Made by a program: the position numbers and the translations under genes. From contig JAWVFY010000309.1 in the NCBI GenBank assembly GCA_033855575.1, positions 1 through 34,240 of the forward strand: 34,240 nt of DNA, read 5' to 3'. How positions within the stretch are numbered: the first letter of the stretch is position 1; the number at the start of each line of letters is the position of its first letter. The stretch is from Solirubrobacteraceae bacterium (lineage in GTDB: Bacteria; Actinomycetota; Thermoleophilia; Solirubrobacterales; Solirubrobacteraceae). This document shows positions 1-34,240 of the stretch, piece after piece. Below the pieces are notes generated by a model. The model made no database searches. It was given only the letters and a program-made list of their open reading frames with translations, and was not told the origin of the DNA.

Positions 1-51
1 TCTCCCGTCCCCTCCCCTAGCCCCGCATGGTCATTGGCTCGCGTCGCGACG

Positions 52-948
52 TCACGCAGGTGCCGAGGCCCCCGCCAGCCGCTCAGCGATGTCCTCGATG
101 CGCCACGGCCCCTCGGTATCGATCTCCGCCACGGCGCTCCAGCCGCTCAGCTCCTGGATCGAGCCGCCCTGCACCGCGAAGACCTTGCCGGTGACCGGGC
201 AGCCGGCCGTCGCCAGGTACGCCACGAGCGGCGAGATGTTCGAGGGATCGAACAGGTCGTGGCCGGTGTCGTCGGTGACCCCGGCGGCGAACACCGCTCC
301 CATCCCGGGCGTCGCGAGTGTCAGGCGCGTGCGCGCGATCGGCGCGATCGCGTTGACCCGCACGCCGTAGCGCTCGAGCTCGGATGCCGCGACCAGCGTC
401 AGCGCAGCGATCGCCGCCTTGGCCGCGCCGTAGTTGGCCTGTCCGGCGTTCGGCACGGTGACGCCGGAGGCCGACGCCGTGTTGATCACGGCGCCATCGA
501 CCTCCTCACCGGCCTTGGAGCGCTCCTTCCAATGGGCGGCCGCGTGGTGCAGCACGGCCGCGTGGCCCTTGAGGTGCACGGCGATCACCGCGTCCCACTC
601 CGCCTCGCTCATCGAGGCGATGAACGCGTCGCGCAGGATGCCAGCGTTGTTGACGACGACGTCGACGCGCCCGTACTCGCCGACCGTCTCCGCGATCAGG
701 GCGGCCGCGCCGTCCCAGCTCGCGACGTCGTCGGTATTGGCGACCGCCTCCCCGCCGGCCGCGCGGATCTCCTCGACGACCTGCTGCGCGGGCCCGTCGT
801 CGGCGCCGGAGCCGTCGTTGGCGCCGCCGAGGTCGTTGACGACGACCTTCGCGCCCTCGCGAGCGAACAGCAGCGCGTGCTCACGGCCGATGCCGCGCCC
901 CGCTCCGGTGATGACCGCCACGCGGCCCTCGAGTGCCGGCATGCTCAT
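52..948 (-). CDS. SDR-family oxidoreductase, MFE-2-type (3R)-hydroxyacyl-CoA dehydrogenase-like
   Basis: This is the C-terminal 298 aa of ORF 52..1755. It starts MSMPALEGRVAVITGAGRGIG (TGxxxGxG Rossmann motif) and contains VVNNAGILRD and the YGAAK (YxxxK) motif. The ATG at 946-948 overlaps the TGA of the upstream gene (ATGA). The upstream part of the ORF is Arg/Pro-rich nonsense. Confidence 0.85.
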   Translation of the reverse strand: MSMPALEGRVAVITGAGRGIGREHALLFAREGAKVVVNDLGGANDGSGADDGPAQQVVEEIRAAGGEAVANTDDVASWDGAAALIAETVGEYGRVDVVVNNAGILRDAFIASMSEAEWDAVIAVHLKGHAAVLHHAAAHWKERSKAGEEVDGAVINTASASGVTVPNAGQANYGAAKAAIAALTLVAASELERYGVRVNAIAPIARTRLTLATPGMGAVFAAGVTDDTGHDLFDPSNISPLVAYLATAGCPVTGKVFAVQGGSIQELSGWSAVAEIDTEGPWRIEDIAERLAGASAPA

Positions 949-1799
949 CCCCCCTCGATCTCGGCGAGGCCGTCGCGCAGCACGACGGTCTCGCCGACGG
1001 TGGTCTCGAATCCGAACAGGCCGCCGCCGGCGTTCCACACGCGGGTGCGGATGTCCTGCCCCGGAAGCACAGGCTTGGCGAAGCGCACCGCCAGGCGCCG
1101 CAGGCGGCCCACGTCGCCGCCGCCCACCTCCTCCAGGATGGCCCAGGCGGTGAACGCCAGCACGCAGAAGCCGTGGGCGATGATCCCGGGCAGGCCGGCG
1201 TCGCGGGCGACCTGCTCGTCGGTGTGGATCGGCATCGGGTCCCCGGAGGCGGGCGCGTAGCGGAACGTCTGGTCGTCGTCGATGTGCTGCGTGACGTCGG
1301 CCACCGGCGCCTGCTCGCGCACGGCGTCGCCGAGCCGGTGCTCGGGCGAGAGCTCGCCGAGCTTGCGCCCATCGTCGAAGCCGCGCACGAAGAACGTGAC
1401 GTACTGCTCGTTGACCAGGTCGCCCGCCTCGTCGCGCGTCTCCAGGTACACGCAGGCGCGGGTGCCGTTGGGCAGGCCCTCCCAGCCGGTCATCCGCCCG
1501 CGAGCGACGAGCGTCTCGGAGGGCACGATCGCGCGGTGGAAGCGGAAGTCCTGCTCGCCGTGTAGGACCCGGCCCAGCACCGAGAGCGGCACGACGTCGA
1601 GCGCCGGCTCCAGAAGCGACTGGAAGACCGGCACGATCGCGAAGACCGGGTTGGCGACGTCGCCCGCGAGATGGGTCTCGATCGGGTCGTTGACCGCCCG
1701 CGCGTACTCGGCGAGGCGTTCGCGGGTGACCTCGAAGCGCACCGGCTCCGTCCACCGATCGAGCCCGGCCTCGTTGAATTGCAGCGTCTCGGTGGTCAT
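945..1799 (-). CDS. MaoC-like double hot-dog (R)-specific enoyl-CoA hydratase
   Basis: This is the 284-aa C-terminal part of ORF 945..2147, starting MTTETLQFNEAGLDRW. It has a hydratase-2-like motif, FRYAPASGDPMPIHTDEQVARDAGLPGIIAHG, in the second half. The ATG at 1797-1799 overlaps the stop of the upstream SRPBCC gene (ATGA). Confidence 0.85.
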   Translation of the reverse strand: MTTETLQFNEAGLDRWTEPVRFEVTRERLAEYARAVNDPIETHLAGDVANPVFAIVPVFQSLLEPALDVVPLSVLGRVLHGEQDFRFHRAIVPSETLVARGRMTGWEGLPNGTRACVYLETRDEAGDLVNEQYVTFFVRGFDDGRKLGELSPEHRLGDAVREQAPVADVTQHIDDDQTFRYAPASGDPMPIHTDEQVARDAGLPGIIAHGFCVLAFTAWAILEEVGGGDVGRLRRLAVRFAKPVLPGQDIRTRVWNAGGGLFGFETTVGETVVLRDGLAEIEGG

Positions 1800-2233
1800 G
1801 CCGCGACGAGACCCGAGAGGTTGGCCAGCGACTGCTCGAGGTTGGCCTGCGCGTCCTTCTCGACCGCCTTGCCGAGCGCCCCCACGACCATCTGCCCCTC
1901 GAACTCGGCGCTGATCGACGCGGTCGAGCCGCCGTCGGCGTGCGGGGCGACGAGCATCGTGAACGTCGAGCGCACCCCGGCCATCCCCGTCCCGGAGATC
2001 GTCAGCCGCGACGGCGCCTCGTACTCCTCGACCGTCCACGAGATCGTGTTCGCCATGCCGAGCATCGTCACGACCTCGTCGATCGTCACGCCCTGACTGA
2101 ACGTGTCGGGCACGTCGCCCTTCCACCTGGTGTGGATCGTCAGCCACTGCTCGTAGCTGCCGGGGTCGGCGATCACCGCCCAGACCCGCTCGGGGTCGGC
2201 CGGGATGTCGACGGTGGTGCTGACCTTGCCCAT
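1796..2233 (-). CDS. SRPBCC (START / polyketide-cyclase-like) ligand-binding protein
   Basis: A 145-aa protein starting MGKVSTTVDIPADPERVWAVIADPGSYEQW, typical of the SRPBCC family. The ATG at 2231-2233 is preceded by GAGGGAG about 7 nt upstream. The longer ORF start at 2266 has no such RBS. Confidence 0.75.
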   Translation of the reverse strand: MGKVSTTVDIPADPERVWAVIADPGSYEQWLTIHTRWKGDVPDTFSQGVTIDEVVTMLGMANTISWTVEEYEAPSRLTISGTGMAGVRSTFTMLVAPHADGGSTASISAEFEGQMVVGALGKAVEKDAQANLEQSLANLSGLVAA

Positions 2234-2252
2234 GAGTGTCTCCCTCGTGTTG

Positions 2253-3443
2253 TCAGCGCTCGGCACGCTGGTAGGCGGTGACCACGGCGGTGCCGCCGAG
2301 GCCGATGTTGTGCTGGAGGGCGGCGTCGACGTCGTCGACCTGGCGCGCGTCCGCCTCGCCTCGCAGCTGCCAGGTCAGCTCGGCGCACTGCGCCAGACCG
2401 GTCGCGCCCAGCGGATGGCCCTTGGAGATCAGGCCGCCCGACGGGTTGATCACCCAGCGGCCGCCGTAGGTGTTGTCGCCGGCCTCGATCAGCGCCGGGG
2501 CCTCGCCCTCACCGCAGAGCTCGAGCGCCTCGTAGAGCAGCAGCTCGTTGGCGCTGAAGCAGTCGTGCAGCTCGATGACCTGGAAATCCTCGGGCCCGAG
2601 CCCGGACTGCTCGTAGACGGCCCGCGCCGCCTTGACGTTCATGTCGTAGCCGATGACGTCCTTGGCCGTCCGTGTGCTCAGCGACGTCTCGAAGTCCGTC
2701 GTCATCGCCTGCCCGACGATCTCGACGGCCCGGCCAGCGAGCCCGTGAGCCTCGACGAAGTCCTCGGACGCCAGGATCGCCGCGCCCGCCCCGTCGGAGG
2801 TCGGCGAGCACTGGAGCTTGGTCAGCGGCTCGTAGATCATCGGCGCGTCGAGGATCTCGTCGAGCGAGTACTCGGTCTGGAACTGCGCGTACGGGTTGTT
2901 GGCCGAGTGCCTGTGGTTCTTGTGGCCGATCCGCGCGAAGTGCTCGGGCTCGGACCCGTGCTCGGACATGTGCTCGCGCCCAGCCGCCCCGAACATCCAG
3001 GGCGCCGGTGGGAAGCGCACGTCGGAGATCTCCGCCAGGAGATCCATGTGGCGCATCATCGGCTGCTCGCGGTCGGTGAACGTCGCGCCCAGCGAGCCGG
3101 GCTGCATCTTCTCGAAGCCCAGCGCGAGGGTGCAGTCGGCGAGCCCGCCGCGGATTGCCTGCGCCGCGAGGAACAGCGCGCTCGAGCCGGTCGAGCAGTT
3201 GCTGTTGACGTTGAACACCGGGATGCCGGACATCCCGAGCTCATAGACGGCGCGATGCCCGGAGCACGACTCGCCATAGACATAGCCGACGTAGGCCTGC
3301 TGCACCTCGTCGTAGCCCACGCCGGCGTCCGCGAGTGCCATCTCGCCGGCCGCGCGCGCCCAGTCGTGGTAGTCGCCCTCCTTCGTGCCGGGCTTCTCGA
3401 ACTTCGTCATGCCGACGCCGACGACGTAGACCTTCCTGCCCAT
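2253..3443 (-). CDS. SCP2-type (SCPx-like) thiolase / lipid-transfer protein
   Basis: [15 protein letters not shown]; [11 protein letters not shown] (nucleophilic Cys); [12 protein letters not shown] (the HDCF fingerprint of SCP2-thiolases); GHPLGATG. The ATG at 3441-3443 lies 12 nt after the stop of the upstream ACAD gene. Confidence 0.9.
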
Positions 3444-3455
3444 CCCCCGCACCCC

Positions 3456-4628
<1,173 letters not shown>

Positions 4629-4656
4629 GAGAACCTCGCAGGAAGTCGGACTGCTG

Positions 4657-4690
4657 CAATATACATATCGGACGTCCGTCTTGTATATTG
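4657..4690. promoter_or_regulatory. 34-bp palindrome: candidate TetR operator overlapping divergent promoters
   Basis: CAATATACA-TAT-CGGACGTCCG-TCT-TGTATATTG. The 9-bp arms are perfectly inverted (4657-4665 and 4682-4690) and the central 10-bp CGGACGTCCG is a perfect palindrome. This is the only AT-rich patch in the region. Each arm carries TATATT on its outward-reading strand (4684-4689 on +, 4658-4663 on -), and TATACA sits 18 nt upstream of it. Confidence 0.55.
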
Positions 4691-4698
4691 TCGCCACG

Positions 4699-5328
4699 AT
4701 GGCGGTCATGCCGGCCCACCGCACACAGGAGGAGCGCCGTGCCGAGACGCGCGGCAAGATCCTGGACGCGACGATCCGCTCGCTGCTCGAGAACGGCTAC
4801 GCGCAGACGACGACGCGCGCGGTCGCCGCGCTGGCGGGCGTCTCGCCCGGCGCGATGGCGCACTACTTCCCCCACCGGGTCGACCTCGTGGCCGCCGCGA
4901 TGGAGCAGCTCGTCGAGCGGCGCATCGCCGCCTGGCGCGAGGCGGCCGGCGATCTGCCCGCCGACGCCTCCGAGCGCATCCCCGCGCTGCTCGATCACGT
5001 CTGGCGCGACTTCAACGGTCTGACGTTCCCGGTCTTCATCAAGCTCTGGGCCGCGGCCGCGGACGACCCCGAGCTCTACGAGCGGCTCGCCGAGAGCGAG
5101 GAGCGCATCGCCCGCTCGATCACCGAGCTCGCGGTCGGCGCGTTCCGGGAGCTCGACGCGCCCGCGGGCTGGGAGGGGCGGCTTCTCGTCACGCTCGCCG
5201 CGATGCGCGGGCTGGCGCTGACCGAGCACTTCGAGCCGCGGACGCGCAGGCGGCCGGATCCGTGGCCGATGGCGCGCGCAGCGCTGCTGGAAGGCCTCGG
5301 CGGACGACCGGCGCGCCGGAGGATCTGA
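4699..5328 (+). CDS. TetR-family transcriptional regulator
   Basis: The HTH region is RGKILDATIRSLLENGYAQTTTRAVAALAGVSPGAMAHYFPHRVDL. The start is taken at ATG 4699 (MAVMPAHRT), with ATG 4708 as an alternative. Both lie 10-19 nt downstream of the TATATT box, so the mRNA would be leaderless or nearly so. The ORF-track start at 4603 would read through the operator region. Confidence 0.85.
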   Translation: MAVMPAHRTQEERRAETRGKILDATIRSLLENGYAQTTTRAVAALAGVSPGAMAHYFPHRVDLVAAAMEQLVERRIAAWREAAGDLPADASERIPALLDHVWRDFNGLTFPVFIKLWAAAADDPELYERLAESEERIARSITELAVGAFRELDAPAGWEGRLLVTLAAMRGLALTEHFEPRTRRRPDPWPMARAALLEGLGGRPARRRI

Positions 5329-5358
5329 GCAGCAACACTGAAGTCGGGAGGGGTACGG

Positions 5359-6720
5359 ATGGCGATGGAAAAGCTGTGGGCCGCGACGCTGGTGGCATTG
5401 GGCTGCGCGAGCAGCGCGCACGCACAGGCCCCGGGCGACGGCTTCACCGGATGGGAGAAGAAGGTCACGAGCGTCACCGGCCAGGGCGAGCCGGAGATCT
5501 CGATCGGGCCGCACGGCCGGCCGCTCGTCATCGCGATGAGCGGCTGCGGGGCGTCGGTGTCCCGCGATCGCGGCGCGACCTTCGACGTCCTGCCCAAGCA
5601 TCCGGCAGACCCGGGCCCGACCCCCGGCCTTCCCGACCACCAGTGCTCGGACGCCGCCACGGCAGCGGGGCCCGGCGGCGTCCTCTACACGGGAGCCGGC
5701 TGGTGGGACACGCCCGGCGGGTTCGTCGACTACTACAACATGTTCGTCGCACGGTCCGACGACGGCGGGGAGACATGGAGCAGGCCGGCGTTCGCGACCG
5801 GCGACGAGCGGATGCCGCAGGAGCTGCTGCTCGGCCGCAACACAGGGCACAGCGACCGGCTCTTCCTCACCGCCGACAACCGCACGGGCACGCTCTACGC
5901 GAGCGCCACCGACCTCCCCCGCTTCGTCCGCTGGGTCGTCGCATCCCACGACGGCGGCCAATCGTTCGGCCCGCCACACGCGATCGATTCGAACCTCTAC
6001 CCGCAGGTCCAGGGCGAGCAGGGCGGCGACTACGTCCCCGCCGCGGCGAACGGCGTCCTGGCCGTGACCTACGTCGCGTCGGTCGCCTCCAGCCGGCAGT
6101 GCCCATGCGGGATCTTCGAGACGAGCACGAACGACGGCCGCACCTGGACGCGCCATCCGGCGCCGTTCCCGGCGAACTGGACGGCCGCCGACCCGAGCCA
6201 CCCAGGGCGGTTCGCGATCATGAGCGGCCAGGGCGTCACCGCCACGCCCGCGACACCCGGCGAGATCGCCGTGAGCACCACCGAGGACAGCGGCAGGACG
6301 TGGACCAAGCCCGTCCTGGTCGGCGGCCAGCCGCCCGCCCACCCCGAGATCCAGCCGTGGATCGCCTACTCGCCTACCGGAGTCCTCGGCGTCGCCTACA
6401 AGGTCCTCGCCACCGGGCTGATCTCCCAGCCCATGTTCTTCTTCGACGTCGTGTCCGGCACGCTCTCGGCGCAGTACGACGCGTGGAGCGCGGTCTCGTT
6501 CGACGACGGCCGCCACTTCAGCAAGCCGCTGCGGATCAGCAACGCCCTCTCCCCCGCGGGCAACCGCACCGGCGACGACTTCTCCTCGGTCGCCCTCGAC
6601 GACCAGGATCTCTACGCGAGCTGGGGCGACCTGCGCAACGGCCCGACCGACCCATCGCCCGGGCCCGTCTCCGTCTACCTCGCCCGTGTTCCGCTGACCG
6701 CCTACTCCACGCATCCATGA
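5359..6720 (+). CDS. Secreted BNR/Asp-box (sialidase-like) six-bladed beta-propeller protein
   Basis: The signal peptide is MAMEKLWAATLVALGCASSAHAQA. There are six Asp-box-like motifs: SRDRGATF, SDDGGETW, SHDGGQSF, TNDGRTW, TEDSGRTW, FDDGRHF. A strong SD (GGGAGGGG) lies upstream of the ATG. Confidence 0.8.
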   Translation: MAMEKLWAATLVALGCASSAHAQAPGDGFTGWEKKVTSVTGQGEPEISIGPHGRPLVIAMSGCGASVSRDRGATFDVLPKHPADPGPTPGLPDHQCSDAATAAGPGGVLYTGAGWWDTPGGFVDYYNMFVARSDDGGETWSRPAFATGDERMPQELLLGRNTGHSDRLFLTADNRTGTLYASATDLPRFVRWVVASHDGGQSFGPPHAIDSNLYPQVQGEQGGDYVPAAANGVLAVTYVASVASSRQCPCGIFETSTNDGRTWTRHPAPFPANWTAADPSHPGRFAIMSGQGVTATPATPGEIAVSTTEDSGRTWTKPVLVGGQPPAHPEIQPWIAYSPTGVLGVAYKVLATGLISQPMFFFDVVSGTLSAQYDAWSAVSFDDGRHFSKPLRISNALSPAGNRTGDDFSSVALDDQDLYASWGDLRNGPTDPSPGPVSVYLARVPLTAYSTHP

Positions 6721-8069
6721 GCAGGGCAGTCCTTCTCGCGATGCTGGTCCTCGCCGCACCGAGCGCTGCCGCCGCCGACCCGGCCCGGATCGTCTCGGAA
6801 CGCCCCGTCGACGGCAACGGCATCGAGCTGACGATCGCGACGTCCGCCTTCAGCAGCGGCCAGGCGAAGGCGCAGGTCTTCCTGCCCGCGGGCTATGACG
6901 CGGACCCAGACCGGCGCTGGCCCGTGACGTACTACCTCCACGGCGCCCAGGGTGACCAGGCGCGCTTCTGGCCCTGGTACGGCGACGAGATCAAGGGCTT
7001 CCCATCGATCGTGGTCGCCCCCGACGGCGGCTGGCTCGGCTGGTACAGCGACTGGTACAACGGCGGCACCGGCGGGCCGCCGATGTACGAGACCTTCGAC
7101 ATCGGTCAGCTGATCCCGCTGATCGACCAGCGGTTCCGCACCTACGGCACGCGCACCGAGCGCGCGGTCATCGGCGAGTCGATGGGCGGCTACGGCGTGA
7201 TGACGCTCACCACCCGCCATCCCGACCTCTTCGCCACCGCGGTCAGCATGTCGGGCGCCCTCGACAGCAACTCCCTGCCGCTGATGAGCCTCATCAGCGG
7301 GAGCTCGACGGCGCAGGAGGCGGGCCAGGCGCAGCAGGTCGCCGCGCCGGACGGGGTCTATGGACCGCGCGCCACGCAGGAGATCCGCTGGCACGGCCAC
7401 AACCCCACGGACCTGGCCGCCAACCTGCGCGGCGTCGTCCTGCAGGTCCGGACGTTCGACGGCGCGCCGAACCCGCTGCTCGAGAACAACGACCCGACGA
7501 GCATCGTCGGCTGCTCGGAGGAGAACGAAATCCACCGCGACAGCGTCAGCTTCCACGACCGGCTCGTCGCCGACGACATCCCGCACCTGTGGAAGGACTA
7601 CGGCCCCGGCTGCCACGGGATCCCGGAGTTCCGGCGCGAGTTCGCCGACTCGCTGCCCGGCATCGAGAGCGTCTTCGAGCACCCGCAGCCGGCGCCGAAG
7701 ACGATCAGCTACGGGTCGATCGAGCCGCAGTTCTCGGTCTGGGGGTGGCACGTCGCCGCCGACCCGGCCCGGGCGCTCGAGTTCCTGCAGGTGGACCATG
7801 CCGGGCGCCACGGCCTGACCCTCGTCGGCTCGGGCACGACCACAGTGACGACGCCGCCGTTCTTCCGGGACGTCAACGCCGTCGCCGTCGTCACCTCCGC
7901 CGGGACCCAGGTGGTCTCGCCCGACGACGACGGACGCCTGACCTTCCGCGTCGCCCTCGGCGCGGCGCACGCCAACCAGCAGGACACGGCGGCCTCGTGG
8001 GTCGCGGGCGACGGCTCGCCCGGGTACTTCACCAAGCGCACCGTGAAGCTGGTGCCGCATGCGTCGTAG
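6717..8069 (+). CDS. Secreted alpha/beta-hydrolase, esterase-D / antigen-85-like putative esterase
   Basis: This is the last 450 aa of the long ORF 4326..8069. It starts MSRAVLLAMLVLAAPSAAAADP (signal peptide). It contains YYLHG and GESMGGYG (a GxSxG nucleophile elbow). Its ATG at 6717 overlaps the TGA of the preceding gene (ATGA). Confidence 0.8.
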   Translation: MSRAVLLAMLVLAAPSAAAADPARIVSERPVDGNGIELTIATSAFSSGQAKAQVFLPAGYDADPDRRWPVTYYLHGAQGDQARFWPWYGDEIKGFPSIVVAPDGGWLGWYSDWYNGGTGGPPMYETFDIGQLIPLIDQRFRTYGTRTERAVIGESMGGYGVMTLTTRHPDLFATAVSMSGALDSNSLPLMSLISGSSTAQEAGQAQQVAAPDGVYGPRATQEIRWHGHNPTDLAANLRGVVLQVRTFDGAPNPLLENNDPTSIVGCSEENEIHRDSVSFHDRLVADDIPHLWKDYGPGCHGIPEFRREFADSLPGIESVFEHPQPAPKTISYGSIEPQFSVWGWHVAADPARALEFLQVDHAGRHGLTLVGSGTTTVTTPPFFRDVNAVAVVTSAGTQVVSPDDDGRLTFRVALGAAHANQQDTAASWVAGDGSPGYFTKRTVKLVPHAS

Positions 8070-10218
8070 CACCGTCCTTGCCCTCCTGCTGGCGACGTCG
8101 GCGGCGCTCCCGGCCGCCGCGCACGCCGGCACCATCGGTATCCGCACCCTCTCGAACCGCGCCGACCTGATCTCCGACGGCCAGGCGCTCGTCGGCGTCA
8201 CGCTGCCGCGCGGGGCCGACGCCGCGAGCCTCCAGGTGACGCTCGGCGACCGAGACGTGACCGATGCGTTCACGCACCGGCGCGGCCGCCAGGTCGATGG
8301 GATCGTCGATGGCCTCGCGCTCGGCGCCAACCAGCTCGTCGCCACCGCCGCCGGGGCGACCGGCGCCAAGCTGACGATCACCGACCACCCCAACGGCGGG
8401 CCGGTGTTCTCCGGGCCGCAGCTGCAGCCCTGGCACTGCGAGGACGGCGCCGTCGACGCGCAGTGCGACAGGCCGGCCCAGTACACCTACCTCTACAGGT
8501 CCACCGACCCGACCAAGCCGGACCTGCAGCCCTACGACCCCGCCAACCCGCCGCCGGACGTCGCGTCGACGACGACCGACAAGGGGATGACCGTCCCGTT
8601 CATCGTTCGACAGGAGCTGGGCTATCAGGACCGCGACCAGTACAAGATCCTGACGCTCTACACGCCCGGCCAGGCCTGGAGCCGCTGGAATCCCCAGGTG
8701 CAGTGGAACCACAAGCTGCTGATCACCGGCGGCGGCGGCTGCGGCGTCAGCTACGGCGTCGGCGACGCTCCGCTCAACGACTTCAGCGGGACGATCCCGT
8801 CTGCGCCCGGCTACACACAGAGCTACATCAACGGGCTCGGGCGCGGCTTCGCGGTGATGTCCACAGCGCTGGACAACACGGGCCACAACTGCAACCTCGT
8901 GACCGAGGCCGAGTCGCTGATCATGGCCAAGGAGCGGCTGATCGAGAACTACGGCGACGTGCGCTACACGATCGGCACCGGATGCTCGGGCGGCTCGGTC
9001 GTCCAGAACACGGTGTCCAACGCGTACCCCGGCGCCGTCTACGACGGCCTCGTCGTCACCTGCGCGTTCCCCGACGTCCTCAGCGCCGGCGCCCAGTTCG
9101 CCGACTACCACATGCTGCGCCTGTACTTCGAGAACCCCGCGCGCTGGGGCAGCGGCATCCTCTGGCCTCCGATGCAGTGGGGACCCGTCGAGGGCCGGCC
9201 CGATCCGGTCAACGCGATCGTCGCCGACGAGGCGCTGTTCAAGGGCGCGACGAACCCGGTCGGCAGCTGCGTCCCGGCCGGCCAGGGCTACGACCCGCAG
9301 TCGAACCCCGGCGGTGTCCGCTGCTCGATCCTCGACGCCATGATCAACGTGCTCGGCCCGCGGCCGGAGAGCGCGTGGTCGGCGATGGAACGCCGCGCCG
9401 GCCACGGCTTCGCCGGCCAGCCCTTCGGCAACCAGGGCATCCAGTACGGCCTCGACGCCCTCGACAAGGGCCTGATCACGCCGGCCCAGTTCTCCGACCT
9501 CAACGCCACGATCGGCGGCGCGGACATCGACCTCAACCCGTCGTCGGCGCGGCTCGCCGGCGACGACGGTGCGGTCGTCAACGCCTACCGCAGCGGTCTC
9601 ATCAACGAGATGAACCACATGTCGGGCGTCGCGATCATCGATCACGCCGGCCCCGACCCGGGCGCGGCGCACGACTACGCCCACACGTGGTGGATCCGCG
9701 ACCGCCTCGACCGCGCGCAGGGCCACCACCGCAACCAGGTCCTCTGGTTCGGCCCGGCGCCGCTCGTCGGCAACGTCACCTGGCCGACGAAGGCACTGCT
9801 GGCCATGGACCGCTGGCTGGGCGCCGTCGAGCGCGACCACTCCCGGGTCTCCCGCGCGCGCAAGATCGTCGACGACCGCCCAGCCGACGTCAAGGACAAG
9901 TGCCTGGCCGACATCTGCAAGCAGTACGTCGCCACCCGGTACGGCACGCCGCGGCAGGTCGCCGGCGGCAGCGAGTTCAACGACGTCGTCAAGTGCCGGC
10001 TCAAGCCGCTGGACCGTGCGGCCCACAGCGCCACCTTCACCGACGCCGAGTGGGCCCAGCTCGAGCAGGCGTTCCCCAACGGCGTCTGCGACTGGAGCAG
10101 GCCCGGCGTCGGCCAGCAGAACAACATCCCGTGGCTGACCTACCAGGACGCCGACGGGAACGTCGTCTACGGCGGCCGCCCGATGGGCCCACCCCCGCAC
10201 TCAGTGCCGCTCGGGTAG
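8059..10218 (+). CDS. Secreted 719-aa protein, possible tannase/feruloyl-esterase-like hydrolase (function tentative)
   Basis: The signal peptide is MRRSTVLALLLATSAALPAAAHA. The motif GTGCSGGS resembles the G-C-S-x-G-G nucleophile motif of the tannase/feruloyl-esterase family. Many Cys residues suggest disulfides. The gene overlaps the end of the upstream gene by 11 nt. The family assignment is from memory only. Confidence 0.7.
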   Translation: MRRSTVLALLLATSAALPAAAHAGTIGIRTLSNRADLISDGQALVGVTLPRGADAASLQVTLGDRDVTDAFTHRRGRQVDGIVDGLALGANQLVATAAGATGAKLTITDHPNGGPVFSGPQLQPWHCEDGAVDAQCDRPAQYTYLYRSTDPTKPDLQPYDPANPPPDVASTTTDKGMTVPFIVRQELGYQDRDQYKILTLYTPGQAWSRWNPQVQWNHKLLITGGGGCGVSYGVGDAPLNDFSGTIPSAPGYTQSYINGLGRGFAVMSTALDNTGHNCNLVTEAESLIMAKERLIENYGDVRYTIGTGCSGGSVVQNTVSNAYPGAVYDGLVVTCAFPDVLSAGAQFADYHMLRLYFENPARWGSGILWPPMQWGPVEGRPDPVNAIVADEALFKGATNPVGSCVPAGQGYDPQSNPGGVRCSILDAMINVLGPRPESAWSAMERRAGHGFAGQPFGNQGIQYGLDALDKGLITPAQFSDLNATIGGADIDLNPSSARLAGDDGAVVNAYRSGLINEMNHMSGVAIIDHAGPDPGAAHDYAHTWWIRDRLDRAQGHHRNQVLWFGPAPLVGNVTWPTKALLAMDRWLGAVERDHSRVSRARKIVDDRPADVKDKCLADICKQYVATRYGTPRQVAGGSEFNDVVKCRLKPLDRAAHSATFTDAEWAQLEQAFPNGVCDWSRPGVGQQNNIPWLTYQDADGNVVYGGRPMGPPPHSVPLG

Positions 10219-10223
10219 GCAAG

Positions 10224-12200
10224 ATGGAGGATGCCTTGCTCGGCACGGGGTTGAGGAGGACGATCGCCGTCGCCGTCGTCGCGATCGCTGCGCTGGTGGG
10301 AACCGCGAGCGCGCAGACCGCCACCGGTGAACGCCGGCAAGGGGTGCCCGAGCCACTGACGGCGCTGCTGGCCAACCCGCTCCTCGAGGCCGGCCTGTTC
10401 ACCGCGCCGGTGCCCACCGCGTCGGCCACTGCGCAGACGGGCGACGCCTCTCAGAGCACCGGCGTGCGCTTCGGCCCACGTCATGCGGTCGAGCAGCTGC
10501 CGTGCCGGCCCGGCGATGCGCCCGAGACGGGCCTTCAGGGGCGCGTGCCACCGACCGACACGGCGAGCGGCAGGGCGGCACTCGGCTACCGCTGCAATGT
10601 CCAGCTCGTCGGGCACTACTCCAGCAGCAGCTCGGGCACGCTGGAGGCCTACGGCGACTGTGCGTACTACGGCCTGGCATCCGACGTCACCGGCACGCAG
10701 GTGCTCGACGTCTCTCACCCCGCGCTGCCGACACCCACGACCGTGCTGGCGACGCCGGCGATGCTGAGTCCGTGGGAGTCGCTGAAGGTCAACGCCAAGC
10801 GCAGGCTGCTCGTGGCCGACCGCTGGTCGCTGCTCCCGGCCGACACCGACCTCAACAGCTACCTGGACATCTACGACGTCTCCGGCGATTGCCGCCACCC
10901 GCGCCTGCTCTCGAGCACCGACATGGCACCCGCTCACGGTCACGAGGGGTGGTTCTCCCCCGATGGCATGACCTACTTCATGAGCACGACCGGTCCCGAC
11001 GGCACGCCGACCGTCTTCCCGATCGACATCTCGGACCCGGCCCACCCCAAGCGGCTCGCGTCATGGACGTTCCCCGCACAGACGCACGGCGGCTTCACGA
11101 CCGAGGACGACAGCCGCTCGTACATCTGCCAGCAGCAGGCGCCGCCGAACGACAAGCTGCTGATCGTTGACACGTCGGAGCTCATCACGCACCGGTCCGA
11201 TCCCAAGCCGCACCTGCTCGCGCAGATCCCGCTCGGCGACAACCAGTGGTGCCAAGCCGCACTGCGCGTCACCTACGACGGCCACCCGTTCCTGATCCAG
11301 TACGGCGAACGCTCCGGCGCGGCGGACTGCAGTCGCAGCAAGGACAACTGGGCCAATTTCGGCTACCCGCGGATCTTCGACTTCGCCGACGAGCGCCACC
11401 CCAAGCTCGTGTCGAGCCTGCTGCTCCAGGTCGACCTGCCCCAGCACTGCGCCGAGGTCACCGGCGAGGGGGCGCTGAACGGACTTGGCTACAGCGCCCA
11501 CCACTGCTCGGTGGACCGCCTCTACAACCCGACGATCCTGGCGTGTGACTACTTCGGCGCCGGGATGCGTGTGACCGACATCCGCAATCCGCACAAACCC
11601 GTCGAGATCGGCTACTTCAACCCCGCGACGACGGCCGTCGTCGGCACCGGGGCGCGGCCCGTCATCCACGCCGAGCGCGGAGAGATCTGGTTCACCAACG
11701 ACGTGCAGGGCTTCTACGTCGTGCGCTTCGAAGACGGCATTTGGCCGTTCAAGGACTCGGCGCGCTGTCCGGAGTTCGACGACTACTACTACGCGCAGTA
11801 CAACCCCGGCTCGACGTGCCCGACCGCCAACTTCCGCGGTATCGGCAAGCCTGCGCCCGGACTCGTGCACGCAGCTGTCCGCAGGCCGCGGCCGGCACTC
11901 GAGCTTCGCGTCTCACCATCGCACGACCGCCGAGCTCCGTACCGTTTTCGCGTTTCCGGTCGCCTGGTACCCCCGGCATCGACGCCGCTGAGCCAGGCGT
12001 GCAAGGGCTCGATGACCCTCACCGTGCACGACGGGCAACGGGCCGTGCTGCGGCGTACGTTGCCGATCCACCCGAACTGCCGCGTACGGACCACGGTCAC
12101 GGAGACACGGACCGTCCACAAGCTCGTGCTCACCCTGCACTTCGCAGGCAATTCCGTGCTCGCGGCCGTGAGCAAACGCACGATGGCTCGGGCGGTGTAG
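10224..12200 (+). CDS. Secreted beta-propeller-like protein with an LVIVD-repeat-like segment and a C-terminal Ig-like tail
   Basis: This is the last 658 aa of ORF 8463..12200. It has the signal peptide ..LRRTIAVAVVAIAALVGTASAQ and the motif KLLIVDTSE. An alternative TTG start at 10236 is preceded by GGAGGA. The function is unknown. Confidence 0.7.
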   Translation: MEDALLGTGLRRTIAVAVVAIAALVGTASAQTATGERRQGVPEPLTALLANPLLEAGLFTAPVPTASATAQTGDASQSTGVRFGPRHAVEQLPCRPGDAPETGLQGRVPPTDTASGRAALGYRCNVQLVGHYSSSSSGTLEAYGDCAYYGLASDVTGTQVLDVSHPALPTPTTVLATPAMLSPWESLKVNAKRRLLVADRWSLLPADTDLNSYLDIYDVSGDCRHPRLLSSTDMAPAHGHEGWFSPDGMTYFMSTTGPDGTPTVFPIDISDPAHPKRLASWTFPAQTHGGFTTEDDSRSYICQQQAPPNDKLLIVDTSELITHRSDPKPHLLAQIPLGDNQWCQAALRVTYDGHPFLIQYGERSGAADCSRSKDNWANFGYPRIFDFADERHPKLVSSLLLQVDLPQHCAEVTGEGALNGLGYSAHHCSVDRLYNPTILACDYFGAGMRVTDIRNPHKPVEIGYFNPATTAVVGTGARPVIHAERGEIWFTNDVQGFYVVRFEDGIWPFKDSARCPEFDDYYYAQYNPGSTCPTANFRGIGKPAPGLVHAAVRRPRPALELRVSPSHDRRAPYRFRVSGRLVPPASTPLSQACKGSMTLTVHDGQRAVLRRTLPIHPNCRVRTTVTETRTVHKLVLTLHFAGNSVLAAVSKRTMARAV

Positions 12201-12215
12201 GTGTAGAGTTGGTGT

Positions 12216-12425
12216 ATGGCACGTACTCGGACCAACATCGAGCTCGACGACGACCGCGTCGCGGCGATCATGGAACGCTATGGGCTGTCGACGAAGACCG
12301 CCGCGGTCGACCTCGCGCTGCGCCACCTCGCCGGCCAGCCGATGTCGCGTGGACAGGCCCTGGCCATGCGCGGCGCCCACGCGATCGCCGACGTGCCCGC
12401 TGACGAGCCGCCCCGCGCGGCGTGA
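12216..12425 (+). CDS. vapB: Type II antitoxin, VapB family (ribbon-helix-helix type)
   Basis: A 69-aa protein starting MARTRTNIELDDDRVAAIMERYGLSTKTAAVDLALRHL, typical of VapB-type antitoxins. Its stop overlaps the GTG start of the PIN gene (GTGA). Confidence 0.8.
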   Translation: MARTRTNIELDDDRVAAIMERYGLSTKTAAVDLALRHLAGQPMSRGQALAMRGAHAIADVPADEPPRAA

Positions 12426-12832
12426 TCCTCGCCGACACCTCGGCGTGGGTCGAGTACGACCGCGCGACGGGAAGCCCTGCCGACCAGCGGCTCGCCCACC
12501 TGCTCGCCAGACCCCGAGATCTCGCCGTCACCGAACCCGTCGTCATGGAGGTCAGCGCCGGCGCCCGCGACGACGGCCGTGAGCGCGACCTGCTCGACCT
12601 GCTCGCCCGCGCTGTCCTGATCCCGATCGATCCCGCCGCCGACTTCCACGCCGCTGCGCGGATATACCGGCGCTGCCGCGCCTCCGGGGTGACGCCGCGG
12701 GGCATGATCGACTGCATGATCGTCGCCGTCGCCGCCCGCGCCCCAGCGACCGTCCTCGCACACGACGCCGACCTCATCCGCGTCGCCCGCGTCATCGACG
12801 TCCCCGTCGACCATGGCTCGCTGCGCCTCTGA
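12422..12832 (+). CDS. vapC: Type II toxin, PIN-domain ribonuclease VapC
   Basis: A 136-aa protein. ILADTSAWVEY carries the first acidic residue of the PIN domain, followed by VVMEV, IDCMIVAVAA and LAHDADLIRV. It is coupled to vapB by a 4-nt overlap. Confidence 0.85.
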   Translation: MILADTSAWVEYDRATGSPADQRLAHLLARPRDLAVTEPVVMEVSAGARDDGRERDLLDLLARAVLIPIDPAADFHAAARIYRRCRASGVTPRGMIDCMIVAVAARAPATVLAHDADLIRVARVIDVPVDHGSLRL

Positions 12833-12858
12833 CTATCGAACCAGGCAGCGAGCGACTG

Positions 12859-13611
12859 CTACAGCGGCTTGAAGCCGGTCCCGACCAGCAGCAGGCCCAG
12901 CCGCTGCTCGAGCCCCCGCTGGTCCATGAGCGCCACGCGATCCGCCAGCGACCACCCGACGACCGCGGCGAACGGCGCCGTGCACAGGTAGGGCTCGGCC
13001 GACACCCGCTCGAGACCGTGGCTCTCCAAGAGCGCCGAGAGGCGGAAGCGGGTGAACTTGTTGATGTGCTGGAAGTCGTAGGAGACCTCGGCCACGCGGT
13101 TGAGCGCGGCCTCGAGGAGGGGCCACGGGCTGTGGAAGTTCGGGGTGGTGAGGACGACCTTGCCGCCGGGCCGGACGCGGTCGAGCGCGTCGTCGAGCGT
13201 GTTGGCGAGCAGCAGCGGGTCGAGGTGCTCGATGAGCTCGACCATGGTCACGGCATCGAAGTCGCGCTCGCTGTCGGGCAGCTCGCGGGGACTCTCGGTG
13301 TAGAAGCGGATCCCGCGGTCGCCGTACGTGGCCCGCGCGTACTCGATCTGCCGCGTGGAGAGGTCCGTTCCCACCCACTCGTGATGCGGGAAGTTGCCGG
13401 CCAGCGTCCCGGGGCCGCACCCGATGTCCAGCACGCGATGGTGCCCCTCGAGCTCCCGCGCGACGCGCTGGAACTTCAGGTGGTGCCACTTGCTCTGCAT
13501 CCCCCGGCGGCGGCGGAACACCAGGTCGTAGTAGCCGGACGGGATGCCCTCGTAGTCGAACGGCTCGGCCGCCGCGGTCGGGGGTGCTGGTTCGTTGTGG
13601 GCCATGGTCAT
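12859..13611 (-). CDS. Class I SAM-dependent methyltransferase
   Basis: VLDIGCGPGTLAG is SAM-binding motif I, and RVRPGGKVVLTTPN follows later. The protein is 250 aa. ATG 13605 (MAHNE) is an alternative start. Confidence 0.85.
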   Translation of the reverse strand: MTMAHNEPAPPTAAAEPFDYEGIPSGYYDLVFRRRRGMQSKWHHLKFQRVARELEGHHRVLDIGCGPGTLAGNFPHHEWVGTDLSTRQIEYARATYGDRGIRFYTESPRELPDSERDFDAVTMVELIEHLDPLLLANTLDDALDRVRPGGKVVLTTPNFHSPWPLLEAALNRVAEVSYDFQHINKFTRFRLSALLESHGLERVSAEPYLCTAPFAAVVGWSLADRVALMDQRGLEQRLGLLLVGTGFKPL

Positions 13612-13693
13612 GGGAGTGCCGGCACCCCACGGGAGCGCAGGTTATTCATGGCAGGCGTCGCCATGCGTAGACGGGCACCGGGCTAGCGGATCT

Positions 13694-15259
13694 TCACCGC
13701 GTCGGCGCAGGGGGCGGCCGGCGCGCGAGCCGCATGCCCTGGGCCTGGGCACGGCCGAGCACCGCGGGCGCCAGGAGCAGCAGGCTGTGGCCCAGGAAGC
13801 GGCGGCGATAGGCGCTTTGGAGCCGCGCCAGGACGACGTGACGGCGCCGGCTGACCCATTGGTTGACGTCGATGACCGCCGGCCGGGAGGCGAGGATCTG
13901 GTCGGCGAAGCCACGGAGGCCGCCCGGCGTGTGCTTGGCGACATACGCGTCGAAGCCCGAGTTGAGGTAGACGAACCGGCTGGGGTTGCGCCGGTGGGTG
14001 AACACGAGAACCGCTGGGTTGCCGAGCGTCCAGATGGTCCCTCTGGGGCCGGCCAGGCGGCTCAAGCGGTCGGCCGTGGCCTGCTGCTTGGGACGAAGCA
14101 GCTCGTGGCTGCCCGCGGCGGTCGAGTAGTCGTGCCAGGTGAGCAGGGCGAGCGCAGCCATGGCGACGACCCCGAGGCCTGCTGCGAGGTGCCGCACCCG
14201 GCCCAGCGGCACGGCCTTCACCACGAGGCCGAGCGCGCCGCCGATGCCCAGCGCCGCGTACGGCAGCAGTGGGAACACGTCGGGATAGCCCTGGAAGTCG
14301 GAGGCAGTGAAGATGGCGACCACCAACCCGGAGCCGGCCACCGCCACGACGAGGGGGTCCTTCAGCGAGGCGCGCCGACGCGCGACCTGCCAGGCGATGA
14401 GGGCGGGCAGCAGCACGAGGCCGCCCCACAGCAGCACGCGAGTGTCGCCGTAGTAGCGGTCCACCGTCGACGTGATGACGTGCAGGCGATGGCTGAACGT
14501 CTCCGGGTCGCGCTCGACCCCGGTGAAGGGAAACACGATCATGCCGTCCACCAGGTGGCTGAGCGACCCCGCGGCGAGGTAGTAGGCGAACGTCACCACG
14601 ACCGGCGTGAGCACTCCGGCGATCGCGCGCAGGGCGGATCGGGCGCGCGCCCCGGCGTCGCATCCGAACACGGCTGCCAGCACCGCGACGACGGAGTAGC
14701 CCCCCAGCGGCTGCCACACGAGCAACGCCAGGCCGGCCAGCACCCCCCCGGTGAACCATCGTCGCCGGAGGAGGATCGTCATCGAGGCCACGGCGAAGAA
14801 GATGCCCGGGGTCTTGGGGTCGGGACCACCGATGGCGTCCACGGCGAAGCCTCTGAAGGAGACGAACGTCACGGCGGCAGCCATGCCGGCCAGTTGTGAC
14901 TCCCAGGCCCGCGCGGCCAGCAGGTAGACGCCGACCGCGGTCCCGCAGGCGAAGGCCAGGAACAGCAGCCGGATCGCGGTGAGGTCGTTGAAATCGATGA
15001 GCGACGCCACCCAGACCGCCACGCCGCCCAGCGCGGACGACAGCGGGCCCTTGGCGTCGAAGATGCTCGTGTAGAACGGCACGCCGTGCGCCCATTGCTG
15101 CGCGCCGTACGCGCAGATGGCCTCGTCCCGGCTGAGCAGGTCGTCCAAACTGAAGCGCGTGTAGAGGAGGACCGCGAGGAGCAGCGCGAGCGCGGCGAGC
15201 GCCCATGGAACGAAACGGCTCGCGCGGCTGGATGGCAAGACGCCGACGATAATGGACAA
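13694..15259 (-). CDS. Polytopic membrane protein, GT-C-fold (ArnT/PMT-like) glycosyltransferase candidate
   Basis: A 521-aa protein with many hydrophobic segments. It has an acidic first loop (FSLDDLLSRDEA) and a soluble C-terminal tail. The first codon is TTG at 15257-15259, and the exact start is uncertain. The family assignment rests on architecture only. Confidence 0.6.
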   Translation of the reverse strand: MSIIVGVLPSSRASRFVPWALAALALLLAVLLYTRFSLDDLLSRDEAICAYGAQQWAHGVPFYTSIFDAKGPLSSALGGVAVWVASLIDFNDLTAIRLLFLAFACGTAVGVYLLAARAWESQLAGMAAAVTFVSFRGFAVDAIGGPDPKTPGIFFAVASMTILLRRRWFTGGVLAGLALLVWQPLGGYSVVAVLAAVFGCDAGARARSALRAIAGVLTPVVVTFAYYLAAGSLSHLVDGMIVFPFTGVERDPETFSHRLHVITSTVDRYYGDTRVLLWGGLVLLPALIAWQVARRRASLKDPLVVAVAGSGLVVAIFTASDFQGYPDVFPLLPYAALGIGGALGLVVKAVPLGRVRHLAAGLGVVAMAALALLTWHDYSTAAGSHELLRPKQQATADRLSRLAGPRGTIWTLGNPAVLVFTHRRNPSRFVYLNSGFDAYVAKHTPGGLRGFADQILASRPAVIDVNQWVSRRRHVVLARLQSAYRRRFLGHSLLLLAPAVLGRAQAQGMRLARRPPPAPTR

Positions 15260-15292
15260 CGGCCCGGCGTTCGCCAGCGCGCCCGGTTGAGT

Positions 15293-17017
15293 TCAGGGTC
15301 TCTCCATGTCCGCCGCGTCCAGGTAGGCGCGCCACCCCCCGTGGGACGTCACGTCGATGGCGCCGTGTGTCGCGTAGCCCTCGCACACGAAGCCCGCGGC
15401 GTCTTCGCCGTCCTCGAGCGTGACGCGACCGATCCCCAGCGGGGCGGGTACGCCCTCGAGGAGCTCTCCGACCGCTGCCGGTGCAAGCTCCCAGACCTCG
15501 GCCTCCACGGCAGCTCCGCCGTGGATGGTTCGCACGAGCCCGGGCCGCGGTACGCCGGCGCCGGGGAGGGCGAACAGCCGGTAGACGGGCGCCGTTCGCG
15601 CACGCCGCACCAGCCGCGCGCCGCGCGAGGTCAGCTCGCCGTTGAGCGGCAGACCGCTCATATGCGCTCCGACGACAACCAGGCGCGTGGCTCCAGAGGA
15701 CGCGGGCCGAGGCTCGCCGCGCCACTCGGCGGCGAGGCTCATCAGCCGGTGGTCGTGGAAGGCCGGAGCGATCAGGCTGACCCCACCCGGGAGGCCGTCG
15801 GGGCGGCGGGGGCCGGGAACCGCGATCGCCGCGAGGTCGAGGAGGTTGACGAAGTTCGTGAAGCGGCCGAGGCGGGCGTTGACGCCCACCGGATCTGCCG
15901 CGACCTCGTCCAGGCGGGGGTGCCCGGGCGTGGTGGGAAGCAGGAGCGCGTCGGCCTGCTCCCAGATCGGGCAGGCGGCGCGGTGCAGCTCAGCGAGGCG
16001 GTGCTGGCCGGCGAACACATCGACGGCGCGCAGGCCCGCACCTGCCCGGACGATGGCCGCGACGGTGGGATCCAGCCCGTCAGGCTCGGCGGCCACAATG
16101 TCACCGAGATCGGCCGTCCGCTCGGAGACCCACACGTCGTAGAGCAGGTCGGCGGCCTCCAGGAGCGCTCCGATGTCCACGCGCACCAGCTCCCAGGTCG
16201 CGGCCGCTTCCCGGCATGCCTGCTCCCAGGCCGCGGCGGCGTCGGCCTCCTGGAAGATGAGCTGTCCATCGAGCGGAACGGCGACGCGGCCATGCCGCGG
16301 CGAGGTGGGAACCCGCGGCGCGCGGCTCCACGCATCGGCCGGGTCGAAGGCCGCGGCAACCGCGAGAACGGCCGCGGCATCTGCCACCGACCGGGCCAGG
16401 ACCGAGACGCAGTCCAGCCCGCGACAGGCGGGCAGGACCCCGCGATTCGAGACCAGTCCTCGTGTCGGCTTGATCCCCACGAGCTCGTTGAACGCGGCAG
16501 GGACCCGCCCCGAGCCAGCGGTGTCGGTCCCGAGCGCGAACATGACGTGCCCGAGCGCCACCGCCACGCCGGAGCCCGAGCTCGAGCCGCCGGGGACACG
16601 CTCGCCGTCGAACACGCAGGCCGGAGTCCCGTAGGGCGATCGCGTGCCGACCAGGCCGGTGGCGAACTGGTCCATGTTGGTCTTTCCGACGAGCAGAGCC
16701 CCGGCGCCCAGGAGACGCTCCACGACGGCCGCGTCACGGTCGGCCTCGCGGGCGAACCCCGGGCACGCCGCGGTCGTCGGGAGGCCGCCGACGTCGATGT
16801 TGTCCTTGACGGCGAAGGGGATCCCGTAGAGCGGCAGGCCTGGGTCTGCCGCGTCCAGGGAGCGGGCCGCGGCGCGGAGCGCGTGGGGGTCAACCAGGGT
16901 GATCCAGGCGGGGCCCGGGTCCTCGCCGAGGCGGTCGAGCACCTCGCCGGCAACCTCGCTGGGGCGACTGTGGCCGGCCCGGTAGTCGGCCAGCAGGTCG
17001 GCGATCGATCCGATCAC
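15293..17017 (-). CDS. Allophanate hydrolase (amidase-signature domain plus AtzF-type C-terminal domain)
   Basis: A 574-aa protein starting VIGSIADLLADYRAG. It has the amidase-signature blocks GIPFAVKDNIDVGGLPTTAACP and GGSSSGSGVAVALG, and a C-terminal domain RLVVVGAHMSGLPLNGEL..YRLFALPG. The GTG at 17015-17017 overlaps the TGA of the upstream gene (GTGA). The ORF-track N-terminal extension to 17575 is Arg-rich nonsense. Confidence 0.9.
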   Translation of the reverse strand: MIGSIADLLADYRAGHSRPSEVAGEVLDRLGEDPGPAWITLVDPHALRAAARSLDAADPGLPLYGIPFAVKDNIDVGGLPTTAACPGFAREADRDAAVVERLLGAGALLVGKTNMDQFATGLVGTRSPYGTPACVFDGERVPGGSSSGSGVAVALGHVMFALGTDTAGSGRVPAAFNELVGIKPTRGLVSNRGVLPACRGLDCVSVLARSVADAAAVLAVAAAFDPADAWSRAPRVPTSPRHGRVAVPLDGQLIFQEADAAAAWEQACREAAATWELVRVDIGALLEAADLLYDVWVSERTADLGDIVAAEPDGLDPTVAAIVRAGAGLRAVDVFAGQHRLAELHRAACPIWEQADALLLPTTPGHPRLDEVAADPVGVNARLGRFTNFVNLLDLAAIAVPGPRRPDGLPGGVSLIAPAFHDHRLMSLAAEWRGEPRPASSGATRLVVVGAHMSGLPLNGELTSRGARLVRRARTAPVYRLFALPGAGVPRPGLVRTIHGGAAVEAEVWELAPAAVGELLEGVPAPLGIGRVTLEDGEDAAGFVCEGYATHGAIDVTSHGGWRAYLDAADMERP

Positions 17018-18891
17018 CGCGAGCCGGCCGCCGCCCACGCGGCCCGCTCCTGCGCGAACGCGGCCTCGCGCTGGGAGCGGAACTCGGCGATCTCCGGCTC
17101 GTGGGCGGCCAGGAACCGCTCGTGCTCGAGCAGCGAGAAGCTGGCCGGCTCGATCACGGGTTCCCAGGTGCCTGCGGCGCTGCGCGCGCGCAGCTCCTCG
17201 AGCTCGGCTTCCTCGACGAGCTCGAACCGCAGCTGATCGAAGTGGCGCAACAACCACGGCGGCTCGCTCCGATCGAGCCAGACGGGGACGGTGCGGCCGA
17301 CCAGCTGATAGCCGCCGGGTCCCTCCATGCCGTAGACGCAGAGGAACGCTCCGCCGATCCCCACCGCGTTGGCGGGCGTCCAGGTCCGCGCCGGGTTGTA
17401 CTTCGTGGTCACCAGGCGATGACGGGGGTCCAGGGGTACGGCCACGGGAGCGCCGAGATAGACGTCGCCGAGCCCGAGCACGAGGTAGGACGCGGCAAGG
17501 ACGATCTGCTGGACCTCCTCTTCGGAGTCCAGGCCGTTGATGCGGCGGATGAAGTCGATGTTGTCCGGACACCACGGCGCGTCAGAGCGGACGGAGGTCG
17601 CGTAGCGCTCCACGGCCAGCATCGCCTGAGAGTGGCGCCACGCCAATGGCAGCGTGATGACACGACTGCTCACCTCCAGGGTCTCGGGCAAGGGAAGCGT
17701 CGCCTCGGTGTCGGTCACGAGATCGAGGAGTCGACGCGTCGGCAGGAGGCCGGGGTCGTGCTGGATGTGCAGCGAGCGCACGCCCGGCGTCAGATCGAAC
17801 AACCCCGGCACCCTCAACGTCCGCAGCGCCTCCTGCAACGCGTGGGCGCGGACACGCGAACGAAGCTCGAGCCCGGACTCCCCGAACTCCACGAGCAACG
17901 CCGCCTCCCCCGCCCGCCGATAGGTGACCGGCCCTCCCGGGGAGTCCCCCCGAGCATCGAGGAGCGGGGACAGCCCGGGACCCGCGATCGCCCGGCGATG
18001 GTCGTCGACCGCCACGAGCCGGACCTCGTCGCCGGCGCGCACCTGCCCGAGCTGCCAACGATCTTCAGCCACCACCTGACCGATCGCGACGAACCCCCCG
18101 AGGCTCGGACCGTCGGGACCGACGACAACGGCCATGTCCCCCGCCAGCATCACCGTGCCGACGCCGTAGGCGCTGTCGAGGATGTTCGACGGGTGCAGGC
18201 CCGCGTCACCGCCATCGGAGCGTGCCCAATCGGGTACCGGACCGGTCAGGCGCACTCCGGCACGGTCGGACTGGTGGTGCACGGTCCAGCCGGCGGTGAA
18301 GAGCTCCTCGAGCCCTTCGGGCGTCAGGAAGTCCGGGGCGCCGTGCGGGCCGGGCACGACGCGCAGGTTCCAGGCATTGCCCATCGGCACCGGGGGCTCA
18401 GGCTCCCCGGAACCCGCGGACCCGGGCTCCCCGAACGCCAGCGTGTCGCCCTTGCGCAACGCCCCACCGCCGAGACCGGCCGGCGCGAACACCGCCTGGC
18501 TGCCCATCGCCAACGCGGTGTCCACGCCTCCCGCGACGGCCAGGTAGGCGCGCATGCCAACGCTCCGGATCACGCCGAGCTTGACCAGTGCGCCCGCCGG
18601 CACGTCGATCGCCGACCACTGCGGTGCCGGCGTGCCATCGACCTCGACGATCAGCGGCGCCCCGGTCACCGCGATCCGAGCGCCGTCGGGAAACCGCAGC
18701 CGCGGTCCTGTCACCGTGACCTCCAGCCCGGCCGATTCGTCCGCGTTGCCGACGAGTCGGTTGGCCGTCCGCAGCGAGCGATCATCCATCGGTCCCGACG
18801 GCGGAACGCCGACCTCCCAGAGTCCCAGACGTCCCGGCAAGGCCTGCACCGTGGTCAGCGTCCCGGCCGATACGACCTCGGCGGCGCTCAC
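17014..18891 (-). CDS. Stand-alone carboxyltransferase (CT) domain of urea/guanidine carboxylase: KipA/PxpC-like A-B subdomains fused to KipI/PxpB-like C-D subdomains, with no biotin carboxylase and no BCCP
   Basis: A 625-aa protein. The N-terminal half, GTLTTVQALPGRLGLWEVGVPPSGPMDDRSLRTANRLVGN, is KipA/AHS2-like. The C-terminal half, with PWCPDNIDFIRRINGL and GIGGAFLCVYGMEGPGGYQLVGRT, is KipI/AHS1-like as in urea carboxylase. The GTG start at 18889-18891 overlaps the stop of the upstream DUF1989 gene, so there is no room for a BC domain. The protein ends ..AQERAAWAAAGSR without a biotinyl-lysine (AMKM-type) motif. Confidence 0.85.
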   Translation of the reverse strand: MSAAEVVSAGTLTTVQALPGRLGLWEVGVPPSGPMDDRSLRTANRLVGNADESAGLEVTVTGPRLRFPDGARIAVTGAPLIVEVDGTPAPQWSAIDVPAGALVKLGVIRSVGMRAYLAVAGGVDTALAMGSQAVFAPAGLGGGALRKGDTLAFGEPGSAGSGEPEPPVPMGNAWNLRVVPGPHGAPDFLTPEGLEELFTAGWTVHHQSDRAGVRLTGPVPDWARSDGGDAGLHPSNILDSAYGVGTVMLAGDMAVVVGPDGPSLGGFVAIGQVVAEDRWQLGQVRAGDEVRLVAVDDHRRAIAGPGLSPLLDARGDSPGGPVTYRRAGEAALLVEFGESGLELRSRVRAHALQEALRTLRVPGLFDLTPGVRSLHIQHDPGLLPTRRLLDLVTDTEATLPLPETLEVSSRVITLPLAWRHSQAMLAVERYATSVRSDAPWCPDNIDFIRRINGLDSEEEVQQIVLAASYLVLGLGDVYLGAPVAVPLDPRHRLVTTKYNPARTWTPANAVGIGGAFLCVYGMEGPGGYQLVGRTVPVWLDRSEPPWLLRHFDQLRFELVEEAELEELRARSAAGTWEPVIEPASFSLLEHERFLAAHEPEIAEFRSQREAAFAQERAAWAAAGSR

Positions 18892-19532
18892 GCGGCGGGC
18901 GTGACCACCAGCCGGATCGGCGTGGGGTCATAGCCGTTGCACGGGTTGTTCAACTGCGGGCAGTTGGAGATCAGGACCAGCGTGTCTCGCTGGGCCAGCA
19001 GGTCGAGATGCTTGCCGGGTGCCGAGATGCCGTCGGCGAACTCGAGCCCGCCGTCGGGGGTGAGCGGCACGTTCATGAAGAAGTTCACGTTGTGGCCGAG
19101 GTCGCGCTTGCTCAGCCCTCGGCCCCACACCAGCGCCTGGGCCAGGAACGTGTTGCGACACGCGTGCATGTGACGCGTGTGCTCGCCGTAGCGGACGACG
19201 TTGCTCTCCTGGGAGCACGCGCCACCCAGCGTGTCGTGACGCCCGCAGGTGTCCTCGACGATCGTCACCAGCGGCAATCCATCGACCGCCAGCAGCGACG
19301 AGCCGATCGTCAGGTAGGCGGAGCCCTGCTCTCGAAGCGTATCCACGGCGCTGTAGCGGTTGGCGTAGTCATGCGCGTCGAAGAACAGGGTGTCGACGGC
19401 CTGATTGCCATGCAGGTCGACGATCCGCAGCGTCTCGCCGGCATGCAGTTCGCCGATCCATCCGTCTCCGGCGGAGACCTCGAGCTCAAGCTTCGCCCGG
19501 GTGCCGGCGCCCTGCCTCTCGACCGTGTTCAC
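18888..19532 (-). CDS. DUF1989 / urea-carboxylase-associated family protein (carboxyguanidine deiminase subunit-like)
   Basis: A 214-aa protein starting VNTVERQGAG. It contains LRIVDLHGNQAVDTLFFDAHD and ISNCPQLNNPCNGYDPTPIRL. The GTG at 19530-19532 overlaps the upstream stop (GTGA), and GGAGG lies 9 nt upstream. Confidence 0.85.
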   Translation of the reverse strand: MNTVERQGAGTRAKLELEVSAGDGWIGELHAGETLRIVDLHGNQAVDTLFFDAHDYANRYSAVDTLREQGSAYLTIGSSLLAVDGLPLVTIVEDTCGRHDTLGGACSQESNVVRYGEHTRHMHACRNTFLAQALVWGRGLSKRDLGHNVNFFMNVPLTPDGGLEFADGISAPGKHLDLLAQRDTLVLISNCPQLNNPCNGYDPTPIRLVVTPAA

Positions 19533-20236
19533 GTGAGCGCAACCTCCAACTCGGTGGCCGCGAATCCGCGCTCGTTCTCCGGACAGGCCAGGCGCACCGG
19601 ATCGTCGGGGGCCGCCGGGCGGACGTCCGCGATGGCCAGCCTGACGGGCCGAGGCCGCCACGCGGGCTCGGGGTCGAGAGGATGTGGCACGGCGCAGGCC
19701 ACGACCAGCGTGTCCATCTCGAAGCGCAGCCGGACGTGCGCACCGGCGGGCGAGCTGTCCGAGACGAACGAGAGCGCACCGTCATCGCCGACCGCGATCC
19801 TGGTGAAGAAGTTGACGTTGGCGACGAGGTCGCGTCGGCCCAGCTCGTGCTTGGCCAGCTCGACGAGAAGCCCCTCACGGGCGCTGCGGCGCCACGCGTT
19901 GTGGCCCTCCTGGTAGCTCATCGTGCCCCAGCGTCCTGCGACGTGACCGGGCGTCGCGTGGCCGGTGATGGTGTCGTGCCAGCCGCACGTGTCCTCGACG
20001 ACCGAGACCAGCACACGCCCCATGTCGGAGTGGAGCGCCACGCCCTGGGTGATCCGCGAGCAGTGCTGCGCCTTGAGCGTGTCGGGCATGCAGTAGCGCT
20101 CGACCGGTTGATCCGCGCGATAGAAGAGCGCAGAGAGGTTGGCGCCCCCTTCGAGGTCGGTCAGCGTCATCGCCGTGCCACGCCGGCAGACCTGTGACCA
20201 GCTGGCGCCCCCCGGGAGGATCGCATCGACGATCAC
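19529..20236 (-). CDS. DUF1989 / urea-carboxylase-associated family protein (second carboxyguanidine deiminase subunit-like paralog)
   Basis: A 235-aa protein starting VIVDAILPGGASWSQV. It contains LTDLEGGANLSALFYRAD and VVEDTCGWHDT, which parallels IVEDTCGRHDT in the paralog. The GTG at 20234-20236 overlaps the stop of the MBL gene (GTGA), and GGAGG lies upstream. Confidence 0.85.
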   Translation of the reverse strand: MIVDAILPGGASWSQVCRRGTAMTLTDLEGGANLSALFYRADQPVERYCMPDTLKAQHCSRITQGVALHSDMGRVLVSVVEDTCGWHDTITGHATPGHVAGRWGTMSYQEGHNAWRRSAREGLLVELAKHELGRRDLVANVNFFTRIAVGDDGALSFVSDSSPAGAHVRLRFEMDTLVVACAVPHPLDPEPAWRPRPVRLAIADVRPAAPDDPVRLACPENERGFAATELEVALT

Positions 20237-21123
20237 GCCGCGACCTCCGATGCCGACCAGTCCACGGGCACGAACACGCTGAAGCCGTCGAACACCGCCT
20301 CGCGCACCTCGCCGCCCACGCAGTCGACCCCCGAACGCAGCGCGACCTCTCCTCCCAGCACGCGCGCGAACGCGTCGGCCTGCAGGGCCAGAAAGGCCGG
20401 TGGGACCTCCGTGCGCATGAAGTGCGAGCAGAACACACGATCCCATCGCTCCGACCGCGCCGCCAGCCCGGACAGCGACGCCTGGAGGGCGCCCAGGTCG
20501 GAGTCGGGCAACTGGGCATAGACCGGTCCGGTGTTGACGGTGTCGCCTCCGAACAGCATGCCCTCGCCCATGAGGTCCAGGCACACGCAGTCCGGCGAGT
20601 GGCCCGGGGTGTGGATGACGTCGAGCCGGCGGCCGCCGAGATCGATCGAGTCACCGTCCTCGATCACGCCCGTCGCCACGAACCCGTCGATGTGCCAGGC
20701 CGAACGGACCTCGGGCGTCAGCCGGCGCACGGTGTGCTGGTCTGCGATCAGGTGGAAATAGCGGTCGTCGAGCTGCTGGTAGTGCCCGAAGCAGTCCTCT
20801 TGGCCCGTCGCGTACTGGAGGTAGGCGTCCAGCAGCTCCGTGGGGACAGCCCGGGCCAGCCCATCCACCCCGAGCGGGTGGATCAGGATCTCCTCGAACT
20901 CGTCGTCGCCACCGATGTGATCGAAGTGGTGGTGCGTGTGGACGACGGTGACCGGCCGGTCCGTCAGAGCCTCGACGACGGGGCGGATCGCAGCAAAGCC
21001 GCAGCCCGTGTCGATCAGCGCAGCTCTGTTCTCACCGGCCACGAGCCAGGAGCAGACGTGCCCAGGCTCGGTGAGCTGCCACACACCCTCTGCGAGCTCC
21101 GTCACGGAGAACCACTCACGCAT
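20233..21123 (-). CDS. Metallo-beta-lactamase-fold hydrolase
   Basis: A 296-aa protein. HTHHHFDHIGG is the HxHxDH zinc motif, and TPGHSPD follows later. The ATG lies 3 nt downstream of the stop of the permease gene. Confidence 0.85.
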   Translation of the reverse strand: MREWFSVTELAEGVWQLTEPGHVCSWLVAGENRAALIDTGCGFAAIRPVVEALTDRPVTVVHTHHHFDHIGGDDEFEEILIHPLGVDGLARAVPTELLDAYLQYATGQEDCFGHYQQLDDRYFHLIADQHTVRRLTPEVRSAWHIDGFVATGVIEDGDSIDLGGRRLDVIHTPGHSPDCVCLDLMGEGMLFGGDTVNTGPVYAQLPDSDLGALQASLSGLAARSERWDRVFCSHFMRTEVPPAFLALQADAFARVLGGEVALRSGVDCVGGEVREAVFDGFSVFVPVDWSASEVAA

Positions 21124-21126
21124 CGA

Positions 21127-22128
21127 TCAGACCGTCCTGATGCGCGGGTCCGCCCACGCCTGCGCGACGTCGACGAGGAAGTTGACGACCACGTAGATCG
21201 TCCCGAGAAGCAGCGTCGCGCCGGTGATCGCCGGGAAGTCGGAGTAGGCGATCGACTGGTCGATGTAGAGGCCCAGTCCCGGCCACGCGAAGATCGACTC
21301 CACCACGACGATGCCTCCAAGCAGAAGCCCGAACTGCAGGCCCGCCATCGTGAGCGCAGGGCCGGCGGCGTTGCGCAGAGCATGGCGCAGCAGCACGGTG
21401 CGCTCCCGAAGGCCCTTCGACCGCGCTGTGCGAACGTAGTCCTCGCGCATCACCGTCGTCAGCGACGTGCTCAGCGTCCGCGCGATGGCCAGCGCGGGCA
21501 GCAGGGCCAGCGTCAGACCCGGCATCAGCAGGTGGCCCAACGCGCTGAAGAACACGTTCGGCTCGACGTGCAGCAGCGAGTCGATCAGCAGGAAGCGCGT
21601 CGGGCCGGTCGGCAGCACGAGGGTGTCGGTCACGCGCCCCGAGGCGGGCAGCAGATGCAGGCCCGAGTAGAGGACGAGGATCAGGATCAGGCCGAACAGG
21701 AAGCTCGGCACCGACGCCCCGCCGATGAGCGCGCGCCGGATCCAGCGGCCCGCCCGCCCGCCGCCCGCCAGCAGGAGCCCCAGCCCGAGACCGATCACGC
21801 CCGCCAGGAAGGCCGCGAACAGCGCCAGCTCCATGGTCGCCGGCGCGAAGGTGCCGAGATCGTCGACCACCGGGTTACGTGTGCGAAGGGAGCTCTGGAG
21901 GTCGCCGTGCAGCAGGCGGCCGGCGAACCGCACGAAGCGCTCGGGAAGCGGCCTGTCGTAGCCGAGCTCGTGCCGCTTGGCCGCGACGACCTTCGGTGAG
22001 GCGCTCGCGCCGACGACGGCTCGGGCCGGGTCGGCCGGCACCACGACCTCCAGCACGAAGGTGATGACCGCCAGCCCCGCCAACACGGCGACGAGGCCCG
22101 CGAACCGGCGTCCGAGGAGACCGGCCAT
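21127..22128 (-). CDS. ABC transporter permease, DppB/OppB-like
   Basis: A 333-aa protein starting MAGLLGRRFAGLVAVLAGLAVITFVL. It has multiple TM segments and the EAA-loop region REDYVRTARSKGL. The ATG at 22126-22128 overlaps the SBP stop by 1 nt (TGATG). Confidence 0.85.
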   Translation of the reverse strand: MAGLLGRRFAGLVAVLAGLAVITFVLEVVVPADPARAVVGASASPKVVAAKRHELGYDRPLPERFVRFAGRLLHGDLQSSLRTRNPVVDDLGTFAPATMELALFAAFLAGVIGLGLGLLLAGGGRAGRWIRRALIGGASVPSFLFGLILILVLYSGLHLLPASGRVTDTLVLPTGPTRFLLIDSLLHVEPNVFFSALGHLLMPGLTLALLPALAIARTLSTSLTTVMREDYVRTARSKGLRERTVLLRHALRNAAGPALTMAGLQFGLLLGGIVVVESIFAWPGLGLYIDQSIAYSDFPAITGATLLLGTIYVVVNFLVDVAQAWADPRIRTV

Positions 22129-23702
22129 CAGCCGGTCCCTCGCAGCGCCGCCAGGTCGACCGTCCAGGGATAGGCAGGCACCGCCTGCACGTTGGTCAGC
22201 TTGTTGCTCAGGACGAAGACGTTCTTGACGTCGCCGAGGAAGAACATCTCGTTGCTGTCGAGCACGCGCTGGCCGACCTGCGAGTACAGCGCGTCGGCCT
22301 TGGCCTTCGGCGCGCTCACTGCCTGGTCGAGCAGCTTGTCGATCGTCGGGTCCTTGAAGCCCAGGAAGTCCAGCCCTCCCGAGGAGTAGAAGAGGATCCG
22401 CGCCCACGTGTCGGGGTCGGCGGCGTCGGGGGTGTTGGTGACGAGCAGGAGGTCCGGGGCGTGCGCCAGATCCTTGACGTACCCGTAGACCTGCGGCAGC
22501 TGGACCTCCTTGAGCGTGACGTCGTAGCCCGCGGCCGAGAGCTGGGCCTGCAGCAGCTCGCTGGCTCTGCGCTGGACACCTGACTCGTCGGCGGTGTAGG
22601 CCAGCGTGATCGACCTCGTCTTCGCCTTGGCGCTGATCGCCTTCGCCGCCGCGGTGTTGGGCTTGTAGGGCAGGCCCGGCTGACTCGGCAGCAGGCCGGG
22701 CGGATAGGCGCCGGTGGACGCGGTGGCGGTGCCCGCGTACGCCTGCGAGACGAGCTGGCCGACGTCGAAGGTCGATCGCAGACCCGCGCGGATGGCCGGA
22801 TCCGAGAACGGAGCCCGGTTGGTGTTGACGTAGAGCAGCAGCCGCAGGTAGGAGCTCTCGCGCTTGACGGTCAGGTTGGACGGCAGCGAGCTGAGCTCCG
22901 AGGCGGGGAACGAGTGCAGGATCGCGTCAAGGTCGCCGTTCTGCAGCTCGAGGCGCTGCGTCCCGATGTCCGGCGTGATCTTGAAGATGATCTTCTGGAA
23001 GTAGGGAGCCGTTCCCCAGTAGCCGGGTGCGCGTGTCAGCACGTACTGGCGTCCACGGTCGAACGCCGTGATCTCATAGGGGCCGGTGCCGTCCTCGTGG
23101 GTGCGCAGCCAGGTCTGCGCGTGGTCTGATCCCGCGTGCTGCGTGATCGCGCCGGGCCCGATGATCTTGGGGCCCCAGCTCGAGGCCATGTAGGCCAGGA
23201 ACGGGTTGACCGGATGCTTGAGCTTGATGACGAGCTCGAGCGGCTTCGGCGTCAGCATGCTCTTGACCGGCTCAAGCATGTAGGAGGGTGCCTGGGCGAC
23301 CGCGAGACGTCGCTCGAAGCTTGCCTTGACCGCTGTCGACGTCAGCTTGCTGCCGTCATGGAAGCGAACACCGGGTCGCAGGTGGAACGTGTAGGTCAGC
23401 CGGTCAGGCGAGACCGTCCAGGACGCGGCCAGGCTGCCGACGATCCTCGACGAGCCCGGCGCGTACTTCAGCAGGCCGTCGTAGCTGTTGAGGATCACCG
23501 AGTTGCCCTCGATGTCGTAGAAGACGTCGGGATCGGGCACCGACATGTCGGCGAGATACGGGATGCGCAGCACGGCGTTGCTCGCGCCGGACGCGCCGCC
23601 CGCCGCTGTTCCGCCGACGCTGCTGGACGTGCTCTTTGCGCCGCACCCTGCTGCGAGCAGGGCCGCCAGGGTGAGCACGGCCAGGATCGAACGGTGCCTC
23701 AT
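22128..23702 (-). CDS. ABC transporter substrate-binding lipoprotein, family 5 (peptide/nickel/opine type)
   Basis: A 524-aa protein starting MRHRSILAVLTLAALLAAGCGA, a lipoprotein-type signal. Family-5 SBP blocks are SLAASWTVSPDRLTYTFHLRPGVRFHDGSKLT and GTGPYEI. The ATG at 23700-23702 overlaps the upstream stop (ATGA), and AAGGAA lies upstream. Confidence 0.9.
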   Translation of the reverse strand: MRHRSILAVLTLAALLAAGCGAKSTSSSVGGTAAGGASGASNAVLRIPYLADMSVPDPDVFYDIEGNSVILNSYDGLLKYAPGSSRIVGSLAASWTVSPDRLTYTFHLRPGVRFHDGSKLTSTAVKASFERRLAVAQAPSYMLEPVKSMLTPKPLELVIKLKHPVNPFLAYMASSWGPKIIGPGAITQHAGSDHAQTWLRTHEDGTGPYEITAFDRGRQYVLTRAPGYWGTAPYFQKIIFKITPDIGTQRLELQNGDLDAILHSFPASELSSLPSNLTVKRESSYLRLLLYVNTNRAPFSDPAIRAGLRSTFDVGQLVSQAYAGTATASTGAYPPGLLPSQPGLPYKPNTAAAKAISAKAKTRSITLAYTADESGVQRRASELLQAQLSAAGYDVTLKEVQLPQVYGYVKDLAHAPDLLLVTNTPDAADPDTWARILFYSSGGLDFLGFKDPTIDKLLDQAVSAPKAKADALYSQVGQRVLDSNEMFFLGDVKNVFVLSNKLTNVQAVPAYPWTVDLAALRGTG

Positions 23703-24601
23703 CGGGTGTTCCTTTGGTCGAGGTGACGGTTGATGGCGTCGCCCATGACGTTCGCGGTGAACGCAAGCAGCGCGACGGCCACGGCAGGTGCGAGCGGGAC
23801 CCACGGATGGCCGAAGAGGTAGTCCAGGCCCCGCGCGCTCATCGCCCCGAGCTCAGGTGCCGGCGCCGGCGCGCCCAGGCCGATGAACGACAGGGCGGCC
23901 AGCGCAAGGATCAGGTTGCCGACGTCCAGGGACATCGTGACGACCACCGGCGCGACGGCGCCCGGCAGGAGGTGGCGCAGGACCAGCCGTCTGCGGCTGA
24001 CGCCCGCCAGCCGCGCCGCCTCGGCGTGCGGCCGGACGGCGAGCGCGCGGACCTCGGCGCGAACGATCCGCGCGTACCAGGGCCACCACACGATGCTCAG
24101 CGCGAGCAATGTGTGAAACAGGCTGGGGCCCATCGAGGCCACGATGGCGATCGCCAAGACCGGCGCCGGCAGCGAGATGAACAGGTCGGTCAAGCGCATC
24201 AGGACCGTGTCGACGATGCCGCCCAGCGCGCCGGCCAGCGCTCCCACGAGCGCACCGAACGCCGCGCCGAGCGAGATGACGCCCAGCGCGGCGAGCCACG
24301 AGGTCCGCAGGCCGATCAGCACCCTCGACAGCACGTCGCGGCCGATCTCGTCGGTCCCCAGGAGGTTGTGCACCGAGAGCCCGTGCAACGGACCGGCAGC
24401 CGTGATCTGCAGCGCACTGTCAGGCGCCAGCAGCGGCGCGATCAAGATCACCAGCGTCAGCACCGCGACGGGTAGAAGGGCGCGGCGCAGGCCCGCGGGG
24501 CTCACGCTGCCGGACGGCGTGCCGCGACGCCGCACGAACGCGCCGACGGCTCCACGCGCCACGGCCGGTGCCGCGTCAGACGTCGTGGGCGCCATCGCCA
24601 T
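23699..24601 (-). CDS. ABC transporter permease, DppC/OppC-like
   Basis: A 300-aa protein starting MAMAPTTSD. It contains LLGTDEIGRDVLSRVLIG, typical of OppC/DppC, and has several TM segments. The ATG at 24599-24601 overlaps the ATPase stop by 1 nt. Confidence 0.85.
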   Translation of the reverse strand: MAMAPTTSDAAPAVARGAVGAFVRRRGTPSGSVSPAGLRRALLPVAVLTLVILIAPLLAPDSALQITAAGPLHGLSVHNLLGTDEIGRDVLSRVLIGLRTSWLAALGVISLGAAFGALVGALAGALGGIVDTVLMRLTDLFISLPAPVLAIAIVASMGPSLFHTLLALSIVWWPWYARIVRAEVRALAVRPHAEAARLAGVSRRRLVLRHLLPGAVAPVVVTMSLDVGNLILALAALSFIGLGAPAPAPELGAMSARGLDYLFGHPWVPLAPAVAVALLAFTANVMGDAINRHLDQRNTR

Positions 24602-26409
24602 CAGGCCGCCTCCACCCCGGGGACCGCGGCAAGGAGCTCGCACGTGTACGGATGGGTGGGCTGCGCGAAGATCTGCTCGACGGTGCCGCGCTCGACCACA
24701 CGGCCGCGCCGCATGACGATCACGTCATCGGCGACCGCCCGCGCGGCCGCCAGGTCATGGGTGACGAAGAGCAGGGCGATGCCGAGCGTCGCGCGCAGGT
24801 GGCAGAGCAGGTTGAGGACCTGGGCCGCCAGCGACACGTCCAGGGCCGACACCGGCTCGTCGCACGCCAGAAGAGCCGGGGGCACCGCGATCGCCCGGGC
24901 GATCGCGGCCCGCTGGCGCTGGCCGCCCGAGAGCCGCCGCGGCATCATCGCGGCCTGCTCCGCCGACAGGCCGACGGCCTCGAAGGCCGCGGCGACGCGT
25001 GCAGGTCGCTCCGTGGCCGGGACGCCGACCGCGGCGAGCCTCTCGGCAACCTGCTCTCCCACCGACATCCATGGTGTCAACGATGCGCCGGCGTCTTGGA
25101 AGATCATCTGCGGCGAGGCGCCGGGACCGAGCCGCATCGAGCCCGCTGTCGGATCCAGCAACCCCACGATCATCCGCAGCAGCGTGCTCTTGCCCGAGCC
25201 GGACTCGCCGACGACTGCCACCGACCCGCCGGGCGGGACGACGAGGTCGATCGCGTCGACGGCGCGCAGCGGCTCTGACGCTGATGCGAACGGATGGCGC
25301 CGGGGACGGGCGAACTCCCGTACGAGTCCCGTGACGGTCAGGGCGGGCTCGAGAGCCGTGCCCGGGATGGATGCGGGAGCCTCCTGAGCCGGCGGGCGAA
25401 GGAGCATGAGGTCGGGCCGCCGCATGTGCGGTCCGCCCTCGGGCCAGCGTGAGAGGACTCCGGGGTGGTGGCACTCGTCGCGCCGGGCGGCCGCGAGGTG
25501 GACGGGCACCGCCAGTGCGCAGCTGGCGTCGCTGGCTGGGCAGCGCGGCGCGAACGCGCAGCCCGCCATCGGCCGGCGCGGGTCGGGAGGCCGACCGGGC
25601 AACGTGGGCAGGTCACCGCCGGCGACCGTGCCGTGCAGGCTCGGGCGGCTGGCCAGCAGCCCGACGGTGTATGGGTGGCGCGCGCCGGCCAGGACCTCGG
25701 GGGTGGTCCCGGTCTCGACGATCCGGCCTGCGTAGGCGACCGCGATCCGGTCACAGATGCGCGCGGCGACACCCAGGTCGTGGGTGACCAGCAGCAGCGA
25801 CACGCCGCGATCGCGCGCGGCGGCCGCGAGCAGGTCGAGCACCTTGGCCTGGACCGTGACGTCGAGCGCGGTCGTCGGCTCGTCGGCGATGATCAGCCGC
25901 GGAGCCCGGGCCAGTGCCATGGCGATCATCACGCGCTGGCGCAGGCCGCCCGACAGCTCGTGCGGATAGGCCCGCGCCTTGACGTGCGGCTCCGGGATGC
26001 CGGTCGATCCAAGCAGCTCGCAGACCGCCTGGGTCGACAGTCCGTCGCCTGCCTCGTCCACCTGTCGCCCCACGCGCATGGTCGGGTTCAGCGAAGCCAT
26101 CGGATCCTGGAAGACCGCGCCGACGTAGGAGCCCCGTCGGGCGCGGCGAGCGTCCTCACCGGCGGACACCATGTCCTCGCCATCGAGACGGACCTCGCCC
26201 CGGATGGTCGGAGCGGGATCGCGCGGGAGGAGGCCGAGCGCGGTCAGTCCGAGCACGCTCTTGCCAGATCCCGACTCGCCGACCAGGCCGAGGACCTCCC
26301 CCTCGGCGATCGCCAACGTCGCTCCACGCAGGGCGTGGACGTCGCCGTCACGAGCAGCGAACGTGACGTGCAGGTCGCGCACGTCGAGAACGGGGACCGG
26401 CCGAGTCAA
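24601..26409 (-). CDS. Fused double-NBD ABC ATPase (DppD-DppF type)
   Basis: A 602-aa protein. It has two Walker A motifs (both GESGSGKS), two signature motifs (LSGGLRQR and LSGGQRQR) and two HPYT oligopeptide-type C-terminal motifs. The TTG start at 26407-26409 overlaps the upstream TGA (TTGA). Confidence 0.9.
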   Translation of the reverse strand: MTRPVPVLDVRDLHVTFAARDGDVHALRGATLAIAEGEVLGLVGESGSGKSVLGLTALGLLPRDPAPTIRGEVRLDGEDMVSAGEDARRARRGSYVGAVFQDPMASLNPTMRVGRQVDEAGDGLSTQAVCELLGSTGIPEPHVKARAYPHELSGGLRQRVMIAMALARAPRLIIADEPTTALDVTVQAKVLDLLAAAARDRGVSLLLVTHDLGVAARICDRIAVAYAGRIVETGTTPEVLAGARHPYTVGLLASRPSLHGTVAGGDLPTLPGRPPDPRRPMAGCAFAPRCPASDASCALAVPVHLAAARRDECHHPGVLSRWPEGGPHMRRPDLMLLRPPAQEAPASIPGTALEPALTVTGLVREFARPRRHPFASASEPLRAVDAIDLVVPPGGSVAVVGESGSGKSTLLRMIVGLLDPTAGSMRLGPGASPQMIFQDAGASLTPWMSVGEQVAERLAAVGVPATERPARVAAAFEAVGLSAEQAAMMPRRLSGGQRQRAAIARAIAVPPALLACDEPVSALDVSLAAQVLNLLCHLRATLGIALLFVTHDLAAARAVADDVIVMRRGRVVERGTVEQIFAQPTHPYTCELLAAVPGVEAA

Positions 26410-27011
26410 ACGCCGACCCTGGCGGGCTCTGCGGCGCCGAGGGCACTGAGCAGCTCGGCGGTCGTGACGAGGCAGTCGCGCTGCAGGTAGCGCATCGCCC
26501 GCAGAGACGCCTCGTGCGCCTCCGGCGAGGAGCCGCCGGTGGCGTCAGTGACGACCTTGCAGTGGTAGTCGTGTTGATGGGCGTCGGCGAACGTGTAGTG
26601 GACGCAGACGTCGGTCAGACCGCCGAGAAGCACGACGGTCTCGATGCCCAGCGACTTCAGGACGAGCTCGAGCTCGGTGGCGAAGAACGCCGAATAGCGG
26701 CGCTTGCGGATGTGGTACTCGTCGGCCCGCGGCTCGAGTCCGCTCGCGAGCTCGGTCAGCTCGTCGCCTTCGAGGCAGTGCACGGTCTCGCTGCCGTCGA
26801 GCTCGCGGCCGAAGTCGAGCAGCGTGCGCTTGTGGACCTCCTGAATGAAGATCGGCGGGACCGCCGCCTCACGGGCCGCCGCCAGGATCTGGCGTGCTCG
26901 ATCGACCCGCTCGGGCCCACCGGGCATCAGCGGGATGCCGCACTCGACATCGAGCTCGGCGGACCGCTGGACATCCACCAGGATGAGAGCCGTGTTGCCG
27001 ATCAGTTCCAA
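26406..27011 (-). CDS. Isochorismatase-like cysteine hydrolase (amidohydrolase)
   Basis: A 201-aa protein. Candidates for the D-K-C triad are ALILVDVQ (Asp), HIRKRRYSAF (Lys) and GGLTDVCVHYT (Cys). The TTG start at 27009-27011 lies 6 nt after AAGGAG (27018-27023). It is the first gene after the riboswitch. Confidence 0.85.
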   Translation of the reverse strand: MELIGNTALILVDVQRSAELDVECGIPLMPGGPERVDRARQILAAAREAAVPPIFIQEVHKRTLLDFGRELDGSETVHCLEGDELTELASGLEPRADEYHIRKRRYSAFFATELELVLKSLGIETVVLLGGLTDVCVHYTFADAHQHDYHCKVVTDATGGSSPEAHEASLRAMRYLQRDCLVTTAELLSALGAAEPARVGV

Positions 27012-27023
27012 GCCAAGCTCCTT

Positions 27024-27063
27024 AGAAATCAGAAAAGCCCGGCAGACGTGATGTCTCCCGGGC
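27024..27063 (-). terminator. Intrinsic terminator acting as the riboswitch expression platform
   Basis: The RNA reads GCCCGG-GAGAC-AUCAC-GUCUG-CCGGGC followed by UUUUCUGAUUUCU. The 5' arm (GCCCGG, + strand 27058-27063) is part of the conserved AAAAGCCCGGGAGA 3' end of the aptamer, so the aptamer and the terminator are mutually exclusive. Confidence 0.7.
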
Positions 27064-27165
27064 TTTTATCCCTCCGTGTCAGCGCGGCTATGTCGATGCC
27101 GGCCTGCCCTCTCGGACCAGACCCGCCGGTTGCCCGGCGGCGGAACCCTAGGGCGAACGTCACGA
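27054..27165 (-). promoter_or_regulatory. Guanidine-I (ykkC/yxkD) riboswitch aptamer
   Basis: The minus-strand RNA is CGUUCGCC-CUAGGGUUCCG-CCGCCGG-GCAA-CCGGCGG-GUCU-GGUCCGAGAG-GGCAGGCCGGCAUCGACAUAGCCGCGCUG-ACACGGAGGGAUAAAAGCCCGGGAGA. All three hallmark conserved blocks of the ykkC class are present in the correct order: CUAGGGUUCCG at 27141-27151, GGUCCGAGAG at 27109-27118, and ACACGGAGGGAUAAAAGCCCGGGAGA at 27054-27079. There is also a GNRA-capped P1a hairpin. Confidence 0.88.
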
Positions 27166-27189
27166 TAAGAAGCCCGCGCTCGCAGACCC

Positions 27190-27205
27190 TTGGACCCGGG
27201 TCCAA
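27190..27205. promoter_or_regulatory. Perfect 16-bp palindrome TTGGACCCGGGTCCAA upstream of the riboswitch (possible operator or promoter element)
   Basis: The palindrome was read directly. A related imperfect site, TTGGACCGGCTGGCCAA, lies at 27222-27238. Both are in the putative promoter region, about 25-75 nt upstream of the aptamer. No function has been shown. Confidence 0.3.
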
Positions 27206-27388
27206 ATTCGGCGCGTCATCTTTGGACCGGCTGGCCAACGAGCCTCGAGGAGGCCGTGTCTAGCTTGCGCGTGTGTTCTACGTCCGTACCGTGGCCGCCG
27301 CGTTGGGACACGAGAAGCAGCACGCTCCTGCACCGGCGGTGTGGCGAATCTCCGCGCGCATCGACAGCGTCGTGCGCCGACTAGCTCA

Positions 27389-27497
27389 TCACGTTTCGAG
27401 CGGGCGGGAGATGAAGTAGCCCTCGGCGAGGTCGCAGTTGAGCGTTCTCGTCGAGGAGCGCCGTCTCGGTGACCTCGACGGTGAGGCTCTGCCCCAT
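27389..27497 (-). pseudogene. Relic of an EAL-domain (c-di-GMP phosphodiesterase) gene with an internal deletion
   Basis: One minus-strand frame reads MGQSLTVEVTETALLDENAQL, an E-x-TE block typical of EAL domains. A second frame then reads directly on as ..LNCDLAEGYFISRPLET*, like the C-terminal GCDxxQGYxxSRP block of EAL domains. The roughly 150 aa normally separating these blocks are absent. Confidence 0.45.
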
Positions 27498-27518
27498 GGC
27501 GCCACCGCGCAGAGGTCT

Positions 27519-28928
27519 CTACCGCGGCGGCAGCGGCTCGAGCCGCGGGTAGTAGGTCGGCGTGGGACCGAACCGCAGGGGCGGCTGCACGTGACAGGGC
27601 GGCCCCGCGCCGGGGACGGGCGTCGGGTGGTTGACGTTGGCGCAGTCGGAGGCCGCGATCCCGTCCTTGCCGACCGCATCGAGCACGCCCGGCGCCGGAT
27701 AGGCGTTGTGGCGGTTGCTCCCCGGCCGCTGGGTCGCGCTCCCCACGTTGCTCTCGTTGGAGAACGCCAGCAACGTGCGCAGGTAGTGGATCATCGTCCC
27801 GTCGGCCAGCTGCGTCTTGGCCTGATAGACCGCGCCGAGATTGGCCAACACCGTCGTCATCGTCGGTCCGTAGAGCTGGGTCAGCTCGACCGCGGGGGTC
27901 ACCTGGTCGGCAGCGGTCTCGAGTTGATCGATGAACGGGACGGTGGCTGACACGAGCCGCGTGGCGGCGGGCAGCGCGCGCTCGGAGAGGTCGATGACGG
28001 GACCGATCTCCCGCATGAGGCCACGGATCGCCGGCGACAGGGCGATCAGCTCCGACAGGACCGGCCGCAACAGCGGGGCGGCCGGCCTCAGCGCGGCCAG
28101 CGTCGGCGCGGCGTGGGCGCCGGTCGTGTCGAGCACGCGCAGCGTCGAGCGCAGCTGGTCGAGGAACGGCGGGAGCGCCCGGACGGTGGCGGTCAGCTCG
28201 CGGTTGCGCGCGGCGGTGCTGGAGAGCACGCGGTCTCCGGCACCGACGAGCGTCGCCAGGTCGGCACGGCGGTCGCCCAGCGTCTGGAGCACGACGCCGG
28301 TATCGCGGATCACCCGCCGGAACGAGCTGCCCTGGCGGTCGACGATCGAGGCGACGTCAGCGAACGAGCCGACCGCCGGGTCCAGGTTGCCGAGCGCCGA
28401 GTTGAGATCGGTGCCGCGGCCCTGCAGCGCAGCGGACAGGCCCTGCAGCATCCGGCGCAGGTTGCGCTGCGTGGGGGCGTCGAACGTGCCGAGGACCGTG
28501 TCGAGCTGCTGCGTGCCGGCGATCCGGCTGTCGGCCAGCCGGCCGCCCTCGGGCACCTTCCGAGCGCTCGCGCTTCCGGGCGTCAGCGCCACGAACGTCT
28601 CCCCCAGCAGCGTCTTCTGCCGCAGGATCGCCCGGGCGTCGGACGACAGCGGTGCGTACCTGGCGTCGAGCTCGATGGTCGCGTCGGCGCGCAGGCCTCG
28701 CCGGCGCACGGCGACCACCCGCCCGACGTTGACGCCCGCCATCCGCACGTCGGCCCGGGCCACGAGCTCGCTGGCCTGCGTGAAGCTGGCGTGGAAGCGA
28801 TAGCCCCTGGGGTACAGGGGAAGGCTTCCCCCGAACTGCGTCCAGACGTAGATGATCAGACCCACGCAGGCGAGCACGAAGAGCCCCGCGACGGCCATGG
28901 CGGAGCGATGGGGAGCCTGGGTGATCAT
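27519..28928 (-). CDS. Mce-family (MlaD-domain) protein, last of the mce array
   Basis: A 469-aa protein. It has an N-terminal TM segment (MAVAGLFVLACVGLIIYV) and the Mce domain YRFHASFTQASELVARADVRMAGVNVGRVVAV. A long helical region and a Pro-rich tail follow. Confidence 0.85.
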   Translation of the reverse strand: MITQAPHRSAMAVAGLFVLACVGLIIYVWTQFGGSLPLYPRGYRFHASFTQASELVARADVRMAGVNVGRVVAVRRRGLRADATIELDARYAPLSSDARAILRQKTLLGETFVALTPGSASARKVPEGGRLADSRIAGTQQLDTVLGTFDAPTQRNLRRMLQGLSAALQGRGTDLNSALGNLDPAVGSFADVASIVDRQGSSFRRVIRDTGVVLQTLGDRRADLATLVGAGDRVLSSTAARNRELTATVRALPPFLDQLRSTLRVLDTTGAHAAPTLAALRPAAPLLRPVLSELIALSPAIRGLMREIGPVIDLSERALPAATRLVSATVPFIDQLETAADQVTPAVELTQLYGPTMTTVLANLGAVYQAKTQLADGTMIHYLRTLLAFSNESNVGSATQRPGSNRHNAYPAPGVLDAVGKDGIAASDCANVNHPTPVPGAGPPCHVQPPLRFGPTPTYYPRLEPLPPR

Positions 28929-28935
28929 GCGGCGC

Positions 28936-30219
28936 TCATCCCTGCCCCCCCGCGCACGGACCGGTGGGTCCGAGCGTGACCTTCAGGAGGTCGGCCAGCG
29001 CCGGCTGGGCGGTCAGGCTCGTGCACGAGAGCAGCGTCAGACCGCGCAGGACGGCGCCGTTGGGATCCTCGGTGGACACGACCGAGTTGGCGTTGTGGCC
29101 GAACCACGCCAGCCAGTACAGGAACGAGTGCGCGCGCCCCGGTGGCTGGTAGGCCAGCTCGTTGACGAACGCCTCGATGACCTTGAACGCCGTGGTCTGC
29201 GGCCCCGCCGCACGGCTGAGTGCGCTCGTGGTGGCGGGCAGCGACTTGGCGAGCGGCAGGATCGTGTCGACGAACGGCTTGACGTCGGCCACCGGCAGCA
29301 GCCCACCACCCTGCAACAGCGGCCGGCTTCCCCGCAGCGTCGGCGCCAGGCGCCGCGCGGTCGGCAGCAGCGCGTCCAGCGTCGGCGCCAGCAGGTCGGC
29401 GAGCTGGGTCGTGTGGCCGAGGGTGCTGCGGAGGGTCCGCAGCGTCGGCGGCAGCTGGGCGACCGAGCTGCGCAGGGCGCCGTCCTGCTGGGCCAGGGCG
29501 CCGAGCATCGCGTTGCTGGCACCGACCACGGTGGCGATCTCGCGGTCCTTGGCGCCGGCGGCGCGGCTGAGCAGCGAGAGGTTGGTCACCAGCCGCTTGA
29601 CCTGGCGCCGGCGTGCGGCGAGCACGTCGCCGACATCGCGCACCTGGGTCATGGTCGGGCCCAGCGAGCGAAACAGCGCGTTGAGGTCGGGACCGCGGCC
29701 CCGGGTGCCGCGGTCGAGGCCCGACAGCAACGTGACGATGTACGTCCGCGTGTCGGCGTCCAGCGCGTTGAGCAGGTCGTCGGCGTCGATCGGCGTGGTG
29801 GTCTGGCCGACGGGAATGGTCGCGCCGTCGCGCAGGGGCGGCGCGGGCCTGCCGCCCGGCACGAGGTTGACCTGCATGTCCTTCAGCGGTGAGCTCGGGA
29901 CGAGGACGGCACGGGCGTTGGCGTAGAGCCGCGGCAGCTTCTGGGGGTCGATCTTCAGCTCCAGGACGCCCTGGCCGTTCTCGAGCTTCGCGCCGCCGAT
30001 CTGGCCGACCTGGACGCCGGAGACGTTGACCGGCTCCCCCAGCCCGGGTGCCACGCCGGTGACGCCGGCGAACGCCGCGTAGACCGTGTAGGAGGACGCG
30101 AAGGGCGACTGCAGCCGTTCCTGGGACAGGATGTAGAAGGCAGAGGCCAGGCCGGCGACGACGACCGCGGCGAGCAGCAGGATCCTTCCGACGCTGCGCT
30201 GGATCTGGCGGCGGAACAT
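28936..30219 (-). CDS. Mce-family (MlaD-domain) protein
   Basis: A 427-aa protein. It has the TM segment RILLLAAVVVAGLASAFYIL and the Mce domain YTVYAAFAGVTGVAPGLGEPVNVSGVQVGQIGG. Its ATG directly abuts the TAG of the upstream gene (TAGATG). Confidence 0.85.
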   Translation of the reverse strand: MFRRQIQRSVGRILLLAAVVVAGLASAFYILSQERLQSPFASSYTVYAAFAGVTGVAPGLGEPVNVSGVQVGQIGGAKLENGQGVLELKIDPQKLPRLYANARAVLVPSSPLKDMQVNLVPGGRPAPPLRDGATIPVGQTTTPIDADDLLNALDADTRTYIVTLLSGLDRGTRGRGPDLNALFRSLGPTMTQVRDVGDVLAARRRQVKRLVTNLSLLSRAAGAKDREIATVVGASNAMLGALAQQDGALRSSVAQLPPTLRTLRSTLGHTTQLADLLAPTLDALLPTARRLAPTLRGSRPLLQGGGLLPVADVKPFVDTILPLAKSLPATTSALSRAAGPQTTAFKVIEAFVNELAYQPPGRAHSFLYWLAWFGHNANSVVSTEDPNGAVLRGLTLLSCTSLTAQPALADLLKVTLGPTGPCAGGQG

Positions 30220-31629
30220 CTAGCGCCCTGCCCCCTGGGTCGAGAGGCCGGCCGAGCCGGTGTCGGCCTGCAGGCTGGTGACGGGCTGCGCGCTGCAGGG
30301 CTGGGCGGGCTGGAAGTCCGAGGGCTGGAGGCGGCCGTTCCACACCGGCCGGGCCCCGCCGATCGGCGAGCCTCCCGGCTGCGCTCCGGTCAGGGCGCCG
30401 GCGCCGGACAGCGAGCCGGCGCTCAGCACCTGAGGTCCGGTACCCGACTGGTAGCGCAGCGCGTAGCCGTTGCCGTCGAAGTTCTGGGCTGCGCTGGCGA
30501 TGCCGGGCAGGAGGTGGGCGAGGTCCTGCCAGGCGGGCCGTCCGGTCGACAGCGCGCCGTCGGGGACCTCCTGGGTGAGAACGGGGACGACGTGAGACAC
30601 CACGCAGTCGGTGATCGGCTTGGCCGTGGACACCGTCTGGCTCAGGCGGATCAGCAGCCGGGGGAAGCTGACCAGGGCGGCGCGCGTGGCGCTGACGAGT
30701 CGGCTGCGCTCCGCGGGCGCGACGAGGCTGCCGAACTCCTGCACCCCGGCGAGGAGCCGGCGCAGCAGCGGCGGCGCGTCGACCAGCCCGGGGTCCAGCA
30801 CGCGGGCGAACCGCGAGAGTGCGGGCAGCGCCCGGTCGACGGCCGTGAGCGCGGGCGGCGCGGCGCGCATCACGCGCGCCAGCTCGACCAGCCCCGCGCC
30901 GAGGGCACCGTCCCGGGCGGACAGCGCGGTCGCTGTCGTGTCGAGGTTGGTCACCAGGCCCGCCAGCGCCGTCTCGTCGGCGGCCAGCGCCCCGGTGACC
31001 CGCGAGGTGCCGGCGATCAGGCCGGAGAGGTCGTGCTCGTGGGCCCCGCGCAGGGCCTGGGCGACGATCGCGATGTCGCGCAGCGCCGGCGAGAGCGGCC
31101 GGCTCGCGCCCTGCAGGCCGCGAGCCCCGCCGTGCGCCAGCGCCTGCGCCGAGGTGTGCAGGACGTTGCGCAGGCTCGCGCGCGTCGGGCGCTGGAAGGT
31201 CGACAGGAGCTGGTAGAGCTGGACCGCGGACTGGGTCTGCGGCAGGGGGATCGTGTCGCCGTCCTTCATCGGCGGCGCGCTCGGACTGCCGGGCGCGAGC
31301 GCGACGTAGTAGCCACCTTCGACGAACAGCCGAGGCCGCACCCGGAGCGTCGCGTCGCGATGGATCGGCAGCGCGCGCTCGTCGAGCTCCATGTTGACCT
31401 TCGTGGTGGCGCCGGGGCCCGACTCGACCGAGGTGACCTTGCCGACGTTGATCCCCGCGATGCGGACCGGCGAGAGGACCCGCAGCGCGTTGCTGTCGGT
31501 CATCAGGGCGTGGATGCGGAAGCCGTGGACGAGCGGCGGGCCGTTGTTGAACGCGTAGTAGGAGACCCCGGCGATCACGGCGATCGTGATGACTGCGGCC
31601 GCGATGGGGTGCCGGGCCCGCCGCCTCAT
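30220..31629 (-). CDS. Mce-family (MlaD-domain) protein
   Basis: A 469-aa protein starting MRRRARHPIAAAVITIAVIAGVSYY. The Mce domain is FRIHALMTDSNALRVLSPVRIAGINVGKVTSV. The ATG at 31627-31629 overlaps the upstream stop (ATGA). The ORF-track extension to 31893 is discarded. Confidence 0.85.
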   Translation of the reverse strand: MRRRARHPIAAAVITIAVIAGVSYYAFNNGPPLVHGFRIHALMTDSNALRVLSPVRIAGINVGKVTSVESGPGATTKVNMELDERALPIHRDATLRVRPRLFVEGGYYVALAPGSPSAPPMKDGDTIPLPQTQSAVQLYQLLSTFQRPTRASLRNVLHTSAQALAHGGARGLQGASRPLSPALRDIAIVAQALRGAHEHDLSGLIAGTSRVTGALAADETALAGLVTNLDTTATALSARDGALGAGLVELARVMRAAPPALTAVDRALPALSRFARVLDPGLVDAPPLLRRLLAGVQEFGSLVAPAERSRLVSATRAALVSFPRLLIRLSQTVSTAKPITDCVVSHVVPVLTQEVPDGALSTGRPAWQDLAHLLPGIASAAQNFDGNGYALRYQSGTGPQVLSAGSLSGAGALTGAQPGGSPIGGARPVWNGRLQPSDFQPAQPCSAQPVTSLQADTGSAGLSTQGAGR

Positions 31630-33038
31630 CGCCCCGCCCCGATCGGCGGCCCGGTTCGCGCGGTGTGGCGGCCCGCGGTCGCCCGGGGGTGGCCGATGTC
31701 CTGACCGGGCAGGTAGCGCTCGTTGCCCGCCTCGCAGGCCGTCGCGTCCTCGCGGGGGTACGGGTCGAAGTGGAGGTCCGGAGCGGCCGTGGCGGACTGC
31801 GGGCTCTGCGAGGAGCTCAGGATCAGGGCGGTCGTCAGCCAGGATCCCGCGGCGTCGCCGTCGCTGAGCGCCGAGGACTGGTTTCGCACCCACAGCCCGA
31901 TGACGTTGCAGGCGAGCTGGGCCTGCGCGGCCGAGTGCAGGATCCCACCGAGGCCGAGGAACAGGGAGGTCGAGAAGGTCGGCAGGTCCTGGCCGTGCAG
32001 CGCAGCGATCGCGCCGATCGAAGCCGGGTCGCGAGCGAAGCGATCGACGGCCGAGAACGCAGCCGCCAGCGGGCGCGACAGCCGCGGGACCCGCCGAAGG
32101 ATCGGCGTCGTGTCGAGCAGCACGCTGTCGAGGTTGCGCGCGGCGGCGGGGAGCAGCCGCGCGCCCGGGAGAAGCCCTCGGCTGACCGCCGCGGCGTCCG
32201 CGAGGACCGGGCGCAGGTCGCGCATCGTCGTGGTGGCGACCGACTCGGTCGGCGGGAGGCGTTCGATCGTGTCGCCGAGGGACGCGCCCGTGGCCTGAAG
32301 CGCCTGCAGGGTCGTCGTCGCGTGGTCGACCAGGGCGTTGAGCTGGCCAGCGAGCGGTGCGAGCGCGCTGGCCGCCGATGCCGCGCCGTCGATGAACCCG
32401 GCCAGCCCCGTGGCGGGATCGGCGAGCGTCTCGAGGATCCGCTGGAGCGGCGGCAGGAGGCGCCGCGTCGAGGCGATCGCCGCGTTGATCGCCGTGCCGC
32501 GACCGGCGAACGTGTCACCGAGCTCGCCGATGGTGGAGCGCAACCCGGTGGCGGTCTTGCCCCCGAAGGCCCGGAAGGCCTGGTCGAGGTCGACGATCGG
32601 GACGTTGTCGGCGAGCGGCAGCACCCCACCGTCGGGCACCATCCGGCGCGACCGGCCGGGGGTCAGCTCGAGGTACTTGCCGCCCAGCAGCGAGGAGAGG
32701 CGGATCTTCGTCGCCGTGTCGACGGGGAGCGCCTCTGCCCCCAGGTCCGTCAGGGCCAGGCCGAGCCGGGCGAACGGCGGGCGGCTGCCGCGCGCGGGCA
32801 TGGCGGTGATGCTGAGGACCTGCCCCACGCGCGCGCCTCCCACGCGGACGTCGGCGTTCTTGGTCATCTCGGCGGCGTTGGGGACGTCCACCGAGAGCCG
32901 GTAGGTCGGCTGGAACGGCAGCCCGTTCTGCGCGTGGTAGGAGATCCAGACGATGCCGGCCAGCGCGAGGATGATGAGCGTGCCCGCCAGCTCCGGATAG
33001 CGGCGCATGACCTTGAAGCGGGCGCGGCCGGAGCTCAT
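31626..33038 (-). CDS. Mce-family (MlaD-domain) protein
   Basis: A 470-aa protein starting MSSGRARFKVMRRYPELAGTLIILALAGIVWISY. The Mce domain is YRLSVDVPNAAEMTKNADVRVGGARVGQVLSI. The ATG at 33036-33038 overlaps the upstream stop (ATGA), with ATG 33008 as an alternative. The ORF-track extension to 34034 is Arg-rich nonsense in the same frame. Confidence 0.85.
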   Translation of the reverse strand: MSSGRARFKVMRRYPELAGTLIILALAGIVWISYHAQNGLPFQPTYRLSVDVPNAAEMTKNADVRVGGARVGQVLSITAMPARGSRPPFARLGLALTDLGAEALPVDTATKIRLSSLLGGKYLELTPGRSRRMVPDGGVLPLADNVPIVDLDQAFRAFGGKTATGLRSTIGELGDTFAGRGTAINAAIASTRRLLPPLQRILETLADPATGLAGFIDGAASAASALAPLAGQLNALVDHATTTLQALQATGASLGDTIERLPPTESVATTTMRDLRPVLADAAAVSRGLLPGARLLPAAARNLDSVLLDTTPILRRVPRLSRPLAAAFSAVDRFARDPASIGAIAALHGQDLPTFSTSLFLGLGGILHSAAQAQLACNVIGLWVRNQSSALSDGDAAGSWLTTALILSSSQSPQSATAAPDLHFDPYPREDATACEAGNERYLPGQDIGHPRATAGRHTARTGPPIGAGR

Positions 33039-34240
33039 GGCCGCAGGAGGTAGTCGAGGACCGTGCGGGATGCCCGGGCGCCGCCGGCCGCGCCGTCCGC
33101 GCCGTAGTTCGCGCTGCAGCCGGCCACCGGTGCCGTGGCGTAGGCGGTGCAGGCGGGCTCGACGAGGATGTGGGCGGGCAGGATGTGCGAGACCGAGTCG
33201 AAGCGCGATGTCGCCGAGCCGACGTAGTAGAAGAGCGAGAGCAGGTTCTCGACGAAGCCCTTGTCGCGCAGGTCGGCGTAGAGCCGGCCGCTGAGCTCGG
33301 AGGCGGGCAGGGAGCGCACCGCGTAGTCCCGCAGCGTCGCGACCACGGGCGCGAGGCGTCGCGAGGCGGCCGTTCCGCGTCGCAGCGCCGAACCGAGTCC
33401 GCGCGTCGCCGCGGGCGCCGCGCGCGCGAACGCCGGGATATCGGCGCTCACGCGCCCCAGGTCGGGTGCCGCGGCACGCAGCGAGCGCAGCAGGGGCGTG
33501 CCGGCGGCCGCCACGGTGTCGAGGGCGCGCAGCGACCCCCGGGTCTCGCGCAGCGTCGCAGGCAGGCGCGCCACGGTCTGCGAGAGCGCGTCGCGGTGCT
33601 GTGCGATCGCCGTCGTGACGCCCGCGGCGGACTCGATGAACTGCTGCGCGCGGCCGCGCCGCGGCGCCAGGCGCCCGAGGAGGCGGTCGGACGCCTCGAC
33701 CATGGTGGCGAGCTGGCTGCGCTGCCTTCCGACGAGCTCCAGCGTCCGCCGGGCCGCCAGCAGCGTCGGGTTCGCCCGGCGGATGATCGCGTTGATGTCC
33801 TCGCCACGACCGGCGGTGGCGATCCCCAGCTCGTTGACGATCACGCTGAAGCGATCGCGGGTCGGCGTGTCGAAGATGTTGAAGAGGTCGGTGAGGTTGA
33901 CCGGCTCGGTGGTGTGGCTCACCACCACCGTCGGCGTCCCGTCGCGACCGGGGGGCAGCACCTGGGCGTCCTGTGTCCCGGGGTCGCACTCGACGTAGTT
34001 CTCCGCGATCAGGCCCTCGGGTCGGATCGTGCACGTGGCGTCGGCATGGAACGGGGCGAACCGGGGATCGACGCTCAGCTGGATCCGGGCCTGGTAGCGG
34101 GCGGTCAGCCTGACGTCGTCGATCCTGCCCACGCGGGCGCCGGCGATCTTGACGAGCTGGCCGGCGACGAGCCCGCGCGCGTCGTCGAAGATCGCGTTGA
34201 CCCGGTAGGGCGAGTCGCTCGCCGCGGCGCCGCCCCGGCC
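33035..34240 (-). CDS. Mce-family (MlaD-domain) protein, 5'-truncated by the window edge
   Basis: The frame stays open from 34132 to the window end. It reads GRGGAAASDSPYRVNAIFDDARGLVAGQLVKIAGARVGRIDDVRL, the core of the Mce domain. The GTG at 34132 used by the ORF track is therefore internal, and the N-terminus lies outside the window. Confidence 0.8.
   Translation of the reverse strand, partial: GRGGAAASDSPYRVNAIFDDARGLVAGQLVKIAGARVGRIDDVRLTARYQARIQLSVDPRFAPFHADATCTIRPEGLIAENYVECDPGTQDAQVLPPGRDGTPTVVVSHTTEPVNLTDLFNIFDTPTRDRFSVIVNELGIATAGRGEDINAIIRRANPTLLAARRTLELVGRQRSQLATMVEASDRLLGRLAPRRGRAQQFIESAAGVTTAIAQHRDALSQTVARLPATLRETRGSLRALDTVAAAGTPLLRSLRAAAPDLGRVSADIPAFARAAPAATRGLGSALRRGTAASRRLAPVVATLRDYAVRSLPASELSGRLYADLRDKGFVENLLSLFYYVGSATSRFDSVSHILPAHILVEPACTAYATAPVAGCSANYGADGAAGGARASRTVLDYLLRP

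Follow-up and report, generated by a model that had tools for sequence, protein, structure and literature searches.

Several described systems bear on the locus analysed here. In Pseudomonas syringae, Raoultella and Klebsiella, the canonical pathway combines guanidine carboxylase (GC), CgdAB, allophanate hydrolase and a NitT/TauT-type importer under guanidine-I/II riboswitches (PMC12186494, PMC11410670). In the guanylurea pathway of Pseudomonas mendocina, an isochorismatase-like hydrolase, GuuH, feeds GC, CgdAB and AtzF (PMC9800807). Biuret/cyanuric-acid catabolism likewise joins an isochorismatase-family amidohydrolase (BiuH) and an allophanate hydrolase (AtzF) in one pathway. Finally, in Mycobacterium smegmatis the stand-alone CT homologues MSMEG_0435-0436 bind the biotinylated BCCP of AccA3 (PMC13012033), and PxpBC of the prokaryotic 5-oxoprolinase has CT_A_B and CT_C_D folds with no biotin domains.

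The DNA studied here, contig JAWVFY010000309.1 of a Solirubrobacteraceae bacterium (GCA_033855575.1), was analysed over a stretch of 34,240 nt, hereafter the window. It holds ten minus-strand genes (15293-27011) downstream of a Guanidine-I riboswitch (Table 1). The operon shares with the canonical pathway the riboswitch, the CgdA-CgdB-carboxylase-allophanate hydrolase order, CgdA/B and allophanate hydrolase proteins scoring above model cutoffs, and an ABC importer within the unit. However, its carboxylase lacks BC and BCCP and has Met instead of Asp at position 1330 (K. lactis numbering), import relies on an Opp/Dpp/Nik-type system that includes a family-5 solute-binding protein (SBP), a cysteine amidohydrolase comes first and an MBL hydrolase is inserted. 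An earlier note on this DNA had listed the ten genes in this order and called the operon atypical for its missing BC/BCCP, peptide/opine-type importer and two extra hydrolases; Pfam and NCBIfam bear out all ten genes and their order, and each of these departures holds.

Table 1. Features of the riboswitch-led operon, in window coordinates
Feature	Position	Strand	Evidence
Guanidine-I aptamer	27053..27162	-	Rfam RF00442, 78 bits vs gathering score 63, full model matched
Expression platform, terminator hairpin	27024..27067	-	Sequence read
Shine-Dalgarno AAGGAG	27018..27023	-	6 nt upstream of first-gene TTG start; sequence read
Isochorismatase-family cysteine amidohydrolase (201 aa)	26406..27011	-	PF00857, 141 bits
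Fused double-NBD ABC ATPase, OppD/OppF-like (Opp/Dpp-type)	24601..26409	-	Two ABC_tran + oligo_HPY
OppC/NikC-like permease	23699..24601	-	BPD_transp_1; NCBIfam Opp2C/NikC-like matches, all below cutoff
Family-5 solute-binding lipoprotein	22128..23702	-	SBP_bac_5, 220 bits
OppB/NikB-like permease	21127..22128	-	BPD_transp_1_N + BPD_transp_1
MBL-fold metallohydrolase, type 1	20233..21123	-	PF00753
DUF1989 protein, UAAP1/CgdA type	19529..20236	-	TIGR03425 (hypothetical-equivalog model), 290 bits vs cutoff 206
DUF1989 protein, UAAP2/CgdB type	18888..19532	-	TIGR03424 (equivalog), 304 bits vs cutoff 285
CT-only urea/guanidine carboxylase family member (625 aa)	17014..18891	-	CT_A_B + CT_C_D
Allophanate hydrolase, amidase + AH_C domains	15293..17017	-	TIGR02713 (equivalog), 680 bits vs cutoff 511; PF21986

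Riboswitch control and recurrence of the operon

The ten genes are translationally coupled: eight of the nine junctions are stop/start overlaps of 1 or 4 nt, and the remaining one is a 3-nt gap. The OppC/NikC-like permease begins with ATG at 24601, with an alternative GTG at 24643. Rfam detected a single copy of the aptamer, whose 3' end coincides with the 5' arm of the terminator hairpin; the arms, AAAAGCCCGG (27067-27058) and CCGGGCUUUU (27042-27033), are followed by a U-rich tail, and the isolated terminator segment folds with -25.8 kcal/mol in RNAfold. Such an overlap of aptamer and intrinsic terminator is the arrangement expected of an ON switch.

The earlier note had proposed looking for this gene order behind ykkC/Guanidine-I motifs in relatives, and the search was positive. 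Namely, the same order behind the same riboswitch was found in 13 other loci (L001, L003, L005-L008, L013, L019-L021, L024, L027 and L029), with proteins 60-100% identical and RF00442 aptamers of 72-85 bits lying 5' of the first gene, so the arrangement is not due to chance. The aptamer/terminator architecture is common to all 14 loci, and the stems differ in sequence with their pairing preserved. Loci from named organisms are all Solirubrobacterales MAGs, the others being metagenome contigs. Within this set the operon occurs in sub-types, the MBL, allophanate hydrolase and cysteine hydrolase genes each being present or missing (allophanate hydrolase is missing from the operon in L001, L005, L008, L013 and L020), around an invariant core of the DUF1989 pair and the CT-only carboxylase. 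The order of the two DUF1989 genes, carboxylase and allophanate hydrolase is also that of proteobacterial operons with full-length carboxylases (L015-L018).

A conserved CT-only carboxylase family

The carboxylase consists of the CT domain only in every related locus. The window protein scores 775 bits with the NCBIfam urea carboxylase model and can be aligned to the K. lactis urea carboxylase solely over residues 477-1123; Pfam found neither ATP-grasp nor Biotin_lipoyl in it. With AccC and AccB of E. coli as tblastn queries, the 34 kb window gave no match anywhere, and no BC or BCCP genes lie within 10 kb at any of approximately 25 CT-only loci. Homologues at 60-75% identity form more than 120 clusters, all without BC/BCCP, and on these comparisons CT-only proteins are a large conserved family.

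Could the gene nevertheless be what is left of a full-length carboxylase in decay, or look truncated through faulty assembly or gene calling, in a partly non-functional operon? We regard this as very improbable. CT and allophanate hydrolase genes are indeed frameshifted in some MAG loci (L019-L021), a pattern typical of long-read consensus errors. However, the more than 120 independent clusters have lengths of 600-700 aa and N- and C-termini common to all, the CT start codon overlaps the upstream stop codon, the clade carries invariant substitutions of its own, and tblastn detects no BC/BCCP remnants, all of which effectively refutes such a reading.

What, then, might the protein do? It keeps 193 of the 257 columns that are invariant across six full-length enzymes, and the equivalents of the catalytic Lys1605 (for its role, see PMC5770610) and Asp1584 are kept in CT-only proteins. 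Its identity to full-length guanidine carboxylases, approximately 50%, is similar to the ranges for CgdB (52-57%) and allophanate hydrolase (40-52%). We therefore treat it as a candidate functional enzyme. That said, the equivalent of K. lactis residue 1330, the Asp/Asn position of guanidine/urea specificity, is Met248 here, and Met stands at this position in 120 of 120 close homologues, accompanied by H1320L, F1331L and T1332A. In other words, these proteins deviate from the published guanidine-carboxylase signature, which includes position 1330 (PMC11410670), and they may have a substrate or chemistry that differs from guanidine carboxylation. With neither the biotin-handling domains nor the guanidine-recognition residue in its carboxylase, the operon cannot support the guanidine pathway in its textbook form. 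In one locus with the same operon (L033), the CT-only protein has the complete signature HDTYDFT, Asp1330 included; this enzyme should act on guanidine, with carboxybiotin needed in trans.

There are precedents for such supply in trans. MSMEG_0435/0436, like the window protein, are actinobacterial stand-alone urea-carboxylase CT homologues without BC/BCCP of their own, and they illustrate that housekeeping BCCP-biotin can dock in trans; another precedent is a CT-BCCP protein without a BC domain (P0401). The mycobacterial pair differs, however, in being two separate small proteins that miss key urea-carboxylase residues and have no carboxylase activity, whereas the window protein, which matches them weakly (114 bits), is a fused A-B-C-D domain. 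PxpBC differs as well: the window has no gene for a PxpA (LamB/YcsF) partner, the window protein reaches 119 bits with the PxpC model (cutoff 500) but 775 bits with that for urea carboxylase, and its genomic partners are CgdAB and allophanate hydrolase.

Importer, accessory hydrolases and the imported compound

The SBP has the signal sequence LAAGC; its best PDB match is an uncharacterised SBP (114 bits), and NikA, DppA, GsiB, HbpA and AgaA are all distant from it. Family-5 binding proteins usually bind ligands far bigger than guanidine. The cysteine hydrolase has the triad Asp13-Lys103-Cys136, matches PDB entries with at most 66 bits and has orthologues in more than 120 clusters (66-100% identity), some of which carry the automatic JGI name 'biuret amidohydrolase'. 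Its best NCBIfam match is BiuH, at 62 bits far under the cutoff of 370; unlike the biuret route, moreover, which needs no CgdAB, the window operon is guanidine-controlled and has CgdAB. For the MBL hydrolase, no close characterised relative was found. It is optional, occupying the same slot in L024, L027, L028 and L029.

These enzymes raise the possibility, which spells out the idea of the earlier note, that the pathway is biotin-independent. Namely, the imported compound would be guanylurea-like, an acyl-guanidine or a cyclic guanidine. Once the MBL hydrolase had opened or trimmed it, the cysteine amidohydrolase would remove a terminal amide to give carboxyguanidine (or allophanate) directly, which CgdAB and allophanate hydrolase would finish. 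No ATP-dependent carboxylation would occur, and the CT-only protein would be repurposed, for example for binding, stabilising or handing over the labile carboxyguanidine, or for a substituted substrate. Consistent with this are the missing BC and BCCP at all loci, a remodelled, more hydrophobic active-site pocket with Met or Ile at 1330, and the place of the cysteine hydrolase as first gene in 13 of the 14 riboswitch-led operons, the window included. Its nearest characterised relatives include ureido/carbamoyl amidases (biuret and triuret hydrolases, N-carbamoylsarcosine amidase and guanylurea hydrolase), and hydrolysis of the terminal amide of guanylurea formally gives carboxyguanidine, a chemical inference. 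In addition, an SBP paralogue (49% identical) and an MBL hydrolase (50% identical) form a conserved pair outside guanidine operons, in L030; different lineages have brought MBL-fold hydrolases of two unrelated kinds into the operon; and L024 and L002 have FmdA-like amidase and RidA genes added to theirs. Against it, L001, L002, L012 and L032 keep CgdAB and the CT-only gene without the cysteine hydrolase, Lys1605 and Asp1584 are strictly kept, as in a working carboxyltransferase, and L033 retains the full signature. All in all, we consider this pathway possible, though rather unlikely.

Guanylurea had been named in the earlier note as a candidate, and GuuH is indeed found among the relatives of the cysteine hydrolase. 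On pMET-2, too, the GuuH gene sits among those of an ABC importer, and the two hydrolases, whose triads align, are both found with the CgdAB/allophanate hydrolase route. However, the identity is 31% (73 bits), and the window enzyme is equally near other family members, such as biuret hydrolase and uncharacterised isochorismatases, so that no specific relationship to GuuH emerges; in Pseudomonas, furthermore, the GuuH and GC genes are not linked, GuuH has no reported connection to a riboswitch, and GC is full length.

Alternatively, the operon could serve ordinary uptake and assimilation of free guanidine, with the extra hydrolases confined to clean-up or side reactions, for example of urea, biuret or allophanate-like by-products. 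It is free guanidine that the riboswitch senses, and the minimal operon L001 contains no hydrolase at all: its riboswitch is followed by the same importer (with an SBP 65% identical to that of the window), both DUF1989 genes and the gene for the CT-only protein. An APC permease, with 'permease, urea carboxylase system' as its best match, takes the place of the importer in L012, and the MBL gene is missing from nine operons. Yet the cysteine hydrolase is kept as first gene in nearly all operons (65-96% identity), the SBP5-MBL module occurs outside guanidine loci, and we know of no family-5 SBP with a ligand as small as guanidine; on balance, we judge such a role unlikely.

Between these two sets of observations, the import of a larger guanidino or ureido compound, as the earlier note had proposed, remains plausible: the SBP5-MBL pair, the two unrelated MBL hydrolases and the ureido-amidase relatives speak for it, whereas the hydrolase-free L001 and the permease swap in L012 speak against it, and by virtue of the latter two the importer ligand may feed the core enzymes directly.

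A proposed route of guanidine-inducible nitrogen salvage

The explanation we prefer, to which we would assign about an even chance, is that of a guanidine-inducible nitrogen-salvage operon in which CT-only carboxylation with a biotin carrier supplied in trans is followed by CgdAB and allophanate hydrolase. Guanidine binding would let transcription read through the terminator, and the Opp/Nik-type ABC importer would take up guanidine or a small guanidine-yielding compound. The CT-only protein would then move CO2 from carboxybiotin onto the substrate, the carrier belonging to a BC-BCCP protein encoded away from the operon, for which an actinobacterial AccA-type alpha subunit is the most plausible candidate. 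CgdAB would convert carboxyguanidine to allophanate and NH3, and allophanate hydrolase, encoded in the operon or elsewhere in the genome, would yield NH3 and CO2. As accessory feeders, the two extra hydrolases, of the cysteine and MBL types, would widen the input to guanylurea-type amide or cyclic guanidine precursors. Against this explanation count the lack of BC/BCCP nearby, the departure from the signature, the ligand size of family-5 SBPs and the loci missing allophanate hydrolase.

Whichever compound is imported, the operon is conserved in uncultured soil Solirubrobacterales. Its most unusual feature, absent from the earlier note, is a conserved family of CT-only proteins that carry Met1330 and fail the guanidine/urea-carboxylase signature.

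A ten-gene unit behind a guanidine riboswitch

The ten minus-strand genes behind the riboswitch (see the table) follow one another almost without spacing: at eight of the nine junctions stop and start overlap by 1 or 4 nt, and the remaining junction leaves a gap of 3 nt, which is as tight a packing as an operon can look from sequence. Pfam and NCBIfam agree on all ten, in the order that the earlier note had read from the DNA, including its two extra hydrolases, a cysteine hydrolase and an MBL-fold protein. The peptide/opine-type importer of that note is likewise borne out, all its components being identified by the same databases as Opp/Dpp/Nik (PepT family) types, namely a family-5 solute-binding protein (SBP), two BPD_transp_1 permeases and two NBDs with oligo_HPY. 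By family scores and by its position 5' of the carboxylase gene, the DUF1989 pair would be a carboxyguanidine deiminase of the CgdAB type; both the pair and the allophanate hydrolase (AH) pass their NCBIfam cutoffs and stand in the canonical order, as had been claimed and as is found in operons with a full-length carboxylase. The genes flanking the operon in the window have homologues in none of the fetched related loci, and we therefore take the unit to be ten genes. A possible eleventh (13694-15259, minus strand), which begins 33 nt past the AH stop and encodes a predicted membrane protein of 521 aa without any Pfam match, was rejected since it is absent from the related loci. A methyltransferase gene also lies downstream of the operon. 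Next to the riboswitch on its 5' side, and in the same orientation, the window has at least four MlaD/Mce-domain genes of a Mce-type lipid uptake operon (27519-34034, minus strand), and elsewhere a DUF6351 tannase-like protein (8059-10218, plus strand; 702 bits) and, at 52-6720, TetR, BNR-repeat, acyl-CoA dehydrogenase, thiolase-like, SRPBCC cyclase-like and SDR genes.

Features of the operon and its leader in the window, and of the distant locus L033
Feature	Coordinates	Strand	Identification
Isochorismatase-family cysteine hydrolase	26406-27011	-	PF00857, 141 bits
Fused double-NBD Opp-type ATPase	24601-26409	-	Pfam/NCBIfam; two NBDs + oligo_HPY
OppC/NikC-like permease	23699-24601	-	Pfam/NCBIfam; BPD_transp_1
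Family-5 solute-binding lipoprotein	22128-23702	-	Pfam/NCBIfam; lipoprotein signal peptide in sequence
OppB/NikB-like permease	21127-22128	-	Pfam/NCBIfam; BPD_transp_1
MBL-fold hydrolase	20233-21123	-	Pfam/NCBIfam
DUF1989, UAAP1 type	19529-20236	-	TIGR03425, 290 bits (cutoff 206)
DUF1989, UAAP2 type	18888-19532	-	TIGR03424, 304 bits (cutoff 285)
CT-only protein, 625 aa	17014-18891	-	CT_A_B 268 bits, CT_C_D 132 bits; sole domains
Allophanate hydrolase	15293-17017	-	TIGR02713, 680 bits (cutoff 511); PF01425 (amidase) + PF21986 (AH_C)
Terminator hairpin	27067-27033	-	5' arm AAAAGCCCGG 27067-27058; 3' arm CCGGGCUUUU 27042-27033; then U-rich tract
Shine-Dalgarno AAGGAG	27023-27018	-	then TTG start at 27011
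L033	1-11849		JRHI01002046.1, NCBI GCA_000763215.1; distant high-GC lineage, same gene order

Within the 34,240 bp of the window, Guanidine-I (RF00442), at 27053-27162 on the minus strand, is the only Rfam family to pass its threshold, and the claim that a guanidine riboswitch heads the operon holds: the aptamer matches the covariance model over its whole length (positions 1-107) with 78 bits, the gathering score being 63. The terminator hairpin takes its 5' arm from the final ten bases of the aptamer region, and GCCCGG is common to the hairpin and the aptamer 3' end. Guanidine-I aptamers score 72-85 bits in 13 of the related loci, and the overlap of terminator and aptamer is kept in 14 loci (the window and 13 others), with stems that differ in sequence and pairing that is preserved. 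Such a leader would have the usual Guanidine-I ON-switch design, in which the ligand, whose binding we infer, would stabilise the aptamer at the terminator's cost. The genes downstream of the aptamer are of the CgdAB and AH types; the ligands of ykkC subtype 2 are ppGpp or PRPP.

The earlier note had proposed asking whether the ten-gene order recurs behind ykkC motifs, and it does. Namely, one genome per species was scanned with the carboxyltransferase (CT) protein of the window, and the related loci were probed by tblastn with the ten operon proteins and, in addition, E. coli AccC and AccB. The order cysteine hydrolase-ATPase-OppC-SBP-OppB-DUF1989a-DUF1989b-CT recurs, at 59-84% protein identity to the window, in Solirubrobacterales MAGs, nine in number (L003, L005-L008, L013, L019-L021; L005, L007 and L019 lie on the contigs CAVWQW010000005.1 of 3.5 Mb, CAVRGI010000009.1 of 1.5 Mb and CAVWNB010000004.1 of 1.6 Mb). 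L001 has the same gene set without the cysteine hydrolase and keeps the importer; in each of these ten loci the aptamer lies directly 5' of the operon, at 74-84 bits. AH lies 3' of CT in L003, L004, L006, L007, L009, L012, L019 and L021, and is not next after CT in L001, L005, L008, L013 and L020, where unrelated genes are found instead (an aldo-keto reductase and 6PGD in L008, L013 and L020). In L019, L020 and L021 the CT and/or AH frames are split into several tblastn segments, and the breaks are probably consensus frameshift errors rather than marks of pseudogenes. By tblastn, the MBL gene is missing from all the loci just named; that it is unique to the window is nevertheless refuted by a search for MBL homologues and their context, which showed all ten genes in order, the MBL in its slot included, on the metagenome contigs L024, L027, L028 and L029, as well as the partial MBL-bearing loci L025 and L026. 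The riboswitch was found in L024, L027 and L029 too, the proteins of L029 are 94-100% identical to those of the window, and L024 has an FmdA-like amidase and a RidA gene appended to the order. The more distant L033 (GC 73.6%) repeats the order, its proteins being 36-62% identical to those of the window (CT 49%, cysteine hydrolase 62%). The source of the window would be an uncultured actinobacterium of the Solirubrobacterales kind: its GC content is 71% and its best matches are Solirubrobacterales MAGs, with no cultured isolate among the Solirubrobacterales matches in the genome collection (one genome per species). The operon is a conserved type, not a peculiarity of the window contig.

Its invariant core is the triad of DUF1989a, DUF1989b and the protein with CT domains only (CT-only), and no locus that is complete enough to tell lacks it. 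The triad also occurs without riboswitch, importer or cysteine hydrolase in L002, where an FmdA-like amidase, RidA and MBL follow, in L012, with the order GntR, APC permease (best match 'permease, urea carboxylase system'), triad and AH, and in L032, on a short contig. The riboswitch-free core of L012 (2136-9435) has a GntR/UTRA regulator and a CT-only protein with Ile at position 1330 (K. lactis urea carboxylase numbering, used throughout). The FmdA/AmdA-like amidase accompanied by a RidA-family gene, at L024:15720-17134 (after AH) and L002:4533-5977 (after CT), scores far under the formamidase cutoff. In the proteobacterial loci L010 and L014-L018 the CgdAB genes lie directly 5' of the carboxylase gene, as in the window, and this gene encodes a full-length enzyme with biotin carboxylase (BC), CT and biotin carrier (BCCP) domains, followed by AH sequence except in L014. 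In loci of the Solirubrobacterales type, CT-only has thus taken over the slot of the full-length enzyme.

A carboxyltransferase without its partner domains

CT-only aligns to residues 477-1123 of K. lactis urea carboxylase (PDB 3VA7), from subdomain A to just before the BCCP domain. The absence of BC and BCCP from the carboxylase, pointed out in the earlier note, is upheld: there is no Pfam match to an ATP-grasp (BC) domain and the K. lactis alignment begins only at residue 477, while for BCCP there is no Biotin_lipoyl match and the TIGR02712 alignment stops at 1110 of 1201. Furthermore, tblastn with E. coli AccC and AccB detected no BC or BCCP gene in the window, nor within 10 kb in about 25 CT-only loci. 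CT-only proteins make up a populous family: the best 120 clusters (60-75% identity) are all 600-700 aa long with the two CT Pfam domains only. The stop codon of the window gene is overlapped by the next gene; on these uniform clusters, the start/stop overlap and an invariant Met at position 1330 we reject a pseudogene or fragment. Identity as a PxpBC 5-oxoprolinase was rejected as well (PxpC 119 bits against 500; PxpB 45 against 146), and no LamB_YcsF match, as expected of a PxpA (LamB/YcsF) partner, was found among the window ORFs scanned.

With the CT domains of full-length guanidine carboxylases CT-only shares about 50% identity, and a neighbour-joining tree of CT domains, which carries no support values and was used only for clade distances, sets the clades at similar distances from one another (identity roughly 50%). 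In the alignment to K. lactis (numbering offset +593, checked on K1605, D1584 and N1330), the proposed general base Lys1605 (TTKYNP) and Asp1584 (GLGDV) are kept. Of the 257 columns that do not vary among six full-length enzymes, 193 are conserved in 90% or more of a sample of 40 CT-only homologues drawn from the 120. The residue roles at 1330, 1584 and 1605 are as given in PMC11410670 and PMC5770610; in particular, Asp at 1330 denotes a guanidine carboxylase and Asn a urea carboxylase (PMC11410670, Methods). All six full-length proteobacterial enzymes have Asp there, and the window protein has Met (Met248), as do its best homologues, 120 out of 120. What is more, H1320L and F1331L are as invariant as Met1330, and T1332A occurs in 116 of the 120. 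Of the fetched loci in which CT-only adjoins a DUF1989 pair, with both members of the near-duplicate pairs L027/L028 and L033/L034 counted, 21 have Met at position 1330; L012 has Ile there, and L033 and L034 have Asp. Among 50%-identity representatives, none of the five Met-type proteins has a BC-sized N-terminus. In other words, of the features of guanidine and urea carboxylases, the four-subdomain CT with Lys1605 and Asp1584 is present, and BC, BCCP and Asp/Asn1330 are absent. With the invariant Met and the substitutions around it, the CT-only protein of Solirubrobacterales is under strong constraint and has a remodelled, more hydrophobic pocket. The CT-only protein of L033 keeps the full guanidine signature HDTYDFT, with Asp at 1330.

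Loci L032-L036 were picked from a representative-library search, which gave many metagenomic fragments and served otherwise only for the survey of residue 1330. Among their proteins, P0401 (L035:2847-5012) is a 721-aa CT protein with Biotin_lipoyl (BCCP), without a BC domain and with no BC gene nearby, and P0381 (L036:2639-5019) is a CT-only protein with Ser at 1330, adjoining an SSF transporter, a TetR gene and a 130-aa AH_C-only protein.

Carboxyl supply and the imported compound

How could such a protein work? The full model that we favour, giving it about an even chance, has carboxybiotin supplied in trans to CT-only by an external carrier, and several arguments speak for it. To begin with, the catalytic residues of carboxyl transfer are retained. 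CgdAB requires carboxyguanidine, and L001, L012 and L032 hold no enzyme other than CT to make it. Given its intact signature, the CT-only protein of L033 should carboxylate guanidine, which would be possible only with an external carrier. Actinobacteria routinely share AccA-type BC-BCCP subunits between carboxyltransferases, and this too favours supply in trans. So does a 2026 cryo-EM study of MSMEG_0435-0436, CT homologues that stand alone and to which AccA3 docks with its BCCP-biotin (PMC13012033), as does the existence of other split forms of the family, such as P0401. The weaknesses of this candidate model are Met1330 and the lack of a linked partner gene. In an explicit form of the earlier note's larger-compound idea, carboxyguanidine might also arise without biotin, if the amidohydrolase of the operon made it directly from a guanylurea-type compound, a route that we regard as doubtful.

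The cysteine hydrolase has an isochorismatase fold and a triad, Asp13-Lys103-Cys136, that aligns with motifs of the proven guanylurea hydrolase (GuuH) of plasmid pMET-2, to which it is 31% identical (73 bits). Against the biuret hydrolase (BiuH) model it scores 62 bits, with a cutoff of 370, and among structures it matches an uncharacterised isochorismatase hydrolase and an N-carbamoylsarcosine-amidase-related protein (66 bits each) and biuret hydrolase 6XJM (65 bits), with 6XIX at 38 bits. It is equally distant from GuuH, 6XJM and the two proteins matched at 66 bits, with no orthologue-level match, and on the BiuH score and the GuuH identity we reject it as an orthologue of either. Its best 120 matches are all orthologues, at 66% identity or more, and gave no gene context outside the operon.

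Whether the importer brings in a larger guanidino or ureido compound, as suggested earlier, or guanidine itself, has to be judged from context. The SBP scores far under the cutoff of every NCBIfam equivalog (best NikA, 114 bits against 393), its best PDB match is an uncharacterised SBP, and it is remote from every liganded structure, as the MBL is from every characterised one. Several observations favour a larger, hydrolysable substrate. Of the 14 riboswitch-led operons, counting that of the window, 13 open with the cysteine hydrolase gene. L030 has a paralogous pair of SBP5 (49% identity) and MBL (50%) together with GntR and an EutA/arylmalonate-decarboxylase-like gene, and in L031 the MBL adjoins an agmatinase-family gene. 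In L033 the MBL slot is taken by an unrelated AiiA-lactonase-like MBL, 39% identical to that of L002, as if an activity that opens rings or ester/amide bonds had been recruited non-orthologously. The L030 cluster (4910-8897) comprises GntR/FCD, EutA/arylmalonate-decarboxylase-like, SBP_bac_5 and MBL genes, with no adjacent permease or ATPase genes and no riboswitch. In L031 (7010-8927), from a Candidatus Dormibacteraeota MAG, an agmatinase-family ureohydrolase (TIGR01230, above cutoff) is immediately followed by an MBL 50% identical to that of the window, with an amino-acid permease gene near the pair. Against a larger substrate, and for guanidine or a direct CT substrate, stand the hydrolase-free L001, which has the same importer with an SBP 65% identical, L012, in which the importer is swapped for a permease of the urea-carboxylase-system type, and the dispensability of the MBL in nine operons. 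With the context signals so mixed, we rate the larger compound as plausible but unproven, and plain guanidine uptake by the importer as unlikely.

Finally, the pieces can be read jointly as an undescribed route without biotin carboxylase, built on a repurposed CT-only, although we consider this improbable. Namely, the Opp-type importer may take up a guanylurea-like, acylated or cyclic guanidine compound, which the MBL and the isochorismatase-family amidohydrolase may convert directly to carboxyguanidine or allophanate, while the Met-bearing CT-only could trap the carboxylated intermediate or pass it on, or else use a borrowed housekeeping BCCP to carboxylate a substituted guanidine. If true, in either version for CT-only, this would constitute a new functional class in the urea-carboxylase CT family and provide a physiological rationale for the mycobacterial CT-BCCP docking.

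Relation to known guanidine systems

The window operon has riboswitch, CgdAB, AH and gene order in common with the canonical guanidine carboxylase pathway, whereas its enzyme, without BC, BCCP and Asp1330, lies outside the biotin-dependent guanidine carboxylase family as defined. With the Pseudomonas guanylurea pathway it shares an isochorismatase-like hydrolase, CgdAB and AH, but the hydrolase is not orthologous. On pMET-2 (CP098607; L023:19195-22903) the guanylurea hydrolase gene lies inside a NitT/TauT-type ABC importer cluster and adjoins a nucleoside deaminase, a clustering that parallels the hydrolase and importer of the window. The literature searched, whose coverage includes the key papers only in part, holds no link of Solirubrobacterales, CT-only carboxylases or Opp-type importers to guanidine riboswitches.

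The operon is real, conserved and regulated, and its main point, more than the extra hydrolases, is an order-wide, riboswitch-controlled CT-only protein that breaks the published signature. Guanidine is coming to be seen as a widespread source of nitrogen, and the guanidine carboxylase pathway has been described as strictly biotin- and ATP-dependent, with a single multidomain enzyme. In the present case, an actinobacterial order abundant in soil retains the riboswitch, the deiminase and, in many loci, AH, with CT-only in the carboxylase's place. By the sequence signature with which current surveys call guanidine carboxylases, CT-only does not qualify, so that work such as PMC11410670 would overlook this lineage or assign it wrongly. 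The mechanism of CT-only must be one not yet described, and may involve a carrier borrowed in trans, at which the mycobacterial MSMEG_0435-0436 structure hints (PMC13012033), or another substrate or chemistry. Moreover, the conservation of the cysteine hydrolase, the importer with its family-5 SBP and the repeated presence of MBLs point to new guanidine-yielding substrates, for which guanylurea-type pollutants or natural cyclic guanidines are candidates.

Follow-up and report, generated by a model that had tools for sequence, protein, structure and literature searches.

Background

Full-length guanidine and urea carboxylases (EC 6.3.4.6; NCBIfam TIGR02712; K. lactis urea carboxylase [UC], structures 3VA7 and 5I8I) carry a biotin carboxylase (BC) domain, a carboxyltransferase (CT) domain of subdomains A-D, and BCCP in one chain. 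Position 1330 (K. lactis numbering) separates guanidine carboxylases, which have Asp, from urea carboxylases, which have Asn. D1584 is a signature residue of guanidine carboxylases (PMC11410670), and K1605 has been proposed as the general base (PMC5770610). UC CT-domain homologues that stand alone have been described in M. smegmatis, where MSMEG_0435-0436 docks onto the BCCP domains of AccA3 and takes up their biotin, which is then "positioned to participate in a carboxylation reaction"; UC activity is absent, however, and the protein acts as an inhibitor that sequesters the biotin of AccA3 and reduces the activity of propionyl-CoA carboxylase (PMC13012033). In P. mendocina, the guanidine carboxylase pathway is fed by the guanylurea hydrolase GuuH, a member of the isochorismatase-like hydrolase superfamily (PMC9800807).

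The operon described here shares its carboxylase slot and its control by a Guanidine-I riboswitch with the P. syringae guanidine carboxylase pathway (CgdAB and allophanate hydrolase). Its CT has the same complete A-D domain as the known carboxylases, is about 50% identical to the proteobacterial enzymes and retains D1584, K1605 and Y1628; unlike those enzymes, it has neither BC nor BCCP, and position 1330 is Met rather than Asp or Asn. The operon also differs from known guanidine carboxylase operons in adding an isochorismatase-like hydrolase (ILH) and in having an importer of the Opp type rather than the NitT/TauT type. The loss of BC and BCCP from the carboxylase of this operon extends to a whole group of soil bacteria.

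A guanidine-responsive operon in Solirubrobacteraceae

The window, meaning the whole stretch of DNA analysed, comprises 34,240 nt from a Solirubrobacteraceae bacterium (GCA_033855575.1, contig JAWVFY010000309.1, positions 1-34,240, forward strand). Behind a Guanidine-I riboswitch (27162-27053) lie ten translationally coupled genes on the minus strand, in the order ILH, Opp-type ABC importer, MBL-fold hydrolase, CgdA/B-like deiminase, CT-only protein and allophanate hydrolase:

27053..27162, minus strand: Guanidine-I (ykkC) riboswitch aptamer at the operon head (RF00442)
26406..27011, minus strand: isochorismatase-like cysteine hydrolase (ILH), first gene of the operon (Pfam Isochorismatase, 6.7e-41)
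24601..26409, minus strand: fused double ABC ATPase of the Opp/Dpp/Nik type (Pfam ABC_tran twice plus oligo_HPY; NCBIfam)
23699..24601, minus strand: ABC permease 1 (Pfam BPD_transp_1)
22128..23702, minus strand: family-5 (peptide/nickel/opine type) substrate-binding protein (NikA-like and Opp-like NCBIfam matches, all below cut-off)
21127..22128, minus strand: ABC permease 2 (Pfam BPD_transp_1_N and BPD_transp_1)
20233..21123, minus strand: MBL-fold hydrolase, between the transporter and deiminase genes (Pfam Lactamase_B, 3.3e-20)
19529..20236, minus strand: DUF1989/UAAP1, CgdA-like carboxyguanidine deiminase subunit (TIGR03425, 289.8 bits, above the cut-off of 205.95)
18888..19532, minus strand: DUF1989/UAAP2, CgdB-like carboxyguanidine deiminase subunit (TIGR03424, 303.6 bits, above the cut-off of 284.7)
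17014..18891, minus strand: stand-alone UC/GC-type CT, subdomains A-D, without BC and without BCCP (Pfam, NCBIfam, PDB alignment, AlphaFold model)
15293..17017, minus strand: allophanate hydrolase with amidase-signature N domain and AH_C, last gene of the operon (TIGR02713, 680 bits, above the cut-off of 511; Pfam Amidase and AH_C)

The riboswitch matches RF00442 over the full length of the model with 78 bits (gathering score 63) and is followed by a GC-rich hairpin and TTTTCT (about 27069-27030) that overlap the 3' strand of the aptamer. It occupies the same place at all five related loci tested (L001, L005, L006, L007 and L013), and an alignment of the riboswitches shows a conserved core and a visible hairpin. 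The first-pass annotation of this DNA did not contain the riboswitch, nor the conserved ILH gene at the head of the operon, nor the change from Asp/Asn to Met at position 1330.

The genes are tightly packed: the double ABC ATPase start overlaps the ILH stop, an ATGA overlap joins the substrate-binding protein gene to permease 1, and UAAP1 has a GTGA overlap with the MBL stop. The L001 orthologue of the substrate-binding protein is SBP_bac_5. The MBL-fold gene is found in only some related operons, its slot being filled in L025 and L062 and not in L001. Of the operon's genes, UAAP2 is the most conserved, with 74-86% identity among the Solirubrobacterales loci that have it. The UAAP1/UAAP2 and allophanate hydrolase genes that flank the CT gene are bona fide orthologues and are translationally coupled.

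The CT gene encodes a complete CT domain without BC or BCCP

The CT ORF (17014-18891, minus strand) starts with GTG and encodes 625 aa. Its stop-to-stop frame extends just 12 codons further upstream, to 18927, which makes an N-terminal BC domain impossible. The GTG start (18891-18889) shares bases with the stop codon of the upstream DUF1989 gene (TGA, 18890-18888), and the TGA stop (17016-17014) overlaps the GTG (17017-17015) of the allophanate hydrolase gene; thus, four-base GTGA overlaps at both ends leave no coding space for BC or BCCP. Pfam identifies CT_A_B at residues 27-293 (1.6e-79), CT_C_D at residues 323-548 (2.5e-38) and no other domain. The protein scores 775 bits against TIGR02712 and aligns up to profile position 1110 of 1201, falling below the cut-off of 1304 bits because both ends of the profile are unmatched. 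In the PDB alignment (E = 3.9e-134), query residues 3-294 correspond to K. lactis UC 477-783 and residues 319-604 to 835-1123, so that the K. lactis CT domain (477-1123) is covered end to end; the best structural match to the AlphaFold model is 5i8i/3va7, with a TM-score of 0.77 normalised to the query. Thus, the ORF is a complete urea/guanidine-carboxylase CT domain, and the 625-aa CT-only protein of the first-pass annotation, with its GTG overlapping the DUF1989 stop, was borne out by the ORF, domain and overlap checks.

The absence of BC and BCCP from the operon and the window, also claimed there, held in every search. A tblastn search with the full-length 1179-aa Rhizobium UC matched the window only with UC residues 450-1079, Pfam scans found no ATP-grasp or biotinyl domain in the other main ORFs of the window, and no xMK[MLAV] motif is present in window ORFs of at least 60 aa in any frame. 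Further afield, no BC or BCCP gene was found within 10 kb of the CT gene at 13 genome loci, or after 37 metagenome riboswitch copies of the window's sequence type.

The CT-only form is conserved, with an altered position 1330

The best 120 database matches to the CT are all 601-734 aa long and have only the two CT Pfam domains, and the operon recurs at 13 independent Solirubrobacterales genome loci and on about 33 metagenome contigs. Residues D476, K497 and Y520, which correspond to K. lactis D1584, K1605 and Y1628, are invariant in all 120 of these nearest homologues, and 209 of the 248 CT columns that are invariant across seven full-length enzymes are identical in the query. The CT-only architecture is conserved and under purifying selection.

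M248 of the CT, an invariant Met, occupies position 1330. Across 61 representative clusters, Met at this position, or Ile (L012), occurs only in proteins without BC and BCCP; Asp1330 is nevertheless retained in several such proteins (P0126, P0121, P0124, P0131 and P0132), so Met1330 is not required for life without these domains. The invariant Met implies a probably remodelled substrate pocket, and the true acceptor of the CT could be different from free guanidine or urea. The CT also differs from guanidine/urea carboxylases in having Leu in place of H1320 and F1331, but these variants (L238 and L249) are no argument against biotin use because enzymes equipped with BC and BCCP carry them too.

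Guanidine operons of further lineages also lack BC and BCCP, some retaining a decayed BC remnant (BC is decaying in place in P0121, P0124, P0131 and P0132), and these domains seem to have been lost several times. Among the relatives are CT-only, CT-BCCP (for example P0161, without BC) and decayed-BC plus CT forms, so the earlier description of these carboxylases as single polypeptides of about 1200 aa was too absolute. Elsewhere, full-length enzymes fill the slot of the CT gene: in L010 and L014-L018 they follow two DUF1989 genes, and in L066 the neighbours are a DUF1989 gene on one side and allophanate hydrolase on the other. In two operons, a CT without BC and BCCP stands beside a canonical guanidine-type importer with no ILH, namely an APC permease in L012 and a NitT/TauT-type ABC transporter in L068.

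How might guanidine be carboxylated?

The reading that we prefer, although its chances fall a little short of even, is that the stand-alone CT is supplied with carboxybiotin by a hypothetical BC-BCCP encoded elsewhere. The CT would be the working carboxyltransferase component of an operon that is induced by guanidine and serves its assimilation, in which guanidine would be converted to carboxyguanidine, allophanate and finally NH3 and CO2. With the cis BC and BCCP domains of the carboxylase lost in the Solirubrobacterales lineage of the window, carboxybiotin would reach the CT in trans, and ATP-dependent guanidine carboxylation would be the work of a split enzyme. Its likeliest partner would be a housekeeping AccA-type alpha subunit, already common to several Actinomycetota beta subunits; the proposed logic is that of AccA3 with AccD4, AccD5 and AccD6, where one BC-BCCP serves several interchangeable CT subunits. 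Guanidine probably still needs carboxylating, since the CTs of L012 and L068 adjoin canonical guanidine importers without an ILH.

A trans partner, which the first-pass annotation had listed among its alternatives, is made plausible by CT-BCCP proteins without BC and by MSMEG_0435-0436. Like the CT described here, MSMEG_0435-0436 is a stand-alone actinobacterial UC CT-domain homologue without BC or BCCP of its own, and it demonstrates that proteins of this kind are able to bind the BCCP of a foreign AccA and accept its biotin into the pocket (PMC13012033). The resemblance has limits: MSMEG_0435-0436 consists of two polypeptides, against one fused A-B-C-D chain here, has only about 30 to 114 bits of similarity to the CT, lacks the UC catalytic residues and lies outside a guanidine operon. 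That it is an inhibitor devoid of UC activity counts against it as a precedent for supply in trans.

Other points also weigh against trans supply. No partner gene lies near the CT gene at the loci searched, and loss of a tethered BCCP should cost catalytic efficiency. The UC-type CT fold is unrelated to that of AccD beta subunits, so the docking of alpha subunits on AccD-type subunits is not reusable here, and we know of no interaction shown between a catalytic UC-type CT and an alpha subunit. Met or Ile at 1330, confined to proteins without BC and BCCP, hints at altered chemistry or another substrate. Finally, repeated loss of BC and BCCP, with BC decaying in place, is just as expected of a CT that has dispensed with biotin.

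The main rival reading, which takes up the biotin-independent alternative of the first-pass annotation, is that the CT works without biotin and ATP, forming carboxyguanidine directly from guanidine and CO2 or bicarbonate, or binding or stabilising carboxyguanidine; we consider this rather unlikely. The retained base and pocket (D476, K497 and Y520) would be used, the hydrophobic residue at 1330 would reflect a remodelled pocket, and flux would be drawn forward by the CgdAB and allophanate hydrolase steps, which are essentially irreversible. In keeping with such chemistry, several lineages without BC and BCCP have an intact CT in the same slot, and a partner gene is near none of about 50 loci. 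The family already includes a biotin-independent member, PxpBC of 5-oxoprolinase. However, carboxylating guanidinium directly on nitrogen should be thermodynamically uphill at neutral pH, which is presumably why canonical enzymes spend ATP; the residues kept are those assigned to biotin-dependent carboxyl transfer, Asp1330 persists in the five proteins named above, and to our knowledge a UC-type CT working without carboxybiotin has no biochemical precedent.

It is less probable still that ILH makes the carboxylated intermediate, leaving the operon of the window with no need of a carboxylase. Guanylurea or another carbamoyl- or acyl-guanidine would enter through the Opp-type transporter, and ILH would hydrolyse it to carboxyguanidine and NH3, the former passing straight to CgdAB and allophanate hydrolase; the CT would play an accessory part, for example by salvaging or retaining the guanidine/carboxyguanidine that escapes through spontaneous decarboxylation, and the riboswitch would sense leaked guanidine. 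ILH has an intact Asp-Lys-Cys triad (VDVQ, KRRYSAF and TDVCV), and its gene is conserved at the head of the operon, not only in the window but also in the distant L025 lineage, at the 11 genome loci with sufficient upstream sequence and at about 33 metagenome loci. The family-5 binding protein fits a ligand bigger than guanidine, and GuuH provides a precedent from the same superfamily. ILH is, however, only distantly related to its Cys-Asp-Lys relatives GuuH, BiuH and TrtA (triuret hydrolase), with about 60 bits to any characterised enzyme, BiuH (cut-off 370), RutB and N-carbamoylsarcosine amidase included. On a Streptomyces plasmid, a 58%-identical ILH-plus-ABC module stands without Cgd, CT or allophanate hydrolase genes. 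This reading also gives the CT's strictly conserved catalytic residues no defined role, and, given the CTs of L012 and L068, ILH cannot be the general reason why BC and BCCP are dispensable.

We regard it as very improbable that the CT has no catalytic role and regulates by binding BCCP, in the manner of KipI/KipA or MSMEG_0435-0436; when guanidine is present, it would then sequester biotinylated BCCP and so modulate acyl-CoA carboxylases. Its superfamily is that of MSMEG_0435-0436, for which such sequestration is described. Yet, unlike MSMEG_0435-0436, every one of the 120 CT homologues keeps D1584, K1605 and Y1628, the CT is far nearer to UC than to KipA/KipI, and its gene is translationally coupled to CgdB on one side and to allophanate hydrolase on the other; the catalytically degenerate CT-only lineages (P0141 and P0168) look different.

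On the sequence evidence, a pseudogene or decaying truncation, an assembly or frameshift artefact that conceals BC and BCCP, or a PxpBC-type 5-oxoprolinase can be dismissed, the one point in favour of any of these being the TIGR02712 score below cut-off. PxpBC (KipI/KipA) of the biotin-independent PxpABC belongs to the same superfamily, CT_C_D being PxpB-like and CT_A_B PxpC-like; the CT differs in its fused UC domain order and guanidine/allophanate context, its scores of 119 bits (PxpC) and 45 bits (PxpB) fall far short of the equivalog cut-offs, and domain scans found no LamB/YcsF (PxpA) gene in the window. Against an artefact stand the GTGA overlaps on both sides, and no part of the window contains a fragment of either BC or BCCP. 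The decaying gene of the first-pass annotation is refuted, as far as sequence data show, by invariant catalytic residues and an identical architecture in independent assemblies.

A stand-alone carboxyltransferase without BC and BCCP

The gene at 17014-18891 (-) starts with GTG and encodes a 625-aa protein whose only Pfam matches are the two halves of a urea/guanidine-carboxylase carboxyltransferase (CT): CT_A_B at residues 27-293 (1.6e-79) and CT_C_D at residues 323-548 (2.5e-38). From residue 3 onward, this CT-only protein aligns to residues 477-1123 of K. lactis urea carboxylase (UC), residue 477 being the first of the CT domain (E = 3.9e-134). An AlphaFold model gave 5i8i and 3va7 as top Foldseek matches, with a TM-score of 0.77 normalised to the query; because the model is of moderate confidence (pLDDT 75.6), with low-confidence stretches that include the segments bearing D476, K497 and Y520, it was used for fold assignment only. 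Pfam, structure alignment and Foldseek all identify a CT domain with subdomains A-B and C-D. The N-terminal biotin carboxylase domain of UC (BC, an ATP-grasp domain) and its C-terminal biotin-carrying domain (BCCP) are both missing, the protein ending at the equivalent of residue 1088 of a 1179-aa full-length Rhizobium UC (locus L002). When the window was searched with that enzyme by tblastn, only residues 450-1079 matched, and residues 1-449, the BC part, gave no match. Against TIGR02712 the protein scored 775.5 bits, below the cut-off of 1303.85, because neither end of the profile has a counterpart in it; the alignment reached position 1110 of 1201.

Upstream of the start, the in-frame stop-to-stop extension is 12 codons at most. 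At the 5' end, the GTG start codon shares bases with the TGA of the DUF1989 gene before it, and the stop overlaps the GTG of the allophanate hydrolase (AH) gene, with both junctions reading GTGA. Thus, there is no space for the missing BC and BCCP. Pfam found no ATP-grasp or biotinyl domain in the other main ORFs of the window, and an xMKM-type biotinyl-lysine motif was absent from every window ORF of at least 60 aa. The third-position GC of the gene (0.87-0.88) is like that of its neighbours. The first-pass annotation had described a carboxylase reduced to its CT domain, a GTG overlapping the stop of the preceding DUF1989 gene, and a window devoid of BC- or BCCP-like ORFs; Pfam, tblastn, the motif search and the GTGA junction bear out this description.

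A guanidine-responsive operon

Ten translationally coupled minus-strand genes make up the operon, with the CT-only gene in ninth place. The DUF1989 pair (CgdA/CgdB, or UAAP1/UAAP2) and AH adjoin it, with overlaps at all junctions.

Riboswitch and genes of the operon (window coordinates)
27162-27053 (-): Guanidine-I (ykkC) riboswitch; RF00442, 78 bits, gathering score 63
27011-26406 (-): isochorismatase-like cysteine hydrolase (ILH), operon gene 1
26409-24601 (-): fused Opp/Dpp/Nik-type ABC ATPase
24601-23699 (-): permease 1
23702-22128 (-): family-5 binding protein
22128-21127 (-): permease 2
21123-20233 (-): MBL-fold hydrolase
20236-19529 (-): UAAP1/CgdA-like protein, TIGR03425 above cut-off
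19532-18888 (-): UAAP2/CgdB-like protein, TIGR03424 above cut-off
18891-17014 (-): CT-only protein, CT_A_B and CT_C_D
17017-15293 (-): allophanate hydrolase, TIGR02713 above cut-off

The riboswitch lies directly upstream of the operon and covers the full-length model with its conserved core intact. Behind it, a GC-rich hairpin followed by a T-run overlaps the 3' strand of the aptamer, as an expression platform. Each of the five related Solirubrobacterales loci tested also has a Guanidine-I riboswitch at the head of its operon. When metagenomes were scanned with the lineage-specific core CTGGTCCGAGAGGNCNGGCCGGCA of this riboswitch, 37 loci came back, and nearly all of those with enough downstream sequence lead into the same ILH-plus-ABC genes; the CT-only gene was reached in 2 of the 37, and a BC or BCCP gene was found behind the riboswitch in none. 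In the known pathway, guanidine carboxylase (GC) is followed by CgdAB and then allophanate hydrolase (PMC11410670, PMC12186494). Thus, by riboswitch and Cgd/AH gene context, the operon is a guanidine-responsive version of this pathway with a carboxylase that lacks BC and BCCP.

Several features of the operon vary or stand apart. The MBL-fold hydrolase between ABC permease and CgdA occurs only in some versions (the window, L025 5836-6597 and L062 9282-10154), and in the related locus L001 FmdA/AmdA and RidA genes lie downstream of AH. The ILH, a Cys-Asp-Lys hydrolase, scores about 60 bits at best to BiuH, RutB and N-carbamoylsarcosine amidase, and we found no description in the literature of an ILH under a guanidine riboswitch. 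On a plasmid of Streptomyces sp. NBC_00564 (L064 8510-17427), a 58%-identical ILH sits beside an ABC transporter of matching type. Behind these come two genes for hypothetical proteins, each about 339 aa long, and one for a RidA protein; Cgd, CT and AH genes are absent. At L055 13085-13850, the riboswitch and a truncated ILH start lead directly into AH; this arrangement, at a contig end, resembles an operon that has been rearranged or has degraded. Two riboswitch copies facing each other at L047 1397-3387, with ILH fragments on both strands, are probably a palindromic assembly artefact.

Conservation of the CT-only form and of its catalytic residues

In a database of 5.8 billion proteins, each of the best 120 matches has 601-734 aa, carries the two CT domains only and is 60-75% identical to the query; many come from Solirubrobacteraceae MAGs, and their source annotations read 'urea carboxylase' or '5-oxoprolinase/urea amidolyase family protein'. 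Among species-representative genomes, a scan gave 19 loci: 13 from Solirubrobacterales, in which the CT-only gene has neither BC nor BCCP inside a 10-kb distance, and 6 from proteobacteria, in which two DUF1989 genes precede a full BC-CT-BCCP gene. A tblastn search of 20 genome loci (10 kb on each side) found BC/BCCP genes only as parts of the 6 proteobacterial full-length genes.

The query is identical at 209 of the 248 CT-domain columns that are invariant in seven full-length enzymes. Mapped via the 5i8i alignment, K. lactis D1584, K1605 and Y1628 correspond to D476 (motif GLGDV), K497 (TKYNP) and Y520 (CVY) of the query, and the UC catalytic residues are thus retained, being invariant in 120 of the 120 best homologues. 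A role of Y1628 in CT catalysis was reportedly described by Fan et al. in 2012. In the CT reaction, K1605 has been proposed as the general base (PMC5770610), and D1584 counts among the signature residues required of guanidine carboxylases (PMC11410670). The first-pass annotation had proposed both a comparison of catalytic residues with full-length enzymes and a survey of related genomes for the same short architecture, and each returned a positive answer. Its suggestion of a decaying gene, by contrast, is contradicted by the 120 CT-only homologues and the invariant D476, K497 and Y520, which together with the codon overlaps also rule out an assembly artefact or frameshift.

A substitution at the specificity position

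Asp at position 1330 (K. lactis numbering) marks guanidine carboxylases and Asn marks urea carboxylases (PMC11410670, PMC12186494). K. lactis has the N of INFTGD here, and the seven full-length bacterial enzymes have the D of VDFTGD; the query has neither, its residue being M248, within VMLAGD. Met248 is present in 120 of 120 best homologues, and L238 and L249, which are His and Phe, respectively, in UC/GC, are likewise invariant (120/120). Among 61 representative clusters spanning the family at 50% identity, Met1330 was restricted to BC/BCCP-less proteins, namely the query clade, P0129 and P0130. Ile takes this position in another CT-only type, from a Solirubrobacteraceae MAG (L012). Of the three, position 1330 alone is distinctive, since Leu at the sites of L238 and L249 is also seen in enzymes that have BC and BCCP. 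Judged by this pattern, Met1330 is a conserved divergence at a specificity residue rather than a sign of relaxed constraint, and, together with the conserved ILH first gene, it suggests a natural guanidino or ureido substrate that has gone unrecognised.

The CT-only protein shares its CT fold, catalytic residues, operon position and riboswitch control with guanidine carboxylase, and on these grounds it probably works like the CT half of that enzyme. It differs in lacking BC, BCCP and the Asp/Asn1330 signature, and in falling below the curated score cut-off; with three defining features and the cut-off failed, it should not be filed simply as 'urea carboxylase'. Our literature search found no description of a CT-only guanidine or urea carboxylase.

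Other BC- and BCCP-less members of the family

Related architectures occur beyond the query clade. P0126 (686 aa, Asp1330) is a CT-only protein from a distant lineage, encoded in the same ILH-ABC-MBL-Cgd-CT-AH operon (L025). P0129 and P0130, with Met1330, are CT-only as well, the former behind two DUF1989 genes (L024). The MAG locus L012 (2984-9444) encodes an APC permease, two DUF1989 proteins, a 641-aa CT-only protein and AH, without ILH and with no riboswitch at gathering score. In P0121, P0124, P0131 and P0132 (873-1068 aa), an intact Asp-type CT follows an N-terminal stretch of 225-427 aa that is no longer recognised as BC, and there is no BCCP. This stretch retains a 31-bit Biotin_carb_C trace in P0124, and in sequence it looks like a decayed BC domain; a GV/GI-TN motif closes it in all four proteins. 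Their operons are in other respects canonical guanidine operons. P0121 is encoded between DUF1989 and AH genes (L022 906-3527), and P0132 (L068 10001-13207) belongs to a canonical operon of NitT/TauT-ABC, two DUF1989, CT and AH genes without ILH. In a rough neighbour-joining tree, the BC/BCCP-less forms fall among full-length Asp1330 enzymes; as the tree carries no support values, several independent losses of BC and BCCP are at most suggested.

Three proteins depart further. P0161 (721 aa, L023 2847-5012) is a CT-BCCP protein with no BC and no DUF1989 or AH neighbours, and may be a different split carboxylase. P0141 (663 aa) and P0168 (689 aa) are CT-only proteins that have lost the catalytic Asp/Lys/Tyr (A/R/I and N/R/Q, respectively) and are candidates for non-catalytic or different functions. 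In the protein at L020 10001-12034 and in P0056, P0070, P0080 and P0115 (695-734 aa), the A-B and C-D halves are separated by about 70 inserted residues. Of the intact BC-CT-BCCP proteins seen, P0127 is the closest (52% identity), with a Guanidine-II (mini-ykkC) riboswitch just upstream of its full-length gene (L066 1105-1152).

How the carboxyltransferase may be served

Comparative evidence shows a conserved, selected and catalytically equipped CT, inside a predicted guanidine-induced carboxyguanidine/allophanate pathway, that has no BC or BCCP in cis. The most economical inference, which we would place just short of an even chance, is that carboxybiotin is supplied in trans. A BC-BCCP encoded elsewhere in the genome would charge biotin and hand carboxybiotin to the stand-alone CT, which would carboxylate guanidine; CgdAB, and then AH, would carry the product onward. 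BC/BCCP-less CTs beside ordinary guanidine importers without ILH (L012 and L068) imply that guanidine still must be carboxylated there. A 2026 cryo-EM study found that M. smegmatis MSMEG_0435-0436, stand-alone homologues of the UC CT domain, bind BCCP domains of AccA3, the shared alpha subunit, with biotin bound where carboxylation could occur; the UC residues are missing from this pair, which acts as an inhibitor (PMC13012033). By analogy, such docking, which has been seen only in MSMEG_0435, a distant homologue, is a direct precedent for use of a foreign BCCP by the CT-only protein, and CT-BCCP proteins without BC show further modularity in the family. Were supply in trans correct, the UC-type CT would be an exchangeable subunit, alpha-subunit sharing would extend to an unrelated CT fold, and BCCP docking by MSMEG_0435-0436 would gain catalytic meaning.

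A less probable, though serious, alternative is that the CT forms or handles carboxyguanidine independently of biotin and ATP, with CgdAB and AH drawing the reaction forward. None of the sequence data conflict with it, and both the repeated decay of BC in place and the hydrophobic side chain at 1330 suit a biotin-free CT as well as they suit supply in trans; however, carboxyguanidine formation by this route should be chemically uphill and has no known precedent. Slightly more doubtful is the specific version in which the stand-alone CT is a guanidine N-carboxylase (carboxyguanidine synthase/lyase) that has shed BC and BCCP and remodelled pocket position 1330 from Asp/Asn to Met/Ile. A biotin-independent reaction would mean that a member of a biotin-enzyme family has dispensed with biotin, and that no ATP is spent at the carboxylation step of the guanidine pathway. 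Either resolution, in trans or biotin-independent, would be new.

It is unlikely that the ILH makes carboxyguanidine from imported carbamoyl-guanidine in the window's operon, with the CT as an accessory and GuuH as the model (PMC9800807). The strict association of ILH with the operon speaks for such a role, but the CTs without ILH at L012 (APC permease) and L068 (NitT/TauT ABC) weaken it as a general substitute for BC and BCCP, no characterised enzyme is closer to the ILH than about 60 bits, and the 58%-identical ILH-plus-ABC module exists apart from Cgd, CT and AH genes. We give little credence to the CT-only protein being a BCCP-sequestering regulator, against which its retained catalytic residues and operon position speak. 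KipI/KipA and MSMEG_0435/0436 are separate polypeptides, whereas the CT-only protein is a single fused chain with the UC domain order and UC residues, and it scores about 114 bits against 3mml_A versus 452 bits against 3va7. That the gene is a pseudogene, an artefact or PxpBC 5-oxoprolinase is barely credible: PxpC scored 118.8 bits (cut-off 500) and PxpB 44.8 bits (cut-off 145.55), and no PxpA (LamB/YcsF) domain was found in the scanned ORFs of the window or L001, contrary to the first-pass possibility of PxpBC as closest kin with PxpA nearby.

Implications for guanidine metabolism

In its published form, the guanidine carboxylase pathway requires a carboxylase that contains biotin and depends on ATP (PMC11410670), a model that does not fit these organisms. 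In a whole order of Actinomycetota that are abundant in soil, and in several further lineages, the guanidine riboswitch, CgdAB and AH are kept beside a carboxylase devoid of its ATP-using and biotin-carrying domains. The CT-only architecture is real and widespread. Surveys relying on full-length TIGR02712 matches or the Asp1330 signature will overlook the CT-only clade and will therefore underestimate guanidine-using soil taxa.

Other genes in the window

Downstream of AH, positions 13694-15259 (-) encode a 521-aa protein that resembles a membrane protein and has no Pfam or NCBIfam match. Upstream of the riboswitch, at 27519-34240 (-), is a run of MlaD-domain (Mce-type) genes, one with an added Mce4_CUP1 match, which appears unrelated to the operon. 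The plus strand encodes a DUF6351 tannase-like protein at 8047-10218 (+) and a PIN-domain protein at 12404-12832 (+).

Follow-up and report, generated by a model that had tools for sequence, protein, structure and literature searches.

A predicted cysteine amidohydrolase of the isochorismatase-like fold is the first gene behind a guanidine-I riboswitch and may release guanidine from an imported precursor

The first gene behind a guanidine-I riboswitch in a Solirubrobacteraceae bacterium encodes a cytoplasmic cysteine amidohydrolase with the isochorismatase-like (ICH) fold that belongs to a distinct subfamily. From its genomic context we infer a substrate class, a product and a logic of induction: the enzyme probably releases guanidine from an imported compound. 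In the most specific form of this reading, to which we give about even odds, an imported N-carbamoyl- or N-acyl-guanidine, with guanylurea as the simplest candidate, would be split by the amidase into ammonia and guanidine or carboxyguanidine, which would induce and feed the operon. The window, i.e., the whole stretch of DNA that was analysed, comprises 34,240 nucleotides of contig JAWVFY010000309.1. We found no literature connecting ICH enzymes with guanidine riboswitches.

The riboswitch leader and the operon

All features of the operon lie on the same strand (Table 1). The aptamer is the only copy in the genome, which is 74% complete, and the hydrolase gene starts 42 nt past it. The hairpin of the expression platform is highly stable (-30.8 kcal/mol, z = -4.27), with none of 200 shuffled sequences equally stable; a simple consensus terminator scan did not flag it. 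Because the 3' end of the aptamer doubles as the 5' arm of the hairpin, an ON switch is implied, and the order of aptamer, hairpin with its U-rich tail and hydrolase makes the latter the first gene behind the switch. The initial annotation had placed it there, right after a terminator, and an above-threshold aptamer directly upstream on the same strand, together with an expression platform, assigns the gene to the guanidine-I regulon.

The hydrolase gene begins with a TTG codon 6 nt downstream of its Shine-Dalgarno sequence, and the M-[EQ]-L-x-G opening of its homologues coincides with this start position. Its stop codon and the start of the ABC ATPase gene share 4 nt (26406-26409), and the ATPase is predicted from this layout to be translationally coupled to the hydrolase. 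Both models that detect the DUF1989 pair score above their cut-offs (TIGR03425, 290 bits; TIGR03424, 304 bits), and the carboxyltransferase-only protein, with an open frame of 637 aa, has no BC or BCCP domain.

Table 1. Features of the riboswitch-controlled operon in the window
Feature	Position	Strand	Evidence or remark
Guanidine-I riboswitch aptamer	27053..27162	-	Rfam RF00442, 78 bits (gathering score 63), E = 1.9e-12, full model
Expression platform: terminator-like hairpin (27066-27034) and U-rich tail	27024..27066	-	RNA fold
Shine-Dalgarno sequence AAGGAG	27018..27023	-	Read from the sequence
Hydrolase ORF	26406..27011	-	201 aa, TTG start
Codons of predicted catalytic triad Asp13; Lys103; Cys136	26973-26975; 26703-26705; 26604-26606	-	
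Codons of putative metal ligands Glu58; His60; His78	26838-26840; 26832-26834; 26778-26780	-	
Fused double-NBD ABC ATPase, Opp/Dpp/Nik type	24601..26409	-	Pfam: two ABC_tran, two oligo_HPY
OppC-like permease	23699..24643	-	Pfam BPD_transp_1; NCBIfam Opp2C/NikC-like, below cut-offs
Family-5 solute-binding protein (SBP)	22128..23702	-	SBP_bac_5, 220 bits
OppB-like permease	21127..22128	-	BPD_transp_1, BPD_transp_1_N
MBL-fold hydrolase	20233..21123	-	Pfam/NCBIfam family assignment
Two DUF1989 genes, UAAP1/UAAP2 (CgdAB carboxyguanidine deiminase type)	18888..20236	-	TIGR03425, TIGR03424
Carboxyltransferase-only relative of urea/guanidine carboxylase	17014..18891	-	CT_A_B and CT_C_D only
Allophanate hydrolase	15293..17017	-	TIGR02713, 680 bits (cut-off 511); Amidase and AH_C domains

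Fold and predicted active site

The Pfam Isochorismatase model (PF00857) matches residues 7-183 of the protein with 141.1 bits (cut-off 27), covering profile positions 1-171 of 175. The AF2 model (pLDDT 83.1, pTM 0.83) has the three-layer alpha/beta fold, and the best 50 Foldseek matches in the PDB are all ICH-family structures (TM 0.65-0.76). The triad Asp13-Lys103-Cys136 does not vary among 23 close relatives and is conserved to at least 98% in a broader set of 84, and its residues line up with their catalytic counterparts in PncA, RutB and GuuH. The three motifs quoted in the initial annotation for an ICH enzyme with a D-K-C triad are present and hold these very residues. In the model, the triad has the positions typical of the superfamily, at the ends of beta1 and beta3 and at the start of the nucleophile helix: Asp13 lies at the end of the strand 6-12, Lys103 at the end of the strand 99-103, and Cys136 at the start of the helix 134-146. 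Cys136 is the predicted nucleophile, Asp13 the predicted general base, and Lys103 the predicted third member of the triad, directly followed by Arg104-Arg105.

The hydrolase also appears to keep a metal triad of the nicotinamidase type: the putative ligands Glu58, His60 and His78 correspond in the alignment to D-W-H ... H in E. coli PncA, and their conservation in 84 family members is 98% or higher. Judged by this E-x-H...H motif, the protein resembles the nicotinamidase/CSHase-related branch. The two histidines are the hinges of a lid (residues 61-77, KRTLLDFGRELDGSETV) in which D66, R69, E70, D72 and E75 are invariant, giving the strongly charged pattern D66-x-G-R-E-L-D-G-x-E75. In PncA, too, the metal ligands hinge a substrate lid (PMC3025910). 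Being invariant and acidic, the lid of the hydrolase would suit a positively charged guanidinium group and not an aromatic ring.

Genomic context of related hydrolases

The hydrolase subfamily is widespread: a search of species-representative genomes gave more than 554 matching stretches, and it spans Actinomycetota, Chloroflexota, Pseudomonadota and a cyanobacterial plasmid. We surveyed 82 related loci, counting Opp-type ABC importers on the same strand within 6 kb and riboswitches within about 10 kb. The hydrolase gene is located beside or inside an Opp-type importer in 57 of the 82 loci, where the ABC ATPase gene is syntenic; a guanidine-I riboswitch is present in 43, and CgdAB or a carboxylase in 28. 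Eighteen loci have no Opp-type ABC importer, CgdAB/carboxyltransferase or detected riboswitch, five of them being short contigs.

Aptamers were searched for with a custom covariance model (R1) built from four close aptamers, and weak matches were rechecked in Rfam, which confirmed seven of eight; the one that Rfam did not confirm (L047, 26 bits with R1) was excluded from the count, and neither R1 nor Rfam found an aptamer in L038. In all Thermoleophilia-type loci with a detected guanidine-I aptamer, and in one Chloroflexi locus, it lies directly upstream of the orthologue, and in two further loci (L058 and L060) it precedes a transporter-plus-hydrolase operon. No aptamer was found in the Mycobacterium-type and several of the proteobacterial loci, the Mycobacterium-type clusters having a TetR regulator. 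Taken with the 18 unlinked loci, this suggests that family members at about 55% identity may have other substrates.

The tie to an importer takes several forms. In Mycobacterium, Frankiales and Streptomyces, the hydrolase gene has the OppB gene on one side and the SBP gene on the other, whereas in L055 it is the final gene of a PotD-type importer operon, and this unit adjoins a riboswitch-controlled operon with an NMT1-type SBP and an arginase-family enzyme. The homologue on the cyanobacterial plasmid adjoins an ABC importer that is not of the Opp/Nik type and whose binding protein is small (347 aa), as well as a nitrile hydratase; nitrile hydratase produces amides, and this neighbour therefore fits an amidase role. 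Which module lies downstream differs from lineage to lineage: CgdAB, carboxyltransferase and allophanate hydrolase come after the hydrolase-plus-importer unit in the operon studied here, an arginase-family enzyme (assigned by Pfam only) takes this place in a Gaiellaceae locus (L038), and in another genome (G073) the hydrolase is the last gene of a CgdA-CgdB-carboxyltransferase-allophanate hydrolase operon. Guanidine is the intermediate common to the carboxylase route and an arginase-family guanidinase, with the arginase-family neighbours identified by Pfam only. The importer linkage in several phyla and the recurrence of riboswitches with either degradation module strongly support the earlier proposal of an imported substrate upstream of guanidine breakdown.

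Metallo-hydrolases also recur as neighbours, a hint that the route may have two steps and that guanidine may be released by something other than the hydrolase. In such a route, a metallo-hydrolase (MBL, PTE-like, creatininase or amidohydrolase) would open an imported cyclic nitrogen-rich compound, such as creatinine, a hydantoin or allantoin analogue or a guanine-oxidation product; the ICH enzyme would then remove a carbamoyl or amide group, and guanidine would be freed by another enzyme or by spontaneous decay. In L046, the hydrolase is fused to an MBL hydrolase in a single protein, the MBL domain of which is 32% identical to the MBL protein of our operon, and MBL genes are found in six other loci (L035, L038, L053, L054, L062 and L078). 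PTE-family genes abut the hydrolase in L029 and L089, the latter also with a RidA gene; a creatininase gene adjoins the cluster in L058; and Amidohydro_1 and allantoicase genes are found in L076 and an allantoicase gene in L047. The best matches of the hydrolase among solved structures (66-80 bits) are N-carbamoylsarcosine amidase (CSHase, 1nba), a CSHase-related protein from Thermoplasma acidophilum (3eef, the best profile match at 80 bits), 26st and an ICH hydrolase from Alkaliphilus (3hb7), and 3eef and 3hb7 share its D/E-x-H...H motif. CSHase acts after ring opening in the breakdown of the guanidino compound creatinine, and lactamase activity is also possible for ICH enzymes (PMC5353710). 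However, identity to this group is only about 26-29%, the lid sequence is unrelated, and the 3eef and 3hb7 entries carry no assigned physiological substrate. The MBL-fold hydrolase is an optional partner, missing from most sister operons, and a PDB search with it returned no informative relative; most Solirubrobacterales operons retain the hydrolase without an MBL or other ring-opening enzyme, and the partners vary by lineage, which indicates no single cyclic substrate. A riboswitch-linked 2OG oxygenase, considered as an obligatory partner, has no homologue in the 74%-complete genome or in the genomes of two cultured carriers. We therefore regard prior ring opening as unlikely, although it is an alternative to be kept in view.

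The carboxyltransferase-only protein suggests an extension of the main proposal. In lineages with such a truncated "guanidine carboxylase," the amidase might make carboxyguanidine directly from imported guanylurea for CgdAB and allophanate hydrolase, a mineralisation free of ATP and biotin in which the carboxyltransferase-only protein would be a carboxyguanidine-handling partner rather than a carboxylase. In small tallies drawn from related genomes, a hydrolase of this type occurs in five of seven sampled genomes with the short carboxyltransferase gene, one of the two exceptions being a deletion remnant, and in none of eight sampled genomes with only the full-length carboxylase. A strict link of this kind is suggestive, but L084, where a full-length carboxylase gene lies beside the hydrolase cluster, contradicts it, and we consider this extension quite improbable.

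Relationship to nicotinamidases and other characterised families

The hydrolase could also be a nicotinamidase/pyrazinamidase-like or other amidase unrelated to guanidine and simply co-regulated for general nitrogen scavenging; as the sole ICH gene in the 74%-complete genome, it is open to such a role. Like PncA (E. coli b1768; M. tuberculosis and P. horikoshii structures, PMC3025910), it is a compact protein of about 200 aa in which Asp/Glu-x-His ... His ligands, putative in our protein, hinge a lid of 17-20 residues, and it has the YSAFF segment of E. coli PncA and the TD-x-C-V nucleophile motif. However, it scores 35.1 bits with the NCBIfam PncA model (NF008623, cut-off 174), and in the tree PncA lies farther away than any other reference, on the longest branch. 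Whereas PncA has an aromatic lid and serves NAD salvage, the lid here is acidic, without PncA-type aromatic lid or pocket residues (Trp68 and Phe13 in M. tuberculosis PncA), and the gene is found in the context of guanidine metabolism and import. The association with guanidine-I riboswitches and guanidine genes is too consistent across Actinomycetota, Chloroflexota and Pseudomonadota for this explanation, which we judge very unlikely.

Scores with other families are similarly low, and every NCBIfam equivalog model stays far below its cut-off. EntB (2fq1) matches at 28 bits (E = 1.7e-5) and PhzD at 31 bits, and no siderophore genes were found near the hydrolase, so the context is not that of a true isochorismatase. 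RutB (TIGR03614) reaches 56.9 bits against a cut-off of 378, and none of rutA, rutC, rutD, rutE and rutF is present in the operon.

The importer raises another possibility, namely that the ABC system supplies a metal-dependent hydrolase with an imported metal (e.g., nickel) or metallophore and that the operon acts on guanidine itself, not on a precursor. Nickel-type components are the best NCBIfam matches of the transporter parts, and the fused ATPase exceeds the NikD cut-off (338 versus 319 bits, a score summed over two NBDs); there is also the putative metal site of the hydrolase and the arginase-family gene after the module in L038, and guanidine-I riboswitches are known to control operons for nickel-dependent guanidinases (PMC12186494). 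Nevertheless, the SBP scores 114 bits against the NikA cut-off of 393, and its best PDB matches (80-114 bits) are generic peptide, glutathione and nickel binders, with NikA no closer than the others and with no clue to the ligand, and the idea of a nickel importer was accordingly dropped. Furthermore, the hydrolase occurs with a PotD-type importer in L055 and with an importer outside the Opp/Nik type on the cyanobacterial plasmid, nickel chaperones are absent, and an ICH cysteine hydrolase that attacks guanidine itself has no precedent. Metal import is thus highly unlikely to be the explanation.

The chemistry proposed for the hydrolase has precedent in the ICH family, where GuuH, BiuH, TrtA, RutB and CSHase all act on terminal carbamoyl amides (PMC9800807), and the products of BiuH and TrtA enter the allophanate hydrolase step. 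Our protein has the fold and the D-K-C triad in common with BiuH and TrtA (PDB 6azo, 6xjm, 6xix/6xj4), Rhodococcus BiuH (6xjm) is among its top PDB matches, and the BiuH model (NF050097) is its best NCBIfam match, although a weak one, with 62.5 bits against a cut-off of 370 and only residues 86-174 covered. Foldseek identity to BiuH and TrtA is 24-28%, and these enzymes are without the metal triad (putative in our protein) and the acidic lid. As BiuH references we used sequences from the PDB search; no plasmid record annotated as BiuH was found. GuuH matches BiuH and TrtA with 227, 220 and 190 bits, whereas our protein matches the same sequences with 37-65 bits. In the tree, the target family forms a separate clade (SH-aLRT 95), with a support of 98 for the clade of GuuH and BiuH, and the insertion that marks the BiuH/TrtA/GuuH clade (HTREGHRP...NKRWRS) is missing from the alignment row of the target. 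Our protein shares 31% identity with the GuuH of P. mendocina MET, an assayed enzyme, and is no nearer to it than to other ICH enzymes; no PDB sequence or profile stands out as a specific relative. The narrower reading of the initial annotation, a true orthologue from the BiuH/TrtA/GuuH clade, is therefore contradicted at the level of descent and extremely unlikely. The phylogenetic placement that the annotation had called for cuts both ways: the clear orthology to nicotinamidase or true isochorismatase that would have overturned its proposal was not found, and neither was membership in the BiuH/TrtA/GuuH family. A guanylurea-type activity is thus possible by analogy, not by descent.

Proposed function and mechanism

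In the preferred reading, release of guanidine from an imported N-acyl- or N-carbamoyl-guanidine, the co-transcribed ABC importer would take up a small compound of this class, of which guanylurea is the simplest candidate and an oxalyl- or other acyl-guanidine equally possible. Cys136 would attack the carbonyl carbon, and hydrolysis of the acyl-enzyme would yield either ammonia and carboxyguanidine, the latter breaking down to guanidine and CO2, or guanidine and an acid. Free guanidine, bound to the aptamer, would block the terminator and raise expression of the whole operon (product induction), and CgdAB, the carboxyltransferase protein and allophanate hydrolase would convert the product to ammonia and CO2. 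What counts against guanylurea as the substrate is its size: the usual ligands of family-5 SBPs are metal complexes or compounds at least as large as a dipeptide, and guanylurea would be exceptionally small among them.

Two known systems resemble this arrangement in different ways. GuuH (Pseudomonas mendocina GU; a second enzyme, BB_00025, is encoded on pMET-2 of strain MET; PMC9800807) is likewise an isochorismatase-like cysteine hydrolase, its host has a guanidine carboxylase, CgdAB and allophanate hydrolase route comparable to our operon, and its products, guanidine and ammonia, are of the class proposed here. The copy on pMET-2 has an ABC importer beside it, as in our operon, but of the NitT/TauT type; moreover, GuuH is missing the second metal histidine, and there is no report of its control by a riboswitch. 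The MgdH/MgdL system of Vreelandella boliviensis (PMC12508155) follows the same operon logic: its guanidine-I riboswitch binds guanidine and not methylguanidine, yet it controls enzymes that act upstream of guanidine, converting a substituted guanidine to guanidine, together with an importer and the carboxylase pathway. The chemistry is unrelated, as a 2OG dioxygenase and a lyase remove the methyl group there, in contrast to a cysteine amidase here, and that operon has another importer type and a full-length carboxylase, unlike the carboxyltransferase-only protein of ours.

Significance

Guanidine is the ligand of four riboswitch classes, and its natural sources in free form are largely unidentified (PMC12186494, PMC12623156). 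The repeated tie of the hydrolase to an importer and its position before whichever guanidine-degradation module is present make it a concrete, clonable candidate for a guanidine-producing enzyme. Its substrate, together with the ligand of the SBP, would name an environmental precursor of guanidine, and the substrate could also explain the operons with a carboxyltransferase-only "carboxylase." If guanylurea is the substrate, the enzyme would have a practical use in the removal of guanylurea or dicyandiamide.

Catalytic triad, leader, and operon

The initial annotation proposed a 201-residue isochorismatase-like cysteine hydrolase with a D-K-C triad, and all three points are borne out. The open reading frame is present on the minus strand as described, its start codon lies 6 nt behind an AAGGAG ribosome-binding site, and the protein scores 141 bits against the Pfam Isochorismatase model (cut-off, 27). 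The triad corresponds to Asp13, Lys103, and Cys136, which sit inside the motifs originally quoted; these residues are invariant among 23 close relatives, are at least 98% conserved across 84 family members from several phyla, and coincide in the alignment with the catalytic residues of E. coli nicotinamidase (PncA), the ureidoacrylate amidohydrolase RutB, and an assayed guanylurea hydrolase (GuuH). An AlphaFold model built from the family alignment is confident (pLDDT 83, pTM 0.83), and isochorismatase-like hydrolases make up all of the top 50 PDB matches listed by Foldseek.

The gene was also placed right behind a riboswitch and terminator, and we indeed find an aptamer and a terminator-like hairpin upstream of it. 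The Guanidine-I aptamer is the sole copy identified by Rfam in the 2.68-Mb, 74%-complete assembly, and 42 nt separate it from the start of the hydrolase gene. The 5' arm of the leader hairpin re-uses the 3' end of the aptamer, the customary layout of guanidine ON switches; a simple terminator scan did not call this hairpin. The hydrolase gene overlaps the next gene of the operon by 4 nt.

Coordinates of features in the window and at loci used for comparison
Feature	Location	Strand	Details
Guanidine-I aptamer, full-length	27162-27053	-	same strand as hydrolase; Rfam, 78 bits (gathering score 63)
Leader hairpin, U-rich tail after it	27066-27034	-	-30.8 kcal/mol, z = -4.3
Isochorismatase-like hydrolase	26406-27011	-	201 aa, TTG start
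Fused double-NBD ABC ATPase		-	operon position 1, 3' of hydrolase
OppC-like permease		-	position 2
Family-5 solute-binding protein (SBP)		-	position 3
OppB-like permease		-	position 4
MBL-fold hydrolase		-	position 5
Two DUF1989 proteins, UAAP1/UAAP2 (CgdAB) type		-	positions 6-7
Carboxyltransferase (CT)-only relative of urea/guanidine carboxylase	17014-18891	-	position 8; CT_A_B and CT_C_D domains only
Allophanate hydrolase (AH)		-	position 9
L046, alphaproteobacterial MAG	9887-11377		single 496-aa frame: isochorismatase-like domain 43-223, MBL domain 271-475
L058, Pseudonocardiales MAG	17-3260		genes 5' of aptamer
L091, Gloeocapsopsis dulcis plasmid NZ_CP119970	8559-12331		46%-identical family member
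Aptamer-2OG oxygenase cluster, L062	13102-16786
Same cluster, L054	3424-216	-
Same cluster, L052, L057, L085
L043, Patulibacter defluvii	7938-11921
L038, Gaiellaceae	308-8826
L055, proteobacterial	5646-14813
L093 (G073:C1)	8176-13700
L094 (G025:C6)	7765-11910

The Asp-x-His ... His metal motif of E. coli PncA aligns with Glu58-x-His60 and His78 of the hydrolase. Structures of PncA show Zn or Fe bound by this motif, whose two histidines serve as hinges for the lid over the substrate cavity (PMC3025910). Each of the three aligned residues is at least 98% conserved in the hydrolase family, as are D66, G68, R69, E70, L71, D72, G73, and E75 of the lid and R104, R105, Y106, and S107 behind the catalytic lysine. 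From this alignment we infer a putative metal site and pocket. Whereas the PncA lid is aromatic, that of the hydrolase family is charged, which suggests a polar, probably cationic substrate.

Conserved neighborhoods and the probable place of the hydrolase upstream of guanidine

A scan of species-representative genomes yielded more than 554 relatives, of which 80 loci were kept; synteny was assessed by tblastn with ten proteins of the window. Two layouts recur. The first, in Thermoleophilia and one Chloroflexi MAG, runs riboswitch, hydrolase, ATPase, OppC, SBP, OppB, an optional MBL gene, CgdAB, CT, and AH; the second, in Mycobacterium, Frankiales, Streptomyces, and their relatives (53-59% identity), runs ATPase, OppC, OppB, hydrolase, and SBP. 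Among 82 distinct loci, Opp-type ABC genes lie within 6 kb on the same strand in 57, CgdAB or CT genes lie within 11 kb in 28, and a Guanidine-I aptamer occurs within the fetched stretch in 43; none of these is found at 18, 5 of which are short contigs. Weaker hits of our custom covariance model were re-confirmed by Rfam, save one (L047), which was left out of the counts. At Mycobacterium-type loci we found no aptamer, and TetR genes are present instead. Neither ABC nor guanidine genes accompany some Patulibacter-type relatives of 61-66% identity (L043, L024, and L014); one of these genes is flanked by those for a copper amine oxidase and an MFS transporter, and a LacI regulator is encoded close by. 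The substrate of these relatives may differ.

The genes that accompany the hydrolase vary. At the Gaiellaceae locus, an arginase-family gene and an MBL gene take the place of CgdAB, CT, and AH behind the hydrolase and importer unit. At the proteobacterial locus L055, the hydrolase closes a PotD-type importer operon, and directly 3' of it are a Guanidine-I aptamer and genes for an NMT1-type SBP, a permease, and an arginase-family protein. Both arginase-family neighbors are possible guanidinases. At L093, the hydrolase gene comes last in an operon with CgdA, CgdB, a CT-only gene, and AH, its start overlapping the end of the AH gene; neither an ABC importer nor an aptamer was found there. L094, with a high-scoring Guanidine-I aptamer, the C-terminal half of OppB, CgdAB, and a CT gene, apparently derives from the full operon through a deletion that removed the hydrolase and most of the importer. 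Since guanidine is nearly all that the carboxylase and guanidinase routes share, the hydrolase is most simply read as acting before guanidine.

We infer, with a probability of about 0.5, that the enzyme is a cysteine amidase, probably metal-assisted, that hydrolyzes an imported N-carbamoyl- or N-acyl-guanidine upstream of guanidine breakdown. Cleavage would release either ammonia together with carboxyguanidine or guanidine, or else guanidine and an acid; guanidine would then induce the operon and be mineralized by the downstream enzymes. By analogy with GuuH, guanylurea would be the simplest candidate substrate, and a carboxylate-bearing acyl-guanidine would fit better with the family-5 SBP and the invariant Arg104-Arg105 pair.

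Placing a guanidine-specific riboswitch over a pre-guanidine enzyme has precedent: the Gd-I aptamer of V. boliviensis binds guanidine, not methylguanidine, and has under its control MgdH/MgdL, the enzymes that convert methylguanidine to guanidine by demethylation (PMC12508155). At several of our loci an aptamer precedes genes for a DIOX_N-type 2OG-Fe(II) oxygenase, a protein of 207 aa with a weak HRI1 hit, a luciferase-like monooxygenase, and an FMN reductase; compared by gene layout alone, the first two resemble the MgdH/MgdL pair in architecture. This cluster adjoins the hydrolase/ABC cluster in Frankiales-type actinobacteria, and a search of the source genome of the window (74% complete) and of two cultured-carrier genomes turned up no such oxygenase.

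Partner enzymes and alternative routes

Several relatives occur with other hydrolytic enzymes. The L046 fusion, whose MBL domain is 32% identical to that of the window, joins two genes that the window operon keeps apart, and its locus also encodes CgdAB, allophanate hydrolase, and a 2OG oxygenase. At L058, the aptamer controlling the ABC/hydrolase operon is immediately preceded by genes for a 2OG oxygenase, a creatininase-family hydrolase, and a glutamine-synthetase-like ligase. The G. dulcis relative has on one side an ABC importer whose binding protein is 347 aa long and on the other a nitrile hydratase operon (alpha, split beta, and accessory genes), an arrangement that suggests a route from nitrile to amide to acid. 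PTE-family proteins, RidA, Amidohydro_1 proteins with allantoicase, and formamidase are also found among the neighbors. Partners of this kind speak for an amidase that takes part in breaking down nitrogen-rich compounds, and the MBL, PTE, creatininase, Amidohydro_1/allantoicase, formamidase, and nitrile hydratase partners leave room for the hydrolase to perform the second step after ring opening of a cyclic precursor. Most Solirubrobacterales operons, however, have no partner hydrolase, so that the enzyme must manage alone there, and we consider such a two-step route rather unlikely.

It is also conceivable, if quite unlikely, that in CT-only lineages carboxyguanidine comes straight from the amidase, so that no ATP-dependent carboxylation would be needed. 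Among genomes sampled from the class and phylum, a hydrolase of this type accompanies a short CT gene in five of seven (G000, G067, G073, G217, and G256; the exceptions are G230 and the deletion remnant G025) and is found in none of eight carrying only the full-length carboxylase. Because these genomes are few and related, and because at one locus (L084) a full-length carboxylase stands beside the hydrolase cluster, the idea stays speculative.

Relationship to characterized enzymes

An unrelated amidase or a nicotinamidase is a very improbable alternative: PncA orthology is not supported by the NCBIfam equivalog score (35 vs 174 bits), nor by the tree, where the family forms a separate clade. 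Metal import by the ABC system is about as improbable. The initial annotation had suggested a resemblance to the biuret, triuret, and guanylurea hydrolases (BiuH, TrtA, and GuuH), but the identity of the enzyme to the biochemically assayed GuuH of P. mendocina MET (PMC9800807), taken from plasmid pMET-2, is 31%, and its equivalog scores for BiuH (62.5 vs 370), RutB (56.9 vs 378), and YcaC (24 vs 310) are also far below the cut-offs. GuuH matches the two BiuH structures with 227 and 220 bits, TrtA with 190, and RutB with 114; for the hydrolase the corresponding scores are 65, 42, 37, and 38 bits. The best PDB matches of the hydrolase, 3hb7 and the N-carbamoylsarcosine amidase-related 3eef, reach only 66 bits (77-80 with the family profile), and it is without the insertion of about 15-20 residues that marks the BiuH/GuuH/RutB group. 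In a quick IQ-TREE phylogeny of 95 sequences, whose deep nodes are unreliable, GuuH and BiuH form a clade near RutB (SH-aLRT 98), and the relatives of the hydrolase form another (85 rows, support 95), with long branches to every characterized reference. True BiuH or GuuH orthology is thus the least probable reading. The initial interpretation is thus partly supported: the enzyme family and the first position behind the riboswitch stand, and a role upstream of guanidine is probable; BiuH/GuuH-type descent does not stand. Judged by sequence, the lack of orthology to characterized enzymes is clear even with unreliable deep nodes, and the gene is a member of an undescribed riboswitch- and importer-linked subfamily within a known enzyme superfamily.

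Follow-up and report, generated by a model that had tools for sequence, protein, structure and literature searches.

The leader ahead of ten closely packed minus-strand genes raises two questions: whether its RNA is a switch that senses guanidine, and whether the genes behind it make up a pathway that such a signal would serve. The whole stretch of DNA analysed, here called the window, is 34,240 nucleotides long. Minus-strand positions 27053-27162, together with their terminator, probably represent a guanidine-I (ykkC subtype 1) aptamer acting as a transcriptional ON switch in the 5′ leader of the ten-gene operon. From sequence comparison and folding, a probability of roughly 0.85 is given to this reading.

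Family membership and conserved parts of the aptamer

The original prediction of a guanidine-I riboswitch had named a covariance-model search as its check, and that search bears it out. In the Rfam cmscan, minus-strand 27053-27162 matched the Guanidine-I model (RF00442) along its entire length (positions 1-107 of 107) with 78 bits, above the curated gathering threshold of 63; the E-value, taken over the whole window, is 1.9e-12. No competing Rfam family appeared in the leader region at E<=10. A custom model built from orthologues scores the same aptamer at 111.5 bits.

The matched RNA comprises P1, a conserved internal loop, P1b, P2 and P3. The three conserved ykkC blocks previously picked out by eye all lie on the minus strand in the proposed order. 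The first, CUAGGGUUCCG (27151-27141), forms the 5′ side of P1 and the internal loop L1, and is without variation in 27 aligned aptamers; the second, GGUCCGAGAG (27118-27109), carries the G/A dinucleotide bulge; the third, ACACGGAGGGAUAAAAGCCCGGGAGA (27079-27054), contains P3 and the ligand-pocket block, as placed by sequence reading and pocket mapping. Between the first two blocks lies the expected GCAA-capped helix, the P1b hairpin CCGCCGG-GCAA-CCGGCGG (27123-27140, arms 27140-27134 and 27129-27123). P2 (27080-27101) is a variable helix placed from the Rfam alignment, where it has two non-canonical pairs, and from the MFE fold, where it is a 7-bp stem with one bulge.

Conservation extends across relatives. 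In 22 Solirubrobacterales-type genomes the orthologous gene is preceded directly by an aptamer, a hairpin and a U-rich tail, and the related loci tested score above the Rfam gathering threshold for Guanidine-I. Among 35 distinct related aptamers, 98.4% of cells are paired; slid controls fall to 22-55%. Compensatory double changes occur in eight pairs, three in P1 and five in P1b (5/5 pairs of that helix), and the observed covariation score was reached by 0/500 shuffles. The three P3 G-C pairs never vary in the 35 sequences. The covariation statement leaves out P2, because this helix is too variable for MAFFT to align.

Ligand pocket and subtype

A match to the Guanidine-I model alone does not exclude a ykkC subtype 2 variant, an RNA that would sense ppGpp, PRPP or another nucleotide-like ligand and not guanidine, because the fold and most conserved nucleotides are common to both subtypes (PMC6031431, PMC5912903). 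The marker of subtype 1 is an adenosine, numbered A38 in the D. dadantii RNA and A46 in that of S. acidophilus; subtype 2 has a pyrimidine there (PMC6031431, PMC5340920). Pocket positions were mapped from the pairings described for the D. dadantii crystal structure (PMC5340920). The A38/A46 equivalent is A at 27110, in GGUCCGAG-A-G, and the G37 equivalent is G at 27111. The equivalents of G67 and G68 lie at 27075 (G) and 27074, those of G84 and G85 are G at 27058 and G at 27057, and the A-minor AAAA tract occupies 27064-27067. The full set of D. dadantii ligand-pocket nucleotides is present in the 27053-27162 aptamer.

Inspection of the subtype-discriminating positions, which had been proposed along with the guanidine-I assignment, places the RNA in subtype 1: neither the marker position nor the G67 equivalent is a pyrimidine, and G occupies the equivalents of both G84 and G85. 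Two further observations oppose a nucleotide-sensing variant. The region matches no other Rfam family at E<=10, and the genes that follow are not those of purine or amino-acid biosynthesis but encode a carboxyltransferase, allophanate hydrolase and CgdA/B-like proteins. Given the marker nucleotides and the guanidine/allophanate catabolism context, the subtype 2 reading was rejected and is regarded as very improbable.

Terminator and expression platform

The terminator hairpin, AAAAGCCCGG-G-AGAC / AUCAC / GUCU-G-CCGGGCUUUU, lies at 27033-27067 (minus strand) and was recognised by folding and conservation. Its 5′ arm, 27054-27067, is drawn from the aptamer itself: the AAAA tract, the P3 3′ strand and the Gs of the pocket. 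The pairing on which the original prediction had built its switch is found as described: GCCCGG (27063-27058) is complementary to CCGGGC (27042-27037), 15 nt downstream. The strong hairpin is then followed by the U-rich tail UUUUCUGAUUUCU (27036-27024), the Shine-Dalgarno sequence AAGGAG (27023-27018) and, 6 nt on, the TTG start at 27011-27009, again as foreseen.

The hairpin has a folding energy of -24.4 kcal/mol, where shuffles give -9.75 +/- 2.34 (n=200; z -6.26; 0/200 as stable), and the MFE structure computed for the entire leader contains it. The terminator state is 11 kcal/mol lower than a fold in which P3 is enforced, in keeping with a switch that is OFF by default. A hairpin followed by a U-rich tail is present in 22/22 Solirubrobacterales-type orthologous leaders, with variation in the loop and 3′-arm sequence. 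Guanidine-I riboswitches are described as acting through destabilisation of an intrinsic terminator (PMC12508155), and terminator residues are marked red in Fig. 1 of PMC5340920. The architecture claimed earlier, that of a transcriptional ON guanidine-I switch, is supported by a terminator that overlaps the P3 3′ strand and the pocket and is kept in the 22 orthologous leaders.

Guanidine binding and anti-termination by this leader are predicted to proceed as follows. With no ligand, the 3′ part of the aptamer (27054-27067) would pair with its downstream complement, forming an intrinsic terminator at 27033-27067 with a U-rich tail to 27024, and transcription would halt before it reached the Shine-Dalgarno sequence and the 27011 TTG start. 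Guanidinium bound to the nascent aptamer would stabilise P3 as well as the docking of P3 on the internal loop of P1; the terminator 5′ arm would be withheld, and RNA polymerase would read through (transcriptional ON).

Control might instead bypass intrinsic termination, with a real aptamer but a hairpin whose only role lies in RNA stability or is Rho-related, or with regulation at translation. The U tract is interrupted (UUUUCUGAUUUCU), and a simple terminator pattern scan did not list the leader hairpin. That scan allows no internal mismatch, takes loops of 3-8 nt and asks for at least 5 U in the 8 positions after the stem; it missed the hairpin because of a G-G stem mismatch, a 15-nt loop and too few tail U once AAAA-UUUU is paired. 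Intrinsic terminators of high-G+C Actinomycetota often depart from the E. coli model, a point also counted for this alternative. In the Chloroflexota homologues L050 and L070 the hairpin is absent and a segment immediately after the start codon is complementary to the aptamer 3′ tail, so other expression platforms exist in this gene family. Several features nevertheless argue for termination here: the strength of the hairpin (z -6.3), its overlap with the aptamer, which matches exactly that of guanidine-I switches already characterised, and the U-rich sequence that follows it in 22/22 close orthologues despite loop and arm changes. In the terminator state the Shine-Dalgarno sequence stays unpaired, and sequestration of the ribosome site is thus not predicted. 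Control by something other than intrinsic termination is accordingly judged quite unlikely.

Region upstream of the leader

A candidate -10 hexamer of the TAnnnT type, TATCGT (27162-27167, minus strand), ends 10 nt before CUAGGG, which would have transcription begin close to the first nucleotides of P1. Of the 22 orthologous leaders, most carry a similar T/A-rich hexamer at about this place. Because a scan for the sigma-70 consensus returned no promoter, the start site is given as inferred only.

Further upstream, an exact-match DNA search located a perfect 16-bp palindrome, TTGGACCCGGGTCCAA, at 27190-27205; it has one exact match in the window, where 0.06 is expected by chance. An imperfect second copy, TTGGCCAGCCGGTCCAA, lies about 30 nt beyond it, and half-site-like blocks are semi-conserved at equal distance from the aptamer in the 22 orthologous leaders. 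The palindrome is a candidate protein operator or promoter element and may be separate from the riboswitch.

A plus-strand open reading frame (26514-27263) overlaps the element. A coding explanation was considered and rejected: third-position G+C periodicity is absent across 27000-27300. At 26400-27000, the periodicity tracks the minus-strand hydrolase frame.

The ten-gene operon

Ten minus-strand genes run from 27011 to 15293, and 9/9 junctions are either overlaps of 1-4 nt or gaps of 3 nt. They are predicted to form a translationally coupled unit headed by the riboswitch. Gene 1 (26406-27011) encodes an isochorismatase-like cysteine hydrolase of 201 aa (Pfam PF00857, 141 bits). Its stop overlaps by 4 nt the start of gene 2 (24601-26409), a fused double ABC ATPase of the oligopeptide/nickel type (two ABC_tran domains plus oligo_HPY). 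Gene 3 (23699-24601), whose ATG overlaps the preceding stop, and gene 5 (21127-22128) encode ABC permeases (BPD_transp_1, and BPD_transp_1 plus BPD_transp_1_N, respectively). Between them, gene 4 (22128-23702) encodes a family-5 solute-binding lipoprotein (SBP_bac_5, 220 bits) with the N-terminus ...LAALLAAGC including a lipobox; it scores under the NikA, Opp and Dpp cut-offs. The presence of a solute-binding lipoprotein indicates that the ABC system is an importer.

Gene 6 (20233-21123) encodes a putative metallo-beta-lactamase-fold hydrolase (PF00753, 73 bits). Among Solirubrobacterales-type operons it occurs only here and in one other locus (L020); distant homologues adjoin the hydrolase gene in Rhodobacterales loci. 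Genes 7 and 8 are a DUF1989 pair of the carboxyguanidine deiminase subunit family, the former of UAAP1 type (19529-20236; TIGR03425, 289.8 bits against a cut-off of 205.95) and the latter of UAAP2 type (18888-19532; TIGR03424, 303.6 bits against 284.7). Gene 9 (17014-18891) encodes a 625-aa carboxyltransferase-only homologue of urea/guanidine carboxylase (CT_A_B plus CT_C_D). The packed unit ends with gene 10 (15293-17017), an allophanate hydrolase (TIGR02713, 680 bits against a cut-off of 511; Amidase plus AH_C).

Read-through would yield a coupled unit for uptake and breakdown to ammonia of a physiological substrate that we infer to be guanidine or a close guanidino/ureido compound. The suggestion in the original prediction that the whole downstream operon would be induced by guanidine fits both the gene layout and the CgdA/B-like and allophanate hydrolase content.

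The unit spans 11.7 kb, a length that leaves room for internal promoters: the riboswitch might govern the first gene or genes only, with the distal CgdA/B-like, carboxyltransferase and allophanate hydrolase genes transcribed separately. Precedent comes from enterobacteria and Vreelandella, where a guanidine-I riboswitch and an internal guanidine-II riboswitch divide the pathway between them (PMC12186494, PMC12508155). Against such a division here stand the nine tight junctions, the absence of a second riboswitch from the window in the Rfam cmscan and of any terminator-like site between genes in the pattern scan, and an identical riboswitch-headed gene order in about 15 genomes. Svornostia abyssi J379 (NZ_CP088295) and Paraconexibacter antarcticus 02-257 (NZ_CP098502) are two relatives in which this leader and operon recur. 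Internal promoters for the distal genes are considered unlikely, and riboswitch control of the whole unit is the preferred reading.

Departure from the canonical guanidine carboxylase pathway

Canonical guanidine carboxylases have Asp at K. lactis positions 1330 and 1584 (PMC11410670), in a protein that combines biotin carboxylase (BC), carboxyltransferase (CT) and BCCP. Gene 9 departs from this description. It aligns only to residues 477-1123 of 3va7, the CT part, and has Met at the equivalent of 1330, the Asp/Asn specificity position, with Asp at the equivalent of 1584. Pfam scans of all long open reading frames found no biotin carboxylase or BCCP in the window, and BC and BCCP from L075 used as tblastn queries returned only noise against it. 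Other parts of the canonical pathway, CgdA and CgdB (the DUF1989 pair) and allophanate hydrolase, are present above their NCBIfam cut-offs. The link between ligand and cargo is less direct than in textbook cases, because the operon is without a canonical full-length guanidine carboxylase.

Gene 1 likewise stands apart from enzymes of known function. It scores under all NCBIfam equivalog cut-offs (e.g. 62.5 bits against the BiuH equivalog, far under its cut-off of 370), and it shares only 31% identity, over 184 residues, with the guanylurea hydrolase of pMET-2, a validated enzyme. Its assignment as a guanylurea hydrolase orthologue was rejected on this identity, with superfamily PF00857 alone in common; tblastn against the plasmid matched only generically named cysteine hydrolases. 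D13, K103 and C136 are invariant among gene 1 homologues. Among the papers of the library searched, none connects isochorismatase-like proteins to guanidine riboswitches.

Possible variant pathway and significance

The riboswitch is one more well-behaved member of a guanidine-sensing family with about 1,500 known members (PMC6031431). It is ordinary at the RNA level and adds nothing new on RNA sensing. Its value is that of a label, which marks a conserved operon of soil Thermoleophilia as one predicted to respond to free guanidine. The enzyme set is less ordinary, and somewhat unusual. Three proteins are unaccounted for by the described guanidine carboxylase pathway: the isochorismatase-like hydrolase that always comes first, the family-5 importer, and the carboxyltransferase that has no biotin domains and carries an unusual specificity residue.

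A non-canonical pathway under guanidine-I control in Solirubrobacterales and some other Actinomycetota is put forward tentatively, as possible rather than probable. The Opp/Nik-type importer and the gene 1-type amidohydrolase would take up a guanidino-ureido compound, for example guanylurea, and hydrolyse it to carboxyguanidine, feeding CgdAB and allophanate hydrolase directly and without ATP-dependent carboxylation; spontaneous decarboxylation would give free guanidine, the inducer. In such a pathway the CT-only protein would either recapture guanidine with the help of a BC-BCCP subunit shared among actinobacterial enzymes, or have a different activity. A variant route of this kind for guanidine- or guanylurea-type compounds, if true, would matter for how guanidine-derived nitrogen is turned over in soil and for how "urea carboxylase-like" genes are annotated in Actinomycetota.

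Comparison with known systems

At the RNA level no difference from known guanidine-I riboswitches was seen; P2 is a lineage-specific hairpin with its two non-canonical pairs. Like the D. dadantii and Sulfobacillus acidophilus aptamers of solved structure, the RNA has a three-helix fold with conserved internal-loop blocks, as well as a G/A bulge, an A-minor AAAA tract and the S-turn Gs lining the guanidinium pocket. Known switches also share with it a terminator over the P3 3′ strand, ON logic and an association with guanidine-degradation genes. The host here is a Solirubrobacterales-like actinomycete of about 70% G+C.

As in the guanidine carboxylase operons of Pseudomonas syringae, Raoultella, Klebsiella and Vreelandella, a riboswitch heads the operon (PMC12186494, PMC12508155). 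DUF1989 CgdA/B-type proteins, allophanate hydrolase, an ABC importer dependent on a solute-binding protein and a carboxyltransferase-domain homologue are common to both. Unlike in those operons, the carboxylase homologue here is without BC and BCCP and has Met for Asp at K. lactis 1330, the importer is of the Opp/Nik (SBP_bac_5) type, an isochorismatase-like hydrolase gene comes first, an MBL-fold gene is inserted, and an internal guanidine-II riboswitch is absent.

Gene 1 falls in one isochorismatase-like superfamily with the guanylurea hydrolases GuuH of P. mendocina GU and BB_00025 of pMET-2, the biuret hydrolase BiuH and the triuret hydrolase TrtA. Its sequence is distant from the pMET-2 enzyme and from BiuH, as set out above, but the candidate Asp-Lys-Cys residues of these hydrolases are conserved in it, and it is clustered with CgdAB-like and allophanate hydrolase genes, as GuuH is in the guanylurea pathway.

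Family assignment and ligand pocket

The leader lies on the minus strand, and the reading of strand 26800-27400 locates the three conserved ykkC blocks in the order originally predicted: CUAGGGUUCCG (27151-27141), GGUCCGAGAG (27118-27109) and ACACGGAGGGAUAAAAGCCCGGGAGA (27079-27054), with the GCAA-capped helix CCGCCGG/CCGGCGG between the first two (27140-27123). The proposed alternative pairing is also present, GCCCGG (27063-27058) having its complement CCGGGC 15 nt downstream (27042-27037); it is followed by the U-rich tail UUUUCUGAUUUCU (27036-27024), the Shine-Dalgarno sequence AAGGAG (27023-27018) and the TTG start of a 201-codon frame at 27011, each where it had been placed. Third-position G+C periodicity identifies 27000-27300 as non-coding and the minus-strand frame from 27011 as the real gene.

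When the whole window was scanned with Rfam cmscan at the gathering cut-offs, the only match was to RF00442 (Guanidine-I) at 27053-27162, minus strand. It scores 78 bits (gathering score 63; E 1.9e-12) and spans the entire model (positions 1-107 of 107). Relaxing the limit to E 10 for 26700-27500 gave two noise matches elsewhere and no rival family for the leader RNA. The riboswitch adds a standard example to a family already characterised in depth.

Subtype 2 ykkC RNAs, which bind ppGpp, PRPP and other ligands, keep the fold and alter the pocket nucleotides; they have a pyrimidine in place of the adenosine S. acidophilus A46, which is D. dadantii A38, and this position alone suffices to sort ykkC RNAs by gene context (PMC6031431). 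Subtype 2 also has a pyrimidine at G67, and does not strictly keep G at positions 84 and 85 (PMC5340920). The D. dadantii numbering was mapped onto the conserved blocks through its described base pairs and triples (C6-G39, U7-A36, G9-C34, G10-C33, the G37/A38 bulge, C64-G84, G67-A86, C66-G87, A75-A78). On the minus strand, the equivalents are G at 27111 (G37), A at 27110 (A38), G at 27075 (G67), G at 27074 (G68), AAAA at 27067-27064 (A75-A78), G at 27058 (G84) and G at 27057 (G85). The predicted pocket carries the subtype 1 (guanidine) signature.

Comparative support for the aptamer

Homologues of the gene 1 protein, an isochorismatase-like hydrolase, number in the thousands, and among those named the closest are in Solirubrobacterales and Solirubrobacteraceae metagenome-assembled genomes; an identical protein occurs on a JGI metagenome contig (L081) with the same Mce neighbours. 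Eighty genomic loci encoding hydrolase relatives (numbered with L) were fetched and searched for aptamers by motif pattern, then with a covariance model derived from 27 of these. A guanidine-I aptamer lies within 10 kb in 35 of the 80; in 22 Solirubrobacterales-type and 2 Chloroflexota loci it immediately precedes the hydrolase gene. When seven loci were rechecked with Rfam, six exceeded the gathering score (67.6-88.8 bits) and the seventh, Mycobacterium-type, gave no match.

In a model-guided alignment of 35 distinct sequences, which is biased toward structure by being fitted to the covariance model, standard pairs fill 98.4% of cells. Eight pairs show compensatory two-sided changes (3 in helix P1, 5 in P1b), and the observed covariation score was reached by none of 500 shuffles; when the 3' partners were shifted by 1-3 columns, pairing fell to 22-55%. 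An independent MAFFT/RNAalifold analysis recovered the same compensatory pairs. P2 varies too much for alignment, and the pairs of P3 are invariant, so neither is evidence for or against the structure.

Terminator hairpin and predicted switching

The 47-nt segment 27070-27024 folds as AAAAGCCCGG-G-AGAC / AUCAC / GUCU-G-CCGGGCUUUU at -24.4 kcal/mol, against -9.75 +/- 2.34 kcal/mol for shuffles (z -6.26; 0/200 fold as well). When the full leader is folded, this hairpin forms, P1, P1b and P2 stay and P3 is lost. For the transcript 27156-27024, the minimum free energy is -65.2 kcal/mol with the terminator and -54.1 kcal/mol with P3 enforced, in a model that omits the ligand-bound tertiary fold; termination is thus the predicted default state. 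The ligand-bound tertiary fold would have to catch the 3' segment co-transcriptionally. The 5' arm of the hairpin spans the A-minor AAAA tract, the P3 3' strand and the G83-G87 equivalents, and a figure legend marks the same region of the D. dadantii riboswitch as joining an alternative terminator (PMC5340920). The mechanism described for guanidine-I switches is destabilisation of an intrinsic terminator (PMC12508155).

An equivalent hairpin with a U-rich tail is present in 22/22 Solirubrobacterales-type leaders (-16.6 to -28.3 kcal/mol), its pairing retained despite differing loops and 3' arms. Translational masking is not predicted, since the terminator state leaves the Shine-Dalgarno sequence free of pairing. 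A simple terminator pattern scan did not call the leader hairpin, since the stem contains a G-G mismatch and the U tract is interrupted; the interrupted tract is the weakest point in reading the hairpin as a terminator. With the RF00442 match, the subtype 1 nucleotides and the conserved hairpin, the original prediction of a guanidine-I riboswitch with a terminator holds in both observation and interpretation.

In two Chloroflexota loci (L050:6763-6925 and L070:5453-5620), the hydrolase gene likewise follows this aptamer, but there is no terminator hairpin; instead, GAUCUCC directly after the start codon is complementary to GGGAGAUC, the 3' tail of the aptamer. These sequences suggest a different, possibly translational platform.

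Upstream of the leader in the window, a perfect 16-bp palindrome, TTGGACCCGGGTCCAA, lies at 27190-27205. Some 30 nt beyond it on the upstream side (about 27220-27240) is a second, imperfect version, TTGGCCAGCCGGTCCAA. In 22 orthologous leaders, similar TTGGmC / GTCCAA-like blocks keep this distance from the aptamer. A protein regulator working in addition to the riboswitch may use the palindromes as its operator, or they may be promoter elements.

Operon layout

Ten minus-strand genes run from 27011 to 15293, with start codons and Pfam/NCBIfam matches giving an isochorismatase-like cysteine hydrolase (gene 1, 26406-27011), a fused Opp-type ABC ATPase (gene 2, 24601-26409), an ABC permease (gene 3, 23699-24601), a family-5 solute-binding lipoprotein (gene 4, 22128-23702), a second ABC permease (gene 5, 21127-22128), a metallo-beta-lactamase (MBL)-fold protein (gene 6, 20233-21123), two DUF1989 proteins above the TIGR03425 (gene 7, 19529-20236) and TIGR03424 (gene 8, 18888-19532) cut-offs, a carboxyltransferase (gene 9, 17014-18891) and an allophanate hydrolase (gene 10, 15293-17017). 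Members of TIGR03425 and TIGR03424 are today recognised as subunits of carboxyguanidine deiminase. By start-codon analysis, all junctions are overlaps of 1-4 nt or a 3-nt gap. Rfam cmscan found no second riboswitch in the window, the pattern scan found no terminator-like site between operon genes, and the riboswitch-headed gene order is common to about 15 related genomes; the layout therefore gives good support to the prediction that guanidine would induce the whole operon. Among related Solirubrobacterales-type operons, the MBL gene is confined to the window and Paraconexibacter.

On the same strand, a 521-aa multi-pass membrane protein with strong coding periodicity and no Pfam match (13694-15259) begins 33 nt past the allophanate hydrolase stop, and a series of genes with MlaD/Mce domains (27519-34034), forming an mce-type cluster for lipid uptake, lies immediately upstream of the leader.

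In Mycobacterium-type loci (L043, L046, L047, L051-L053, L055, L061-L064, L067, L068, L076, L080), the hydrolase sits inside the same Opp-type importer (ATPase, permease, permease, hydrolase, binding protein), with no guanidine-I aptamer within 10 kb; in L027, L037, L042 and L065 an aptamer precedes the ATPase gene. The module is therefore riboswitch-controlled only in some lineages. In seven loci, mostly Rhodobacterales (L028, L030, L032, L056, L063, L072, L075), the gene for a distant MBL homologue (28-32% identity) follows that of the hydrolase at a distance of about 0.7 kb; in L075 and L032 the pair is just upstream of a guanidine-I riboswitch heading a canonical full-length guanidine carboxylase operon. 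Hydrolase and MBL genes are thus repeatedly linked with guanidine catabolism.

Comparison with known guanidine pathways

The riboswitch itself is of low interest; for enzymology, the operon that it marks offers a reasonable lead. Gene 1 belongs to the isochorismatase-like hydrolase superfamily, which includes guanylurea, biuret and triuret hydrolases (PMC9800807), but shares only 31% identity with pMET-2 guanylurea hydrolase, a validated enzyme, and is far below the cut-off for BiuH. It could make carboxyguanidine straight from a guanylurea-type substrate. In the searchable library, a part of the literature, no paper links this superfamily to guanidine riboswitches.

Gene 9 aligns solely to residues 477-1123 of 3va7 (K. 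lactis urea carboxylase), the carboxyltransferase domain. With queries from the full-length L075 enzyme, tblastn found no biotin carboxylase (BC) or biotin carrier domain (BCCP) in the 34-kb window or the Solirubrobacterales loci; it does recover them in proteobacterial and some other loci. Acyl-CoA carboxylases in Actinomycetota offer a precedent for a shared BC-BCCP subunit, which could serve the carboxyltransferase in trans. By the published criteria, a guanidine carboxylase must carry Asp at the equivalents of K. lactis 1330 and 1584, and Asn at 1330, the Asp/Asn specificity position, marks urea carboxylases (PMC11410670, PMC12186494). Aligned to 3va7, gene 9 has Asp at the 1584 equivalent and Met at the 1330 equivalent. 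The carboxyltransferase-only homologues examined (Solirubrobacterales, one Frankiales and one Mycobacteriales locus) have Met at 1330, with Thr in one, and Asp at 1584; the full-length enzymes of other loci all carry Asp at 1330. The cargo of the window operon thus departs from the textbook guanidine carboxylase pathway, its carboxylase homologue being without BC and BCCP and carrying Met at 1330.
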